Shown here: piece after piece, positions 1 to 32,000 of the stretch
Position numbering within the stretch: position 1 is the first letter of the stretch
How the letters are laid out: every line of letters starts with the position of its first letter
Source: an uncultured Thermofilaceae archaeon
GTDB taxonomy: Archaea > Thermoproteota > Thermoprotei > Thermofilales > Thermofilaceae
DNA: 32,000 nucleotides
Reading direction: 5' to 3'
Assembly (NCBI GenBank): GCA_964489665.1
Contig: CAZAZN010000003.1
Coordinates: forward strand, 28,192-60,191
Position numbers and translations under genes: made by a program
The notes under the pieces: model-generated
What the model was told of the DNA's origin: nothing
Databases searched by the model: none
The model's input: only the letters and a program-made list of their open reading frames with translations

Positions 1-1042
1 CCAGGGGATCCTTGCCGAAGAGGATTCCCAGGACGAGGCCCAGCGCCTCGCCAGCGCTCCCCAGCAGTATTAGAAGTGACGACGCCCTAACAGCGCCTAA
101 GCCCTCGATGTAGCGGGCGTAGAGGAAGCTCCCGAGGAAGCCCGCGCCCGTGCTGAAGAACGAGTAGTAGGCGGCTAGCCCGAGGTGGAGTAGGGGGCTG
201 TTAGCTGCAAGGACCAGGATCGGGGTTAGGGACTCGAAAGCTAGGGAGAGCCTGTAGTACCTGAACTCGGCCCTACCCCAGGCTAGGGAGGCGAAGACGC
301 TGACGGCCGTGCCTACTAGGCTTACGGCCGTTACCCAGTACTCGCTTAGGCCTAAGCCTCCGACGATCGCCGAGACCCACAGCACGCTGAGCAGGCTCGT
401 AGACGCCGAGTAGAGGGCTTGGTAAAGCGAGGCCGTATAGACCCTTTCAACTCCCTTAAGCTCGCCCACCTCCACCCTCAGCTCCCCGAGCCTCGGTACG
501 GCCATGAGCGCGGTTGAGGCGAGCCCTACCAGCCCACCGTAGATGAAGGAGAGAGCGAACCCTTCCTCCCCCCTCGAGAGCAGGGCCGTGGCCAGTAGGT
601 AGCCCACGATGCTCGAAAGGGAGGCGGCCGATCCCCTCTTAGCCGTAACCTCCCTAACCCCCCTCTCGTCGAATAGGCCGAAGATTAGCGCGCCTAGGAC
701 TAGCGACACGAGCGCCGAGAGAACGTCCTTGACAAAGTAGAGGGCAGCTAGCAGCTCGAACCTCCTAATGAAGGGTACTACGAACCAGACGAGCCTCTCG
801 CCTGCATGGGCGGCTAGGAGGAGCGCCCTAGGCCTGCTGAGGGCCTTTTCCGGCCGCCTATACGCCGCTAGGCCGAGCAGCAAGGTTAGGGGTGAGGAGA
901 GCATGGCGACGCCGGCCATCGTGTCAGCGCTGTAGCCTAAGTGGGCTAAGTATGCTAGGAAGACGCCGCTAGTCAGGGACACGTAGACGTAGGCTAGCGC
1001 CGCCTCGAGCACTAAGATCGTCTTCAGCAGGCCCCTATCCAT
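1..1042 (-). CDS. Polytopic membrane protein (MFS-like transporter), 3' end cut by the window edge
   Basis: The reverse strand is open from ATG (revcomp of cat at 1040-1042) to position 1 with no stop. Translation (MDRGLLKTILVLEAALAYVYVSLTSGVFLAYLAHLGY...) is a series of hydrophobic helices. It is absent from the ORF track only because no stop lies inside the window. Confidence 0.55.
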   Translation of the reverse strand, partial: MDRGLLKTILVLEAALAYVYVSLTSGVFLAYLAHLGYSADTMAGVAMLSSPLTLLLGLAAYRRPEKALSRPRALLLAAHAGERLVWFVVPFIRRFELLAALYFVKDVLSALVSLVLGALIFGLFDERGVREVTAKRGSAASLSSIVGYLLATALLSRGEEGFALSFIYGGLVGLASTALMAVPRLGELRVEVGELKGVERVYTASLYQALYSASTSLLSVLWVSAIVGGLGLSEYWVTAVSLVGTAVSVFASLAWGRAEFRYYRLSLAFESLTPILVLAANSPLLHLGLAAYYSFFSTGAGFLGSFLYARYIEGLGAVRASSLLILLGSAGEALGLVLGILFGKDPL

Positions 1043-1116
1043 TAGCGCCCCCTTTAGCGCACGCTACTTGCTCCAGGGGAAGGGTAAAAAATCGAACTAG
1101 GCTGTTAGAACAGTGG

Positions 1117-1995
1117 ATGAACATAGGCATACTCACCCGCAACCCCCGCGCGTGGGCTCCTAGGCAGCTGGAGAGGGCGATACGCGAAAGGGGGCATGAG
1201 GCGGTCTTCCTAAGCTATAGGTCGCTCGTGGCGCGAGTTGGCTACCGGCCTAGGCTCGAGTCTAGGGGGGTAAAGCTCGAGGAGGACTTGAGCGCGGTGA
1301 TAGTCAGGCCCATTGGCAGGTGCTCGCTGGATCAGGCGATATTTAGGATGGACGCCCTCCACAGGCTTGCTCGGCTGGGGGTGGTCGTCGTCAATAGCCC
1401 CTCGGCCATAGAGAGGTGTATAGACAAGTTCTACGCCCTCTCGCTGCTAGAGGAACACGGGATCCCGGTCCCCAGGACCTTGGTCGCTGAGAGTGCTAGG
1501 GAAGCTATGAGGGCGTTCTACGAGCTGGGCTGCGACGTGGTCGTAAAGCCCCTCTTCGGCTCTAGGGGGATAGGGCTGATGAGGGTCTCTGACCCCGAGA
1601 CCGCTAGGAGGGTGTTCACGGCTCTGAGCTTCGTGCACAAGGTGCTTTACGTCCAGGAGTTCATCCCGCACGGCAATAGGGATATCCGGGCGTTCGTGGT
1701 CGGCGGCGAGGTTGTAGCCTCGATGTACAGGGAGTCTAGCGGGTGGAGGACTAATATAGCTCAGGGGGCGAGGCCTAGGCCTCTTAAGCTCAGCGGAGAG
1801 CTCGAGGACTTAGCGGTTAAGGCCGCTAAGGTTGTGGGCTGTGAGGTAGCGGGCGTAGATATACTCGAGGGGCCTGAGGGGTACTACGTAATAGAGGTTA
1901 ATAGCCAGCCGGGGTGGAGGGGGCTGCAGTCGGTAACGAGGGTCGATATCGCTGGGCGCATAGTCGACTACGTGCTCTCGAGGGTTAAGAGGTAG
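1117..1995 (+). CDS. RimK-family ATP-grasp ligase, MptN/CofF-like (candidate H4MPT or F420 alpha-L-glutamate ligase)
   Basis: 292 aa with the ATP-grasp layout: VVKPLFGSRGIGL, YVQEFIP..NRDIRAFVVGGEVVASMYR, GVDILE...VIEVNSQPGW. The H4MPT gene context favours MptN-like over LysX-like, but this cannot be resolved by eye. Confidence 0.75.
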   Translation: MNIGILTRNPRAWAPRQLERAIRERGHEAVFLSYRSLVARVGYRPRLESRGVKLEEDLSAVIVRPIGRCSLDQAIFRMDALHRLARLGVVVVNSPSAIERCIDKFYALSLLEEHGIPVPRTLVAESAREAMRAFYELGCDVVVKPLFGSRGIGLMRVSDPETARRVFTALSFVHKVLYVQEFIPHGNRDIRAFVVGGEVVASMYRESSGWRTNIAQGARPRPLKLSGELEDLAVKAAKVVGCEVAGVDILEGPEGYYVIEVNSQPGWRGLQSVTRVDIAGRIVDYVLSRVKR

Positions 1996-2003
1996 AAGCT
2001 ACT

Positions 2004-3062
2004 CTAGGCCCTCTTAAGCACCTGGTCGAAGTAGTTCCCATGGCCGTAGCTTAACGTGATCTGGTGGAACACCTCCCCGTTCTTCAGCAGGACCTCCTCT
2101 AGGGTGCCGCGAACTAGCCCCACCTCACCCTCCCTTAGTTGCATCCTGAACTCCTCCACGTACGAGACGATCCTCCTAACGTCTACGCGGCCCCTAAAGC
2201 CCCTAAGCTCTAGGACCTTAACGCCGTAGACCGATGGCATGAAGAAGGACCTACTATCGTCGGTAACCTCAACGATGGCCTCAACGAACGCTAAGCGCCT
2301 AATCCTCGCGTACGTAGGGTACTCGTTGTTTATCTCATTCCACTTCATAACGGGCTCGAATTCCACCTTAATGCGCCTGTGCGGCGTGTTGAGCACTGCG
2401 TAGATGAGCTTCCTCCTCTGGTACTCGACGTACTCCTCCGGCGTGTAGTGCTTGAACCTCCAGTTCTTAAAGGAGCTGGGAGAGGCCGTGTCGAACTCGT
2501 TAACTAGCACGCCGCCCCCCTTGTACAGCTCCCGTAGCACCTCTAGGAGCTCCTTGAGCTCCCTCCTACCGTACACCACGAGGTCTATGTCGCTGTAGTC
2601 TTCGTGGTAGAAGTCGTGCATCAGCGACCCAAACACCCCGAAGTCTGAGGGCTTGAGCGACGACGCCTCCGAGATCAGGTCCATTAGCGACCGCAGCGCC
2701 TCGACTAGCTTATCGTGCCTATCTGACCGCAGCAGCTCCCTAAGCCGCTGGTCAGGTCTCCTCAGCTCGGCGATGTCGGAGCTCCTAATGCCGATAAGCC
2801 TCTTACCGAACACCTCGCTATATATCGTGTACTGGGGGTACTTCTCCATCACGAACTTAAGCCCCCCGTCGAAGTAGAACTTGTAGTACCTAAGCCCCCG
2901 CCCTTCCCTCAGGGCCCTACGCTCCCTGCTCACGTAGATCGTCTCCGGCGCGTACTCTACGTCGCAGAAGCAGGCGTCAGGAGGGTGGTCGTAGCCCATG
3001 ACCCTGAAGATTATCCCCTCCTTAGATACGGGGGCGTCCCTATCCCTGAACTTCACGCTCAC
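2004..3062 (-). CDS. Uncharacterised pol-beta-type nucleotidyltransferase with conserved N- and C-terminal domains (paralogue 1 of 4)
   Basis: 352 aa. The central GVFGS-x12-SDIDLVVYG is a minimal NTase hG[GS]...DxD motif. The N-terminal EGIIFRVMGYDHPP and a C-terminal DDSRSFFMPSVYGV...GEVGLVRGTLEEV block are shared with ORFs 5933-6946, 11379-12434 and 12435-13499. It lies 81 bp downstream of larE on the same strand. Confidence 0.8.
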   Translation of the reverse strand: MSVKFRDRDAPVSKEGIIFRVMGYDHPPDACFCDVEYAPETIYVSRERRALREGRGLRYYKFYFDGGLKFVMEKYPQYTIYSEVFGKRLIGIRSSDIAELRRPDQRLRELLRSDRHDKLVEALRSLMDLISEASSLKPSDFGVFGSLMHDFYHEDYSDIDLVVYGRRELKELLEVLRELYKGGGVLVNEFDTASPSSFKNWRFKHYTPEEYVEYQRRKLIYAVLNTPHRRIKVEFEPVMKWNEINNEYPTYARIRRLAFVEAIVEVTDDSRSFFMPSVYGVKVLELRGFRGRVDVRRIVSYVEEFRMQLREGEVGLVRGTLEEVLLKNGEVFHQITLSYGHGNYFDQVLKRA

Positions 3063-3143
3063 AGCGAGAGCTAGGCGTTCGGGCTTAAATGGGCTATCGC
3101 CCAGAAACGGCCTAGACCGCTCTCCGAGGACCTTAGAAGCGCC

Positions 3144-3977
3144 TTATAGCCTCTGCCCAAGCGCCTCGTCCATGCTCCCCTCCCGGTAGCCGTATAGGTC
3201 TAGTGCTACGAACTCGTAGCCCAGCTCCCTTAGCTTAGCATATAGCTCGTCGAGGAGCCTCTCATCGAAGAGCGCTCTCCTCTCGCTCCTCCCGACCTCT
3301 ATCCTCGCAACCCGGCCGTGATCCCTCACCCTAACTACCTTAACGCCGGTAAGCTCCCGCACCACATCCTCCGCTAGCTCTATCCTCCTTAGCCTCTCGA
3401 GCGTTATTCTCTCCCCGTACGGTATTCTAGTCGCTAGGCACGTAGTGGCGGGCCAGTTCCAGTTAGGTAGCCCCAGCTCCCTAGCCAGTTCCCTTATCTC
3501 CCTCTTAGTTAACCCAGCCTCCGCTAGGGGGCTCCTTACGCCAAGCTCCCTCACCGCCCTTAGCCCAGGCCTCCGCTTACCCAGGTCGTCGGCGTTAGTA
3601 GCCTCCATTACGGCAAACGAGCTTAAGTTCTCGCTAGCGTACTCTAGGATCCTGCCGAGCATCATCCTCTTACACAGGTAGCACCTATCCGGAGGGTTAC
3701 TCCATATCCTCTCGTCCGAGAACTCCAGCTTAAGGACGACGTGCCTAACGCCTATCTCCCGAGCCAGAGCCTTCGAGGCCTCGAGGTCGCGCCTAGCCAT
3801 GAACGGCAAGTCCACGGTTACGGCTAAGACCCTGCTACCGCCTAGTGCTCTCAGCGCCGCCGCCGTTAGGAACGTGCTATCCACCCCACCCGAGAAGGCG
3901 ATCACCGCTACCTCCTCCTCTAGGTTTCGTAGGGACGCAAGAAGGCTCCTGTACTTCTCGCTCAGAGATACACGCAT
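3144..3977 (-). CDS. larE: LarE, PP-loop ATP-dependent sulfur transferase of NPN cofactor biosynthesis (three-Cys type)
   Basis: 277 aa with PP-loop AFSGGVDST, a CxxC (RCYLCK), and the conserved Cys in TTCLATRIPYGE. Confidence 0.85.
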   Translation of the reverse strand: MRVSLSEKYRSLLASLRNLEEEVAVIAFSGGVDSTFLTAAALRALGGSRVLAVTVDLPFMARRDLEASKALAREIGVRHVVLKLEFSDERIWSNPPDRCYLCKRMMLGRILEYASENLSSFAVMEATNADDLGKRRPGLRAVRELGVRSPLAEAGLTKREIRELARELGLPNWNWPATTCLATRIPYGERITLERLRRIELAEDVVRELTGVKVVRVRDHGRVARIEVGRSERRALFDERLLDELYAKLRELGYEFVALDLYGYREGSMDEALGQRL

Positions 3978-4143
3978 AGCTTGTTCTAGACCCTTCCTGC
4001 CGATTTAAGGCTTCTACTACAAGCCCTAAGCCTCCTAGGCGTACGTCTAGAGCCTCACGCCTAGATTTGTTCATCTTTACTGATCGCAGCTGGGATAGCT
4101 ACCTTAATTTACGGACTGTTAGCGATTAGACTAGGGTCGGCTA

Positions 4144-4965
4144 ATGACCCCCAGCGTGGAGGGAGGCAGGAAGGTACTGGTTATCGACTGCAGCGTTGCG
4201 GGGATATCAGGGGACATGCTTCTAGGGGCGCTAGTTGACCTAGGCGCGAGCAAGGAGCGCATAGCTGGCCTAAGGGACGTCATCTTAAGGCACGTTGAAG
4301 GAGTTAAGGAGCTGGAGATAGAGGTAAGGGATGTCAGGCGCAGAGGGTTTAGGGCCAAGAAGGTTACGGTTAGAGCGGTTGAGGAGGGCGGGGAGAAGCA
4401 CGGCGACGAGGTAATAGGCGCGGTTTCGCGCGTCGTAGACGACCTGGGGCTACCCGATAAGGCTAGGGAAATCGCCCTAAGCGCGGTTAAGCTGCTGATA
4501 GAGGCCGAGGCCTTAGTGCATGGAGAGGAGGTAGAGGAGGTGCACCTCCACGAGACCGGCTCAGTCGACACGATAGTGGACATCGTCGGCTGCGTAGTGG
4601 CCTTAAGCGACCTCGGGCTCCTTGACGCCGAGGTTTACGCTACGCCCGTAGCCGTTGGAGGAGGTAGGATAAGGATAGCGCACGGGGTGTTGTCGAGCCC
4701 CGCGCCAGCCACCTTGGAGATCCTAAGGAGGAGCGGCGTTTACATATCGGGTGGGCCCATAGACGCGGAGCTTACGACGCCCACGGGAGCCGCCTTGCTC
4801 GCGAGCATCGTCAACAAGTCAACTCCCTTCTACCCACCTCTAAGGGTCGAGAAGATAGGGTATGGCGCCGGTGATAAGGACTTCAAGGAGTTCCCCAACG
4901 TTCTAAGGCTCGTGGTCGGCACGCGGTACGACGCCTTAGAGCTGTGGATGAAGGCCCGAGATTAA
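4144..4965 (+). CDS. larC: LarC N-terminal (DUF111, LarC1-like) domain protein with no C-terminal CTP-binding domain
   Basis: 273 aa with intact canonical motifs VIDCSVAGISGDMLLGALVDLGAS and VHLHETGSVDTIVDIVG. The ORF stops at 4965, and only 42 bp follow before the convergent larB, so no LarC2 part is encoded here. Confidence 0.8.
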   Translation: MTPSVEGGRKVLVIDCSVAGISGDMLLGALVDLGASKERIAGLRDVILRHVEGVKELEIEVRDVRRRGFRAKKVTVRAVEEGGEKHGDEVIGAVSRVVDDLGLPDKAREIALSAVKLLIEAEALVHGEEVEEVHLHETGSVDTIVDIVGCVVALSDLGLLDAEVYATPVAVGGGRIRIAHGVLSSPAPATLEILRRSGVYISGGPIDAELTTPTGAALLASIVNKSTPFYPPLRVEKIGYGAGDKDFKEFPNVLRLVVGTRYDALELWMKARD

Positions 4966-5007
4966 GCGTTAGAGCGCGAGAACTAGAGCTGAGAAGCTAG
5001 AAGATGG

Positions 5008-5835
5008 CTAACGCTTGGCTCTAAGCTTCTGCCTAACCACTCCAACCCTGCGCGCTATTAGCGCAGCTACCACGCCGGCGTTAACCCCGCTATCTATGTT
5101 GACTACCGCTAGGCCTAGAGGGCAAGCCTGAAGCATCGAGAGCAGGGCCGCCTGCCCCCCGCCGCCCGCCCCGTAGCCTATGGAGGTCGGCACGCCTATC
5201 ACGGGCACGTCTACGAGGGATGCGATGACAGAGGGCAACGCCCCCTCCATGCCGGCGACGGCTACTATCACGTCGACGTCGCTCTCCTTAAGCTTCCTGA
5301 TAGCCGCGAGAACCCTGTGGAACCCCGCTACCCCCACGTCGTAGACGGCTACCGTTCGGCAGCCCATCTCCTCCGCGATGAAGCGAGCTTCCTCGGCTAC
5401 CCTCACGTCGGCAGACCCGCCCGTCACTATGCCTACCGTGCAGGGGAGCTTTGGTCTCTCCTTAAAGCCCTTCACCCGCACGGCAGCTATCCTCCCAACC
5501 TCGTTGATTACGACCTCGTACTCAGAGCTCCTAGCAAGATCCTTCAGGGCGCTGATCTGCTCGTCGGTTAGCCTGGAGACTATGACCTCCCCCATTTCCG
5601 GCGTTACCGAGCGCACGAGCTTCATGAGGAGGTCTACGCTCTTACCCTCACCTAAGATTATCTCGGGAACGTCCCTCCTTAACGCTCTCCCTAAGTCGAA
5701 CCTCACGTACTCCTCTATCTGCTTAAGCGCGTGAAGCCTTATCATGCTCACGGCTTCGTCTACATCGACCTCTCCCCTCGCAACGGCTTCAAGTATACTC
5801 CTCAAATCTAGCATTTTTTCCTTCAACGATATCAC
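5008..5835 (-). CDS. larB: LarB, NaAD carboxylase/hydrolase of NPN cofactor biosynthesis
   Basis: 275 aa with a PurE-like C-terminal half: GIVTGGSADVRVAEEA, DVGVAGFHR, AVAGMEGALPSVIASLVDVPVIGVPTSIGYGAGGGG, VVNIDSG. A TATA-like GTATAAATTTCC (revcomp of about 5840-5851) sits too close to 5835, so the real start may be the in-frame ATG at 5814. Confidence 0.85.
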   Translation of the reverse strand: MISLKEKMLDLRSILEAVARGEVDVDEAVSMIRLHALKQIEEYVRFDLGRALRRDVPEIILGEGKSVDLLMKLVRSVTPEMGEVIVSRLTDEQISALKDLARSSEYEVVINEVGRIAAVRVKGFKERPKLPCTVGIVTGGSADVRVAEEARFIAEEMGCRTVAVYDVGVAGFHRVLAAIRKLKESDVDVIVAVAGMEGALPSVIASLVDVPVIGVPTSIGYGAGGGGQAALLSMLQACPLGLAVVNIDSGVNAGVVAALIARRVGVVRQKLRAKR

Positions 5836-5932
5836 CAGGAAATTTATACTCCCTACCTAACCTCAAGGCCCTCCTAAAATTCTTTGTCTCGACGAATTCA
5901 GGCGGCTAAGCGTTACGCTCGGGGGCCGTCTC

Positions 5933-6946
5933 CTACGTCCTAACCCCCCGGCTTAGGTTCACGATGTACTCGCGCTGCAAGCCAGATCCAACGAATATCC
6001 TGTAGTCCTCACCTCCCCTAAGCGCCGCCCTCTCCAACACCCCCTTAACGACTATCTCGTCGCCAGCTCTAGCTATCATCCTGTGCAGTCCGATCATCGA
6101 CACTACGCGGCTAACCTTAGCCGGGTTATCCAGCTCCCCTTCGAGGACCTCTATTACCTCAACCCCGTATACCGCCGGCCTAAACATGGACTCGCCATCG
6201 TCAATTACCTTGCACACGGCCTTAACGGGCAACACCGGGACGTAGGGGATGCTAGTTGAGATCTCGCTGAACGCGCGTACCGCGTTTACGTTAAACCTAA
6301 CGTCCCCGTACCTACCCCTATTCAGCCTCACTCTATCGAGCGGCGTATCCCTCGACAGGGATAGCCTCCCCTCCTCCTCAAGCAGCCTTAGGGCTTCGAG
6401 CACCTTAAGGTAGTTCCGAGCGCCGTACACGATGACGTCTATATCGCTGAACCGCCCGTGCATTCCAAGGCTAATGGATCCGCTTACGCCGAAGTTCTCG
6501 AGCGGGACCCCCGACCTCTCGGATAGCGCCAGCACGAGCTCTACAGCCTTATTCTCTAGCCAGTCCCTACTAGCCTTCCTCAGGAGCCTAGCTACCGACT
6601 CGTCGGGCCTGTACACCTCCTCTACCAGGTGCTCTGGGACGCTAACCAAGTACTTCCTCAGGCGCTTAGAGTAGTAGACGTACTCGGGAAAGTGGCTCCT
6701 CAGAGCCTCAACGACTACGCGGTAGGTCTCGTGCGAGAACAGCACTTTAGGCCTCACGAGCCTCCTCCCCTTAAAGCGCCAGGTTTGATCGAGCCACTCT
6801 AGGTCGAAGTAGCGAGCGTAGTCCTCGGGAATGTACTTAAGGTTGCATATCGCCCTGCCTGGATGGTGCTCGTACCCTACTACGTAGAATATGAAGCCGT
6901 GCTTAGTTACCAGCGCGTCGCAGTCCCTAAACCTCAAGCTCGACAC
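5933..6946 (-). CDS. Uncharacterised pol-beta-type nucleotidyltransferase family protein (paralogue 2 of 4)
   Basis: 337 aa with HGFIFYVVGYEHHP, GVSGSISLGMHGRFSDIDVIVYG, and DDGESMFRPAVYGVEV...GDEIVVKGVLE. It lies 97 bp upstream of larB on the same strand. Confidence 0.8.
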   Translation of the reverse strand: MSSLRFRDCDALVTKHGFIFYVVGYEHHPGRAICNLKYIPEDYARYFDLEWLDQTWRFKGRRLVRPKVLFSHETYRVVVEALRSHFPEYVYYSKRLRKYLVSVPEHLVEEVYRPDESVARLLRKASRDWLENKAVELVLALSERSGVPLENFGVSGSISLGMHGRFSDIDVIVYGARNYLKVLEALRLLEEEGRLSLSRDTPLDRVRLNRGRYGDVRFNVNAVRAFSEISTSIPYVPVLPVKAVCKVIDDGESMFRPAVYGVEVIEVLEGELDNPAKVSRVVSMIGLHRMIARAGDEIVVKGVLERAALRGGEDYRIFVGSGLQREYIVNLSRGVRT

Positions 6947-7088
6947 CGCCTAGCCTCGCGCTAACTATCCGGGGCTTTTAGTTAACGTTACCCTAGCTCG
7001 CTGGCATGCGGCAGCTTACCTAACCAAAGTAGGTCTGCCGTATTAGGGACACTAAATTTATATGCTTATCGGCGAAAACCTATTTCTG

Positions 7089-7997
7089 ATGTCCGAAGAA
7101 GGCTTCAAGAAGATAATGGTGTTCTTGTCCACCGACGTTCACCCCTCCCCCTTCGACGTGCTGTTCGCTTACGATACCGGCGTGGACGCCGTCGTGTACT
7201 ACGGCGGTGTAACCGCCGAGACCGCGGGCTCGCTTATACTAGATACCATGTTCCCTAGGGGGCCCGAGGGGCTGAAGTACACGGTAGTGTTCATAGGGGG
7301 GAAGAACTACGACGAGTGCCTTAAGATTGCGGAGGTCGCCAAGAAGACCTACTTCAAGCCCTTCGTGGCCTCGACCATAGTCGACCCCGCGGGCGCTTTC
7401 ACAACGTCATCGGCCGTAGTCGTCAAGGTGTCCTCCTGCCTAAAGGCTAAGGGCTTCGACCCCGCTAAGGCTAAGTACACGGTCCTAGGGGGAGCCGGGA
7501 GGGTCGGCCGCTGCATCGCCTACCTTCTCGCCAAGCTCGGCGCCACGGTCGTTATCGGCGACGTGCTCGTTGAGGGAGCTAAGGAGAGGGCTAGGGAGAT
7601 AAACGAGAAGGTTGGGGCGGAGAGGGCGATCGCGTTCGAGAAGGCGACCGATAAGCCCGAGAACGTGCTGGAGGCCTGTAAGGATTCGACGGTGGTCATC
7701 ACGGCGGGACCTCCCGCCAAGACCCTGCTACCGCTGGACGTCCTAACCAAGCTTGAGAGCTGCGTGCTGGTAGCGGACATTAACGCGACGCCGCCGTACG
7801 GCGTCGAGGGGATAAAGCCGACCTACGACTGCAAGGCCATGAAGAAGCTACCTAGGGTCACCGCCATCGGCGCACTCGCTATAGGCAGCTTTAGGAACAA
7901 GGTCCAGAGGGCCCTCATCAGGAAGGCGTTCGAGACCCCGGGAGCGTTCTTCGGGCTCGACGAGGCGTTTGAAGTAGCCCGTAGCCTAGTTAGCTAG
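7089..7997 (+). CDS. MtdA/MtdB-type NAD(P)-dependent methylene-tetrahydromethanopterin dehydrogenase
   Basis: The N-terminal STDVHPSPFDVLFAYDTGVDAVVYYGGVT, VVFIGGKNYDECLKIAEVAKKTYFKPF, IVDPAGAFTTSSA and the Rossmann VLGGAGRVGRCIAYLLAKLGATVV match my recollection of methylotroph MtdA. The track ORF starts at 7062, but TATA-like TAAATTTATA (7053-7062) overlaps that ATG. The in-frame ATG at 7089 fits a leaderless transcript better. Confidence 0.75.
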   Translation: MSEEGFKKIMVFLSTDVHPSPFDVLFAYDTGVDAVVYYGGVTAETAGSLILDTMFPRGPEGLKYTVVFIGGKNYDECLKIAEVAKKTYFKPFVASTIVDPAGAFTTSSAVVVKVSSCLKAKGFDPAKAKYTVLGGAGRVGRCIAYLLAKLGATVVIGDVLVEGAKERAREINEKVGAERAIAFEKATDKPENVLEACKDSTVVITAGPPAKTLLPLDVLTKLESCVLVADINATPPYGVEGIKPTYDCKAMKKLPRVTAIGALAIGSFRNKVQRALIRKAFETPGAFFGLDEAFEVARSLVS

Positions 7998-8010
7998 CTC
8001 CCGGCTCTAG

Positions 8011-8022
8011 ATTTTTCTCTTT
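8011..8022 (+). terminator. Oligo-T terminator-like tract after the mtd-like gene
   Basis: TTTTTCTCTTTT lies 14 nt after the stop codon at 7995-7997. Confidence 0.4.
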
Positions 8023-8085
8023 TCAACCTTTAAGTAGGGGAGCGGAAGCTATCTAAGTAGCCGGGCGCGTTGGTAGGCGCTTGGG

Positions 8086-9006
8086 ATGGGGAGGCGAGGG
8101 AGCGGCAGGAGGACGCGTAGGAGCGCTCGGGCAAGGTACTTAGCTAGGAGGGTTAGGACCAGCTACTGGAGGCCCGGGTGCAACTACCTCGAGGCCATAG
8201 TTAAGGCGCTTAGGAAGGTGAAGCTTAGGGACGGGGACATCGTGGTGGTCTCGGAGAAAGCTATCTCGGTAGCCGAGGGCAATATCGTGGATGAGAGCGG
8301 GATAAGGCCTAGCCTACTGGCGAGGCTAATAGCCAAGTACTGGATGAGGCTCGTATGGGGCTACCTACTCGGCGTCCTCAGCGGGCTGAGCAGGAGGACC
8401 CTCTACAACCTGCGAAACTACCCCTTAGAGCTAGGTGCTCGCCACAAGGAGCTAGCCCTTAGGCTCACGTCCCCCCTCCAAGCCCTCTCCTTCGGCTCGG
8501 AGGGGGGCATCGACGGATCTAACCTCCCGTACTCCTACGTAGCCCTCCCGCTTAGAGACCCCCAGGCGGTTGCTGAGAGGATAAGGAGCTATATTAGGGA
8601 GAGGCTTGGCAGGGACGTCGTAGTCGTCATCTCGGACTCCGATAGGTGCTACTCGTGGAGGAGCTTCCACATAACCCCAAGGCCGACGGCTGTTAAAGGC
8701 ATCAAGTCGGCTGGTGGCTTCTTAACCTACGTGATCTGCAACTTCCTTAAGCTAAGGTCCCATCCCACGCCCGTCGCTGTAGCGGGCGGAGACTTCAGCA
8801 TTGAGGAGCTTCTAACAGTAACGGCTATCGCGGAGAGGCTTAGGGGGCATGGCGCTGGGAGGGACGTGTGGGAGATGGCGAGGAGGTTCGGGACCTCCCT
8901 AGATGGCGTCACCTGGGAAATGCTGGAGAGCATCCCCCACTACCCGATAGTCGTTGTTAGGCGAATTCCGAGAAAAAGAGCGGAACGCAAAAAGCTAGGG
9001 GGTTAA
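8086..9006 (+). CDS. CofE-like (F420-0:gamma-glutamyl ligase family) protein
   Basis: 306 aa with LRDGDIVVVSEKAISVAEGN, SEGGIDGSNLP and VVVISDSDRCYSWR, corresponding to the CofE-family blocks DGD..VV.SK..SKAEGR, GIDASN and V.I.DT.GR. Confidence 0.65.
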   Translation: MGRRGSGRRTRRSARARYLARRVRTSYWRPGCNYLEAIVKALRKVKLRDGDIVVVSEKAISVAEGNIVDESGIRPSLLARLIAKYWMRLVWGYLLGVLSGLSRRTLYNLRNYPLELGARHKELALRLTSPLQALSFGSEGGIDGSNLPYSYVALPLRDPQAVAERIRSYIRERLGRDVVVVISDSDRCYSWRSFHITPRPTAVKGIKSAGGFLTYVICNFLKLRSHPTPVAVAGGDFSIEELLTVTAIAERLRGHGAGRDVWEMARRFGTSLDGVTWEMLESIPHYPIVVVRRIPRKRAERKKLGG

Positions 9007-9710
9007 GCCCCGGCCTCTATCCCGAGGACGCGCATCGCCTTAAGGAGGGATACGCCAACTAGCGACGCGATCGCCGTCATGAGTAGCCTCTCGGCCACCG
9101 AGATGGGGAGGACGGCCATGAACAGCGCGGGAAGCCCGGGGATGCTCTCAACCGGCATGAACAGCCCAGCGAACTGTATGAAGGCGAGATTCCCGTACAT
9201 GTGATCCGCCATTAAGCCGCAGTAGCTCACCAGCGGAACTAGGTACTCAGTCCTAGCCCTCTTAGGGAGCTTCCACAGGGCTAGCGCTAGGGCGAGCGCT
9301 ACGATGTGCGGCACCGGGTACAGCGGAGCGGCCCTACCTACCCACGTGGCGTACCAGCCCGCGACTAGAGCCCCAAGGATGCAGGGCGCGGCGGCCCGCC
9401 TATACGGGCTCCCTCCGCGGGAGCTCGCAAGCCCCGCTACTAGGCTCGATATCACGGGCGCTGGGAGGAAGAGGAGGCCTATCGGGGTCGGCGTGCCTGA
9501 GGGTAGCACGAGCGCTATAGAGGTGCCTACTAGGGCTGCTAGCGCCCCCTTCCAGGGCCCCAGCGCTATCCCGAATACCGGCGCGATCGAGGCTGCCAGG
9601 TTTATCCTCCCCTTACCCCCTATGATCGGGATGCCGGGGATCAGCGTTAAGACGGCGTACGTCGCTGCTAGCACCGAAATCATGGACACATCCTTTGCCC
9701 TAAGCTTCAT
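9003..9710 (-). CDS. Integral membrane protein, ECF-transporter S-component-like (cofactor or precursor uptake candidate)
   Basis: 235 aa with about 6 predicted helices. The N-terminus KDVSMISVLAATYAVLTLIPGIPIIGG...INLAASIAPVFGIALGPWKGALAALVG resembles substrate-capture components. A BRE/TATA lies 27 bp upstream (leaderless). Confidence 0.45.
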   Translation of the reverse strand: MKLRAKDVSMISVLAATYAVLTLIPGIPIIGGKGRINLAASIAPVFGIALGPWKGALAALVGTSIALVLPSGTPTPIGLLFLPAPVISSLVAGLASSRGGSPYRRAAAPCILGALVAGWYATWVGRAAPLYPVPHIVALALALALWKLPKRARTEYLVPLVSYCGLMADHMYGNLAFIQFAGLFMPVESIPGLPALFMAVLPISVAERLLMTAIASLVGVSLLKAMRVLGIEAGA

Positions 9711-9732
9711 GGCGTGCTATTAACATACATTG

Positions 9733-9749
9733 AATTATAAGCCTTTGCA
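9733..9749 (-). promoter_or_regulatory. BRE/TATA promoter of the S-component-like gene (leaderless)
   Basis: The minus strand reads TGCAAAGGC-TTATAATT, with the TATA centre 27 nt upstream of the ATG at 9710. Confidence 0.5.
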
Positions 9750-9885
9750 CAGAATGGTACCGCTATTACCTATCGGTGTACTCGGCTACACGCCCATTGC
9801 CGTTAACCTTAGGGCCGTTAACAGTATACTTCGATGAGAGAGCCTAGGGCATTACTTATTTGCCGAGTTATCATTCAATCCAGGG

Positions 9886-10386
9886 GTGCTTGTCGTGGAA
9901 AGATGTTACATACTCTACGTCGTCCCGTTGCCGAAAAAGAGGGAGGATAAGCGGAGGTTCCTACTCAAGGTCTTCGGCTCTAACGTGACCATGGACATAC
10001 TGGAGCTAACCTGCACTAAGGAGAGGGTTGCCCAGAAGGAGCTGATAAGGAAGCTGCCGTACTCGAATAAGACAATAATATCCTACCTTAACGAGCTCGT
10101 ATCCCTAGGGATCTTAAAGGAGTCGATGGAGAGGGTGAGGAGGGACGGTAGGCGGATCTGGATCAAGCAGTATACGCTAACTAGGGTGGGGAGGCTGATC
10201 GCGCTCCTAGTTAGCCCTCCCGAGAGGTTGAGGAGGGAGGAGATCGAGAAGCTGCTTAAGGATCTCCTAAGGCTCTACCTAAGGTTCATAGTGAAGCTGT
10301 GCTTGAAGCACGGGCTGGACGCGGGCATCGTCCTCAAGCTCGCTGAGGAGGAGGTGAAGAGGCTTAGCGGGGGCTCTAAGGCATAA
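9886..10386 (+). CDS. Winged-helix transcription regulator (archaeal wHTH)
   Basis: 166 aa. ILELTCTKERVAQKELIRKLPYSNKTIISYLNELVSLGILKE is a typical HTH plus wing. The start codon is uncertain (GTG at 9886). Its stop lies 1 nt before the CitG-like gene, so the two are probably co-transcribed. Confidence 0.6.
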   Translation: MLVVERCYILYVVPLPKKREDKRRFLLKVFGSNVTMDILELTCTKERVAQKELIRKLPYSNKTIISYLNELVSLGILKESMERVRRDGRRIWIKQYTLTRVGRLIALLVSPPERLRREEIEKLLKDLLRLYLRFIVKLCLKHGLDAGIVLKLAEEEVKRLSGGSKA

Positions 10387-10387
10387 G

Positions 10388-11362
10388 GTGAGCGGGATGT
10401 CGGCCGAAGGGTGGAGGAGGGCTAGCGCTAGGATAGCGCGGAGGGTGGCTAGGTGTGCTCAGCTAGCCATGCTCCTCGAAGTTAGCGCCTATCCTAAGCC
10501 CGGCAACGTGCACAGGCTGAGGGATTTCAGGGAGACTAGGTACGAGCACTTCCTAGTGTCCTCCTGCATAGCTGCCGACTACTTCCGCGCGGCCGCCATT
10601 AGGGGGCTAAAGGCAAGTGTCGGGCTACTCGACTTTAGCGAGATCGGCGTTGGGAGGCTAATCGAGGCCTGCATGAGGGAGGTCATTCGGGAGCAGCGAG
10701 GCGGCAACACCTGCCTAGGGACGGTCACGATGCTAATGCCCCTAAGCGCGGCTAGCGCGTTAACGATGCTCGAAGGCGGCGACATGTATGGCGACCTGAG
10801 GGCTAACCTCTCCCTCGTGCTAAGGTCTACGACGCCGCGGGACGCGGTAGCGTTCTACAACGCGATTAAGGTGGCTAAGCCTAACATCGGGAGGTCTAAG
10901 TGGCTTGACGCGTTCGACGAGTCGTCTAAGAGGGTTATCCTGGAGAGGGGCATTACGCTATACCAGATATTCGAGTACGCGTCTAAGTACGATACCGTAG
11001 CTAGGGAGTGGGTTACGGACTTCGAAGTAACATTTAAGCTAGGAGCCCCTTACATGCAGAAACTGCTAGATGAGGGGTATGATATAAACGCAGCCATCGT
11101 ACACACCTTCCTAAAGATACTGTCAGAGATACCGGATACTCTGATCGTTAAGAAGGCGGGCCTAGAGAAGGCGCTCGAGGTGTCGAGGATGGCGAGGGAG
11201 GTTCTCGAGGCTGGGGGCTTAAGGACTCAGGAGGGCAGGAGGCTCCTAGCCGATATGGACTTCAAGCTAAGGGAGGAGGACCACCTGCTTAACCCGGGAA
11301 CGACGGCTGATATCACGGCGGCTAGCATAATGCTAGTCCTGTTGAGGGGCATGAAGTTTTAG
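10388..11362 (+). CDS. CitG-family (triphosphoribosyl-dephospho-CoA synthase-like) protein
   Basis: 324 aa. The CitG/MdcB hallmark N-terminus ALLLEVSAYPKPGNVHR appears here as AMLLEVSAYPKPGNVHRLRDF, followed by GGNTCLGTVTMLMPL and LNPGTTADITAAS. Alternative start ATG at 10397. Confidence 0.75.
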   Translation: MSGMSAEGWRRASARIARRVARCAQLAMLLEVSAYPKPGNVHRLRDFRETRYEHFLVSSCIAADYFRAAAIRGLKASVGLLDFSEIGVGRLIEACMREVIREQRGGNTCLGTVTMLMPLSAASALTMLEGGDMYGDLRANLSLVLRSTTPRDAVAFYNAIKVAKPNIGRSKWLDAFDESSKRVILERGITLYQIFEYASKYDTVAREWVTDFEVTFKLGAPYMQKLLDEGYDINAAIVHTFLKILSEIPDTLIVKKAGLEKALEVSRMAREVLEAGGLRTQEGRRLLADMDFKLREEDHLLNPGTTADITAASIMLVLLRGMKF

Positions 11363-11378
11363 GCTAGCGGCGCTTGCC

Positions 11379-12434
11379 TCAACGGGGCAGAAGGGGGACT
11401 ACGTAGCTCTGTGGCACCTCTAGGGAGCCCACCACGACCCTGTAGTACCTGTGGCCGCGCTTGTCAACTACCTCCTCCAGCTTACCCCTGAAGCGCACCC
11501 TCTCGCCCTCGTAGAGGACGCCGGAGAATATCCCCTCGAAGGAGACTATCTCGAGTATCTCGCCCACGTCCTCGCCGTGCTTAACGGCTACGTCCTCGAC
11601 CCTGTACAGGGCTGGCAGGAACAGCGACTCCGAGCTATCGGATATCGTGGCGCGCCCCTCTACCTCGCCTAGAGACCTGTACACCCTGTCGCCGTACCTC
11701 TCCCTTACCTCGCAATCCTTCCTAACGGCATGGATTGAGAAGTACCTCCCCCTGTAAACGCCGTAGTTCCATCTCCTCCTAGCTATCTCGAGCAGCTCCC
11801 TAGGGCTGATGCCAGCGTCCCTCGCGTGCTCCACGCTCCACCTCCTCAGGTAGTCCTCGCTTAGCGGCTTTACGGGCGATCGGGGGTCGAGCAGCGCCCC
11901 TCTTACGAACTCCTCGACCCTCCGCATGTTCTCCGCGCCGTACACCACTAGGTCTATGTCCGAGAGGGCTGGATTGTGTATCCCAAGGAGGGTTGAGCCG
12001 GTAACTCCCATATCCCTCGGGTCAACGCCAGCCTCCCGCGCTATCCAGCTAGCGAGCGACGCAACGTCCCTCTCCAGCGGGTCCCCGCCGCCTGAGGCTA
12101 GGATCTCCCTTAGCCTGTCCTCGGGCGCGTAATGCCTCTTAACGTACTCTCTAGGGACCATGGACATCCTTATCCCCCTTATGGGGCAGTAGTGCAGGTA
12201 GTGGGGGTACCGCTCTTCGAGAAGCTTGAAGCTCTCCCCCACTTGGACGACGTGGTACCTCTTGATGATCCTCTCGTACTTAACGCTCCCCCTCCTCCAT
12301 ATCCTTCCCGAGGCGGATGGAACGTACTTCAGGTAGGCCGTGTACTTCCCGGGCGGGTGCAGGTACCCTACGACGCAGAAGAATAGCCCCTCAACGGTCT
12401 CCAGGTAGTCCTTATCCTTCACGAGCCTACCCAC
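11379..12434 (-). CDS. Uncharacterised pol-beta-type nucleotidyltransferase family protein (paralogue 3 of 4)
   Basis: 351 aa with EGLFFCVVGYLHPP, GVTGSTLLGIHNPALSDIDLVVYG, and SDSSESLFLPALYRVE...GERVRFRGKLEEV. Its GTG start directly abuts the stop of paralogue 4 (12435), indicating translational coupling. Confidence 0.8.
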   Translation of the reverse strand: MGRLVKDKDYLETVEGLFFCVVGYLHPPGKYTAYLKYVPSASGRIWRRGSVKYERIIKRYHVVQVGESFKLLEERYPHYLHYCPIRGIRMSMVPREYVKRHYAPEDRLREILASGGGDPLERDVASLASWIAREAGVDPRDMGVTGSTLLGIHNPALSDIDLVVYGAENMRRVEEFVRGALLDPRSPVKPLSEDYLRRWSVEHARDAGISPRELLEIARRRWNYGVYRGRYFSIHAVRKDCEVRERYGDRVYRSLGEVEGRATISDSSESLFLPALYRVEDVAVKHGEDVGEILEIVSFEGIFSGVLYEGERVRFRGKLEEVVDKRGHRYYRVVVGSLEVPQSYVVPLLPR

Positions 12435-13499
12435 TCACTCCACCCGCTCCAAGGGGTACATAACGTCGTCGGCGTACTCCCCTAGCAACAGCCTGCAGAA
12501 GCGTCGACCCTTCTCCTCCACAACCTCGACTACGCCTCTCGCCAGCACCCTCTCGCCCTTAACGGCCTGCTCGCAGAACCTACCCCTAAACGAGGCGACC
12601 TCGAGCAGCGGGTAGGGAATGGAGCCCTCTAAGACCTCTACATCATCTACGAGGTACCTGCAGGGGGTGAATATCGAGTCCCCATCGTCAACTACCCTCG
12701 CAACTACCGTCGCTCGCCCAGCCCTGCGGTAAACCCTCTCCCCGTACCTCTCCCCGAACTCCCCAGGCCGCTTAACTAGCCTGATATAGAAGTCCCTACC
12801 CTTAAAGACCCCCTCCAGCACCTTCCTCCTCTCAACCCTCAGGAACTCCCTCAACGGCATGCGCGTATCTCGAGACCTAAACTCGTAGAGCTTGAGCAGC
12901 TCCTCCTCCCTATAGGCCCTCAGCTCGCCCTGGTCCGTCAAGACATCCTTAAGGTAGGAGTACAGTAGCCTACCCTCCCTCTCCCCGTAGACCACCAGGT
13001 CTATGTCGGAGCCCTCGGTGTGTAGCCCCACTAGGAGCGAGCCGCTAACTCCCATCGACTCCAGCTCAACTCCGGACGAGGATAGGCGCTCGGCTAGCCC
13101 TCGCGCAAGCTCCTCGAGCCCATCCCTAGCCCCCCGCTCTACGATCTCCCTTAGCCTAGAGGTTGGGCTGTACACGCGCCTTATCCTAGACAGGGGCACG
13201 GCTTGAAGCCAGCGGTTGAAGAACTTGTCGAAGTACATGTACTCGGGGAACCTGCTCCTGATAACCTCCTCCCTCCTCAGGAGGCTGTAGACCTTAGCGT
13301 AGCGCGTCCCGTCAGGCCCCACCCTGCTACCGCGCGGGTCCGGCACGTACCTAACGTAGGCTACGACCCTATCCGGCGGGTGGAGAAGGCCCTTAACGTC
13401 GAAAATCAGGCGGTCAACGGTCTCCAGGAAGTACCCCTCAATAGGCCTCTCGCCTAGGGTCTCGGCGGCTGATCTTTCCCCCAAGCCGATGGCACCCAT
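12435..13499 (-). CDS. Uncharacterised pol-beta-type nucleotidyltransferase family protein (paralogue 4 of 4)
   Basis: 354 aa with DRLIFDVKGLLHPP, GVSGSLLVGLHTEGSDIDLVVYG, and DDGDSIFTPCRYLVD...GERVLARGVVEVV. Its ATG lies 2 nt after the ftr stop. Confidence 0.8.
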   Translation of the reverse strand: MGAIGLGERSAAETLGERPIEGYFLETVDRLIFDVKGLLHPPDRVVAYVRYVPDPRGSRVGPDGTRYAKVYSLLRREEVIRSRFPEYMYFDKFFNRWLQAVPLSRIRRVYSPTSRLREIVERGARDGLEELARGLAERLSSSGVELESMGVSGSLLVGLHTEGSDIDLVVYGEREGRLLYSYLKDVLTDQGELRAYREEELLKLYEFRSRDTRMPLREFLRVERRKVLEGVFKGRDFYIRLVKRPGEFGERYGERVYRRAGRATVVARVVDDGDSIFTPCRYLVDDVEVLEGSIPYPLLEVASFRGRFCEQAVKGERVLARGVVEVVEEKGRRFCRLLLGEYADDVMYPLERVE

Positions 13500-13501
13500 C
13501 C

Positions 13502-14430
13502 CTACTCGGGCGGGGCGAGCTTCTCCCTGGCCTTCTCGACGGCTTCTCGAAGCCCTATCTTGTAGGGGCCAAGCTTCCCCCCGAAGTTCGCGGCGGATAT
13601 CTTCCTAACCCCCTTAACCCTAGCCGCTGCGAGGGCCGCTACCCCCATGGCGAGCGCTACCCGGTCGGCGCTTAAGCCGTTGATGACTATCTCGTACACG
13701 CACCTTACGCCCTCGGGGACGAGGGAGCCGGGCACCTTATCCCTGAGCGTGGGGCAGAGGAGGTGGTTAGTGTAGCTCTAAGCTTAGGGTACTTGAGCGA
13801 GCCGACCTTAGACCCGGACCTGACGATCCCGCCGGGAAAGGGCGTTATAACCCCCCTGACGTGCCTCCTAATGGCCCTGACGGCCTCTTCAGCCGCCCTA
13901 AGGCCGGCCTCCAAGCTCTCCGAGAGTATTATCACGTTCCCGCCAGCAACCCCCTTCACCACCCCAACGGTGTCCTCTACCAGGAACTCCCCCTCCATCA
14001 CGGGGATATGCCACATGGTCCGCCCGTAGTCCTCTCGCTTGTACTCGAAGCCGTCCCCAAACTTAGCGAGCGACGAGCCCAGCCGCATCCTCCTCTTCGC
14101 CTTAGGTAAAGCGTCGAACAGCGCGGTTGTGGGGCACGTGAGCACGCACTGCCCCACCCTACTCAGGAGCTGCAGCTTAAGCTCGGGTATCGTGCGGTGG
14201 TAGAGCTGGACTATAACCCCCGGCCTGCCGTCCGGGGTAGCGTTGCTGGAGACAAAGCACTCGACGCCGCCCTCCGCGGGGCACATTATTATCGAGGTCG
14301 CGAACCCGACCGCCTCAAGGGCTGCCGTTAGCGCCCACCTCCTGCTAGCGGCCGTGATCAGCAGCCTACACGCGTACATGGGAAAAGCCTCCGCGAACGT
14401 ATCCTCGACCTCAACCCTGTTTACGATCAT
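13502..14430 (-). pseudogene. ftr: Formylmethanofuran:H4MPT N-formyltransferase (Ftr) interrupted by a 1-nt frameshift
   Basis: ORF 13705-14430 carries the Ftr N-terminal and central part: VEDTFAEAF, LITAAS, IMCPAEGG, TPDGRPG, GQCVLTCPT, IPVMEGEF, GVAGGN, PFPGGIVRSGSKVGS. ORF 13502-13735, in another frame, carries the Ftr C-terminus: PEGVRCVYEIVINGL...ISAANFGGKLGPYKI. The frames switch at about 13772-13776. Confidence 0.85.
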
Positions 14431-14477
14431 GTAGGTCCCCCTAAACGATCTTAGGGGCCCCTATAAGTGCCTTGCAA

Positions 14478-14515
14478 GAAAAGAGGGAACAGAAGGGAAA
14501 AACTAGGAGAAAAAG
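14478..14515 (-). terminator. Oligo-T archaeal terminator-like tract downstream of the 613-aa gene
   Basis: On the minus strand, T5 (revcomp of 14510-14514), T5 (14498-14502) and T4 (14479-14482) start 6 nt after the TAA stop at 14522-14524. Confidence 0.45.
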
Positions 14516-14521
14516 GGATTT

Positions 14522-16363
14522 TTAGTAGGATGGGAGAACGTCGTGCTTCTCGGTGCAGAGGGCCTCGTAGATCTTCTTAGCGAGCCTCGCTACCTCCCTG
14601 GCCCTCTCCTTGCCTCCAGGTATGGCGCAGGTTAGGTAGGCTCCCTTCTCAGCCCTCTTAGCGGCCTCCTTCGGGTCCATTCCCAGTATCGCGGCGACGG
14701 CCGCCGGGATCGTGATGTTGATTATCGTGTGGCCGATGTAGGCGAGCTCTTGCATTAGGACGGCGCCAGCCATTAGCGCGATGCTGTACTCCTCCGGAGT
14801 AACGCCCTCCGGCACCTTGCCCTCAAGGACGAACTCGGGAATCGCCTTAGCGCACAGGTTCTCGACGTGTATCTTCTTCCCATCGATCGTGACATCATAG
14901 CTCACGAAGCTGTCAAAGCCCCAGTACTTCTTCGTGAACTTGTCAGTCCTCCTAGCCTGCGGCCTAATCTCGGTGAACTTAAGCTCTATCTTCTTGCCCG
15001 TGAAGGCGCTTAGTATTGCGGAGCCCCTCTTCTCCACGTACTCCTTCCTCTCGTCGTCTAGCTCCCTAGCGACTTCCTCCACGCTCTTCCCGGCCTTCAG
15101 GCCCTCGTAAACCTTCACAGCCCTCCTGTAGATCGCCCTATCCCTGATGTCCGTCGTGGCTACGATTATCGCCTTAGTGACCGGGCCCCTCATCACCTCC
15201 TCGGCCTTCCTAGCGATCGTGTTAGCGGCGCATATAGCCATCTCTGGGTCTATGTAGGACCTTAGCTTGTACTTCTTAATCTCCTCGGCAGCCGCGTAGA
15301 CGTCGCCCTTAAACTTGAGCAGGAGCCTCATCGCGGGGACTACGTCGCCACACAGGTGGCCACACGGCGCGTTCACGGGACCTCCGCTGAAGCCAGCGCC
15401 TATTATCGGGGCCTCCTCGAAGCCTGCGAATATCTCGTTTAGGGCCATAGCGCCTAGCGTGCTTATGCCGCCTATGTCCTTTAGTATTAGGCCGAAGTCG
15501 CCTATGACCCTAGCCGTGTCGAACTCCTCGCCAGTGCCCTTAAGGTGTAGCTTCTCGGGGAGCTTAGCGGCCTCGACGGCGCCCTTACCCGCCATGTAGG
15601 CCGCGTCCACTGTGCCAAACGGCCCGTACTCCTCCCCGACGAACGCGTCCGGGTGGACTATCTCTAGGGTCACGGCGCAGGCGATTAGGCACGGCCACAG
15701 CGGGTACGGGGTGATGCCGGCGCCCTCCATGGCCCTCATCATGGCCTCGGTGCCTACCTTAGCGGCGTTCTTGCACAGCTCGGGTATCACGATGTCCTCT
15801 CCAAGGGCGCTGTGTCCCCACGGGCTGCCTCCCGCTATGAACGGCGGTAGCTTAGCGCCGTCAACCCGAGTGAGCTTTTTGTCCATTAGGGCCTCATATA
15901 TCGCCTTGTAAGCGGCGAAGGCCGAGACCCTATTACTGAACTTGTTGGTGATTAGGGCTATTGCGCTAGTCCTAGTGGCGCCAGCGTACATCCTAGCTAG
16001 CGCTCCCAGCTTCCTGTTAGCCATGGGTACTCCAGCTCTCGCGGCAGCGCCAGCGAAGTAAGCTAAAGCTGCCACTATTAGTGCGGCGTTAGATGGGGCG
16101 GCGCCAGCGTTCTTAGCGGCTTCGACAGCGTTCTTTATGATCGTGTCGAGAGGTATCCGCGGAGCAGCGGCGTCAGTTAGCTCGGGGCTTAGGCCCGATA
16201 GTATATCTATCATTATGGAGTTAGCGGCGCAGAAAACGGGGATGACAAGGCTCCCGTGGCCCTTGGTAGCGGCCTCAAGGCGGTCATTAGTCATTAAGTC
16301 GGGCTTAAAAGTAACGGCGGCAAGCGTAGCCAGGAGCACTCGTTCCCTCTCAACTTGGCTCAT
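14522..16363 (-). CDS. Conserved-looking 613-aa protein of unknown function (orphan in the C1/Lar island)
   Basis: This is the longest ORF in the window, with uniform codon usage matching its neighbours. It has its own BRE/TATA, a G-rich SD-like leader and an oligo-T terminator. It is soluble and Ala/Gly-rich (for example GFSGGPVNAPCGHLCGDVVPAMRLL). I recognise no family motif. Confidence 0.85.
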   Translation of the reverse strand: MSQVERERVLLATLAAVTFKPDLMTNDRLEAATKGHGSLVIPVFCAANSIMIDILSGLSPELTDAAAPRIPLDTIIKNAVEAAKNAGAAPSNAALIVAALAYFAGAAARAGVPMANRKLGALARMYAGATRTSAIALITNKFSNRVSAFAAYKAIYEALMDKKLTRVDGAKLPPFIAGGSPWGHSALGEDIVIPELCKNAAKVGTEAMMRAMEGAGITPYPLWPCLIACAVTLEIVHPDAFVGEEYGPFGTVDAAYMAGKGAVEAAKLPEKLHLKGTGEEFDTARVIGDFGLILKDIGGISTLGAMALNEIFAGFEEAPIIGAGFSGGPVNAPCGHLCGDVVPAMRLLLKFKGDVYAAAEEIKKYKLRSYIDPEMAICAANTIARKAEEVMRGPVTKAIIVATTDIRDRAIYRRAVKVYEGLKAGKSVEEVARELDDERKEYVEKRGSAILSAFTGKKIELKFTEIRPQARRTDKFTKKYWGFDSFVSYDVTIDGKKIHVENLCAKAIPEFVLEGKVPEGVTPEEYSIALMAGAVLMQELAYIGHTIINITIPAAVAAILGMDPKEAAKRAEKGAYLTCAIPGGKERAREVARLAKKIYEALCTEKHDVLPSY

Positions 16364-16400
16364 GATACCCCCCGGTGCCGCTATTTATCGGTTGCTCGAC

Positions 16401-16417
16401 AAATATAAACATTTGCA
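16401..16417 (-). promoter_or_regulatory. BRE/TATA promoter of the 613-aa gene
   Basis: The minus strand reads TGCAAAT-GTTTATATTT, with the TATA centre about 42 nt upstream of the ATG at 16363. GGGGGG (revcomp of 16368-16373) serves as an SD-like element in a short leader. Confidence 0.5.
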
Positions 16418-16605
16418 CACAATCACCGATGTGTCGGTATTACTATTTTACGAATTCGTAATACCATTGGCCAACTATCTTTCTCGTTTCGAATATATAT
16501 GCAACATAATACAAGGAAATTCGGTTAGCTCAATCGAGCTACGACTACGTTGTAGTGGGGATTACCAAGCATTTTAGATCTTAGGCTGCGGCTTTTAAGC
16601 TAGTG

Positions 16606-17844
16606 CTAGTAGCTTTTATAGCCCTTCTCCCTAAGCTCGTGCTCTACGATCTCCGCGACCCTCCTCAGAGGGATGCCCAGCTCCTTCGCTACCCTCTTTA
16701 AATCCTCGTACTCCGGCTTTACGTTAACAACCTTCCCGTACGGGGTCTTCGAGGTCTTAACCCTAATGTAGTACGTCCTCCCCTGAATAGACAGCTTAAC
16801 GACCTCCTTAGACCTGGCGGCAACGATCCTAGGCACCTCGAGCACGCGTACTCCTAGCGTTCCAGTCTCTTCCATCAAGACGTCCACGAGCCTGGCGTAG
16901 TCCCCCGGTCTGCACAGCACTTTAACTATGTGCACCGGCCTGTTCTTCTTGCCCGTAGCTGGGATTATCGAGACGTCTAGCGCCCCCTCCTCCATTAGCC
17001 TGCCGACTAGGTAGCCTAGCACCTCGCCCGTTACGTCATCTAGGTTGGTCTCTAGGACGATTATCTTGTCGCGAACCGCCTTACGGGTTTGCCCCACGAC
17101 CACCCTTAACACGTTCGGTACCCTCCCGTAGTCCTCGGGTCCCGCCCCATAGCCAACCCTCTCGAGGGCTAGGGGCGGGTAGAACTCGACGATTGTGCTC
17201 GTGAGGTTCGCGAGGAGGGCTGCGCCTAGGGGCGTTGTTAGCTGAGACTTCACGGGCGCGCTGGAGAACGCGTACCCGTGAATCGACAGTATCTCTAGGG
17301 TTAGCGGGTGAGGTACTGGGACCAGGCCGGGCCCTGGGACCACCCTAAACCCCCCGCCCAAGGCTGGGGGAGTCGTATAGACCTCCACGCCCTCGCCGAA
17401 CGCGCCAATCTCGTCGAGCAGGGCGGCGGCTCCCGCGATGAATAAGAGGGCCTTAGCCGGGTAAGGCTCTAGGAGCTGGAGCGACGTAGTCCCGTACACC
17501 CTGGAGAGCGCGCTTACTAGGTCGTCGAACACCCGCAGCGAGTACTCCCTAGCTTTAGCCGATAGGCCGGCGTCCTCAGCGATCTTCGCGAGGATCGCCC
17601 TAAACTCCTCCGCGGATGGGGAGCTGCCCTCCCTGCTGACGGACACGCTTAGGGCTTTAGCCCTAATGCCCCCTCTTTCGACCTCCACTAGATTTATGGC
17701 TAGGCGGTTGCGGACCGCCTTAGCCTCAATAATCCCTGCGAGCTCCTGAAGCCTCTCGTAGCTGGCGCCAGCGTCCACAAGGGCAGCTAGGAGCTTAGCC
17801 TCGGTAGCGCCCGAAATTCTAGGGTCTACTACGATCGTCCTCAT
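16606..17844 (-). CDS. larC: Full-length LarC-family protein with a degenerate N-terminal metal-site domain and a canonical C-terminal (LarC2-like) domain
   Basis: 412 aa. The C-terminal ETNLDDVTGEVLGYLVGRLMEEGALDVSIIPATGKKNRPVHIVKVL...ETGTLGVRV...KPEYEDLKRVAKELGIPL matches the LarC C-domain. At the N-terminus, GISGDM is replaced by RISGATEAK, and the HxHE..D..DI.G block is replaced by LQLLEPYPAKALLFIAG. Confidence 0.85.
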   Translation of the reverse strand: MRTIVVDPRISGATEAKLLAALVDAGASYERLQELAGIIEAKAVRNRLAINLVEVERGGIRAKALSVSVSREGSSPSAEEFRAILAKIAEDAGLSAKAREYSLRVFDDLVSALSRVYGTTSLQLLEPYPAKALLFIAGAAALLDEIGAFGEGVEVYTTPPALGGGFRVVPGPGLVPVPHPLTLEILSIHGYAFSSAPVKSQLTTPLGAALLANLTSTIVEFYPPLALERVGYGAGPEDYGRVPNVLRVVVGQTRKAVRDKIIVLETNLDDVTGEVLGYLVGRLMEEGALDVSIIPATGKKNRPVHIVKVLCRPGDYARLVDVLMEETGTLGVRVLEVPRIVAARSKEVVKLSIQGRTYYIRVKTSKTPYGKVVNVKPEYEDLKRVAKELGIPLRRVAEIVEHELREKGYKSY

Positions 17845-18057
17845 GCGACCACGCCTTTATCCCAAGCTCGCTTATTCGCTGGCGCGTTGCTCTAGAATAG
17901 CTTTCTACTCGCTCCGCACTGCAGGCCCTGAAGAGGCTCTATTAGATCGGGCTAGCATCCTTTCTGTGCAAGTGCGCTCAGCCTAGGCTCTCCGAAAGCT
18001 TATGGCGGCGCTTAGCGCAGAAGCTTTTTAGGTCAGCTTAACTACGGAGAGGAGGCG

Positions 18058-19794
18058 ATGCAGCTTAAGCTCACGCTCATAACCGGTAGGAGCCTTAGCC
18101 AGGGCGTGTCTGTCGAGGACAAGTTCGAGAGGGAGTACCTCGAGAGCGTTGCCGTTGCAGCGCTTGACGAGGACGATATGAAGAGGCTGGGGGTGCGGGA
18201 GGGGGGCCGCGTTAAGATCAGGTCCGCGTTTGGGGAGGTTGTCGTCAGGGCTGTTAGGTCAAAGCTCCCCTGCAAGGGAGTCGTGTTCGTGCCCATGGGG
18301 CCTTGGGCTAATGCACTCACAAGCCCTTACACGGATGGTTCGGGGATGCCCACGCTTAAGGGGCTAGAGGTGGAGGTAGCTCCAACGGATGAGGAGGTAA
18401 CGCCCGTCGAGCGGCTCCTAGCTGGGATGGGTAGGCGCCCTTTAAAGGCCGTGGAGGCTAGCGGCGCGGAGGACCCCGAGGGCGTTGAGGGGAGGAAAGT
18501 GGTGAGGCACTTCGTCTGCAGCTTCTGCGGCTGTTTATGCGACGACCTCGAGGTCGTGGTCTCTAGGGGCAGGGTTGTCGAGGTAAGGGGGGCGTGCCCC
18601 CTTGGTAGAGCCAAGATACTGGGCTACGCTAGGAACAGGATCCTACACCCCTACGTTAGGGAAGGGAACGGGTTAAGGAGGGTTAGCTTAAAGGAGGCCG
18701 TTAGGAGGGCGGCAGAGATACTGGTTAACGCTAAGTACCCGCTGCTCTTCGGCTGGAGCTCTACGTCCGTGGAGGCGATTGAGAGGGGGCTCGAGCTAGC
18801 CGAGCTCGTCGGAGGGGTTATGGATAACACTAGCGTGATATGCCACGGCCCCACGATACAGGCGCTTCAGGAGGTGGGGCTCGTTACGTCGACGCTAGGG
18901 CAGGTCAAGAACTTCGCGGACCTGATCATCTACTGGGGCTGCAACCCGCTTGAGGCCCACCCGAGGCACATGTCCAGGTACAGCGCGATGGCGCGCGGAG
19001 TGTACAGGAGGTCTAGGAGAGAGAGGAAGGTCGTGGTCGTGGACGTTAGGCGCACGAGTACGGCTAGGCTCGCCGACGTGTTCGTAAAGGTGGAGCCTGG
19101 ACGCGACTACGAGCTCATAAGCGCGCTCAGGATGGCCGTAAGGGGGCTTGACATAGAGCGCGACGAGGTGGCTGGAGTCCCCGTGGAGCAGGTCTACGAG
19201 CTGGCCGAGATTATGATGAGCTGCAGGTTCGGCGTTGTATTCTACGGCCTAGGCGTCACCATGACGGCTGGGAAGAGCAGGAACGTCGAAGAGCTCTCTA
19301 GGCTAGTCCAGGACCTGAACGAGTGGACGAAGTTCGTCCTCATAGCTATGAGGGGACACTACAACGTTACCGGCGCTAACCAGGCGTTCACCTGGACTAC
19401 GGGGTACCCCTACTCGGTGGACTTTAGCAAGGGCTACCCGAGGTACAACCCCGGCGTTACCAGCGCGACCGACCTGCTGCTTGAGGGAAGCGTCGACGCG
19501 GCGCTGATAGTGGCGTCCGATCCCATCGCCCACCTGCCTAGGGAGTGCGTTAGGCACCTGCTCGAGATCCCGCTCATAACCATCGACCCGAAGTGGAGCC
19601 TTACGGCCTCCGTGTCCGACGTGATCATACCGTCAGCGGTAACGGGCGTTGAGTGCGGCGGTACGGCGTACAGGATGGATAAGGTGCCCCTAAGGCTGAA
19701 GAAAGCCGTCGACCCGCCCAAGGGGGTGCTCCCCGACTACGAGGTCCTCGAGATGATCATCTCGGAGGTTAGGAGGCTAAAGGGCGCGGGGTGA
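18058..19794 (+). CDS. fwdB: Formylmethanofuran dehydrogenase, fused subunits D (N-terminal) and B (C-terminal)
   Basis: 578 aa. Residues 1-115 form an FwdD-type pterin-capping barrel: LTLITGRS..QG, GGRVKIRSAFGEVVVRA, VFVPMGPWAN. From about residue 150 the sequence is FwdB: the Fe-S motif CSFCGCLCDD...GACPLG, and the active-site region DNTSVICHGPT with Cys rather than Sec. An SD-like GGAGAGGAGG lies upstream. Confidence 0.85.
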   Translation: MQLKLTLITGRSLSQGVSVEDKFEREYLESVAVAALDEDDMKRLGVREGGRVKIRSAFGEVVVRAVRSKLPCKGVVFVPMGPWANALTSPYTDGSGMPTLKGLEVEVAPTDEEVTPVERLLAGMGRRPLKAVEASGAEDPEGVEGRKVVRHFVCSFCGCLCDDLEVVVSRGRVVEVRGACPLGRAKILGYARNRILHPYVREGNGLRRVSLKEAVRRAAEILVNAKYPLLFGWSSTSVEAIERGLELAELVGGVMDNTSVICHGPTIQALQEVGLVTSTLGQVKNFADLIIYWGCNPLEAHPRHMSRYSAMARGVYRRSRRERKVVVVDVRRTSTARLADVFVKVEPGRDYELISALRMAVRGLDIERDEVAGVPVEQVYELAEIMMSCRFGVVFYGLGVTMTAGKSRNVEELSRLVQDLNEWTKFVLIAMRGHYNVTGANQAFTWTTGYPYSVDFSKGYPRYNPGVTSATDLLLEGSVDAALIVASDPIAHLPRECVRHLLEIPLITIDPKWSLTASVSDVIIPSAVTGVECGGTAYRMDKVPLRLKKAVDPPKGVLPDYEVLEMIISEVRRLKGAG

Positions 19795-19798
19795 GAGC

Positions 19799-21493
19799 TT
19801 GGAGCTTCTGATTAGGAACGGGTACGTCTACGACCCAATCAACGGCGTAAGGGGCGAGGTAATGGACATCGCCATAAAGGACGGGAAGATAGTGGAGGAC
19901 AGCGAGATTAACCTGAGGAAGGCCAAGGTCATCGACGCCTCGCACAAGGTCGTCATGCCCGGGGGCGTCGACATACACTCGCACATAGCTGGGCCTAAGG
20001 TTAACGTCGGAAGGATGATGATGGTTAGCGACCACTACCGGAGCTTCATGAGGGCTAAGCCGCCAATCAGGAGGTCGGGGACCGGGAAGTACACCCCCAG
20101 CACCTACCTCACCGGGTACAGGTACGCTAGGATGGGGTGGACCATGGCGGTCGAGCCCGCGTCGCCGCCGCTGAAGACGAGGCATACACACGAGGAGCTG
20201 AACAGCATCCCGATACTGGATAAGGCCGTGCTCGTGCTCGTCGACTCCAACAGGCTCCTCCTACGCTACCTGAGCGGGGGAGACCTAGACCGCTGTAAGG
20301 AGTTCCTGAAGTGGCTCCTAGCGGCGACTAAGGCGTATGGCGTAAAGCTAGTAGACCCCGGCTCCGCGGTCCTCTGGAGCCTTGGCAGGGAGGGGCCGAG
20401 CATAGACGACGTAATAGAGCCTTACGGCATAACCCCGAGGGAGATAGTTAGGGGGCTATGCAGGGTCGTTAGCGACCTAAAGCTCCCCCACGCTGTACAT
20501 GTTCACTGCAACCGCCTAGGAGTCCCGGGAGGCTACGCCGACGCGATCGAGACCGTTAAGACAGCTCCGCCCTCCGACAGCGTAAACCTTCACCTAGCGC
20601 ACCTCCAGTTTAACTCTTACGCGGGAGACGACTGGTCAAGCATGGAGAGCGGCGCAGAGGAGGTTGCGAAGCTGCTAAACTCTCGCAGCAACGTTAGCCT
20701 AGATATCGGGCAGATAGACTTCGGGACAGCCATCACCATGACGGCCGACGCGCCGTTCGAGTTCGCGCTCTACCACATCGCCAGGTGGAAGTGGGCTGGC
20801 GCTGACGTCGAGGCCGAGGCGGCCTCCGGAATAGTTCCTTACAAGTATAAGAAGAGGAACTACGTGAACGCCCTCCAGTGGTGCATAGGGCTCGAGCTAG
20901 CCCTGCTCGTAAGGGATCCGTGGAGGGTCGTGTTATCCACGGACCACCCGAATGGAGCGCCCTTCACCAGGTACCCGAAGATCATCGCCCTGCTGATGAG
21001 CAGGAGGTTTAGGGAGAAGGTCATGGAGAAGCTGAACAGGGCCGCTCTGAAGCGGAGCGCCCTTCCCTCGATCAACCGCGAGTACGACCTCTACGACGTC
21101 ACGATAATCACGAGAGCGGCTCCGGCGAAGCTACTCGGCCTCGACGCGTTTAAGGGGCACCTAGGCGTGGGAGCTGACGGCGACGTGGCGATATATGACA
21201 TCGACCCAGAGCGCGTTGACCCCTCTAGGGACTTTGAGCGGATAGTCAGGGCCTTTAAGCGGGCGAAGTACACAATTAAGGACGGCACGGTGGTCGTTAA
21301 GAACGGCGAGGTAGTGAGGGCGGCGCTTGGCAGGACGTTCTACGTAAGCTTTGACGGGAGGCCTGGCGAAGGGCTAGAGGGAGAGATCCGTGAGTTCTTC
21401 AGGAAGTGGTACTCCGTAGAGCTCGAGAACTACGTGATAGGCGAGGATGAGCTTAGGAGGCCCTACCCGATTCGCTGCGGAGCGGCCGGGTGA
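19799..21493 (+). CDS. fwdA: Formylmethanofuran dehydrogenase subunit A (amidohydrolase)
   Basis: 564 aa with a TTG start 5 nt after the fwdDB stop. LIRNGYVYDP, VMPGGVDIHSHIAGPKVN and HVHCN are the typical FwdA metal-site motifs. Confidence 0.9.
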   Translation: MELLIRNGYVYDPINGVRGEVMDIAIKDGKIVEDSEINLRKAKVIDASHKVVMPGGVDIHSHIAGPKVNVGRMMMVSDHYRSFMRAKPPIRRSGTGKYTPSTYLTGYRYARMGWTMAVEPASPPLKTRHTHEELNSIPILDKAVLVLVDSNRLLLRYLSGGDLDRCKEFLKWLLAATKAYGVKLVDPGSAVLWSLGREGPSIDDVIEPYGITPREIVRGLCRVVSDLKLPHAVHVHCNRLGVPGGYADAIETVKTAPPSDSVNLHLAHLQFNSYAGDDWSSMESGAEEVAKLLNSRSNVSLDIGQIDFGTAITMTADAPFEFALYHIARWKWAGADVEAEAASGIVPYKYKKRNYVNALQWCIGLELALLVRDPWRVVLSTDHPNGAPFTRYPKIIALLMSRRFREKVMEKLNRAALKRSALPSINREYDLYDVTIITRAAPAKLLGLDAFKGHLGVGADGDVAIYDIDPERVDPSRDFERIVRAFKRAKYTIKDGTVVVKNGEVVRAALGRTFYVSFDGRPGEGLEGEIREFFRKWYSVELENYVIGEDELRRPYPIRCGAAG

Positions 21494-21497
21494 GAAC

Positions 21498-22358
21498 GTG
21501 GGGGTGCGCGTCTTAATAGTCTCGCCGAGAAGGAGGTTTAGGGTCCCAGTGGAGGCGGCGTGCCTATCGCCTGACAGGATCTCCGAGCTTACGCTAGAGG
21601 AGATCGAGCGCCTCAAGGCGTACGAGGGAAATAGGCTGGTTAAGCTAGGCGAGATCTTCCGCCTAAGAGAGGAAGGCGACGCCAGCTCCGACTCCGTTAG
21701 GCTAGTGCTGGAGGGGGACTTCGGGAAGGTATGGAGAATAGGCGAGGGTATGAAGTCGGGAGAGATAGTCGTGAAGGGCGACGTGGGCCACTTCTTAGGG
21801 TTTAGGATGGCGGGCGGCTCTATTCAAGTGCACGGCAACGCTGGCTCCTGGGTAGGCGCCGAGATGAGGGGAGGCGTAATCGAGGTTCACGGCAACGCTG
21901 GCGACCACGTCGGCGCAGTGCTTAGGGGCGAGAGGCCGTCAAAGGGGATGTGCGGCGGTACGATAGTAGTGCACGGCGACGTTGGAGCGGAGGCGGGCGC
22001 CGGGATGAGGAAGGGTGCCATAATAGTCAACGGCAACTGCGGGTACCTCCCAGGCGTGAACATGAGCGGGGGCAGCATACTGGTGAGGGGGAGCTGTAGG
22101 GGCAAGGCTGGAGCTAGGATGAGAGGAGGTAAGGTGGTCATATGCGGCCATGCCGGGGAGGTGCTGCCGACGTTTTACCTCGACGACGTCGTGGAGTCGG
22201 TTAAGGTTAAGGGGGAGAGGATCGAGGGCCCGTTCTACCTGTTCGTAGGCGACGTGCTCGGCGACGTAGGGTGTCTGGGCAGGCTGTACGTCTCGGTTAA
22301 GGGCAACAAGCACCTCAAGGCTCTAGCGGAGAAGCTACTAGGGTCGCGCTTTGGCTAA
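21498..22358 (+). CDS. fwdC: Formylmethanofuran dehydrogenase subunit C
   Basis: Reiterated glycine-rich beta-helix repeats: G.VG...G..M.GG.I.VHGNAG, repeated 6-7 times. The track ORF (from 21447) overlaps fwdA. In-frame GTG at 21498 or 21504, just after the fwdA stop at 21493, is the more likely start. Confidence 0.85.
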   Translation: MGVRVLIVSPRRRFRVPVEAACLSPDRISELTLEEIERLKAYEGNRLVKLGEIFRLREEGDASSDSVRLVLEGDFGKVWRIGEGMKSGEIVVKGDVGHFLGFRMAGGSIQVHGNAGSWVGAEMRGGVIEVHGNAGDHVGAVLRGERPSKGMCGGTIVVHGDVGAEAGAGMRKGAIIVNGNCGYLPGVNMSGGSILVRGSCRGKAGARMRGGKVVICGHAGEVLPTFYLDDVVESVKVKGERIEGPFYLFVGDVLGDVGCLGRLYVSVKGNKHLKALAEKLLGSRFG

Positions 22359-22417
22359 CCTTATTTGGCTCGCCGAGCCGCGAGAAAGCGAGCTTGCGCG
22401 AGCAGGGGCGGTAGGGG

Positions 22418-23383
22418 ATGGCGGTTAGCGTGAACAAGAGGGCCCTTAAGATACTGGAGGGGATGCTTAGCGAGGAGGATGCGCTGGGGATTAAGTCGTT
22501 TAGATCGAAGTGTGGCGCCACAGTGGTCGACTGCGGGGTTAAGGCCCCCGGTAGCTGTAGGGCGGGTATCTACGTTGCGGAGATATGCCTCGGCGGGCTC
22601 GCAAGCATATCGCTAACCCTTAAGGCTTATGGAGATCTAACCCTCCCGGCGATAGAGGAGGCGGTAGACTTCCCAGCTATAGCCTGTATGTGCTCGCAGT
22701 ACGCTGGGTGGAGGATAGCCTTTAAGGGCTTTAGAGGGCTAGGCTCGGGGCCTGCGAGGGCGCTAGCCCTCAAGCCTAGGAAGCTCTTCGAGAAGATAGG
22801 GTATCGCGACTCATCGGACGAGGCAGTGCTCGTCTTAGAGGCCGACGAGTACCCTCCCGACGGGGCACTAGCCGCGATAGCGGAGGTGTGTCATGTCGAT
22901 CCGGAGAACCTGTACGTCCTGGTCGCCCCCACCAATAGCGTCGTCGGCTCGATCCAGGTTAGCTGCAGGGTCGTTGAGACGGGCATCCACAGGCTGGACG
23001 TCCTAGGCTTCGACGTGAAGCGCGTAGAGCAGGGTTTGGGGAGGTGCCCGGTGGCCCCCCTCCACCCCGACCCCACGATCATGATGGGGCTCGCTAACGA
23101 CGCCCTGATATACGCTGGCGAGGTGTTCCTAACGGTCTCGTTCCAGGATGACTCGGAGCTCGCAAGCCTCGTGCGCGAGGCCTCCTCCACAACCTCGCCG
23201 AGCTACGGAAAGCCCTTCTACGAGATATACAGGGAGGCGGGCTTCGACTTCTACAGGATCGATCCGAGGATATTTGCTCCCGCCAGCATAACCGTGCTGA
23301 ACAGGGCTTCGGGGAGGGTGTTTAGGAGCGGGCGCGTAGATGCAGGGTTGCTGGCGAACTTCTGGGAGAGGTACCTCTCCTAG
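22418..23383 (+). CDS. mch: Methenyl-H4MPT cyclohydrolase
   Basis: 321 aa with VSVNKRAL, TVVDCGVKAPG, AGWRI, GLGSGPARALALKP, DPENLYVLVAPTNSVVGSIQVSCRVVETG, SPSYGKPFYEIY and DFYRIDPRIFAPA. It is collinear with archaeal Mch. Confidence 0.9.
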   Translation: MAVSVNKRALKILEGMLSEEDALGIKSFRSKCGATVVDCGVKAPGSCRAGIYVAEICLGGLASISLTLKAYGDLTLPAIEEAVDFPAIACMCSQYAGWRIAFKGFRGLGSGPARALALKPRKLFEKIGYRDSSDEAVLVLEADEYPPDGALAAIAEVCHVDPENLYVLVAPTNSVVGSIQVSCRVVETGIHRLDVLGFDVKRVEQGLGRCPVAPLHPDPTIMMGLANDALIYAGEVFLTVSFQDDSELASLVREASSTTSPSYGKPFYEIYREAGFDFYRIDPRIFAPASITVLNRASGRVFRSGRVDAGLLANFWERYLS

Positions 23384-23455
23384 GCCTATCGCTAAGTAAA
23401 GCCCTGGCTAGCCGCTAGAGAGCGAGTATTTAAGGCGTCTTTTTACAATTTAGCC

Positions 23456-23755
23456 GTGAGCGATGGGTACGCTGAGAGAGCTGCTAGCGTGCTATTTAGC
23501 CACCTCGAGATGATGGTCCCGCCGCTAGCGCTCTTCGTTATCCTAGCGTTGGTATCCTTTAGGATCATGCCCCTGTTCCTGATATGGCCGCCGCTCTTCT
23601 ATCCAGGGCTCGAGAAGGGGGCTGCGTGGCCGTGGTCGACCGTACTAATGCGGGCGGTGATAGCAGCGGGAGCAGTGCTGGTGATCCTGCTAGTGGGGGC
23701 GCCTATAGTGCTATGTATGAAGGTAGGGTCGCCTACTACCACCTTGGGGCTGTAA
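23456..23755 (+). CDS. Small hydrophobic protein (hypothetical, 99 aa)
   Basis: GTG-start ORF with 2-3 predicted helices. Its last 12 codons lie inside repeat copy 1. Support is weak. Confidence 0.35.
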   Translation: MSDGYAERAASVLFSHLEMMVPPLALFVILALVSFRIMPLFLIWPPLFYPGLEKGAAWPWSTVLMRAVIAAGAVLVILLVGAPIVLCMKVGSPTTTLGL

Positions 23756-23768
23756 AATCGTTGACGAA
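23720..23768. repeat. 49-bp direct repeat, copy 1
   Basis: AAGGTAGGGTCGCCTACTACCACCTTGGGGCTGTAAAATCGTTGACGAA. 45/49 bases are identical to 25350-25398. Confidence 0.85.
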
Positions 23769-23835
23769 TACATAGCCGATATGGCTCTCGACGCCGTGCT
23801 CATCGGGCGCTGTAGTTTAGAGAAGAGCTTTCGAG

Positions 23836-24171
23836 GTGGCTGAGGGCAGATACGTGTCCTTCCTCCTCCTATCCCTGCTCATGGGGCTAGTCACGATCCT
23901 GCTCTCCATGATACCGCTGATAGGCACAGCGCTAGCCCTAACATTGCTGTCCGCAGTCCCCCTTCTCCTGCTCAGGAGGAGGGATACAGGCGGCGCGGTC
24001 AGCGAGTCCGCCTCCACGATAATAGACGCCACGCGCAAAGACCTCGAGGTCCCGGTAGCGGCGTTCATAGCCTTCCTGCTATCGAGCTTCATACCTCTCC
24101 TATCGATCCTAGCGTGGCCCTACGTCGCGGTGCTCTACGCCCCATACCTCTCGAAGATCAAGAAGCTCTAG
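23836..24171 (+). CDS. Small membrane protein (hypothetical, 111 aa)
   Basis: GTG-start ORF with hydrophobic helices at both ends and a charged middle (RRRDTGG). No family recognised. Confidence 0.4.
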   Translation: MAEGRYVSFLLLSLLMGLVTILLSMIPLIGTALALTLLSAVPLLLLRRRDTGGAVSESASTIIDATRKDLEVPVAAFIAFLLSSFIPLLSILAWPYVAVLYAPYLSKIKKL

Positions 24172-25339
24172 ACTCGACCCACTCCCTAAACCTCCTAAGC
24201 CCCTCCCTTATCTTTTCCCTGGAGAGGGCGAAGGACAGCCTTAGGTGGCGGCTCCCAGCCTCGAATGGGAAGGAGGTCCCTGGGAGCACTAGCACGCCCG
24301 TTTCTCTTAGCAGGTCCCTCGACAGCTGCTCCGGGGAGCTGTACCCCAGCGCGTCCATGAGCTCGGATACGTTCGGGAACGCGTAGAACGCGCCTCTGGG
24401 CTTCACGAGCCTAACCCCAGGCACCTTGCCGAGCTCCTCGACCATCACGTCTCTACGCTCCCTAAACACCTTAGCGAGCTCCCTAACCCACTCCCGCCAG
24501 TTCTCGATGGCGGCTACCCCGGCTAGCTGGACGAACGGCGGGACGCACGAATAGGTCACGTTAGCTACGGCCGCAGCCTTGCTAGCGAGCTTCTCGCTAG
24601 CCACCAGGAACCCGAGCCTCCACCCCGTCATCGAGAACGTCTTCGAGAAGCTGTTAACGTAGGCTATAAACCCCCTCCAGTCGGGGTGAGATAGCGAGGG
24701 AACGTGCCTACCCTCGTAGACGAAGAACTCGTAGACCTCGTCGGATATCACGGCTAGCCCCCTTTCCTCAGCTAGCTCTAGCAACTCCATCAGCCTCCTG
24801 CCGCTGAGCATGGACCCCGTCGGGTTATGCGGGAAGTTTAGCAGCATGGCCCGCGTCCTCGGAGATATGGCGGCCTCAACGTCCTCCACGCTGAGCGCCC
24901 AGCCGTCCTCCTCCCTTAGCCTAACCGGCCTGGGGACCCCGCCTAGGAACTTTATCATGTCATCGTAGGAGGGGTAGCAGGGGTCGGGCACTATCACCTC
25001 ATCCCCCTCGTCGATCAGGCAGGCTAGGGCCGCGAAGATGGCGGCCTTAGCCCCGGCCGTTACGGCGACCTCTCCCGGCTTAACGTCGAGGCCGTACCTC
25101 TCGTTAAGCCACTCGGCCAGGGCCTCCCTTAGCGCCTCTAGGCCAGCGCTCGGGGCGTAGCCCGTCCAGCCCTCGTCCATCGCGCGCTTAGCGGCTTCCC
25201 TAACGAACTCTGGGGTGGGGAGGTCGGGCTGCCCTATGCCGAAGGATATGACGTCCACTCCTCTAGCCCTAAGCTCCTCTACTACCCTTAGGTAGGCGAA
25301 CGTGGCGCTCTCCCTAAGCTCCCTAGCCCGCCTAGACAT
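24158..25339 (-). CDS. Class I/II PLP-dependent aminotransferase (aspartate aminotransferase family)
   Basis: FGIGQPDLPTP, NFPHNPTG and the PLP-lysine motif NSFSKTFSMTGWRLGF. The track start at 25372 lies inside repeat copy 2. The in-frame ATG at 25339 (MSRRARELRESATF...) is the more plausible start. Confidence 0.85.
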   Translation of the reverse strand: MSRRARELRESATFAYLRVVEELRARGVDVISFGIGQPDLPTPEFVREAAKRAMDEGWTGYAPSAGLEALREALAEWLNERYGLDVKPGEVAVTAGAKAAIFAALACLIDEGDEVIVPDPCYPSYDDMIKFLGGVPRPVRLREEDGWALSVEDVEAAISPRTRAMLLNFPHNPTGSMLSGRRLMELLELAEERGLAVISDEVYEFFVYEGRHVPSLSHPDWRGFIAYVNSFSKTFSMTGWRLGFLVASEKLASKAAAVANVTYSCVPPFVQLAGVAAIENWREWVRELAKVFRERRDVMVEELGKVPGVRLVKPRGAFYAFPNVSELMDALGYSSPEQLSRDLLRETGVLVLPGTSFPFEAGSRHLRLSFALSREKIREGLRRFREWVESRAS

Positions 25340-25349
25340 GTGGAGCCGC

Positions 25350-25398
25350 AAGGTAGGGTCGCCTACTACCACTTCAGGGCTGTAAAATCGTTGACGGA
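25350..25398. repeat. 49-bp direct repeat, copy 2
   Basis: AAGGTAGGGTCGCCTACTACCACTTCAGGGCTGTAAAATCGTTGACGGA, lying in the intergenic gap between the TatD-like stop (25402) and the aminotransferase start. Confidence 0.85.
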
Positions 25399-25401
25399 TA
25401 G

Positions 25402-26244
25402 CTAAGCTGGCGGCTCAACGCCGTAGAGGCGCGCTGGGTTCTCGACGAGAGCACGCCTAGCGTCAGCCTCGCTCAGCGCCCCCTCCCTCAGCAGCCTCGC
25501 CATGGTCTTGGCTATGGACCAGGGAGCTACCACTGCTCCAGGCCGCCTAGGATCGTCTAGGAAGTCGCTCTCCACCACGGAGCTACCCAGCACCTTCGAG
25601 GACGCCGCTAGATCCCTGCTCCGGGCGGGCACGGAGGGTACGAGGCCTAGCTCGGCCGCCCTCTCCGCGAGCGCGCCGCTAACGTGGTGCGCTACCACCT
25701 TCCTAGCACCAACTTCCCTAGCCAGCCTAGCAACTACCTCTAAGGCCTCCACCGTCGGGTCTAGGTGCAGGTGTATGGGCGCGTCTAGCTCTGCGGCTAG
25801 CTCGAGCGCTGCCCTAAGAACCCTGGTACACGCCTCCACGTACCTCCTTGGGACTGGCCAGTGGGGCCTACCAGCCTCCCCCAGCCCATGCGCTAGGCCT
25901 CGCTTAACGTACTCGGCGGCTAACCTGTACGCCTCTACCGAGACCTCCACAGCCTTTTCTAGCCTTACGCCCTTCTCGATCAGCCTAACCGTCTCAGCGG
26001 GGTGAGGGCCTAGCAGTACGGGCACTACTAAGCCCTCCCTCCTCATCTCCTCGGCGCACCTGACGGTAACGTCGTACAGCCTCCTATACTCCTCGGCACA
26101 GGATGCATCGATCCCGACGGACCAGGTTAGGAGGTTTACCAAGCCGTAAAGCCAGCCACCGCTCCCCTTAAACCTCCTCGCCAGCTTAGCCGGCCCCATC
26201 CCCCTAACCGGGTTAACGTGCCCGTGAGCATCGCCAACCAGCAT
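25402..26244 (-). CDS. TatD-like metal-dependent hydrolase (TIM-barrel amidohydrolase superfamily)
   Basis: 280 aa with an N-terminal DAHGHV metal motif, internal HLHLD and VVAHHVSG, and C-terminal NPARLYG, as in TatD/YcfH-like proteins. Confidence 0.6.
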   Translation of the reverse strand: MLVGDAHGHVNPVRGMGPAKLARRFKGSGGWLYGLVNLLTWSVGIDASCAEEYRRLYDVTVRCAEEMRREGLVVPVLLGPHPAETVRLIEKGVRLEKAVEVSVEAYRLAAEYVKRGLAHGLGEAGRPHWPVPRRYVEACTRVLRAALELAAELDAPIHLHLDPTVEALEVVARLAREVGARKVVAHHVSGALAERAAELGLVPSVPARSRDLAASSKVLGSSVVESDFLDDPRRPGAVVAPWSIAKTMARLLREGALSEADARRALVENPARLYGVEPPA

Positions 26245-26397
26245 CGACCCTGCGTTCCCGCACTTGGAATTTTAAGCTTCACAACGTTCCATAAGGAGAG
26301 GAAAAGGGCTGTCTCCAGCGTGGAAGGAGAGCGGCACAACCCCTCTACGATCCCCGCACAGGGAAAGTTAAAAGCGTGCGTTAGCTCGAAACGTGCG

Positions 26398-27252
26398 GTG
26401 AGGAGCACGTCGTCGCCTAGGCTTGAGGTGCTTGAGAGAATTAAGCGCGAGGAGGAGCAGGCTAGGGAGAGGCTTAAGTCGATAGCACATAAGGTGGCGG
26501 TGCTCAGCGTTAAGGGGGGCGTGGGGAAGAGCTTCGTAACGGCGAACCTAGCCGTAGCCCTAGCTAAGCTGGGCAGGCGGGTTGGAGTGCTGGACGCCGA
26601 TGTCCATGGCCCCTCCATCCCGCGAGCGCTAGGGCTACGGGGGGTGAGGCTTGAGGCGGGACCTGACGGCATCATACCGGCTAAGGGGCCCCTAGGCGTA
26701 AAGGTGGTCTCGATAGGTCTCCTGGTGGAGGGCGAGGATAAGGCAGTTGTCTGGCGAGGGCCCCTGAAGTCCGCGTTCATAAGGCAGATCCTAGCCTACA
26801 CTAGCTGGGGCGAGCTCGACTACCTACTCGTAGACCTGCCTCCGGGCACGGGCGATGAGCAGCTGACGATAGCCCAGCTGATAAGCGGCCTCGACGGCTT
26901 CTTAGTCGTCACGATGCCTAACCAGCTATCCGAGTCCGTCGTCTCCAAAGCCATCACCTTCGCTAAGCTACTGGGCGTGCCGATACTCGGCATAGTGGAG
27001 AATATGAGCTACTTTAGGTGCCCGGATACCGGGAAGCTCCACTACATCTTCGGTAGGGGAGGGGGCGAGAGGCTGGCTAAGGCTTCAGGCGCTCCGCTGC
27101 TAGCTAAGCTCCCAATAGACCCAAGGGCCTCAGAGACCATGGATAGGGGCGAGCCGATCGTGCTGAAGTACCCCGACTCGGAGCTCAGCAAGGCCATAGC
27201 GAGCTTGGCAGAGAAGCTCGTAGAGGTAGTTGAGAGCGCTACTGGGGCCTAA
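26398..27252 (+). CDS. mrp: Mrp/NBP35/ApbC-family P-loop ATPase (Fe-S cluster carrier family)
   Basis: Deviant Walker A VLSVKGGVGKSFVTANLA, then LDADVHGPSIP, LLVDLPPGTGDE and IVENMSYFRCPDTG. The first 60 codons of track ORF 26218 overlap the TatD-like start and show no homology. In-frame GTG at 26398, about 30 nt after the TATA-like AAAGTTAAAAG, is proposed as the start. Confidence 0.8.
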   Translation: MRSTSSPRLEVLERIKREEEQARERLKSIAHKVAVLSVKGGVGKSFVTANLAVALAKLGRRVGVLDADVHGPSIPRALGLRGVRLEAGPDGIIPAKGPLGVKVVSIGLLVEGEDKAVVWRGPLKSAFIRQILAYTSWGELDYLLVDLPPGTGDEQLTIAQLISGLDGFLVVTMPNQLSESVVSKAITFAKLLGVPILGIVENMSYFRCPDTGKLHYIFGRGGGERLAKASGAPLLAKLPIDPRASETMDRGEPIVLKYPDSELSKAIASLAEKLVEVVESATGA

Positions 27253-27274
27253 GAACATATGCCGCGATAGGCCT

Positions 27275-28090
27275 ATGCTCTCGATGAGCTCCCTACCCGT
27301 TAGGTTCGAGGAGGTGTTTAGGGTCGAGAAGCCGCTTATCGCGGTAGTGCACCTCCCGCCCCTCCCCGGCTCCCCCATCTACGTGGACGACTTCGAGTCC
27401 ATCATTGAGAGAGGCGTTAAGGACGCTGAGGCCGCCGTAGCCGGGGGTGCCGACGCCGTCATCGTCGAGAACTTCGGGGATAGACCCCTTAGGAAGAGGC
27501 CCAAGCGCGCTACCGTAGCGGCGCTAGCTATCATCGCTAGGGAGGTCGCCCGAGCTGTGGACGTACCAGTTGGAGTCAACGTGCTAAGGAACGACGCGGT
27601 CTCGGCCGTGGTCATAGCCCACGTCTCAGGGGGCAAGTTCATCCGGGTAAACGCGTTCACCGACGTCGTCGCCTCAGACCAGGGGCTCCTAGAGCCCAAG
27701 GCGTGGGACGTGTACGCCGAGATGAGGTTCCTAGGAGCTAAGATAGCCGTTCTCGCCGACATCCTAGTCAAGCACGGTAGGACGCTAAGCCCGCCGGAGC
27801 CCGAGGACGCCGCTAGGTCGGCGGCTTACAGGGGGCTTGCCAGCGCTATAATAGTTACCGGGAAAGAGACCGGCGCGCCCCCAGACCCCGAGCTGCTTAA
27901 AAGGGTTAAGCGGGCGGTCGACGTGCCCGTGCTCATAGGTAGCGGGATTAGGCCGGATAACGTGCGGCTCTACGCGGAGGCCGACGGCTTCATCGTGGGA
28001 ACGTACCTGCACCGGGAAGGCAGGATAGAACTACCGATAGACGAGGATAGGGTTAGGGAGGTGGCGAGGGCCCTGAGAGAGCTTCGATGA
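27275..28090 (+). CDS. BtpA/SgcQ-family TIM-barrel protein
   Basis: PLIAVVHLPPLPGSP, GADAVIVENFGD, GVNVLRND, FIRVN and GSGI are the characteristic BtpA-family blocks. Start taken at the ATG at 27275 rather than 27230, which overlaps mrp. Confidence 0.7.
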   Translation: MLSMSSLPVRFEEVFRVEKPLIAVVHLPPLPGSPIYVDDFESIIERGVKDAEAAVAGGADAVIVENFGDRPLRKRPKRATVAALAIIAREVARAVDVPVGVNVLRNDAVSAVVIAHVSGGKFIRVNAFTDVVASDQGLLEPKAWDVYAEMRFLGAKIAVLADILVKHGRTLSPPEPEDAARSAAYRGLASAIIVTGKETGAPPDPELLKRVKRAVDVPVLIGSGIRPDNVRLYAEADGFIVGTYLHREGRIELPIDEDRVREVARALRELR

Positions 28091-28127
28091 GGGGTTCGGC
28101 GGCGAGGGGTTTCAGCTAATAAAATAA

Positions 28128-28691
28128 ATGGTATTGTGTAAAGGGGGCGAGTTGGGGCTTTACGACGAGGTTGTTGCCGATGTCCCGGAGATAGGTAGAG
28201 TTCTGCTGCAGACTAAGTGGAAGCTTTACTGCATTAAGGGCAGGGTGTGCGCCCTAGCGTATACCGAGGTCGAGAGGGATGGGGTTAGGCTGTGGGTTAA
28301 CGCTTACCTCAGGCTCGAGCCCGTGGGGGAGGTCGTTAGGCTACCCTGTTACTGGGACTGCACGCTAACTCGCTACAGGCTAGGCGACCTGGTGGGCGGC
28401 GTTAAGATAGCCGGCGTGGAGAGGGTTGAGGTGGAGTTCGCTAGCCTAGACGCGCCGCCGATCAGCGAGGCATCGCTCATCAGCGCGGGCTTCCATAGGC
28501 GAGACAATAACGTCAAGGTGTGGGTTAAGGGGCTTAAGGGGGCGGTCCTAGAGGCCTACCCGAACAGTGAGGCTACGAGGATGTACCTAGTCCTGAAGCC
28601 GCCGCGCGCGTACTCCGAAGAACTCGCCAGCGGCATCGTCCAGATGCTGAAGAGCGAGGTGGACATGCTAACTGTGCTCGAAGCGCAGTAA
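28128..28691 (+). CDS. Hypothetical protein (187 aa)
   Basis: The ORF shows host-like codon usage and is preceded by AT-rich TAATAAAATAA. No motif recognised. Confidence 0.5.
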   Translation: MVLCKGGELGLYDEVVADVPEIGRVLLQTKWKLYCIKGRVCALAYTEVERDGVRLWVNAYLRLEPVGEVVRLPCYWDCTLTRYRLGDLVGGVKIAGVERVEVEFASLDAPPISEASLISAGFHRRDNNVKVWVKGLKGAVLEAYPNSEATRMYLVLKPPRAYSEELASGIVQMLKSEVDMLTVLEAQ

Positions 28692-28711
28692 CGCCTTAGA
28701 GCATCGATATC

Positions 28712-28719
28712 TATTTAAA
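28712..28719 (+). promoter_or_regulatory. TATA box of glnA (leaderless)
   Basis: TATTTAAA is centred about 26 nt upstream of the ATG at 28742. Confidence 0.5.
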
Positions 28720-28741
28720 CTCGACATTTAGCTTTTACTAC

Positions 28742-30145
28742 ATGCCGGAAGCTGATGCGTATACAGTCGTCATTGAGAGAATAAAGAGGGAGGGTATCCG
28801 TTGGCTTGAACTCCAGACAACGGACCTTGTCGGCTACCTGCGTAGCGTATACGTCTCGGCGCGAGGCGTAACCGTCGATCAGCTGAAGAGAGGCTTCGGC
28901 AAGCTGGATGGTAGCAGCGTTAAGGGGTTTAAGCCAATACACGATAGCGACCTAGTGCTACTACCCGACCCGGAGACATACGCTAAGATCCCTTGGTCGC
29001 CGGAGGTTGCTAGGCTGATATGCGACATCTACGACAGAGGGGAGAGTTTCATCCGCGATCCTAGGGCCGTAGCGCGGAGAGTTGAGGAGTACCTAGCGGG
29101 CGAAGGCTACTTAGCCCTAGTAGGACCAGAGCCCGAGTTCTTCTTCTTCGACGACGTCGAGCTCTCGGTGGGGCACGGGGAGCAGGTCTATAGAGTCTAC
29201 TCGGCCGAGGCCCCCTGGAGTGGCGTCCTAGATAGCTACTCTAGGATTAAGGAGTCCTATCAGAAGCAGGGCTCGCTCGATCACGTCCTAGACATTAGGC
29301 TCGAGCTAGCTAGGGTGCTGGAGGAGAACTTTGGCCTTAGGGTAGTGTTCCACCACCACGAGGCGGCTACGGCTGGGCAGCTAGAGGCGGGGCTCGAGGC
29401 CCTACCTCCGCTTAGAGTCGCCGACGCGATTCAGACCCTGAAGTACGCAGCTAGGGCGGTCGCTAGGATGAACGACATGATAGCCGTTTTCCTCCCTAAG
29501 CCCCTATATGGCGACAACGGTAGCGGCCTTCACTTACACTTAAGCCTGTACACGAGGGACGGGACTAACCTGTTCTACGACCCTAACGACGAGTACGCCG
29601 AGCTAAGCCAGCTTGGCCGCTATTTCATCGGCGGCCTCATGGAGCATGGCAGAGCCCTCTCTGCCCTAGTCTCGCCGACCGTTAATAGCTACAGGAGACT
29701 CGTGCCTGGTTTCGAAGCGCCCGTTTACCTAACTTGGAGCAGGGGGAACAGGAGCACCGCGATAAGGGTGCCCTTCTACGAGAAGGGCGACGTCCATAAG
29801 AGGGTGGAGTACAGGCCGCCCGACATGACCTGCAATCCCTACCTAGCGGTCGCCGCGGTGGTGCTAGCGGGGCTAGACGGCATAAAGAGGAGGATAGACC
29901 CCGGCGACCCCGTGGATGAGGACGTCTACCGCATGCCGGAGTGGAAGCTCAGGCAGCTGGGGATAAAGAGGTTGCCTAGGAGCCTTGAGGAGGCGCTAGA
30001 CGAGCTCGAGAGCGACTGCGAGTTCCTCAAGCCAGCGTTCCCGTCGGAGCTCCTAGAGGCCTACATCGAGGCTAAGCGGCTAGAGGCTAGGACTCTCCAG
30101 CAGTACCCATCCCCGGCGGAGGTGCACTACTACATCGACCTCTAG
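28742..30145 (+). CDS. glnA: Glutamine synthetase, type I
   Basis: 467 aa with GPEPEFFFFD, GDNGSGLHLHLSL, NSYRRLVPGFEAPVYLTWSRGNRSTAIRVP and EYRPPDMTCNPYLA. Confidence 0.9.
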   Translation: MPEADAYTVVIERIKREGIRWLELQTTDLVGYLRSVYVSARGVTVDQLKRGFGKLDGSSVKGFKPIHDSDLVLLPDPETYAKIPWSPEVARLICDIYDRGESFIRDPRAVARRVEEYLAGEGYLALVGPEPEFFFFDDVELSVGHGEQVYRVYSAEAPWSGVLDSYSRIKESYQKQGSLDHVLDIRLELARVLEENFGLRVVFHHHEAATAGQLEAGLEALPPLRVADAIQTLKYAARAVARMNDMIAVFLPKPLYGDNGSGLHLHLSLYTRDGTNLFYDPNDEYAELSQLGRYFIGGLMEHGRALSALVSPTVNSYRRLVPGFEAPVYLTWSRGNRSTAIRVPFYEKGDVHKRVEYRPPDMTCNPYLAVAAVVLAGLDGIKRRIDPGDPVDEDVYRMPEWKLRQLGIKRLPRSLEEALDELESDCEFLKPAFPSELLEAYIEAKRLEARTLQQYPSPAEVHYYIDL

Positions 30146-30384
30146 ACCGTCGGGAAGAGCAGGGCCCTAACCTGCTTAACGCCCCTTATTTTCTCGAGCT
30201 CCACCACCAGCTTCTTCACCCGCTTAACGTCGCCCCTTATCGCTATAGCTAGCAGGCAGTTCCTCTCGTCTAGGTGGACGTGGAGGGATGCCGGCACAAG
30301 CTCTAGGAACCTATGCTGGACGTCGATCAGCACCTCGTCCGCGCCCCTAGCCTCGTGGTCGTAGATCACGGCGAGGACCCCCGC
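30142..30384 (-). pseudogene. nikR: NikR-type nickel-responsive regulator, C-terminal metal-binding domain only (N-terminal RHH domain missing at the sequence junction)
   Basis: GVLAVIYDHE...DVQHRF...ASLHVHLDERNCLLAIAIRGDVKRVKKLVVELEKIRGVKQ matches the NikR C-domain, including the H-x-H-x5-C nickel ligands. The upstream part of the 119-aa track ORF is merely antisense to the aminotransferase fragment. Confidence 0.7.
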
Positions 30385-31395
30385 CACGTCATCTTTACAC
30401 TCAACGCCAGCGATGCCCTGAACATGGCGATCCGTGGCATCGTACACGGTTACGATTCCTCTAAACACAAGCCGCATGTGGTTACGACTTGGCTGGAGCA
30501 TAACTCCGTGCTTCGGCCTTTAAATGAGTTAGTAAGCCGCGGCGACATAGAGCAGACACGGGTGCGCTGCGATTCCGTGACCGGCCTGGTCGATCCGGAA
30601 GACATCCGCCAAGCCATCCGACCGAACACGGCCCTTATCACGGTCGTGCATGGCTCGAACGTGACCGGTACATTGCAACCCGTGGCCGAGGTCGGCAAGA
30701 TCGCCCAGGCGCACGGCATCCCGTTTCTGGTGGACGCGGCACAGTCGGTCGGGCATGTGCCGATCGACGTGCGGGCCATGGGCATCGACCTGTTGGCGTT
30801 CCCCGGACACAAGGGTCTGCTCGGTCCGCTGGGCACCGGCGCACTCTACATCCGGCCGGGCCTGGAGAAGCAGATGGCCACCAGCCGCGAGGGCGGCACC
30901 GGGTCATTCAGCGACAGGGACACACAGCCCGACGTCATGCCCGACCGCTTCGAGCCCGGCAGCCACAACGCGCCCGGCATCATCGGCCTGTCGCAGGGCG
31001 TCAAGTGGATCCTCGACAAAAGCATCGATCAAATCTGGCGTCACCAACGCGAGTTGATTGGCATCATGAGTGATCGGCTCAACAGTGATGACCTGCCCGG
31101 GCTGACGCTCTTTGGCCCGCAAGGTGTCCAGGACCGTGTCGGCGTCTTCAGCATCCGCATCGACGGCTTCGATACCCCGCAATCGCTCTCGGATGTGTTG
31201 GAAAAAGACTTCGGCCTGCTCACCCGCTCGGGTATCCACTGCGCACCGTTGGCCCATCAGACGATCGGCACAGCCGACCGTGGCGGGACGACGCGCATCA
31301 GTCTCGGGGCTTTCAACACGCCCGAGGATATCCACGCTATTTGCGACAGCCTCGCACAAATCTGCCAACATCACGCGGCGCGTGCGGTTTCCTGA
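30385..31395 (+). pseudogene. Class V aminotransferase / cysteine desulfurase-like, 5'-truncated (about 70 N-terminal residues missing), bacterial-style codon usage
   Basis: Homology starts at VIFTLNASDALNMAIRG, followed by VVTTWLEHNSVLRPL, ALITVVHGSNVTG, FLVDAAQSVGH, the PLP site FPGHKGLLGPLGTGALY, RFEPGSHN, and SGIHCAPLAH. Arg codons are CGN and no CTAG occurs. Confidence 0.75.
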
Positions 31396-32000
31396 GGTGT
31401 GTCAATCAAGGCGAGGGGTGTTGCCCCGCGTTGCCTGTTCGCCGCGGCAACCATCCGTTCCACACCAACCGCGGCGAATACCAGTAGCACCGGCGCAACC
31501 GAATCCCTGAACCGGTCACTGCCATAGAAGACAACCGTGCTTGCCACCGTCGCGAGGATCGGCAGGAGCAGCAGCCACGCGGTAGCCGGCGTCCGCTTGA
31601 ATGTAATGATCAATCCGGGCAACAGCATCGGCACGATGGCGAGCCAGCCGGCGGCGAAGGCGATCTGCACAAGCCGGTTGTCGGTCTCCTTGACAGGGCT
31701 GGCCAGTCGCCAGAGTTTCATAGCGATCAGGCCCGGCATCTGGTCGGCGTTAGCGCGGATAGCGTCCAGGCCGTAGCGTGTGGCCTGATCGTTTCGCTCG
31801 ACCTCATTACCGATAAGCGGGTGATCGGCGTCCACAAGGTCACTGGCTTTGACCCAGCCGCCCCGGTGTGCGGGGTCGTGGAAAGTCAGATCGTTGTGCG
31901 AGCCCCACAAGCCGTAGCCCGTGATCGTTGAGAGCGTGGGCTTGCCCATCACGCCGGCGTTGCGGAGCACCCACGGTGACAGGACCAGCGAAAGCACCAT
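31371..32000 (-). CDS. C-terminal part of a polytopic membrane glycosyltransferase-like protein (GT39/ArnT-like), partial at the window edge
   Basis: A loop region is followed by several helices and a C-terminal YGSDRFRDSVAPVLLVFAAVG, typical of PMT/ArnT-type enzymes by recollection. It shows bacterial-style codon usage. The ATG at the window edge is probably coincidental. Confidence 0.45.
   Translation of the reverse strand: MVLSLVLSPWVLRNAGVMGKPTLSTITGYGLWGSHNDLTFHDPAHRGGWVKASDLVDADHPLIGNEVERNDQATRYGLDAIRANADQMPGLIAMKLWRLASPVKETDNRLVQIAFAAGWLAIVPMLLPGLIITFKRTPATAWLLLLPILATVASTVVFYGSDRFRDSVAPVLLVFAAVGVERMVAAANRQRGATPLALIDTPQETARAA

Follow-up and report, generated by a model that had tools for sequence, protein, structure and literature searches.

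The window, by which we mean the whole 32,000-nt stretch of DNA analyzed here, contains four minus-strand open reading frames, NT1 to NT4, set among genes for cofactor and C1 metabolism (Table 1). NT4 and NT3 lie between ftr and a CitG-like gene, and NT2 and NT1 flank a block of lar genes. The spacings reported in a first-pass annotation are correct, with the 2-nt gap between ftr and NT4 valid for the 3′ fragment (13502-13735) of the frameshifted ftr only. An independent assembly carries the same frameshift.

The CitG-like protein is 26% identical to Escherichia coli CitG over its full length and has the PKPG and PG(T/S)AD motifs, while scoring far under the CitG and MdcB equivalog cut-offs. 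The RimK-family ligase matches NF040720 with an E value of 4e-82 and 276 bits, under the 350-bit cut-off. The Lrs14-like protein, whose neighbor cluster is found at 30 loci, is a candidate local regulator.

Table 1. Coordinates of the NT genes, their catalytic signatures, and neighboring features in the window.
Feature	Position	Strand	Remarks
RimK-family ATP-grasp ligase	1117-1995	+	Convergent with NT1; top match MptN (H4MPT:alpha-L-glutamate ligase)
NT1	2004-3062	-	352 aa; downstream of larE
NT1 catalytic signature	2568-2639	-	GVFGS, then SDIDLVVYG
lar block	3144-5835	mixed	Between NT2 and NT1: LarE, N-terminal LarC fragment, LarB
LarE	3144-3977	-	TIGR00268, 278 bits (cut-off 150); 81 nt to NT1
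LarC N-terminal fragment	4144-4965	+	PF01969 positions 1-235 of 375
LarB	5008-5835	-	NF033503, 226 bits (cut-off 175); 97 nt from NT2
NT2	5933-6946	-	337 aa; upstream of larB
NT2 catalytic signature	6422-6490	-	GVSGS, then SDIDVIVYG
MtdA-like methylene-H4MPT dehydrogenase	7062-7997	+	PF09176 (Mpt_N), E 8e-22
CofE-like (F420-0:gamma-glutamyl ligase family) protein	8086-9006	+	PF01996, E 1e-22
ECF-S-component-like membrane protein	9003-9710	-	PF07155, E 9e-9; folT-family, E 4e-4
Lrs14-like winged-helix protein	9886-10386	+	NCBIfam NF040939, E 2e-4; 1 nt ahead of CitG-like gene
CitG-like ATP-dependent triphosphoribosyl transferase	10388-11362	+	PF01874, E 9e-78; convergent with NT3, 16-nt gap
NT3	11379-12434	-	351 aa; start codon abuts NT4 stop codon, 0-nt gap
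NT3 catalytic signature	11937-12008	-	GVTGS, then SDIDLVVYG
NT4	12435-13499	-	354 aa
NT4 catalytic signature	12984-13052	-	GVSGS (aa 150-154), then SDIDLVVYG (aa 164-172)
ftr (formylmethanofuran:H4MPT formyltransferase)	13502-14430	-	Frameshifted near 13770-13790
FwdD/B fusion, FwdA, FwdC-like, Mch (C1 module)	18058-23383	+	Flanks NT cluster in other genomes too

Family identity and domain anatomy

NT1 to NT4 are full-length homologs that align pairwise by BLASTP over nearly their entire lengths (E about 4e-23 to 2e-56, 29-37% identity) and share 40 invariant columns in a four-way alignment. All four exceed the 21-bit Pfam gathering cut-off for PF01909 (NTP_transf_2), scoring 26.8, 21.4, 22.2, and 28.2 bits. 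Apart from this generic match, Pfam, NCBIfam, PDB sequences, Foldseek against the PDB, and PADLOC yielded no characterized relative: the NCBIfam, PDB sequence, and whole-protein Foldseek searches each returned zero matches, and the domains flanking the nucleotidyltransferase (NTase) core have no model in Pfam or NCBIfam. The failure of the first-pass annotation to map the proteins to a characterized enzyme is thus borne out, and the combination that would have told against its reading, a characterized housekeeping homolog and no conserved linkage elsewhere, was not observed. NT1 to NT4 are members of an uncharacterized archaeal enzyme family, one from each of four ancient orthologous groups.

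Each protein joins a small β-rich N-terminal domain to a pol-β-type NTase core that is followed by a C-terminal OB fold. The three sequence blocks described earlier are all conserved. The N-terminal block retains F33, V35, G37, H40, P41, and P42 (NT4 numbering), and the C-terminal block has the motif DDxxSxFxPxxY followed by G322-x2-E325. All four carry the central block, GV[SFT]GS-x10/11-SDID[LV][VI]VYG, whose residues G153, S154, S164, D165, and D167 (NT4 numbering) are 100% conserved across the subfamilies. The predicted metal- and NTP-binding signature is retained by every group. An acidic E-x-E on the strand that usually bears the third carboxylate of pol-β NTases occurs in the NT1 subfamily only. 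The C-terminal domain, which had been suspected to be OB-like, forms an OB fold in an AlphaFold model (pLDDT 93) and matches SSB/RPA in Foldseek with a probability of 0.96-0.98. Foldseek also picks up a weak resemblance of the NTase core to the palm of poly(A) polymerase, and a weak, non-significant match relates the N-terminal domain to Sm proteins (probability 0.57, E 0.4). The family is basic, with a median pI of 8.2-9.0.

The four groups, with 46-59% identity within and 25-31% between them, extend across MAGs of Bathyarchaeia, Thermoproteota, Asgard archaea, and Hadarchaeota. NT4 is the most widespread subfamily, with ~50%-identical orthologs in >500 species genomes. NT4 precedes NT3 on the same strand at 13 loci, and NT2 precedes NT1, often with overlap, at 23. 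The window copies are ancient, maintained paralogs and no local expansion; the earlier view of an old, maintained expansion stands as to age, but the expansion is not special to this locus, as the four groups cluster together in many archaea. Cultured methanogens, although they make canonical H4MPT, are missing from the named matches to the family. Together with the lack of Pfam and NCBIfam models for the flanking domains, this suggests that the family may be absent from classical methanogens, in which case it would represent a lineage-specific or alternative route.

Conserved gene neighborhoods

Gene linkage was surveyed within 6 kb in 80 species loci and the window, giving 81 places, and the neighbor counts represent non-independent events because Bathyarchaeia dominate the sample. 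The CitG-like triphosphoribosyl synthase is the family's most conserved enzymatic neighbor (44/81 places). An ECF-S-like membrane protein is found near NT genes in 41 places, Fwd, Ftr, or Mch in 34, and H4MPT-biosynthesis genes in seven, with 25 of the 81 places having no cofactor or C1 neighbor. The same-strand gene directly preceding NT4 is the ECF-S-like one at 34 loci, CitG at 10, and MptA at four, and the neighbor clusters include FwdB at 21 loci and FwdA at 16. These dominant neighbors point to H4MPT and not to the nickel-pincer nucleotide (NPN). The CitG-like gene, one of the dominant partners here, had been named in the first-pass annotation only as an item to check; the annotation's broader interpretation, a function in cofactor maturation, is partly supported, and the observation behind it is confirmed.

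At five loci spanning Thermoproteota, two Asgard lineages, and Bathyarchaeia (L004, L025, L047, L078, and L079), NT4 followed by NT3 ends a run of H4MPT-biosynthesis genes. The first four of these have a single co-directional operon of MptG, DUF1464, DmrX, DHPS-like, MptA, NT4, and NT3, with the spacing from MptA to NT4 ranging from a 20-nt overlap to a 44-nt gap; L079 has a partial gene set with MptA on the opposite strand. The assignments exceed their cut-offs (in brackets): 395 bits (328) for beta-RFAP synthase, 302 (251) for dihydromethanopterin reductase, 378 (257) for the DHPS-like protein, and 308 (220) for the GTP cyclohydrolase MptA. L053 and L064 share the order Ftr-Mch-RimK-CitG-NT4. 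At L092, FwdD-FwdB-FwdA-Ftr-FwdC-RimK is followed on the same strand by an NT2-type gene, and at L093 NT3 adjoins CODH/ACS genes. The nearest syntenic relative of the window, L090, retains NT4-NT3-CitG-HTH-ECFS-CofE-Mtd-NT2, and its MtdA-like protein is 75% identical to that of the window.

A possible role in H4MPT side-chain assembly

H4MPT contains an α-linked ribofuranosyl 5-phosphate that is esterified to 2-hydroxyglutarate, and we know of no genes assigned to the α-ribosyl-phosphate and hydroxyglutarate ester steps. CitG converts ATP to an α-linked triphosphoribosyl product. From the observed homology, domain anatomy, catalytic-motif conservation, and gene linkage, we infer a substrate, chemistry, and subunit pairing for the family. 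Our tentative proposal, which we rate at somewhat under an even chance, is that the CitG-like enzyme and the NTases build the H4MPT side chain through a phosphodiester step with release of PPi, the substrate being assigned purely from gene context. The CitG-like enzyme would use ATP to move a 5-triphosphoribosyl group to the terminal ribitol hydroxyl of a pterin-arylamine intermediate, releasing adenine and inverting the configuration so that the new bond is α-glycosidic. An NT enzyme could then handle the triphosphate like an NTP, joining the α-phosphate to an acceptor hydroxyl, (S)-2-hydroxyglutarate in canonical H4MPT, and releasing PPi. The product would be the H4MPT side chain or that of a lineage-specific derivative, with the ECF-S-like membrane protein as a possible source of a precursor. 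The recurrent pairs NT4-NT3 and NT2-NT1 suggest hetero-oligomers or successive transfers. Their adjacency, in numerous genomes, to CitG-like and H4MPT C1 genes makes the NT subfamilies good candidates for the missing steps. In line with this, mch lies side by side with genes for a glutamate ligase and a CitG-like protein in the methanopterin gene island of a methanotroph (PMC11533326, PMC3615186). A single phosphodiester step leaves four catalytically intact paralogs unaccounted for. In methylotrophs, dephospho-H4MPT is without the phosphate and hydroxyglutarate, and to our knowledge no such NTase is among the 'archaeal-like' genes listed for these bacteria.

Unlikely, in our view, is that the NT proteins serve another cofactor of the same C1 module, either by maturing or salvaging Fwd's tungsten/molybdenum pterin dinucleotide through MobA-like nucleotidylation of a pterin phosphate, or by adding a side chain to methanofuran or an F420-type cofactor from a precursor imported by the ECF-S-like protein. 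Consistent with this reading, the Bathyarchaeia order is CitG, FwdD, FwdB, FwdA on one strand, MobB is beside the cluster in 25 loci, and L091 has a complete ECF transporter set adjoining NT2, NT3, and NT1. The neighbors also include CofE-like ligases, adjoining NT genes in L001, L055, and L090 as in the window, and RimK-like ligases, adjoining NT or CitG genes in L053, L064, L055, L092, and L093. However, outside Bathyarchaeia the tightest operonic link is to the H4MPT-specific MptG, DmrX, DHPS-like, and MptA genes, and L090 has a separate MobA-like gene (NTP_transf_3). We also know of no CitG-type α-ribosyl unit in methanofuran or molybdopterin dinucleotides. In favor of this reading, on the other hand, the RimK-type neighbors in methylotroph islands act on methylofuran, not H4MPT, which shows that gene context there can mislead (PMC8141765).

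The OB fold, weakly Sm-like N-terminal domain, and basic pI would fit a nucleic-acid substrate equally well. The NT proteins might be RNA- or tRNA-directed NTases for tailing, repair, or modification that bind nucleic acid through the OB fold and the barrel-like N-terminal domain, with the C1 linkage being inherited synteny and no sign of a common function. The SSB/RPA and palm-like matches and the places lacking a cofactor neighbor agree with such a role, but the NT neighbors include no recurrent RNA-processing gene, tRNA, or Rfam element, NT4 is coupled to the CitG-like and ECF-S-like genes in differing arrangements in several phyla, and OB folds bind ligands other than nucleic acids too. 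We regard this role as improbable.

Side-chain assembly on H4MPT, as proposed above, would follow the logic of CitG/CitX and MdcB/MdcG, with a small molecule as acceptor here and an acyl-carrier protein there. The minimal signature of the NT proteins, GxxGS-x10/11-SDIDL, recurs in mdcG as FGS-x13-SDLDL, and mdcG overlaps the CitG-family gene mdcB; at the family level, hhalign showed no resemblance of the NT proteins to either MdcG (probability 1.9%) or CitX (0.6%). Pairing of a CitG-family gene with a pol-β-signature protein, as in mdcB/mdcG and citG/citX, could also indicate holo-protein synthases that covalently load Fwd or Ftr proteins with a phosphoribosyl prosthetic group made by CitG, the four paralogs serving four acceptor sites or proteins. 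The co-direction of CitG with fwdDBA in Bathyarchaeia recalls citG with the citrate lyase genes, and in bacteria methylofuran behaves as a carrier bound tightly to the Fhc complex. Such attachment is nevertheless very unlikely: no small acyl-carrier-like gene recurs in the neighbor clusters, NT4 and NT3 of Asgard and Thermoproteota sit in H4MPT-biosynthesis operons and not in enzyme-subunit operons, and we know of no covalent prosthetic group on Fwd or Ftr.

Linkage to lar genes

The first-pass annotation had described the NT genes as wired into lar and ftr operons. The C1 and cofactor linkage recurs elsewhere, but linkage to lar is not conserved: lar genes lie within 6 kb of NT genes in only 4 of the 81 places and do not come after NT2 in L090. 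A part for the NTases alongside LarB, LarC, and LarE in NPN maturation, by re-nucleotidylation or attachment, would fit the mononucleotide nature of NPN, the order NT2, LarB ... LarE, NT1 in the window, and the order NT4, LarE, LarB, LarC, NT3 in L064, with a related arrangement in L053, but against these low counts it is likewise very unlikely. In Methanothrix, Methanomicrobiaceae, and Thorarchaeota, LarC (and LarB in one case) consistently adjoins a 613-aa family with no NT gene nearby, and the 613-aa protein adjoining LarC is a different candidate partner of the window lar genes.

Three-domain architecture and orthologous groups of the NT proteins

The four nucleotidyltransferase (NTase) paralogues of the window, NT1 to NT4, are homologous almost end to end: pairwise BLASTP E-values lie between 4e-23 and 2e-56 at 29-37% identity, and 40 columns of a four-way alignment are invariant. 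These results confirm the first-pass annotation, which had described four ORFs at the tabulated positions with one shared architecture; all four lie on the minus strand. All four proteins carry GV[SFT]GS-x10/11-SDID[LV][VI]VYG, the signature of pol-beta NTases (hG[GS] with DxD 9-13 residues on), and all four narrowly pass the gathering threshold of Pfam PF01909, NTP_transf_2 (26.8, 21.4, 22.2 and 28.2 against 21 bits). This generic family is the only Pfam match, an NCBIfam scan gave nothing relevant, and the flanking domains have no model in either curated library. In an AlphaFold model of NT4 (33 sequences, mean pLDDT 93, pTM 0.90), a beta-rich N-terminal domain (residues ~20-110) is followed by the NTase core with a helical insert (~112-250) and by a C-terminal barrel (~255-352). 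Foldseek matches the barrel to the OB folds of SSB and RPA with probability up to 0.98, which bears out the earlier description of the C-terminal block as barrel or OB-like. The structure search returned no PDB match to the three-domain architecture, and a PDB profile search with the family gave chance matches to designed helical proteins and one marginal minimal NTase. No description of the family was found in the literature on methanopterin biosynthesis, including that since 2016, or on COG1665. Within a known enzyme superfamily, the NT family stands out as new in architecture and, putatively, in function, and independently of its role it presents a widespread three-domain NTase architecture that has no solved or characterised relative.

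Positions of features in the window and in loci of other genomes (L handles)
Feature	Sequence	Position	Strand	Product or remark
NT1	window	2004-3062	-	352 aa
Second LarC copy	window	4144-4965	+	truncated
NT2	window	5933-6946	-	337 aa
ECF-S-like	window	9003-9710	-	membrane protein
CitG-like	window	10388-11362	+	PF01874, triphosphoribosyl transferase family
NT3	window	11379-12434	-	351 aa
NT4	window	12435-13499	-	354 aa
ftr	window	13502-14430	-	frameshift near 13770-13790
613-aa protein	window	14522-16363	-	613 aa
LarC, full length	window	16606-17844	-	
FwdD/FwdB fusion	window	18058-19794	+	578 aa
DUF1464	L047	1613-2692	+	ASKHA/butyrate-kinase-like
Marker-11-like protein	L047	10745-11896	-	TiaS TCKD domain
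ECF transporter set	L091	13969-18659		S, T and A components
ftr	L082	1-441		same frameshifted sequence as window

The family is large. NT4 has 1,746 matches, its typical orthologues being ~50% identical, and a profile search of 1.84 billion cluster representatives (50% identity) found 1,855 at E <= 1e-3 and 671 at E <= 1e-30. Scanning one genome per species gave at least 529 matching stretches, the best 80 of which come from Bathyarchaeia, Thermoproteota, several Asgard lineages, Hadarchaeota and a few bacterial-labelled MAGs. These 80 loci and the window contain 171 NT-family genes, and the 165 that are full-length separate cleanly into four clusters, each containing one of the window paralogues, at 46-59% identity inside clusters and 25-31% across them. 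Because each copy belongs to a separate orthologous group, we reject a recent local duplication.

The signature residues are 100% conserved in the 165 family members, and G150, G153-S154, S164-D165-x-D167, Y171-G172, P279, Y282, G322 and E325 (NT4 numbering) are ~100% kept in all four clusters. Given this conservation, all four groups look catalytically competent. Beside the motif, position 152 varies by subfamily (S in NT4, T in NT3, H in NT2, F in NT1). The candidate strand for the third catalytic carboxylate, which pol-beta enzymes usually carry there (positions 238/240), is acidic in NT1 alone (E-x-E), and reads Y/F-x-R in NT4, S-x-H in NT3 and M-x-N in NT2; the universally conserved E325 of the OB domain could stand in for it.

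Other subfamily differences pair the paralogues differently from domain to domain. In the N-terminal domain, R59 and K69 are common to NT1 and NT4, and W59 and R69 to NT2 and NT3, with position 50 also subfamily-specific; in the OB domain, R336 is common to NT3 and NT4, and Q336 to NT1 and NT2. Such pairings would fit either A/B-type partners or a sequence of duplications. In the genomes, NT2 is followed by NT1 in 23 loci, mostly overlapping, and NT4 by NT3 in 13 loci. The pairing is not fixed, since NT3 is followed by NT1 in L091.

Gene neighbourhoods across genomes

NT genes are tied genomically to a CitG-family enzyme and to biosynthesis genes specific for tetrahydromethanopterin (H4MPT). 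We clustered neighbours within 6 kb across the 80 loci and the window (81 places); in counts inflated by many related Bathyarchaeia, a CitG-like protein is present in 44 of the 81 places, an ECF-S-component-like membrane protein in 41, Fwd, Ftr or Mch of the C1 module in 34, H4MPT-biosynthesis genes in 7, RimK- or CofE-like ligases in 5 and Lar genes in 4, with an Lrs14-like winged-helix protein in 30 loci and MobB in 25. The same-strand gene directly upstream of NT4 is ECF-S-like in 34 loci (for example L028, at 5193-6014, L056 and L062); in 10 loci it is CitG and in 4 it is MptA. The ECF-S-like gene often overlaps NT4, and in L091 a full ECF transporter set lies beside NT2, NT3 and NT1. As a guess, the ECF-S-like partner hints at uptake or salvage of a precursor.

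The first-pass annotation had seen an uncharacterised family wired into lar operons as well as into C1 operons. This view is borne out in part: the family is indeed real, widespread, uncharacterised and linked to C1 cofactor metabolism, but its partner is CitG and H4MPT biosynthesis, not lar. A role of the NT proteins as accessories to the nickel-pincer nucleotide cofactor system of LarB, LarC and LarE is unlikely: with lar genes in four of the 81 places, co-occurrence is not conserved, and in L090, the nearest relative found, no lar genes follow NT2 before the contig ends.

The arrangement that tells most is shared by four loci from Thermoproteota, Baldrarchaeum, an unclassified archaeon and Jordarchaeia (L004, L025, L047, L078), which have the co-directional order MptG-DUF1464-DmrX-DHPS-like-MptA-NT4-NT3; a Bathyarchaeia locus (L079) has part of this set, with MptA on the opposite strand. 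The enzymes of this H4MPT operon exceed their NCBIfam cut-offs, with 395 against 328 bits for beta-RFAP synthase MptG, 302 against 251 for dihydromethanopterin reductase (DmrX), 378 against 257 for the MJ0301-type dihydropteroate-synthase-like protein and 308 against 220 for GTP cyclohydrolase MptA. MptA and NT4 are spaced from a 20-nt overlap to a 44-nt gap. Other arrangements point the same way: Ftr-Mch-RimK-CitG-NT4 in L053 and L064; FwdD-FwdB-FwdA-Ftr-FwdC-RimK and then an NT2-type gene, all on one strand, in L092; NT3 adjoining CODH/ACS genes in L093; and, in many Bathyarchaeia, CitG-FwdD-FwdB-FwdA divergent from ECF-S-like/NT4, then NT1, NT2, HTH and MobB. The linkage is seen in several gene orders and several phyla.

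Some other genes of these loci deserve mention. The DUF1464 gene between MptG and DmrX in L047, with equivalents in L004, L025 and L078, is a further unassigned candidate for one of the missing steps of H4MPT synthesis. L047, L004 and L078 encode a methanogenesis-marker-11-like protein that has a TiaS TCKD domain, and genes of this type recur together with CooT-like genes a few kb downstream of NT4/NT3 in loci of non-methanogens (Asgard, Thermoproteota). Contigs labelled as bacterial (Anaerolineales, Acidiferrales, Acidoferrum, Krumholzibacteriaceae and Deltaproteobacteria; L050, L053, L058, L060, L061, L064, L069) carry archaeal-type NT, CitG and Fwd clusters. The NT/CitG/ECF-S order of L060 is that of Bathyarchaeia loci, whose wider flanks hold Vps4/Cdv genes. 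This suggests that some of the bacterial-labelled contigs are mis-binned; those of Anaerolineales possibly reflect real transfer of an entire C1 module.

Likeness to CitG/CitX and a candidate role in the H4MPT side chain

CitG and MdcB use ATP and an acceptor hydroxyl to form an alpha-linked 5-triphosphoribosyl adduct with release of adenine, CitX (the phosphoribosyl-dephospho-CoA transferase of apo-citrate lyase) and MdcG (the holo-ACP synthase of malonate decarboxylase) join the alpha-phosphate to a serine hydroxyl with release of PPi, and MdcG is recognised as a pol-beta-class NTase. As in these systems, a gene for a CitG-family triphosphoribosyl synthase is paired with a transferase gene in NT loci, and FGS-x13-SDLDL of MdcG is the same minimal signature as GxxGS-x10/11-SDIDL of the NT proteins. 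Among the comparison loci, an mdcG with this motif overlaps mdcB on a Comamonadaceae plasmid, and citX overlaps citG. The chemistry proposed for the NT proteins would also be that of MdcG and CitX, with a hydroxyl attacking the alpha-phosphate of a 5-triphosphoribosyl donor and PPi leaving. However, the NT proteins are ~340-350 aa long with extra N-terminal and OB domains, compared with 183-237 aa for MdcG and CitX, they occur as four paralogues, and the window CitG-like partner falls well short of the CitG/MdcB equivalog cut-offs (71 vs 280 bits). The NT neighbour clusters contain no recurring small carrier that would be an acyl-carrier-like acceptor of the CitD/MdcC type; their small recurrent members are glutaredoxin-like or CooT-like. 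Membership in either transferase family is rejected, with hhalign probabilities of 1.9% for MdcG and 0.6% for CitX and no match to Pfam MdcG/CitX in the NT proteins at E <= 1. By analogy, the NT system may work like CitG/CitX while standing outside these families.

Methanogenesis, anaerobic methane oxidation and the archaeal Wood-Ljungdahl pathway all use H4MPT as their C1 carrier, and metabolic reconstructions of Bathyarchaeia and Asgard archaea presume that it is made. H4MPT contains an alpha-linked ribofuranosyl 5-phosphate esterified to 2-hydroxyglutarate, whereas dephospho-H4MPT, the methylotroph cofactor, is without the phosphate and the hydroxyglutarate. To our knowledge, the genes that attach alpha-ribose 5-phosphate and 2-hydroxyglutarate have been unassigned since the cell-extract work on the pathway in the 1990s. 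The CitG-like orf7 of methylotrophs is required for the H4MPT-linked pathway. In the NT loci, the CitG-like enzyme could make a triphosphoribosyl intermediate on the ribitol end of an H4MPT precursor, and the NT enzymes would take this triphosphate as an NTP analogue and form a phosphodiester. Methanotrophs carry mch, a gene for a glutamate ligase and a CitG-like gene side by side (PMC11533326, PMC3615186), an order mirrored by Mch-RimK-CitG-NT4 in L053 and L064.

A bolder reading, which is somewhat unlikely to prove correct, is that NT1 to NT4 with the CitG-like and ECF-S-like proteins constitute an undescribed module of TACK, Asgard and Bathyarchaeia that builds, or salvages and rebuilds, the ribose-phosphate side chain either of H4MPT itself or of some unknown H4MPT derivative, with two hetero-oligomeric NTase pairs each forming a different phosphodiester from the CitG-made triphosphoribosyl intermediate. 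If true, the late steps of methanopterin synthesis, long without genes, would gain them, and a new cofactor structure would be predicted in these lineages. The CitG-like and NTase genes inside H4MPT and Fwd/Ftr operons provide concrete, clonable candidates for a defined two-step chemistry, and give the NT family a testable role in a long-standing pathway gap. Island context has misled before: methylotroph orf5, orfY and orf17 turned out to be methylofuran genes, orf5 encoding the glutamate ligase MyfB (PMC8141765).

The number of paralogues is a poor fit to the proposed role, as one phosphodiester step needs no four active copies. The NT proteins may form hetero-oligomers, act in succession on different acceptors or build a side chain of greater complexity, and four maintained, signature-intact paralogues hint at a cofactor that differs from the textbook structure in these uncultured lineages. 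Among the best 80-150 matches listed, the named NT homologues belong to TACK, Asgard, Bathyarchaeia, Hadarchaeota or bacterial-labelled MAGs and none to cultured methanogens; classical methanogens, whose H4MPT is the canonical one, may lack the family.

A nucleic-acid substrate is still a rival to the H4MPT side-chain role, given the OB fold, a basic pI and a weak likeness to Sm proteins. The NT proteins share hG[GS]-x9-13-DxD with generic pol-beta NTases (minimal MNT-type, kanamycin NTase and the poly(A) polymerase palm) and weakly match the poly(A) polymerase palm in Foldseek, but they have no PAP-associated or CCA head/neck domains. Identity with MNT-HEPN toxin-antitoxin systems is rejected, as the NT proteins have 337-354 aa, three domains and no HEPN neighbour compared with ~100-160 aa for MNT; a genuine MNT-HEPN pair lies close by in L090, distinct from the NT genes. 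A CBASS CD-NTase or other defence identity is dismissed, the lowest PADLOC E-value being 0.006, for a 30-residue stretch, and that of the CdnC match in the PDB 1.9.

The side-chain role also has parallels in CofC/CofD of F420 and CobY/CobS of cobamide synthesis, which link a polyol or ribosyl unit to a hydroxy compound through a phosphodiester in a cofactor side chain, as proposed for NT, and CofE-like and RimK-like tail ligases accompany both. Those systems act through a nucleotide-activated intermediate, whereas the NT proteins would use a CitG-type triphosphate and not GTP. Their folds (a MobA-like Rossmann NTase and a CofD-type transferase) differ from that of NT, and Pfam and NCBIfam detected no sequence relation.

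The window island, its lar genes and the 613-aa protein

The window is a C1/cofactor island with the order MptN-like RimK ligase, NT1, LarE, LarC N-terminal fragment, LarB, NT2, MtdA-like dehydrogenase, CofE-like, ECF-S-like, Lrs14-like, CitG-like, NT3, NT4, ftr, 613-aa protein, full-length LarC, FwdD/B, FwdA, FwdC and Mch. In L090, where NT3 and NT4 are 67-69% identical to those of the window, the order is NT4-NT3-CitG-HTH-ECFS-CofE-...-Mtd-...-NT2. The window gave no match in Rfam or tRNA scans and thus offers no riboswitch from which the ligand could be read. One window ORF fuses an N-terminal FwdD-like part (Molydop_binding) with a FwdB-like part (Molybdopterin), unlike Bathyarchaeia loci, in which FwdD and FwdB are separate genes.

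The window ftr is frameshifted, so that its conserved C-terminus is read in a different frame from FTR and the first half of FTR_C. All the gene spacings quoted in the first-pass annotation are correct, but the 2-nt gap between ftr and NT4 concerns the 3' fragment of this split gene. An independent ENA metagenome assembly (L082) carries the sequence without a single base difference, which makes an error of one assembly alone unlikely. The split ftr could be a pseudogene, a shared sequencing artefact or a case of recoding.

Lar genes separate the members of NT pairs in the window and in L064. Another likely partner of the window lar genes is the 613-aa protein, which gave no Pfam, NCBIfam or PDB sequence match. 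It has 578 matches and is 57-79% identical to "hypothetical proteins" of Methanothrix, Methanoculleus, Methanomicrobiales, Methanocorpusculum, Archaeoglobus and Thorarchaeota. In loci of other genomes (L085-L089), its gene is followed directly by a LarC-like nickel-insertion gene on the same strand in Methanothrix, Methanomicrobiaceae and Thorarchaeota, and additionally by LarB in Thorarchaeota. The protein is a candidate for a new client or partner of the nickel-pincer cofactor machinery. The LarC fragment between larE and larB is a second copy, additional to the full-length gene; it lies on the strand opposite to its neighbours and covers positions 1-235 alone of the 375-position Ni_insertion profile.

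Follow-up and report, generated by a model that had tools for sequence, protein, structure and literature searches.

The CitG-type gene and a family of nucleotidyltransferase (NTase) genes were found to be conserved parts of a methanopterin/methanofuran-dependent one-carbon (C1) gene cluster. This conservation makes them good candidates for late steps of methanopterin side-chain synthesis. The evidence comes from the genes of the window, the whole 32,000-nucleotide stretch that was analyzed, and from related loci in archaea and bacteria.

Gene content of the window

Taken as a whole, the window forms a single long island of methanopterin (H4MPT)/methanofuran genes, containing RimK/MptN-like, MtdB-like and CofE-like genes, ftr, fwdDBAC and mch. 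The C1 genes were as follows.

1117-1995, plus strand: RimK-type alpha-L-glutamate ligase, closest to MptN (NF040720 MptN_Meth 275.7 bits, under its cut-off of 350; TIGR00768 245 bits)
7062-7997, plus strand: MtdA/MtdB-like NAD(P)-type methylene-H4MPT dehydrogenase (PF09176 Mpt_N, E 7.8e-22)
8086-9006, plus strand: CofE-like gamma-glutamyl ligase family gene (PF01996, E 1.4e-22; under the CofE equivalog cut-offs)
13502-14430, minus strand: ftr (formylmethanofuran:H4MPT formyltransferase), frameshifted (PF01913, PF02741; NF002554, 305 bits)
18058-23383, plus strand: fwdD/B fusion, fwdA, fwdC and mch (TIGR03129, TIGR03121, TIGR03122; PF02289 MCH, E 6.7e-119)

An earlier note on this DNA had missed both the window-wide extent of the island and the strong conservation of the association elsewhere.

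The CitG-like gene

Three genes make up the CitG-like gene and its immediate flank.

9003-9710, minus strand: ECF-transporter S component (PF07155)
9886-10386, plus strand: winged-helix regulator gene directly upstream of CitG (weak HTH_24 and Lrs14 matches)
10388-11362, plus strand: CitG-superfamily gene, CitG-like, 324 aa (PF01874 CitG, E 9.4e-78)

In the Pfam profile search the CitG-like protein covered PF01874 from position 1 to 283 of 284, i.e. at full length. The gene starts with GTG, 1 nt past the stop of the winged-helix (wHTH) gene. The protein matched PDB 3h9p with an E value of 4.6e-18. Alignment with the curated CitG/MdcB equivalogs of NCBIfam was confined to residues ~208-320 and all scores were below the cut-offs (71.4/280, 62.1/282, 48.5/272 and 36.8/477 bits). 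Likeness to true CitG/MdcB in the C-terminal third only agrees with an enzyme that keeps the ATP chemistry but uses another acceptor. The product is proposed to be an ATP-dependent alpha-(5-triphospho)ribosyl transferase. The earlier note had named action in a citrate-lyase-type system encoded elsewhere as a case against its reading. No citrate-lyase or malonate-decarboxylase genes (citD/E/F, mdc, ACP, CitX/MdcG) were found among the annotated window genes or the conserved neighbor families of the 87 related loci described below.

The NTase family

Four NTase genes were present in the window, one from each of four clades.

2004-3062, minus strand: NTase clade 3 (NT3), 352 aa (PF01909)
5933-6946, minus strand: NTase clade 4 (NT4), 337 aa, directly upstream of larB (PF01909)
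11379-12434, minus strand: NTase clade A (NTA), 351 aa (PF01909, 22.2 bits)
12435-13499, minus strand: NTase clade B (NTB), 354 aa (PF01909, 28.2 bits)

The four proteins only marginally met the PF01909 gathering cut-off of 21 bits (22.2, 28.2, 26.8 and 21.4 bits). There is no dedicated Pfam or NCBIfam model for the family beyond this generic one, and no match was found in the PDB or among NCBIfam families. The NTases are a new, uncharacterized family with four copies in the window. NTA and NTB share 37% identity and both contain the canonical G-x-x-G-S ... S-D-I-D motif. The homologues fall into four clades with intact catalytic residues in all. G143, G146, S147, S158, D159 and D161 are conserved at 98-100% in every one of the four clades. 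E242, conserved at 95-100% across them, is the putative third carboxylate of the active site. The AlphaFold2 model of NTA (mean pLDDT 95.7) comprised a basic N-terminal beta domain, the pol-beta NTase core and an acidic OB fold. Median charges were +6 for the N-terminal domain and -4 for the OB domain, as would suit a small anionic ligand better than RNA.

The earlier note expected a partner of the CitX/MdcG type. This was not borne out at the level of sequence profiles. Neither PF03802 (CitX) nor PF10620 (MdcG) was matched by any of the 33 family members scanned, at E values up to 5. The scan returned generic PF01909 alone, plus scattered chance-level matches.

The facing arrangement of the CitG-like gene and the tandem pol-beta NTase genes, first described in that note, is real, with a full-length CitG gene convergent on NTA and NTB. 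CitG ends at 11362 and NTA at 11379, so that 16 nt lie between the two stops; the closeness holds and the earlier figure of 17 bp does not. NTB ends with its stop codon right against the start of NTA. As listed, the ftr ORF covers 13705-14430 and is cut short by a frameshift; frame analysis placed the C-terminal part in another frame at 13502-13777. Read in this way, ftr ends with a stop at 13502-13504, which leaves 2 nt to the ATG of NTB at 13499. Such tight packing makes co-transcription of the ftr-NTB-NTA block likely, as had been suggested.

Lar genes among the NTases

Genes of nickel-pincer nucleotide (NPN) synthesis were found in the same region.

3144-3977, minus strand: larE (sacrificial sulfur transferase), directly upstream of NT3 (TIGR00268 277.9 bits against a cut-off of 150)
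4144-4965, plus strand: larC1-type, N-terminal part of LarC (TIGR00299 186 bits against 90; PF01969 positions 1-235 of 375)
5008-5835, minus strand: larB (nickel-pincer cofactor biosynthesis) (NF033503 225.9 bits against 175)
16606-17844, minus strand: full-length larC, LarC1 + LarC2 (PF01969; NF052512, TIGR00299)

All LarB, LarE and LarC equivalog cut-offs were passed (225.9/175, 277.9/150, 186/90 and 129.9/50 bits). NT3 and NT4, both missing from the earlier note, are interleaved with these true larE, larC and larB genes, NT4 being followed by larB and larE by NT3. Similar arrangements were seen elsewhere. Lar genes lie between NTB and NTA in L067 (CitG-NTB-LarB-LarC-NTA) and L080 (RimK-CitG-NTB-LarE-LarB-LarC-NTA), and they directly precede NTA in L003, L041, L043 and L074. 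In these six loci LarC abuts NTA with gaps of ~4 nt or overlaps, leaving no room for a LarA gene. Pfam gave no match to a LarA-type gene for any of the annotated genes of the window.

Conserved synteny

Synteny was compared across 87 related, NTase-seeded loci, while loci L088 and L089 were CitG-seeded. A same-strand operon of the order fwdDB-fwdA-ftr-fwdC-mch-RimK-(CitG)-NTB-NTA recurred in many of the 87. The C1 genes ftr (18 loci), mch (14), fwdA (16) and fwdC (20) were mostly in one operon with the NTases. RimK was present in 28 of the 87 loci, in most cases as the gene immediately before an NTase. CitG-like ORFs were found in 13 of the 87 (12 distinct sequences) within ~0.8 Mb of flanking DNA. 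The chance expectation for a single-copy gene in this amount of DNA is well under one, so the association is more than chance.

NTB was the paralog most often adjoining CitG. The immediate upstream gene of clade-B NTases was RimK in 7 of 21 cases, CitG in 6 and MptG in 1, and NTA was directly downstream of NTB in 18 of 21. The upstream neighbors of NTA elsewhere were NTB (17), NT4 (8), LarC (6) and RimK (5). Locus L042 has the order Mch-RimK-DUF1464-CitG-DUF447-MptG-NTB-NTA, with MptG (TIGR00144 196 bits, cut-off 113.5) directly before NTB. The block DUF1464-CitG-DUF447-MptG was seen in two loci only, L042 and L029. The pair of winged-helix and CitG genes was kept in L009, L014, L015 and L018. 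The ECF S component was a recurrent CitG/NTB neighbor (L009, L010, L014, L015, L018, L043, L070, L088, L089), and in the two Bathyarchaeia genomes reached by CitG-seeded look-up (L088, L089) it was divergent from CitG together with NTB. The CofE-like gene was kept in L009 and L010. In Odinarchaeota locus L090 the NTase pair is near ftr, a CofE-like gene adjoining ftr, and cdhD. Adjacency of CitG and NTase in several different arrangements, on archaeal and bacterial contigs, supports a functional link between them.

Distribution and published background

The NTase family extends to distant members (E 1e-10 to 1e-30); the members with names were from TACK, Asgard and Chloroflexota MAGs only. NT3 orthologues were found in Thermoprotei, Bathyarchaeia, Nezhaarchaeales and Asgard MAGs. 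No euryarchaeal methanogens were among the ~370 NTase homologues listed. Classical methanogens make the phospho-hydroxyglutarate side chain. H4MPT holds an alpha-ribofuranosyl-5-phosphate esterified to 2-hydroxyglutarate. CitG uses ATP to form an alpha-glycosidic triphosphoribosyl adduct with release of adenine. CitX and MdcG have the NTase fold and pass the adduct to a hydroxyl with release of PPi. In cell extracts studied by R. H. White the ribosyl donor was reportedly PRPP and not ATP, followed by an ATP-dependent condensation with hydroxyglutarate.

The link of CitG-like genes to methylotroph H4MPT islands, noted earlier, agrees with published gene orders. In methylotrophs the genes mch, orf5 (alpha-L-glutamate ligase) and that of a triphosphoribosyl-dephospho-CoA synthase stand in a row, matching the order Mch-RimK-CitG found here (PMC11533326, PMC3615186). 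The CitG-like gene is likely the counterpart of methylotroph orf7. Methylotroph dH4MPT is without phosphate and hydroxyglutarate (PMC8141765) and the Methylomonas cluster has no NTase annotation (PMC11533326), as a CitG-plus-NTase scheme predicts. The RimK orthologue Orf5/MyfB was shown experimentally to be a methylofuran glutamate ligase that elongates the polyglutamate of this cofactor and not of H4MPT (PMC8141765), so the neighborhood could also point to a furan cofactor. A CitG-type gene is annotated in the classical methanogen M. formicicum (PMC7386643).

Proposed role

The CitG/NTase set is very probably a C1-cofactor biosynthesis module. The chances that its target is an H4MPT-type side chain are about even. 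That the CitG-like gene and the NTase paralogs make this side chain, in one island with the enzymes that use the carrier, is plausible but falls somewhat short of probable. Among mechanisms the sequence of CitG, then NTase, then hydroxyglutarate is the favored one; it is plausible, but in its exact steps rather unlikely.

In that scheme the CitG-like enzyme would take ATP as ribosyl donor and displace adenine with inversion, like CitG on dephospho-CoA. The predicted product would carry a 5-triphosphoribosyl group, alpha-linked to the terminal hydroxyl of the ribitol in a pterin-arylamine-ribitol intermediate. The clade-B NTase, which travels with CitG, would then catalyze the step in which an alcohol, the 2-OH of (S)-2-hydroxyglutarate for canonical H4MPT, attacks the alpha-phosphate. 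Pyrophosphate would be released and a ribose-5-phosphate-hydroxyacid phosphodiester left. The adjacent RimK/MptN-like ligase may add glutamate to the hydroxyacid carboxylate. The remaining three NTase clades, likewise catalytically intact, would have to carry out other transfers of a related kind, nucleotidyl or phosphoribosyl, perhaps with Lar-derived nucleotides as substrates.

The proposal that a CitG and NTase pair carries out the late H4MPT steps was strengthened by linkage to C1 genes and, in two loci, to mptG. It was weakened by the four paralogs, the Lar genes, the limited distribution, the methylofuran role of Orf5/MyfB and the PRPP donor reported for cell extracts. The scheme needs one NTase and does not explain the up to four intact paralogs that co-occur, the embedded larE/larB/larC genes, or the apparent absence of the NTases from classical methanogens. 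A bolder reading, on balance doubtful, is that the four-clade NTases, the CitG-like enzyme and LarBCE jointly build a never-described cofactor of TACK/Asgard archaea and some Chloroflexota. This could be an H4MPT-type carrier whose side chain has different phosphodiester-linked groups. It could also be a nickel-pincer nucleotide modified by nucleotidylation or by a phosphoribosyl tether and used by an enzyme of the C1 island; in this case the Lar pathway would for the first time serve an enzyme other than LarA.

Alternative explanations

The NTases might instead work with LarB, LarE and LarC on NPN or nicotinate-dinucleotide precursors. They might make or re-form the dinucleotide, or tether the cofactor, for an enzyme of the C1 island, with CitG in the same nucleotide tailoring. 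The equivalog-level Lar proteins, the Lar genes between NTB and NTA in two loci, LarC abutting NTA in six, the NT4-larB and larE-NT3 neighbors in the window and the lack of a LarA-type gene among its annotated genes all favor this reading, which is nevertheless considered unlikely. A Lar gene is missing between NTB and NTA in 17-18 of ~21 pairs, and the genes with which CitG and NTB are associated, mptG, mch and RimK, have no known NPN link. NPN is also a mononucleotide and we know of no NTase step in its synthesis. A methanofuran/methylofuran-type cofactor of the Fwd/Fhc-like complex is a less likely target still. Here a polyglutamate tail would be built by the RimK-type and CofE-like ligases, with a terminal group supplied by the NTases and CitG. 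RimK is the most frequent direct upstream NTase neighbor (16 cases, in clades A, B and 4), a CofE-like ligase adjoins the module, the operon opens with fwdDBAC and ftr, and the methylotroph Orf5/MyfB is itself a methylofuran glutamate ligase (PMC8141765). Ribose, phosphate and nucleotide are absent from the known methanofurans and methylofuran (PMC8141765; general knowledge), however, and CitG-type chemistry has no target there. CitG also shares its block with the H4MPT gene mptG and not with mfn genes.

A literal CitG/CitX system, in which an NTase puts triphosphoribosyl-dephospho-CoA on the ACP of a citrate-lyase/malonate-decarboxylase-like enzyme encoded elsewhere, is highly improbable. The Pfam CitG domain and the NTase fold would suit it, but the CitG-like protein scores far under the CitG/MdcB equivalog cut-offs, CitX/MdcG are unmatched even at E up to 5, citD/E/F and mdc are absent from the annotated window genes and conserved neighbor families, and the conserved neighbors are C1-pathway genes. 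It is equally hard to credit that the NTases are RNA/tRNA-modifying or defence-type enzymes near C1 genes by accident. In Foldseek the C-terminal OB fold weakly resembled SSB/PriB (E ~2e-3) and TUTase/CCA-adding enzymes (E 0.2-0.4). Against this, the synteny with C1-cofactor genes holds in archaea as well as bacteria, the OB domain is negatively charged, PADLOC gave one match (E 0.0068) and RNA-binding Pfam domains were not found in the NTases.

Comparison with known systems

The CitG/NTase module resembles CitG/MdcB with CitX/MdcG in pairing a CitG-superfamily gene with NTase-fold genes, and the proposed logic would be the same: ATP as ribosyl donor, an alpha-triphosphoribosyl adduct and NTase transfer to a hydroxyl with loss of PPi. 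It differs in that the CitG-like protein is alignable to CitG/MdcB only in the C-terminal third and below cut-offs, and the NTases are ~350 aa with three domains and do not match CitX/MdcG. Unlike citrate lyase and malonate decarboxylase systems, it has no ACP or lyase genes, an H4MPT/methanofuran context and up to four NTase paralogs. The LarB/LarE/LarC nickel-pincer pathway is represented at equivalog level inside NTase operons, whereas the known pathway is without NTases and CitG; a LarA-type user enzyme was not seen here.

The 'archaeal-like' H4MPT island of methylotrophs (mch-orf5-orf7) shares the order Mch, RimK-type ligase, CitG-like gene (PMC3615186, PMC11533326), orf7 being annotated as triphosphoribosyl-dephospho-CoA synthase. 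Both islands have an MtdB-like gene and an fhc/fwd-like complex. The methylotroph island differs in having no annotated NTase, a dH4MPT without phosphate or hydroxyglutarate, and an Orf5 that acts on methylofuran (PMC8141765).

CofC/CofD of F420 synthesis offer a chemical parallel, joining a cofactor alcohol to a 2-hydroxyacid by a phosphodiester through nucleotidyl activation (general knowledge). Their folds are different from those of the NTases, with no sequence relation. The phospho-hydroxyacid is activated as a nucleotide diphosphate and then transferred, a route that could serve as a model for an NTase pair working as two enzymes.

CitG-like gene and tandem nucleotidyltransferase genes

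The earlier note had described a CitG-like gene facing tandem nucleotidyltransferase (NTase) genes linked to ftr. This arrangement was borne out by the coordinates and by frame analysis.

10388-11362 (+): CitG-like gene, whole-length Pfam CitG match (E 9.4e-78)
11379-12434 (-): NTA, NTase of 351 aa with a GS...DxD motif
12435-13499 (-): NTB, NTase of 354 aa with a GS...DxD motif, in tandem with NTA
13502-14430 (-): ftr, frameshifted, N-terminal part in ORF 13705-14430

The stop codons of the CitG-like gene and NTA are convergent with 16 nt between them. NTA and NTB share 37% identity and both only just reached the PF01909 gathering score. Frame analysis placed the C-terminal 91 codons of Ftr in another frame (13502-13777), with the stop 2 nt before the NTB start, so ftr, NTB and NTA likely form a tight transcription unit. 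The frameshift is either a MAG assembly error or the mark of a pseudogene.

Curated CitG/MdcB equivalog models gave the CitG-like protein 37-71 bits against cut-offs of 272-477, with alignments confined to its C-terminal third. The closest solved structure was 3h9p, a 'putative triphosphoribosyl-dephospho-CoA synthase' (E 4.6e-18). The gene belongs to a specific CitG subfamily and is the likely positional orthologue of methylotroph orf7.

The NTase family

NTA and NTB belong to a large, previously uncharacterised family with 603 cluster representatives at E < 1e-30 in a profile search of 1.84 billion representatives. Pfam analysis of 33 members at E values up to 5 returned PF01909 and noise only, and the coverage was limited to approximately 40 residues of the generic NTase domain. 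No family match was found in NCBIfam and no relative in PDB sequence and profile searches. The confident AlphaFold2 model of NTA (pLDDT 95.7) has a beta-rich N-terminal domain, an NTase core and, at the C-terminus, an OB fold. Only weak OB-fold matches came from Foldseek. The N-terminal domain is basic and the OB domain acidic. These charges, together with the lack of any RNA-binding Pfam match or meaningful PADLOC defence-system match, argue against a role in RNA processes or defence.

Clustering of 127 sequences gave four clades (A, B, 3 and 4), each represented once in the window. The clade 3 and clade 4 members, NT3 and NT4, had been overlooked in the earlier note. Common to all four clades are the glycine-serine pair, the two aspartates and one conserved glutamate. 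Positions 233/235/300 are invariant within each clade: S/H/E in A, F/R/R in B, V/N/I in clade 4 and E/E/V in clade 3. Given the retained catalytic residues and these clade-specific positions, the four NTases were read as probably active enzymes with different substrates, not as one enzyme with degenerate partners. Named family members came from Bathyarchaeia, Thermoprotei, Nezhaarchaeales, Geothermarchaeota, several Asgard groups and Chloroflexota/Anaerolineales. No classical methanogen was among the named matches.

Other genes of the window

2004-3062: NT3, directly after larE
4144-4965 (+): larC, LarC1 part only
5933-6946: NT4, directly before larB
7062-7997 (+): MtdA/MtdB-like (Mpt_N) NAD(P)-type methylene-H4MPT dehydrogenase
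8086-10386: ECF-transporter S component, CofE-like ligase and winged-helix regulator, beside the CitG-like gene
14522-16363 (-): 613-aa ORF between ftr and larC
16606-17844 (-): second larC, full length (LarC1 plus LarC2)
1-971 (-): partial transporter-like membrane protein gene (414-434 aa), running past the window start

Apart from the NTase, Lar and CitG-like genes, the first 23 kb of the window is a one-carbon island. It encodes a RimK-type ligase closest to MptN, the MtdA/B-like dehydrogenase, the CofE-like ligase, the ECF S component, ftr, a fwdD/B fusion, fwdA, fwdC and mch. The winged-helix regulator gene shares one operon with the CitG-like gene. The MtdA/MtdB-like gene was also present in two related loci, L029 (3-740) and L009 (15044-15979). 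Searches of Pfam, NCBIfam, PDB and PADLOC gave no match for the 613-aa ORF, and it was absent from the 87 related loci and from the contig index; other metagenomes contain near-identical proteins (cluster of 3). Upstream of the window, L093 and L094 hold genes for membrane proteins and toxin-antitoxin systems, with PIN/MazE genes and an FmdE-domain gene in L094. No tRNA genes were found within the window.

Conserved gene neighbourhoods

Gene families were counted over 87 NTase-seeded loci, 80 from a metagenome scan and 7 from earlier look-ups, by comparing the window proteins with six-frame ORFs. RimK was present in 28 of the 87, followed by fwdC (20/87), ftr (18/87), fwdA (16/87), mch (14/87), CitG (13/87) and fwdDB (13/87). 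The typical layout is a same-strand operon, fwdDB-fwdA-ftr-fwdC-mch-RimK-(CitG)-NTB-NTA. NTB is preceded by RimK (7/21), CitG (6/21) or MptG (1/21) and followed by NTA in 18/21. The gene before NTA is NTB (17), NT4 (8), LarC (6) or RimK (5).

The L042 operon reads Mch-RimK-DUF1464-CitG-DUF447-MptG-NTB-NTA, and its MptG passed the beta-RFAP-synthase family cut-off. The block DUF1464-CitG-DUF447-MptG occurs in both L042 (5177-8868) and L029 (16533-20515). DUF1464 and DUF447 are further candidates for steps of H4MPT biosynthesis that lack an assigned enzyme. Two megabase Bathyarchaeia contigs found with CitG as seed (L088 and L089) carry NTB and the ECF S component divergently beside CitG. An Odinarchaeota contig has an NTase pair near ftr, a CofE-like gene and cdhD.

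The ECF S component recurs beside CitG/NTB in L009, L010, L014, L015, L018, L088 and L089, accompanied by the winged-helix regulator in L009, L014, L015 and L018 and by the CofE-like ligase in L009 and L010. Bathyarchaeia-type loci (L001, L004, L020, L035, L058, L060, L064 and others) have a conserved opposite-strand DRG/Obg-type GTPase gene between NT4 and NTA. In L005, L011, L013, L016, L021, L022 and L026 a triple tandem NT4-NTA-NT3 stands apart from any C1 genes and has genes for a PfkB-family kinase and ECF/ABC transporters as neighbours.

A sodium:solute symporter (Pfam) lies directly after NTA in bacterial loci of Chloroflexota type (27 loci, for example L003 and L028-L045; 21 cases in the neighbour counts). 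Next there is often a xylose-isomerase-like TIM-barrel protein, together with a LacI regulator. L009 has two GFO/IDH/MocA oxidoreductases and an AP_endonuc_2 protein before NTB. Neighbours of these types may supply the alcohol acceptor.

Lar genes

The genes flanked by NT3 and NT4 (2004-6946) scored above the curated equivalog thresholds of LarE, LarC and LarB, which make the nickel-pincer cofactor. In the window NT4 is followed by larB and larE by NT3, with larC1 inside the same bracket, and no larA-type gene was found there. In six bacterial loci Lar genes separate NTB from NTA or immediately precede NTA, again with no larA. The order in L080 is RimK-CitG-NTB-LarE-LarB-LarC-NTA; the other five, L067, L041, L043, L003 and L074, likewise have Lar genes next to NTA. 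The presence of larBCE without larA in these operons bears on which other enzymes use the nickel-pincer cofactor.

Proposed function

Because the synteny is conserved across two domains, the placing of the CitG-like gene and the NTases in a C1-cofactor biosynthesis module is well supported. The best reading of its target is an H4MPT-type side chain, as suggested by the block with mptG and by the parallel in methylotrophs. For this side chain, the hypothesis is a CitG step followed by an NTase step, in which NTB would be a CitX analogue esterifying hydroxyglutarate. This is chemically attractive and would extend CitG/CitX logic to a small-molecule cofactor, by means of a new NTase family.

Four observations weigh against so simple a scheme: up to four intact NTase paralogs occur together, Lar genes without larA are inserted beside NTA/NTB or NT3/NT4, classical methanogens are missing from the named NTase matches, and the RimK neighbour may indicate a furan cofactor as the target instead. 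In White's extract studies the ribosyl donor was reportedly PRPP, a result that would also conflict with a CitG/ATP scheme. A rather unlikely reading is that the NTases and CitG, together with LarBCE, make a cofactor not yet described, in TACK and Asgard archaea and in Chloroflexota. To our knowledge no chemical study has been made of the C1 cofactors of Bathyarchaeia, Asgard archaea and Chloroflexota. From a guess based on one locus, the analysis arrives at a set of candidates open to testing, the CitG subfamily and NTase clade B, which travel together across two domains of life, and it ties the NTase family to one-carbon metabolism in these three groups.

Comparison with CitG/CitX and methylotroph systems

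By displacing the adenine of ATP, CitG makes an alpha-glycosidic 5-triphosphoribosyl adduct, which the NTase-fold enzymes CitX and MdcG pass to a hydroxyl with loss of PPi. The ribitol of H4MPT bears an alpha-ribofuranosyl-5-phosphate esterified to 2-hydroxyglutarate. The alpha configuration is expected from inversion of ATP and not from an inverting PRPP transferase. We know of no assigned enzymes for adding alpha-ribosyl-5-phosphate and hydroxyglutarate to methanopterin. A literature search, outside which many subscription-journal papers lay, likewise returned no such assignment and no function for orf7 or the NTase family.

Methylotrophs have the cluster mch-orf5-orf7 (PMC3615186), annotated as cyclohydrolase, alpha-L-glutamate ligase and triphosphoribosyl-dephospho-CoA synthase, with fae next (PMC11533326). 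The gene order is the same as Mch-RimK-CitG of the NTase loci. Orf5 was rejected as the methylotroph CitG-like gene, as it has been shown to be MyfB, the RimK-type glutamate ligase of methylofuran (PMC8141765); the CitG-like gene comes after it. The window also resembles the bacterial methylotroph H4MPT module in its MtdA/MtdB-like gene and fwdD-fwdB fusion, here within an apparently archaeal island. The cofactor of M. extorquens is dH4MPT, in which the phosphate and hydroxyglutarate are absent (PMC8141765). In the proposed scheme methylotrophs would need the CitG step only; they seem to have no NTases, which fits.

Follow-up and report, generated by a model that had tools for sequence, protein, structure and literature searches.

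The window analysed here, a 32,000-nt stretch of the genome of an uncultured Thermofilaceae archaeon, has as its longest ORF a gene for a 613-aa protein, gene X, which the initial annotation had already singled out as the largest of the window. The features of this region (window coordinates, strand in parentheses) are:

3144..3977 (-): LarE, the PP-loop sulfur transferase of NPN biosynthesis (TIGR00268, 278 bits, cut-off 150)
4144..4965 (+): LarC1-only protein (N-terminal nickel-insertion domain) with no LarC2 (PF01969 positions 1-235/375; NCBIfam LarC1, 186 bits)
5008..5835 (-): LarB, nickel-pincer cofactor biosynthesis (NF033503, 226 bits, cut-off 175; Pfam AIRC)
7062..7997 (+): MtdB-like NAD(P)-type methylene-H4MPT dehydrogenase (Pfam Mpt_N; GxGxxG kept), a recurrent neighbour of X in non-methanogens
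13502..14430 (-): Ftr, formylmethanofuran:H4MPT formyltransferase (Pfam FTR, FTR_C), split near 13750 by a frameshift (tblastn frame -2 to frame -1)
14479..14514 (-): oligo-T tracts (T5, T5, T4) 3' of the X stop, archaeal terminator-like
14522..16363 (-): gene X, ATG start, 613 aa, 1842 nt; an uncharacterised, highly conserved family without recognisable fold relative
15344..15394 (-): glycine-rich invariant loop of X, residues 324-340, motif GFSGGPVNAPCGHLCGD, holding His336; its Cys residues are not conserved
15992..16051 (-): motif GxxARxGVPxxNRKLGAxxR of X, residues 105-124, with Lys118 near-invariant and Arg124 invariant
16368..16373 (-): Shine-Dalgarno-like G6 run of X, 10 nt ahead of the ATG (direct sequence reading)
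16402..16417 (-): promoter-like BRE/TATA element of X, TGCAAAT (16411-16417) plus TTTATATT (16402-16409), 46-54 nt 5' of the ATG (direct sequence reading)
16606..17844 (-): full-length LarC (LarC1 + LarC2), directly upstream of X on the same strand (PF01969, 296 bits; NCBIfam LarC2 130 and LarC1 94 bits, both above cut-off)
18058..23383 (+): FwdD-B fusion, FwdA, FwdC and Mch, a C1 module recurrently linked to X in other lineages

As first described, X is bordered on one side by Ftr and two NTase genes and on the other by LarC with FwdDB, FwdA and FwdC. LarB, LarE, LarC1 and LarC all score above the NCBIfam cut-offs and no LarA was found in the window, which with its RimK-like, CofE-like, CitG-like and NTase genes also constitutes a cofactor-biosynthesis island. 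The BRE/TATA element, G6 leader and three post-stop oligo-T tracts reported for X can all be read in the sequence, the three T4-5 tracts falling within 43 nt of the stop, as against two T4 and no T5 tracts in the whole ORF. The spacer 5' of X is AT-rich (41% GC versus 59% for the ORF), and its length of 242 nt and its own TATA make the proposed monocistronic expression plausible in the window; in most other lineages, however, X is operonic with LarC, which usually follows X in the same orientation at a median gap of 0 nt. The encoded protein is Ala/Gly-rich, as had been stated (16.2% A, 8.3% G, with 24% charged residues), and probably soluble, since merely three hydrophobic windows marginally exceed 1.6 on the Kyte-Doolittle scale.

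X had been called an orphan, but we found at least 578 homologs, many of them 60-90% identical. Identities are 56-91% among homologs from Thermoproteota, Methanomicrobiales, Methanotrichaceae, Archaeoglobi and Asgard archaea and 36-50% in those of anaerobic bacteria, into which the X gene has been passed by transfer along with LarC2 and H4MPT genes. The family is commonest in Methanomicrobiales and Methanotrichaceae. It occurs in 116 of 185,579 GTDB species and forms ~16 full-length 50%-identity clusters among 1.84 billion representatives; X is rarer than LarC in the species and cluster survey, which argues against a general biosynthetic factor. Between phyla, X is 63-73% identical compared with 33-44% for the adjacent LarC and, judged by these identities, constraint on X is much stronger.

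Searches for a recognisable family yielded only noise, in line with the initial reading. In hmmscan against Pfam-A and NCBIfam at E <= 1, the matches were DUF643 (0.35) and carot_isom (0.094); X had zero family match among PDB sequences, where its family profile retrieved only a designed repeat protein and globins at E >= 0.035. The structural check proposed at the outset gave a confident AF2 model (pLDDT 90.6, pTM 0.91), nearly all alpha-helical with a single small sheet, for which Foldseek returned zero match in the PDB. X matched neither the LarA N-terminal domain (DUF2088/Lar_N) nor its NCBIfam equivalents, and its model does not have the LarA-type alpha/beta fold or the PF00248 TIM-barrel of NphT-type aldo-keto reductases (no Pfam match; all-alpha bar the small sheet). 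The Pfam and NCBIfam models of LarC1 and LarC2, those of the luciferase-like domain and Mer, and MetF were likewise unmatched. By hhalign, family profile A2 aligned to the window LarC with a probability of 0.2% and the family profile to the all-alpha CitG of the window with <1%, indicating that X is related to neither, and comparison of X segments with one another detected no internal duplication. Literature searches on a possible connection of NPN with methanopterin or Fwd, or on an archaeal protein associated with LarC, turned up no description of the X family.

Many polar residues of X are invariant in the alignments, and its invariant Lys, His, Arg and acidic residues are located in glycine-rich loops that AlphaFold predicts to be disordered, residues 327-335 being the main low-pLDDT stretch of the otherwise confident model and residues 109-111 also having low pLDDT. 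Around His336, present in 100% of sequences in alignment A1 and 88% in A2, FSGGPVNxPxGH is conserved and extends to FSGGPVNxPxGHxxxD in archaeal members. This stretch had been described as a conserved-looking Cys/His patch, and the motif and His336 are indeed conserved, but among the aligned sequences only ~5% retain Cys334 and 33-42% Cys338. The whole protein has no conserved cysteine, and ligation of a metal by the patch cysteines is unsupported. The conserved Lys and His residues are K118, K141, K295, K386, H36, H184, H237, H273 and H336, and there is a conserved His/acidic patch, EIVHPDAxxGEE.

Synteny is the decisive evidence on X. Of 81 species-level loci, 73 have a LarC-family ORF no more than 2 kb from X, and in the remaining eight the contig ends within 1.5 kb of the gene; X and LarC constitute a conserved two-gene module. 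X is paired with a stand-alone LarC2 domain of 160-200 aa in Asgard archaea, L074, L016 and all bacterial lineages, L016 having X flanked by a full LarC and an additional LarC2, and the LarC2 pairing is kept even where X is only 36-44% identical and amid unrelated neighbourhoods. No LarC1 was visible within 6-9 kb of X in Asgard archaea and bacteria, where LarC2 is always adjacent, and full-length LarC including LarC1 co-occurs with X in methanogens, Archaeoglobi and Thermoproteota. LarB and/or LarE adjoin X in Thermoproteota (LarB-LarC-LarE-X operons), Asgard archaea and Synergistota (X-LarC2-LarB clusters in both) and L074. X shares a larB, larC and larE gene neighbourhood with NPN-dependent enzymes. 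LarA homologs occur in 0 of 29 surveyed genomes of Crenarchaeota (PMC11770544 Table S1), and Asgard archaea mostly have LarA too (PMC11770544). In methanogens and Archaeoglobi the X-LarC pair alone is conserved and the neighbourhood is uninformative on substrate.

A tie of X to the H4MPT pathway, also suggested initially, is supported: in Anaerolineae, Synergistota, a Bacillota-like lineage, Thermoproteota and an unclassified archaeon, X shares co-directional operons with Mtd-like, Fwd, Ftr, Mch and H4MPT-biosynthesis genes. The Anaerolineae operon reads X-LarC2-Mtd-ATPgrasp-FwdD-FwdB-FwdA-Ftr-FwdC-Mch, and in the Bacillota-like one X-LarC2 is followed by a flavoprotein, DHPS-like, DUF447 and GHMP-kinase family genes, Mtd and Fwd; comparable C1 contexts were also found in Synergistota, Thermoproteota and L074. 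In L092, X is the first gene of an operon with DHPS-like, DUF447, GHMP-kinase-family (presumably beta-RFAP-synthase-like), DmrB-like flavoprotein and MfnD-like ATP-grasp genes, and an Mtd-like gene adjoins X in L004, L005, L017, L074, L087, L090 and L092. In L090, the 5.6 kb upstream hold no substantial ORFs. No H4MPT/MFR genes were seen near the most divergent bacterial members (L094-L096).

LarC2, the C-terminal domain of LarC, is the CTP-dependent CMPylating part of the NPN cyclometallase, and NPN is made by many archaea and bacteria without LarA. We propose, at a probability of about 0.5, that X is the protein part of a new non-LarA class of NPN proteins, probably a hydride-transfer enzyme in pterin-linked C1 metabolism. 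That X might be an NPN client had been raised as one option in the initial annotation, and it is now the best evidenced, given that X universally adjoins LarC or LarC2, in archaea as in bacteria, that LarB and LarE are often next to it, and that the window has a full Lar set lacking only LarA. The pincer precursor would be made by LarB, LarE and LarC and handed over from LarC2 to X, as NPN or in a CMP-linked form; X could hold the cofactor through conserved Lys/His residues (K118, K295, H273 and H336 are candidates from the alignments), with the Ni-pyridinium acting as a bound hydride shuttle. Operon context hints that the substrate may lie in pterin-linked C1 metabolism, where the likeliest would be a C1 unit carried on H4MPT as methylene, methenyl or methyl and processed with neither F420 nor NAD(P). 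A far more specific version, to which we give only a small chance, is that X is a nickel-pincer (Ni-C organometallic) enzyme acting directly on such units, as an F420- and NAD(P)-independent reductase, dehydrogenase or dismutase of methylene-H4MPT or conceivably as an Hmd-like H2-dependent enzyme, and that it might take the CMP-activated precursor straight from its dedicated LarC2. Hmd, with its Fe-guanylylpyridinol, offers a precedent: an organometallic nucleotide cofactor, derived from pyridine, that acts on methenyl-H4MPT.

To our knowledge, the aldo-keto reductase fold is the second protein fold shown to use NPN, and not before 2026. X resembles the LarA superfamily (DUF2088/Lar_N, COG3875; NPN-dependent 2-hydroxyacid racemases/epimerases) in its gene coupling to larB, larC and larE, in a distribution restricted relative to the biosynthetic genes and in having conserved Lys and His, which might serve as tether and Ni ligand. 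Unlike LarA, X is all-alpha and ~200 aa longer, has no sequence or fold similarity to it, is coupled specifically and universally to LarC2, and occurs in a C1/pterin rather than a hydroxyacid context. Precedents are the NPN-dependent aldo-keto reductase NphT (PMC13524815, Nat Chem 2026) and an ornithine cyclodeaminase, dependent on NPAD, that the same paper cites (via PMC13524815): these have non-LarA folds and lar-adjacent genes, use the pincer cofactor as a bound hydride shuttle and show that dinucleotide variants exist, and non-LarA NPN clients have previously been found via adjacency to lar genes (PMC13524815). However, NphT is a TIM-barrel AKR (PF00248) from an NAD(P) enzyme family, whereas X has no detectable relatives, NAD(P)-dependent or other. 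Mer, F420-dependent Mtd, NAD(P)-dependent MtdA/B and Hmd belong to the pathway to which X is operon-linked and carry out the hydride transfer to or from C1-H4MPT hypothesised for X, but X is homologous to none of them and is also present in bacteria that have no H4MPT genes close to it.

Because X strictly adjoins LarC2 in particular and not just any lar gene, a role as biosynthetic partner or subunit would fit as well. X might then be not a metabolic enzyme but an assembly partner of LarC2 that accepts CMP-activated P2TCD and either performs or scaffolds nickel insertion in place of LarC1, or stores the pincer cofactor (possibly a cytidine-dinucleotide variant) and delivers it to another client. 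The natural partner of the LarC2 hexamer is LarC1, which receives the CMPylated precursor, and LarC2 CMPylates P2TMN and must hand the product to a nickel site (PMC13510736). Where LarC1 is not adjacent, as in Asgard archaea and bacteria, it is X that stands beside LarC2; the full LarC and extra LarC2 around X in L016 and the His/acidic patch EIVHPDAxxGEE would suit such a role too. Nonetheless, methanogens, Archaeoglobi and Thermoproteota, in which full-length LarC accompanies X, would not need a substitute for LarC1, and X and LarC1 co-occur in most lineages; the vast majority of LarBCE-containing organisms are without X; X is more than twice the size of LarC1, with no profile similarity to it or to LarC as a whole; and ~600 aa conserved at such inter-phylum identity would be unusual in a chaperone. 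We consider this role unlikely, though worth keeping in view. More doubtful is a function in methanopterin or methanofuran biosynthesis, at a step performed elsewhere by a non-homologous enzyme, with X using NPN or a CTP-activated intermediate from its LarC2-like partner. The L092 operon headed by X and the cofactor-biosynthesis island of the window speak for it, as do the archaeal hosts of X, all of which we take to use H4MPT and MFR; but the divergent L094-L096 have no such genes nearby, adjacency to LarB and LarE indicates genuine NPN synthesis rather than a repurposed LarC2, and H4MPT/MFR biosynthesis has no known gap that maps to X-carrying taxa.

The primary reading of the initial annotation makes X a stand-alone metalloenzyme in the role of Mer, its metal or cofactor bound by the Cys/His patch; this appears very unlikely, and we disfavour replacement of Mer specifically. 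Neither the window nor the bacterial C1 operons containing X showed a Mer gene, which is weak evidence because the flanks inspected were short, and an Mtd-like gene adjoins X in several lineages. Yet the cysteines of the patch are unconserved, X is unlike the luciferase-like Mer family and MetF, and the H4MPT link is lost in the most divergent members. The family is, moreover, commonest in methanogens that presumably possess Mer: we take the Methanomicrobiales and Methanotrichaceae bearing X to be canonical Mer users, and a pathway gap fails to explain X in methanogens because F420-dependent Mtd and Mer would already be present there. JGI/IMG and one NCBI record name some members of the family methylthioribose-1-phosphate isomerase (MtnA), a label carried by P0026, P0037, P0051, P0100 and others, but most database sources call the homologs 'hypothetical protein'. 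The IF-2B/MtnA models of Pfam and TIGRFAM were unmatched even at E = 1, solved MtnA structures were matched neither in PDB sequence nor in fold, and the all-alpha X model differs from the alpha/beta fold of MtnA, so this identity is effectively refuted.

The X family, extremely conserved and without detectable relatives or solved-structure match, is a concrete, testable candidate for a third NPN client. It is found throughout Methanomicrobiales and Methanothrix, major methane producers in digesters, wetlands and sediments, and also in Thermoproteota, Archaeoglobi and Asgard archaea. Were X a C1 NPN enzyme, organometallic nickel chemistry would be joined to the methanopterin pathway, and the as yet 'elusive' role that H4MPT/MFR gene sets play in non-methanogens could in part be explained; action on H4MPT-bound C1 units would make the nickel-pincer cofactor part of the central C1 pathway in methanogens, Thermoproteota, Asgard archaea and several anaerobic bacteria. 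Even as merely a LarC2-dependent cofactor handler, X would change the model of pincer-cofactor maturation.

We also considered the adjacent Mtd-like Rossmann protein as the true NPN client and rejected it: because its GxGxxG is canonical and it has no invariant His, it looks like an ordinary NAD(P) enzyme.

The longest ORF of the window (hereafter X, for gene and protein) is a real ORF, flanked downstream by Ftr and two NTase genes and upstream by LarC, FwdD–B, FwdA, FwdC and Mch, as the initial annotation had described. The expression signals ascribed to it are likewise present in the window sequence; not supported were its description as an orphan, its proposed Cys ligands and the specific claim that it replaces Mer. 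The larC–X spacer (242 nt) has 41% GC versus 59% in the X ORF, and three T4–5 tracts occur within 43 nt 3′ of the stop; within the entire ORF, T4 occurs just twice and T5 never.

Features of the X gene and its putative promoter region
14522–16363, minus strand: X ORF, ATG start, TAA stop, 613 aa, 1842 nt
16411–16417, in the larC–X spacer: TGCAAAT of the X BRE/TATA
16402–16409, in the larC–X spacer: TTTATATT
10 nt 5′ of the X ATG: G6 run

The spacer region also holds a 13-nt inverted repeat (16436–16465; GGTATTACTATTT / AATTCGTAATACC, 85% complementary, 4-nt spacer) ~20 nt upstream of the BRE/TATA, and a second, AT-rich palindrome at 16486–16505, either of which could be a regulator-binding site. 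X is rich in Ala (16.2%) and Gly (8.3%), with 24% charged residues, and is most likely soluble, since only three hydrophobic windows pass the Kyte–Doolittle threshold, and these marginally.

At least 578 homologs of X exist, with 56–91% full-length identity among the matches listed, and the family occurs in 116 species among GTDB species representatives. Archaeal hosts there are Thermoproteota, Archaeoglobi, Methanotrichaceae, many Methanomicrobiales and Asgard archaea (Odin, Thor, Promethearchaeota), and bacterial hosts, at ~50% identity, are Synergistota and Anaerolineales; divergent members (36–49% identity) are found in MAGs of Anaerolineae, Bacillota and Clostridiales. X had no match in Pfam-A, NCBIfam or PDB sequences, also with a 38-sequence profile. 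Among 1.84 billion cluster representatives, searched exhaustively with an HMM, there were only 205 hits (~16 being full-length 50%-identity clusters) and no distant superfamily. Homologs are publicly named ‘hypothetical protein’ or, at JGI and in one NCBI record, ‘methylthioribose-1-phosphate isomerase’; we rejected identity with this enzyme (MtnA), a label backed by no test. No prior description was found in the searchable literature, where the family appears to be undescribed. Two contigs with X homologs are probably mis-binned: DIVU01000002.1 (locus L053), binned as Desulfuromonadaceae, whose X is 66% identical to the query with a residue range as in Methanomicrobiales loci, and QMZY01000145.1 (L014), binned as Aenigmatarchaeota, whose X shows 77% identity, within the range of Thermoproteota loci.

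Decisive evidence on X came from synteny. ORF calling and clustering in the window and 80 species-level loci (n = 81) left LarC (PF01969) as the only neighbour family present in every taxonomic group. A LarC-family ORF is at most 2 kb away from X in 73 loci, and each of the other eight has a contig end at most 1.5 kb from X. Full-length LarC follows X on the same strand in Methanomicrobiales, Methanotrichaceae and Archaeoglobi (median gap 0 nt), and the Thermoproteota have LarC upstream, in many cases as LarB–LarC–LarE–X (loci L011, L015, L019). A shorter partner occurs in Asgard archaea, an unclassified archaeon (L074), L016 and every bacterial lineage: the product of the neighbouring gene has only 160–200 aa and matches the C-terminal LarC2 domain alone (Pfam positions ~246–371 of 375; NCBIfam LarC2, 34–68 bits, no LarC1). 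The X–LarC2 pair is kept even in the most divergent bacterial members (L094, L095, L096), in either gene order and amid unrelated surroundings, and LarB also adjoins in Asgard archaea, L074, Synergistota and Thermoproteota. The much lower scores of stand-alone LarC2 proteins (34–68 versus 127–130 bits for LarC2 domains of full-length LarC) suggest a diverged subfamily. In L016, full-length LarC (4555–5856) and an extra stand-alone LarC2 (7831–8322) flank X. In a Methanotrichaceae MAG (L021, 1491–9080) the X–LarC pair lies directly 3′ of mcrA (McrA end 5815, X start 5992), an adjacency that may be coincidental and was not seen in Methanothrix soehngenii (L001–L003).

The window itself encodes a complete Lar biosynthetic set, every member above NCBIfam cut-offs, and lacks LarA.

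Lar and other genes in the window
3144–3977: LarE
4144–4965, plus strand: LarC1-only protein
5008–5835: LarB
16606–17844, minus strand: full-length LarC
2004–3062, 5933–6946, 11379–12434 and 12435–13499, all minus strand: four paralogs of ~350 aa, weak NTP_transf_2 match, no NCBIfam family
13502–14430, minus strand: Ftr, frameshift-split, switch near 13750

In a 2026 cryo-EM study, LarC2 is described as the hexamer at the core of LarC; it is the CTP-binding part and converts the precursor P2TMN to P2TCD by CMPylation, after which nickel is inserted on LarC1 (PMC13510736). Proteins known to use the nickel-pincer nucleotide (NPN) comprise the LarA family, the AKR NphT and an NPAD-dependent ornithine cyclodeaminase; those outside the LarA family were discovered through lar-gene adjacency (PMC13524815). 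LarA homologs were found in 0 of 29 surveyed Crenarchaeota genomes (PMC11770544 Table S1). The earlier alternative that X is an NPN client gains support from its LarC/LarC2 and LarB adjacency and from the Lar set without LarA in the window. We therefore favour, with a probability of about 0.5, X being a new non-LarA pincer-cofactor enzyme: LarC2 would pass the cofactor to X, which would employ it as a bound hydride shuttle. X is far rarer than LarC, is more conserved in the same genome pairs (63–73% identity versus 33–44% for the adjoining LarC), is rich in invariant polar residues and is often the first gene of metabolic operons, features that favour a dedicated client and fit it better than a general maturation factor. 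The family is a high-value experimental target. The adjoining Mtd-like protein is unlikely to be the real NPN client, because its GxGxxG motif is canonical and none of its His residues is invariant.

It is doubtful that X is instead a LarC2-dependent partner in cofactor assembly or insertion, such as a LarC1 substitute or carrier. Its strict adjacency to LarC2, with no LarC1 close by in bacteria or Asgard archaea, favours such a role, but X co-occurs with full-length LarC elsewhere, is rare and has no similarity to LarC. Very improbable is the initially envisaged role as a substitute for Mer that carries a Cys/His metal site. None of the ten X cysteines is conserved (C334 in 5% and C338 in 33–42% of sequences), so a Cys-based metal site is unsupported, and X is encountered most often in methanogens that possess Mer. 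K118, K141, K295, K386, H36, H184, H237, H273 and H336 each reach ≥88% conservation, bacterial members included, and R124, R471, E234, E317, E374 and D484 are invariant. An AlphaFold2 model from the family alignment (pLDDT 90.6, pTM 0.91) predicts a nearly all-helical protein with one small sheet (residues 459–500). Its only low-confidence stretches, 109–111 and 327–335, coincide with two loops that rank among the most conserved (GxxARxGVPxxNRKLG and GFSGGPVNxPxGH), a pattern that we would expect of ligand-binding loops modelled without ligand.

A second linkage of X, to H4MPT/MFR C1 genes, is frequent though not universal, supporting the general connection proposed at the outset through operons or neighbourhoods with Fwd, Ftr, Mch and Mtd in several lineages. 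Anaerolineae (L090, L091) have a single co-directional operon, X–LarC2–Mtd(Mpt_N)–ATPgrasp–FwdD–FwdB–FwdA–Ftr–FwdC–Mch. A Bacillota-like operon (L092) continues from X–LarC2 with flavoprotein, DHPS-like, DUF447, GHMP-kinase-family, Mtd, ATP-grasp and FwdD/B/A genes, and the Synergistota order is X–LarC2–SSF–LarB–NifX-like–ATPgrasp–FwdB. Mtd-like, Fwd, Ftr and Mch genes lie beside X in Thermoproteota and L074 (L004, L005, L010, L016, L017, L074 and the window); the conserved neighbourhood in methanogens and Archaeoglobi is the X–LarC pair only. No H4MPT genes lie near X in L094–L096, L094 having a corrinoid/pterin methyltransferase system with RACo. H4MPT/MF gene sets are known in Synergistetes, Firmicutes, Chloroflexi and Thermoproteales, with roles called elusive, in a study that does not mention the X gene (PMC5020050). 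Operon context would tentatively place the substrate of X in pterin-linked C1 metabolism, with the methylene-H4MPT level as the most plausible candidate. We consider it improbable that X is an H4MPT or MFR biosynthesis enzyme.

Bacterial surroundings of X include other C1- or corrinoid-flavoured genes: DUF2193 (‘conserved in archaea’) in L087 (2349–3881), a URO-D, pterin-binding and B12-binding fusion with the RACo activator in L094 (13471–18115), and DUF3786 with NicX in L095 (2600–4377). In the window, LarC modules are duplicated or split (LarC1-only gene plus full-length LarC), and the NTP_transf_2-like paralogs, which may be cofactor-biosynthesis nucleotidyltransferases, are interleaved with genes of the lar and H4MPT sets; their family has three copies beside LarB and X in L074 (1938–5041). 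When a related Ftr is aligned to the split Ftr gene, its residues 15–236 match in frame −2 and its residues 230–313 in frame −1; the gene is either misassembled here or a pseudogene. The window is also a cofactor island, with RimK-type ATP-grasp, CofE-like ligase (below cut-off), ECF-transporter S-component-like and CitG-like genes (1117–1995, 8086–9006, 9003–9710 and 10388–11362), a set reminiscent of the ‘orf’ genes for H4MPT/MFR biosynthesis in methylotroph islands.

Follow-up and report, generated by a model that had tools for sequence, protein, structure and literature searches.

A LarC paralogue with a degenerate LarC1 domain and a LarC1-only protein encoded in one archaeal lar region

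Introduction

Structures of the Moorella thermoacetica LarC have been reported (PDB 12bi-12bl; Wolfe et al. 2026, PMC13510736). The proposed nucleophile of its LarC1 domain is E104, LarC2 alone still forms the hexamer, and the activity falls to less than 10% when the linker between LarC1 and LarC2 is deleted, shortened or replaced (PMC13510736). How CMPylation by LarC2 is coordinated with nickel insertion by LarC1, in a linker-dependent manner and between sites at least 25 Å apart, is an open question in that work. In Lactiplantibacillus plantarum, larC1 and larC2 are two ORFs joined by a programmed ribosomal frameshift, and the purified LarC falls into separate LarC1 and LarC2 pieces (PMC13510736).

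Here we describe a locus in a 32-kb stretch of DNA (32,000 nucleotides, hereafter the window) from an uncultured Thermofilaceae archaeon, which encodes LarC proteins of 412 and 273 amino acids. The locus resembles the canonical, Moorella-type system in the two-domain layout, PF01969 match and LarC2 motifs of the 412-aa protein, in the LarC1 catalytic residues of the 273-aa protein and in the linkage to larB and larE, but, judged from sequence, no single polypeptide appears to hold both active halves. As in L. plantarum, the LarC information is divided between two reading frames, LarC1 and LarC2 being separable. Whereas the L. plantarum ORFs are contiguous and yield one fused, active LarC, the genes described here are unlinked and on opposite strands, which makes fusion impossible, and one partner bears a predicted-dead version of the domain that makes up the other. 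MK0293 of Methanopyrus kandleri (PDB 3c19/6iwj) and a 158-aa archaeal protein described below also have the LarC2 fold apart from an active LarC1. Unlike the 412-aa protein, with its pseudo-LarC1 domain and all 32 conserved LarC2 columns, these stand-alone LarC2-like proteins come without any LarC1 and have divergent motifs (17/32 columns in the 158-aa protein).

The molybdenum cofactor offers a further comparison, since MogA and MoeA are separate proteins in bacteria. Both in this pair and in the plant Cnx1 G/E fusion, the ligand is nucleotidylylated, after which the metal enters and the NMP leaves, on two proteins or on one. Molybdenum cofactor insertion has been likened to LarC (PMC13510736), but the two systems are unrelated in fold and in chemistry, and the LarC split appears secondary and keeps a pseudo-domain.

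Results

The features of the locus are collected in Table 1. The 273-aa and 412-aa LarC genes are 12 kb apart, and larE and larB sit 11-13 kb from the 412-aa LarC gene in the same window. A tblastn search found no other LarC piece in the 32-kb window, and a scan of a collection of genome contigs with the 412-aa protein returned distant LarCs only, with 38% and 31% identity. A neighbouring Ftr-like gene appears frameshifted, pointing to some gene decay or sequence error in the region.

Table 1 Features of the LarC locus, in window coordinates
Feature	Position	Strand	Remarks
LarE, sulfur insertase	3144..3977	-	divergent from the 273-aa gene; TIGR00268 277.9 bits, cut-off 150
LarC1-only protein, 273 aa	4144..4965	+	intact LarC1 and linker; LarC2 deleted at the domain boundary
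LarB, pyridinium carboxylase/hydrolase	5008..5835	-	convergent with the 273-aa gene, 42 bp past its stop; NF033503 225.9 bits, cut-off 175
Orphan 613-aa protein	14522..16363	-	directly downstream of the 412-aa LarC, same strand; candidate client or partner
Full-length LarC paralogue, 412 aa	16606..17844	-	predicted-dead LarC1 domain, linker and intact LarC2 domain
Stop codon of the 412-aa LarC gene	16606-16608	-	
LarC2 domain (CTP-binding, hexamer-forming type), residues 261-412	16609..17064	-	NF052512, conserved columns, Foldseek
Pseudo-LarC1 domain, residues 1-251	17092..17844	-	fold residues retained, active site degenerate

The proteins were compared by BLASTP and in a MAFFT alignment of 235 sequences, with residues mapped onto the Moorella LarC (PDB 12bi), and we scored the ten LarC1 residues tested by mutagenesis (PMC13510736) together with 46 conserved columns in the N-domain and 32 in the C-domain. 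The first-pass annotation had described the 412-aa ORF as a full-length LarC that has lost the site motifs of its N-domain, and this description holds: residues 5-396 match the Pfam profile PF01969 from position 2 to 374 of 375 (E = 4.6e-88), PDB 12bi is matched by phmmer (E = 3.1e-34), and only one of the ten catalytic residues, E119, is left. The replacements are D15A, E104L, H108Y, H116Q, H118L, D124K, D128F, H160P and E187Q (Moorella numbering). Neither the His cluster for nickel (H108, H116, H118, H160, here Y, Q, L, P) nor the acidic pocket (D15, E104, E119, D124, D128, E187, here A, L, E, K, F, Q) is thus retained. Among the 232 homologues, H108 is His without exception and E187 is Glu in all but two. 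The whole N-domain of the 412-aa protein contains two His, against a homologue median of six, and no Cys. The counterpart of GISGDM is degenerate as previously read, but its register was slightly off, as both BLASTP and MAFFT place G-A-T-E-A-K there, rather than RISGATEAK. At the second motif, HLHETGSVDTIVDIVG is aligned with QLLEPYPAKALLFIAG in the 412-aa protein, the same pairing as in the earlier alignment by eye. Around every motif the alignment is free of gaps and unambiguous.

The pseudo-LarC1 domain retains 33 of the 46 conserved columns, and nearly every Gly, Pro and Leu position survives. All six of the tested residues that lie in conserved columns fall among the 13 changed columns (hypergeometric P = 1.8e-4), indicating that the losses hit the active site and not the fold. 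Of the four trimer-interface residues described as strongly conserved in PMC13510736, V107, P166 and R231 are present and H108 is absent. The AF2 model of the 412-aa protein has a pLDDT of 93.5, and its LarC1 domain is predicted with seven helices and about eight strands at pLDDT >90, in a model that leans on the alignment of intact homologues. In the N-domain tree, the terminal branch of the 412-aa protein is the longest (0.635 versus a median of 0.125), and its N-domain identity is 0.41 instead of the 0.56 +/- 0.07 expected from the C-domain, indicating that the N-domain evolved faster.

The LarC2 half is conserved throughout. The 412-aa protein scores 129.9 bits against the NCBIfam LarC2 model NF052512 (cut-off 50), and the motifs listed in the first-pass annotation, ETNLDD, GALDV, KKNRP, TGTLGVR and KPEYED, are all found; integrity was scored on the conserved columns (32/32) and not on individual CTP-contact residues. 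In a Foldseek search with the model, the C-domain alone was matched, to the LarC2 structure 6bwq (E = 2.8e-12, TM 0.74), in a PDB fold library (to April 2026) older than the full-length LarC entries. Since the protein also passes the cut-off of the NCBIfam LarC1 model TIGR00299, although narrowly (94.4 bits, cut-off 90), annotation pipelines would call it "LarC", and marker surveys for nickel-pincer synthesis would miscount genes of this type.

The 273-aa protein is the mirror image, as had been noted. It reaches 186 bits against TIGR00299, an equivalog-level score, and has 46/46 N-domain columns, 10/10 catalytic residues and no LarC2. The homology extends across the linker (GTRYDALE, aligned with GSKHEALK of the 416-aa LarC on the P0122 contig) and ends where LarC2 would start, and its relatives among the 120 best matches listed are all about 415 aa long. 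A LarC2 remnant or frameshift 3' of the gene was rejected, as the 42 bp to the end of larB contain no LarC-like frame. The two genes are therefore complementary, as the first-pass annotation had claimed, each retaining the half absent from the other (N-domain 33/46 versus 46/46, catalytic residues 1/10 versus 10/10, C-domain 32/32 versus none). Its further suggestion that the arrangement may be undescribed agrees with our literature search, which found no paper on it.

We then considered the ancestry of the two proteins. The lar set of the P0122 contig is 61% (273-aa protein), 71% (LarB) and 61% (LarE) identical to that of the window, and P0002, an intact LarC within a larB-larC-larE operon, shares 53% identity with the 412-aa protein. 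These comparisons show, on sequence grounds, that the 273-aa and 412-aa genes each descend from an intact full-length LarC. A chimeric origin of the 412-aa protein was rejected, as its two domains group in one clade. The 412-aa form was seen again in a second assembly (97.9% nucleotide identity) and an identical 273-aa protein in three other samples, and assembly error behind either form was rejected, both being found in independent assemblies. Neither gene has an internal stop or frameshift in several independent assemblies. Against the second strain, pN/pS is 0.21 in the N-domain of the 412-aa protein (4 nonsynonymous and 7 synonymous changes) and 0.04 in its C-domain. The two changes counted in the 273-aa gene are both synonymous. 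Purifying selection on both genes is supported by these estimates, which come from very few substitutions.

Among the 120 best matches listed per query from a database of 5.8 billion proteins, the 412-aa protein had no relatives in the range from 53% to 99% identity, nor the 273-aa protein in the range from 61% to 100%. Co-occurrence of both forms in independent lineages, for which the first-pass annotation had proposed a survey, was not borne out, since only same-species copies among these matches show either lesion. The pairing of the 412-aa and 273-aa forms is so far limited to one species. P0192 (280 aa) is a candidate second LarC1-only protein.

The 613-aa protein has no Pfam, NCBIfam or PDB match. 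Its family is 57-91% identical across archaea, and its AF2 model (pTM 0.90) matches no PDB fold. A reading of this neighbour as an NPN enzyme of the AKR or LarA type was rejected, there being no Pfam match. A LarC gene adjoins the 613-aa gene in five of the seven lineages examined (the window, L013, L015/16, the Methanothrix lineage L021/22, and L023/24), a conserved gene pairing that the first-pass annotation had overlooked, and LarB is at most two genes from the 613-aa family gene in L019 and L023. The adjoining LarC has 3/10 catalytic residues in both L016 (N-domain 31/46, C-domain 31/32) and Methanothrix (38/46 and 32/32), but is intact (10/10) in L013 and L023. In L023, the gene for the 158-aa stand-alone LarC2-like protein also lies beside the 613-aa gene.

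More broadly, full-length LarCs with a degenerate LarC1 site and an intact LarC2 recur in other archaeal lineages, which the first-pass annotation had missed. These paralogues (Methanothrix P0108/L021, L015/16, P0091 and P0113) have 3/10 catalytic residues and 31-32/32 LarC2 columns. They share the full-length layout, intact LarC2 and degenerate LarC1 with the 412-aa protein, and two of them adjoin the 613-aa family. They differ in that their origins are independent, in different clades, most retain H108, a truncated LarC1-only partner is not known for any of them, and they are not a described family.

Discussion

The closest relatives of both proteins are intact full-length LarCs, so that the two genes are suggestive of complementary degeneration, or subfunctionalisation, of two LarC paralogues, by which the half-reactions of nickel-pincer cofactor maturation would now reside on two genes; we regard this as having an even chance of being correct. 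The best reading, in which we place about equal belief and disbelief, is a division of labour with CTP activation by the 412-aa protein and nickel insertion by the 273-aa protein. The two proteins may or may not associate in the heteromer that the first-pass annotation had suggested. LarB and LarE would produce P2TMN, the 412-aa protein would build the LarC2 hexamer, bind CTP and CMPylate P2TMN to P2TCD, and the 273-aa protein would take P2TCD and Ni(II), form the C-Ni bond and free CMP. The dead LarC1 might serve as a scaffold that docks the free LarC1 through head-to-tail LarC1-LarC1 contacts like those in the Moorella hexamer, or alternatively might preserve the interdomain cleft in which the intermediate sits, and the finished cofactor may then pass to the adjacent 613-aa protein. 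In favour of such chemistry in trans, LarC converts added P2TAD, an activated-intermediate analogue, to the cofactor (PMC13510736), and the hexamer formed by LarC2 alone likewise speaks for the division between two proteins. Against that division stand its occurrence in a single species, the few substitutions behind the selection estimates and three further points. The low activity of the Moorella linker mutants argues for the importance of tethering; the existence of stand-alone LarC2-like proteins in archaea (MK0293 and the L023 protein) makes another source of LarC2 possible; and the degenerate-LarC1 paralogues of other lineages demonstrate that LarC1 can degenerate without a demonstrated truncated partner. 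The real partner could be encoded elsewhere in the genome, beyond the 32-kb window, whether by a stand-alone LarC2 gene or by a third LarC gene.

The neighbouring 613-aa gene suggests a different role for the 412-aa LarC, which might mainly serve the 613-aa protein, with no more than its LarC2 domain and a scaffold, through what could be nucleotide activation or the hand-over of a pyridinium cofactor, while LarC2 for the 273-aa protein would come from a gene outside the window. We think this rather unlikely, though it is compatible with a split between the two LarCs. The recurrent adjacency of LarC genes, the nearby LarB genes and the additional LarC2-like gene in L023 argue for it, as does the state of the adjoining LarCs, three of which, among five, combine a degenerate LarC1 (1/10 in the window, 3/10 in L016 and Methanothrix) with an intact LarC2. 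The intact LarCs of L013 and L023 count on the other side, as adjacency may simply reflect ordinary NPN synthesis with the 613-aa protein as its client; moreover, the 243-bp spacer between the two genes in the window is AT-rich with a TATA-like box, so that co-transcription is not required, and no family or fold match gives the 613-aa protein a function.

The lesions in both LarC genes would be inactivating in a canonical LarC, the truncation could be of any age and the Ftr-like neighbour is seemingly frameshifted, all of which would suit a decaying NPN pathway in which the two genes are remnants without a joint function. We consider such decay improbable, because both reading frames are open in several independent assemblies, the pN/pS values and the lack of nonsynonymous changes in the 273-aa gene point to constraint, the surviving halves are perfectly conserved (46/46 and 32/32 columns), LarB and LarE score well above the equivalog cut-offs, and the truncation of the 273-aa gene is clean at the domain boundary. 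The 412-aa protein might instead be a self-sufficient LarC that binds nickel and substrate by shifted or alternative ligands, given that it still passes the LarC1 cut-off and has gained a few potential ligands (E15, Y117 and H179) where small residues once stood. This is hardly credible: of the ten residues at which a change to Ala costs some or all of the activity, nine are replaced, chiefly by Leu, Phe, Pro or Lys, the N-domain is poor in His and devoid of Cys, the otherwise invariant H108 is Tyr, and the gap-free alignment leaves the motif assignments unambiguous.

If the division of labour between the 412-aa and 273-aa proteins is true, the natural pair, with one half-reaction per protein, would offer a ready-made separation of functions, in which one could ask whether P2TCD is a diffusible intermediate, whether covalent tethering is obligatory and what LarC1 contributes structurally.

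Tentatively, and with considerable doubt, the LarCs that combine a dead LarC1 with an intact LarC2 may constitute a recurrent, distinct archaeal class, partnered by the 613-aa protein in a new nickel-pincer-related or CMP-activated pyridinium-cofactor system, of which the pair in the window would be the most extreme form. The LarC/613-aa gene pair is a concrete lead in the search for nickel-pincer enzymes unrelated to LarA (PMC13524815). The 613-aa gene is embedded in gene islands of the tetrahydromethanopterin C1 pathway.

Results

Complementary degeneration of two LarC paralogues

The 2026 report of the first full-length LarC structure, from Moorella thermoacetica, included alanine scanning (PMC13510736). 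In that enzyme, H108A, H118A and H160A nearly abolish the activity and H116A lowers it, and substitutions of D15, E104 (the proposed nucleophile), E119, D124, D128 and E187, in the acidic pocket adjoining the histidines, markedly reduce it (PMC13510736). We rebuilt the Moorella sequence from HMMER alignments to PDB 12bi, verified its numbering, and aligned it with the 412-aa and 273-aa proteins and 232 homologues. At D15, E104, H108, H116, H118, E119, D124, D128, H160 and E187, the 412-aa protein has A, L, Y, Q, L, E, K, F, P and Q, retaining one of the ten, whereas the 273-aa protein retains all ten. Among the homologues, H108 is His in 232/232, E187 is Glu in 230/232 and D15 is Asp in 223/232. 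The first-pass annotation had concluded by eye that the N-domain (LarC1, the nickel/substrate half) of the 412-aa protein lacks the canonical metal-site motifs; its register at the first motif was a few residues off (GATEAK is the counterpart of GISGDM), yet the conclusion stands, with nine of the ten residues replaced and the metal ligands not retained.

The columns conserved in at least 85% of the homologues (46 in the N-domain, 32 in the C-domain) gave the same picture. The 412-aa protein matches 33/46 N-domain columns, the lowest count among the 234 aligned sequences, and 32/32 C-domain columns. The 13 mismatches are pocket and His-patch positions, including all six mutagenesis-tested residues that lie in conserved columns (P = 1.8e-4), and the Gly, Pro and Leu positions are kept. 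This N-domain has two His and no Cys (homologue median, six His) and scores 94.4 bits with the LarC1 NCBIfam model (cut-off 90), versus 186 bits for the 273-aa protein, with which it shares 37% identity in a nearly gap-free alignment. The C-domain (LarC2, the CTP/hexamer half) scores 129.9 bits with its model (cut-off 50), and its predicted structure can be superposed on crystal structures of LarC2 (6bwq, E 2.8e-12, TM 0.74). The AF2 model of the whole protein (pLDDT 93.5) has the seven helices and sheet of LarC1, which partly reflects the intact homologues in the input alignment.

The 273-aa protein, described beforehand as the mirror image, is indeed so: it matches 46/46 N-domain columns and has no C-domain. 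Its homology to full-length relatives runs through the interdomain linker and stops exactly where LarC2 starts. No LarC2 remnant follows the gene. Its stop codon lies just 42 bp away from the end of larB, and larE flanks the other side.

Features of the window and of homologous loci
Feature	Sequence	Position	Strand	Remarks
C1-pathway genes	window	1117-1995, 7062-7997, 10388-11362, 18058-23383		RimK/MptN-like ligase, MtdB-like dehydrogenase, CitG-like, fused FwdD-FwdB, FwdA, FwdC, Mch
Four paralogues, ~340-355 aa	window	2004-3062, 5933-6946, 11379-12434, 12435-13499	-	weak NTP_transf_2 nucleotidyltransferase domain
larE	window	3144-3977	-	277.9 bits
273-aa protein	window	4144-4965	+	LarC1 only
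larB	window	5008-5835		225.9 bits
Ftr/FhcD-like gene	window	13505-14430	-	241-aa ORF, 13705-14430
613-aa protein	window	14522-16363	-	directly downstream of the 412-aa LarC gene
412-aa protein	window	16606-17844	-	PF01969 end-to-end, E 4.6e-88
Degenerate LarC	locus L015	4286-5461		
Degenerate LarC	locus L016	11861-13084		
Degenerate LarC (P0108)	locus L021	11851-13074		Methanothrix
LarC2-like protein, 158 aa	locus L023	11834-12310	-	MK0293 type (PDB 3c19)

Origin and maintenance of the two genes

All 120 relatives listed for the 412-aa protein keep the GISGDM-type and D..D motifs, the exceptions being a 99% identical twin and a few entries truncated at the N-terminus. Of the matches listed, P0002 is the intact LarC nearest to it (53% identity), and its gene belongs to a larB-larC-larE operon. 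The close relatives listed for the 273-aa protein are full-length (~415 aa), save three short entries (P0129, P0192 and P0211) on 1-3-kb contigs; the closest among these matches, P0122 (61% identity), is encoded next to a divergent larE, as in the window, and has larB and nadC close by. With the P0122 set, the window LarB and LarE share 71% and 61% identity, versus only 47% and 44% with the P0002 set. The organism therefore descends from an ancestor that had two full-length LarC paralogues, each from a different clade; LarC2 was lost from one copy and the LarC1 active site from the other. A chimeric origin of the 412-aa protein was ruled out, since both of its domains group in the P0002-P0015 clade in neighbour-joining trees. 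Its N-domain has the longest terminal branch of all tips (0.635, median 0.125), and its C-domain branch is ordinary (0.193, median 0.095, 95th percentile 0.334). Among pairs whose C-domain identity is 0.6-0.7, the N-domain identity is 0.56 +/- 0.07 for ordinary pairs and 0.41 for those with the 412-aa protein. The pairing was seen in one species, and no relatives of intermediate divergence that could date the two lesions were found.

An independent assembly from the Guaymas Basin also contains the 412-aa gene, at 97.9% nucleotide identity and with equal length and the same dead site. Nei-Gojobori counts between the two assemblies, which are small, were 4 nonsynonymous and 7 synonymous in the N-domain (pN/pS 0.21) and 1 and 9 in the C-domain (pN/pS 0.04). 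Three further samples encode an identical 273-aa protein, and its gene shows 2 synonymous changes and 0 nonsynonymous ones. By these small counts, neither gene resembles a pseudogene under drift.

A probable division of labour

By sequence, the 412-aa protein has a competent CTP/hexamer half alone and the 273-aa protein a competent nickel/substrate half alone, and LarB and LarE are intact. From this observed complementarity we infer a probable division of labour, in which LarB and LarE would make P2TMN, the 412-aa protein would CMPylate it, and nickel insertion with CMP release would fall to the 273-aa protein. Such chemistry is feasible in trans, because exogenous P2TAD, which mimics the activated intermediate, is turned into cofactor by LarC and LarC2 alone still forms the hexamer (PMC13510736). 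All linker variants of canonical LarC have <10% activity (PMC13510736), which argues that tethering matters in that enzyme and counts against a fully free LarC1. The pseudo-LarC1 of the 412-aa protein keeps V107, P166 and R231, which are listed among the conserved trimer-interface positions (PMC13510736); one may speculate that this retained, selected domain has a docking or scaffold role. The interpretation given at first is partly supported; the two-gene heteromeric LarC itself is still a proposal, and another LarC gene, a third, or a free-standing LarC2 may lie outside the visible 32 kb.

The arrangement is a variant of the known LarC system. Canonical LarC is a single chain with both active halves, whereas no chain in the window has both. 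In L. plantarum, larC is split into two ORFs that are fused by programmed frameshifting (PMC13510736). MK0293-type proteins consist of a free LarC2-like domain, and none of these three pairs a LarC1-only enzyme with a full-length, dead-LarC1 paralogue. Our literature search found no description of LarC paralogue complementation, in agreement with the first impression. The closest functional analogy is molybdenum cofactor insertion, in which nucleotidylylation and metal insertion are sequential steps that bacteria assign to separate proteins and plants to a fusion protein. The structure's authors have already drawn the Cnx1 parallel for LarC (PMC13510736).

Recurrent pseudo-LarC1 and an orphan neighbour

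The 412-aa protein is not the only LarC in which LarC1 has degenerated and LarC2 is intact. Three of the ten catalytic residues remain in the LarC of L015/L016 (N-domain 31/46, C-domain 31/32), Methanothrix P0108/L021 (36-38/46, 32/32), P0091 (35/46, 32/32) and P0113 (38/46, 32/32). Their mismatch patterns and tree positions indicate that they originated separately, independently of the window gene. Other incomplete forms are P0192 (280 aa, on a contig of just 1.6 kb), a possible second natural LarC1-only protein that ends near Moorella position 262, and P0088 (302 aa, Archaeoglobus), which lacks the first ~90 LarC1 residues including GISGDM and keeps the remainder and LarC2.

The 613-aa protein encoded beside the 412-aa gene had no sequence match in Pfam, NCBIfam or the PDB, and a Foldseek search of its confident, largely helical AF2 model (pTM 0.90) against the PDB found none. 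Its sequence is conserved at 57-91% identity in Methanothrix, Methanomicrobiales, Archaeoglobus and several uncultured lineages of archaea. We compared its neighbourhoods in seven lineages (window, L013, L015/16, L017, L019/20, L021/22 and L023/24). A LarC gene directly adjoins it in five, intact in two and degenerate in three; LarB is at most two genes away in L019 and L023, and L017 is the sole lineage without a lar neighbour. Given this adjacency to either form of LarC, the 613-aa protein is plausibly a client or partner of LarC, and a candidate new nickel-pincer-related protein. The 412-aa protein may serve it alongside, or in place of, complementing the 273-aa protein. The 243-bp AT-rich spacer between the two window genes contains a TATA-like element, so their co-transcription is not required. 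As a lead, the recurrent pseudo-LarC1 class with its orphan partner is more novel than the gene pair.

Genes for DUF2193 and DUF2180 recur near the 613-aa homologues, which in other lineages adjoin methanopterin biosynthesis, MtdB or Fwd/Mch genes. Immediately beside the L023 homologue is a stand-alone LarC2-like gene, whose product matches 17/32 conserved LarC2 columns; genes for LarB, an intact LarC and Fwd/Mch belong to this locus too.

Genomic setting

The archaeon (59% GC) is found in Guaymas Basin metagenomes, and its lar genes are embedded in an island of tetrahydromethanopterin C1-pathway genes that makes up the window. The Ftr/FhcD-like gene seems frameshifted: the C-terminal ~70 residues missing from its ORF (VPEGVRCVYEIVINGL...KISAANFGGKLGPYKI) are in another frame, down to ~13505, which could reflect a genuine lesion, recoding or an error in the sequence. 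The four NTP_transf_2 paralogues share 29-36% identity and flank larE, larB and the Ftr-like gene. LarE has three cysteines only, C99 and C102 as CxxC and C180, a pattern that we take to resemble the [4Fe-4S]-dependent, non-sacrificial LarE class and not the single-Cys sacrificial type.
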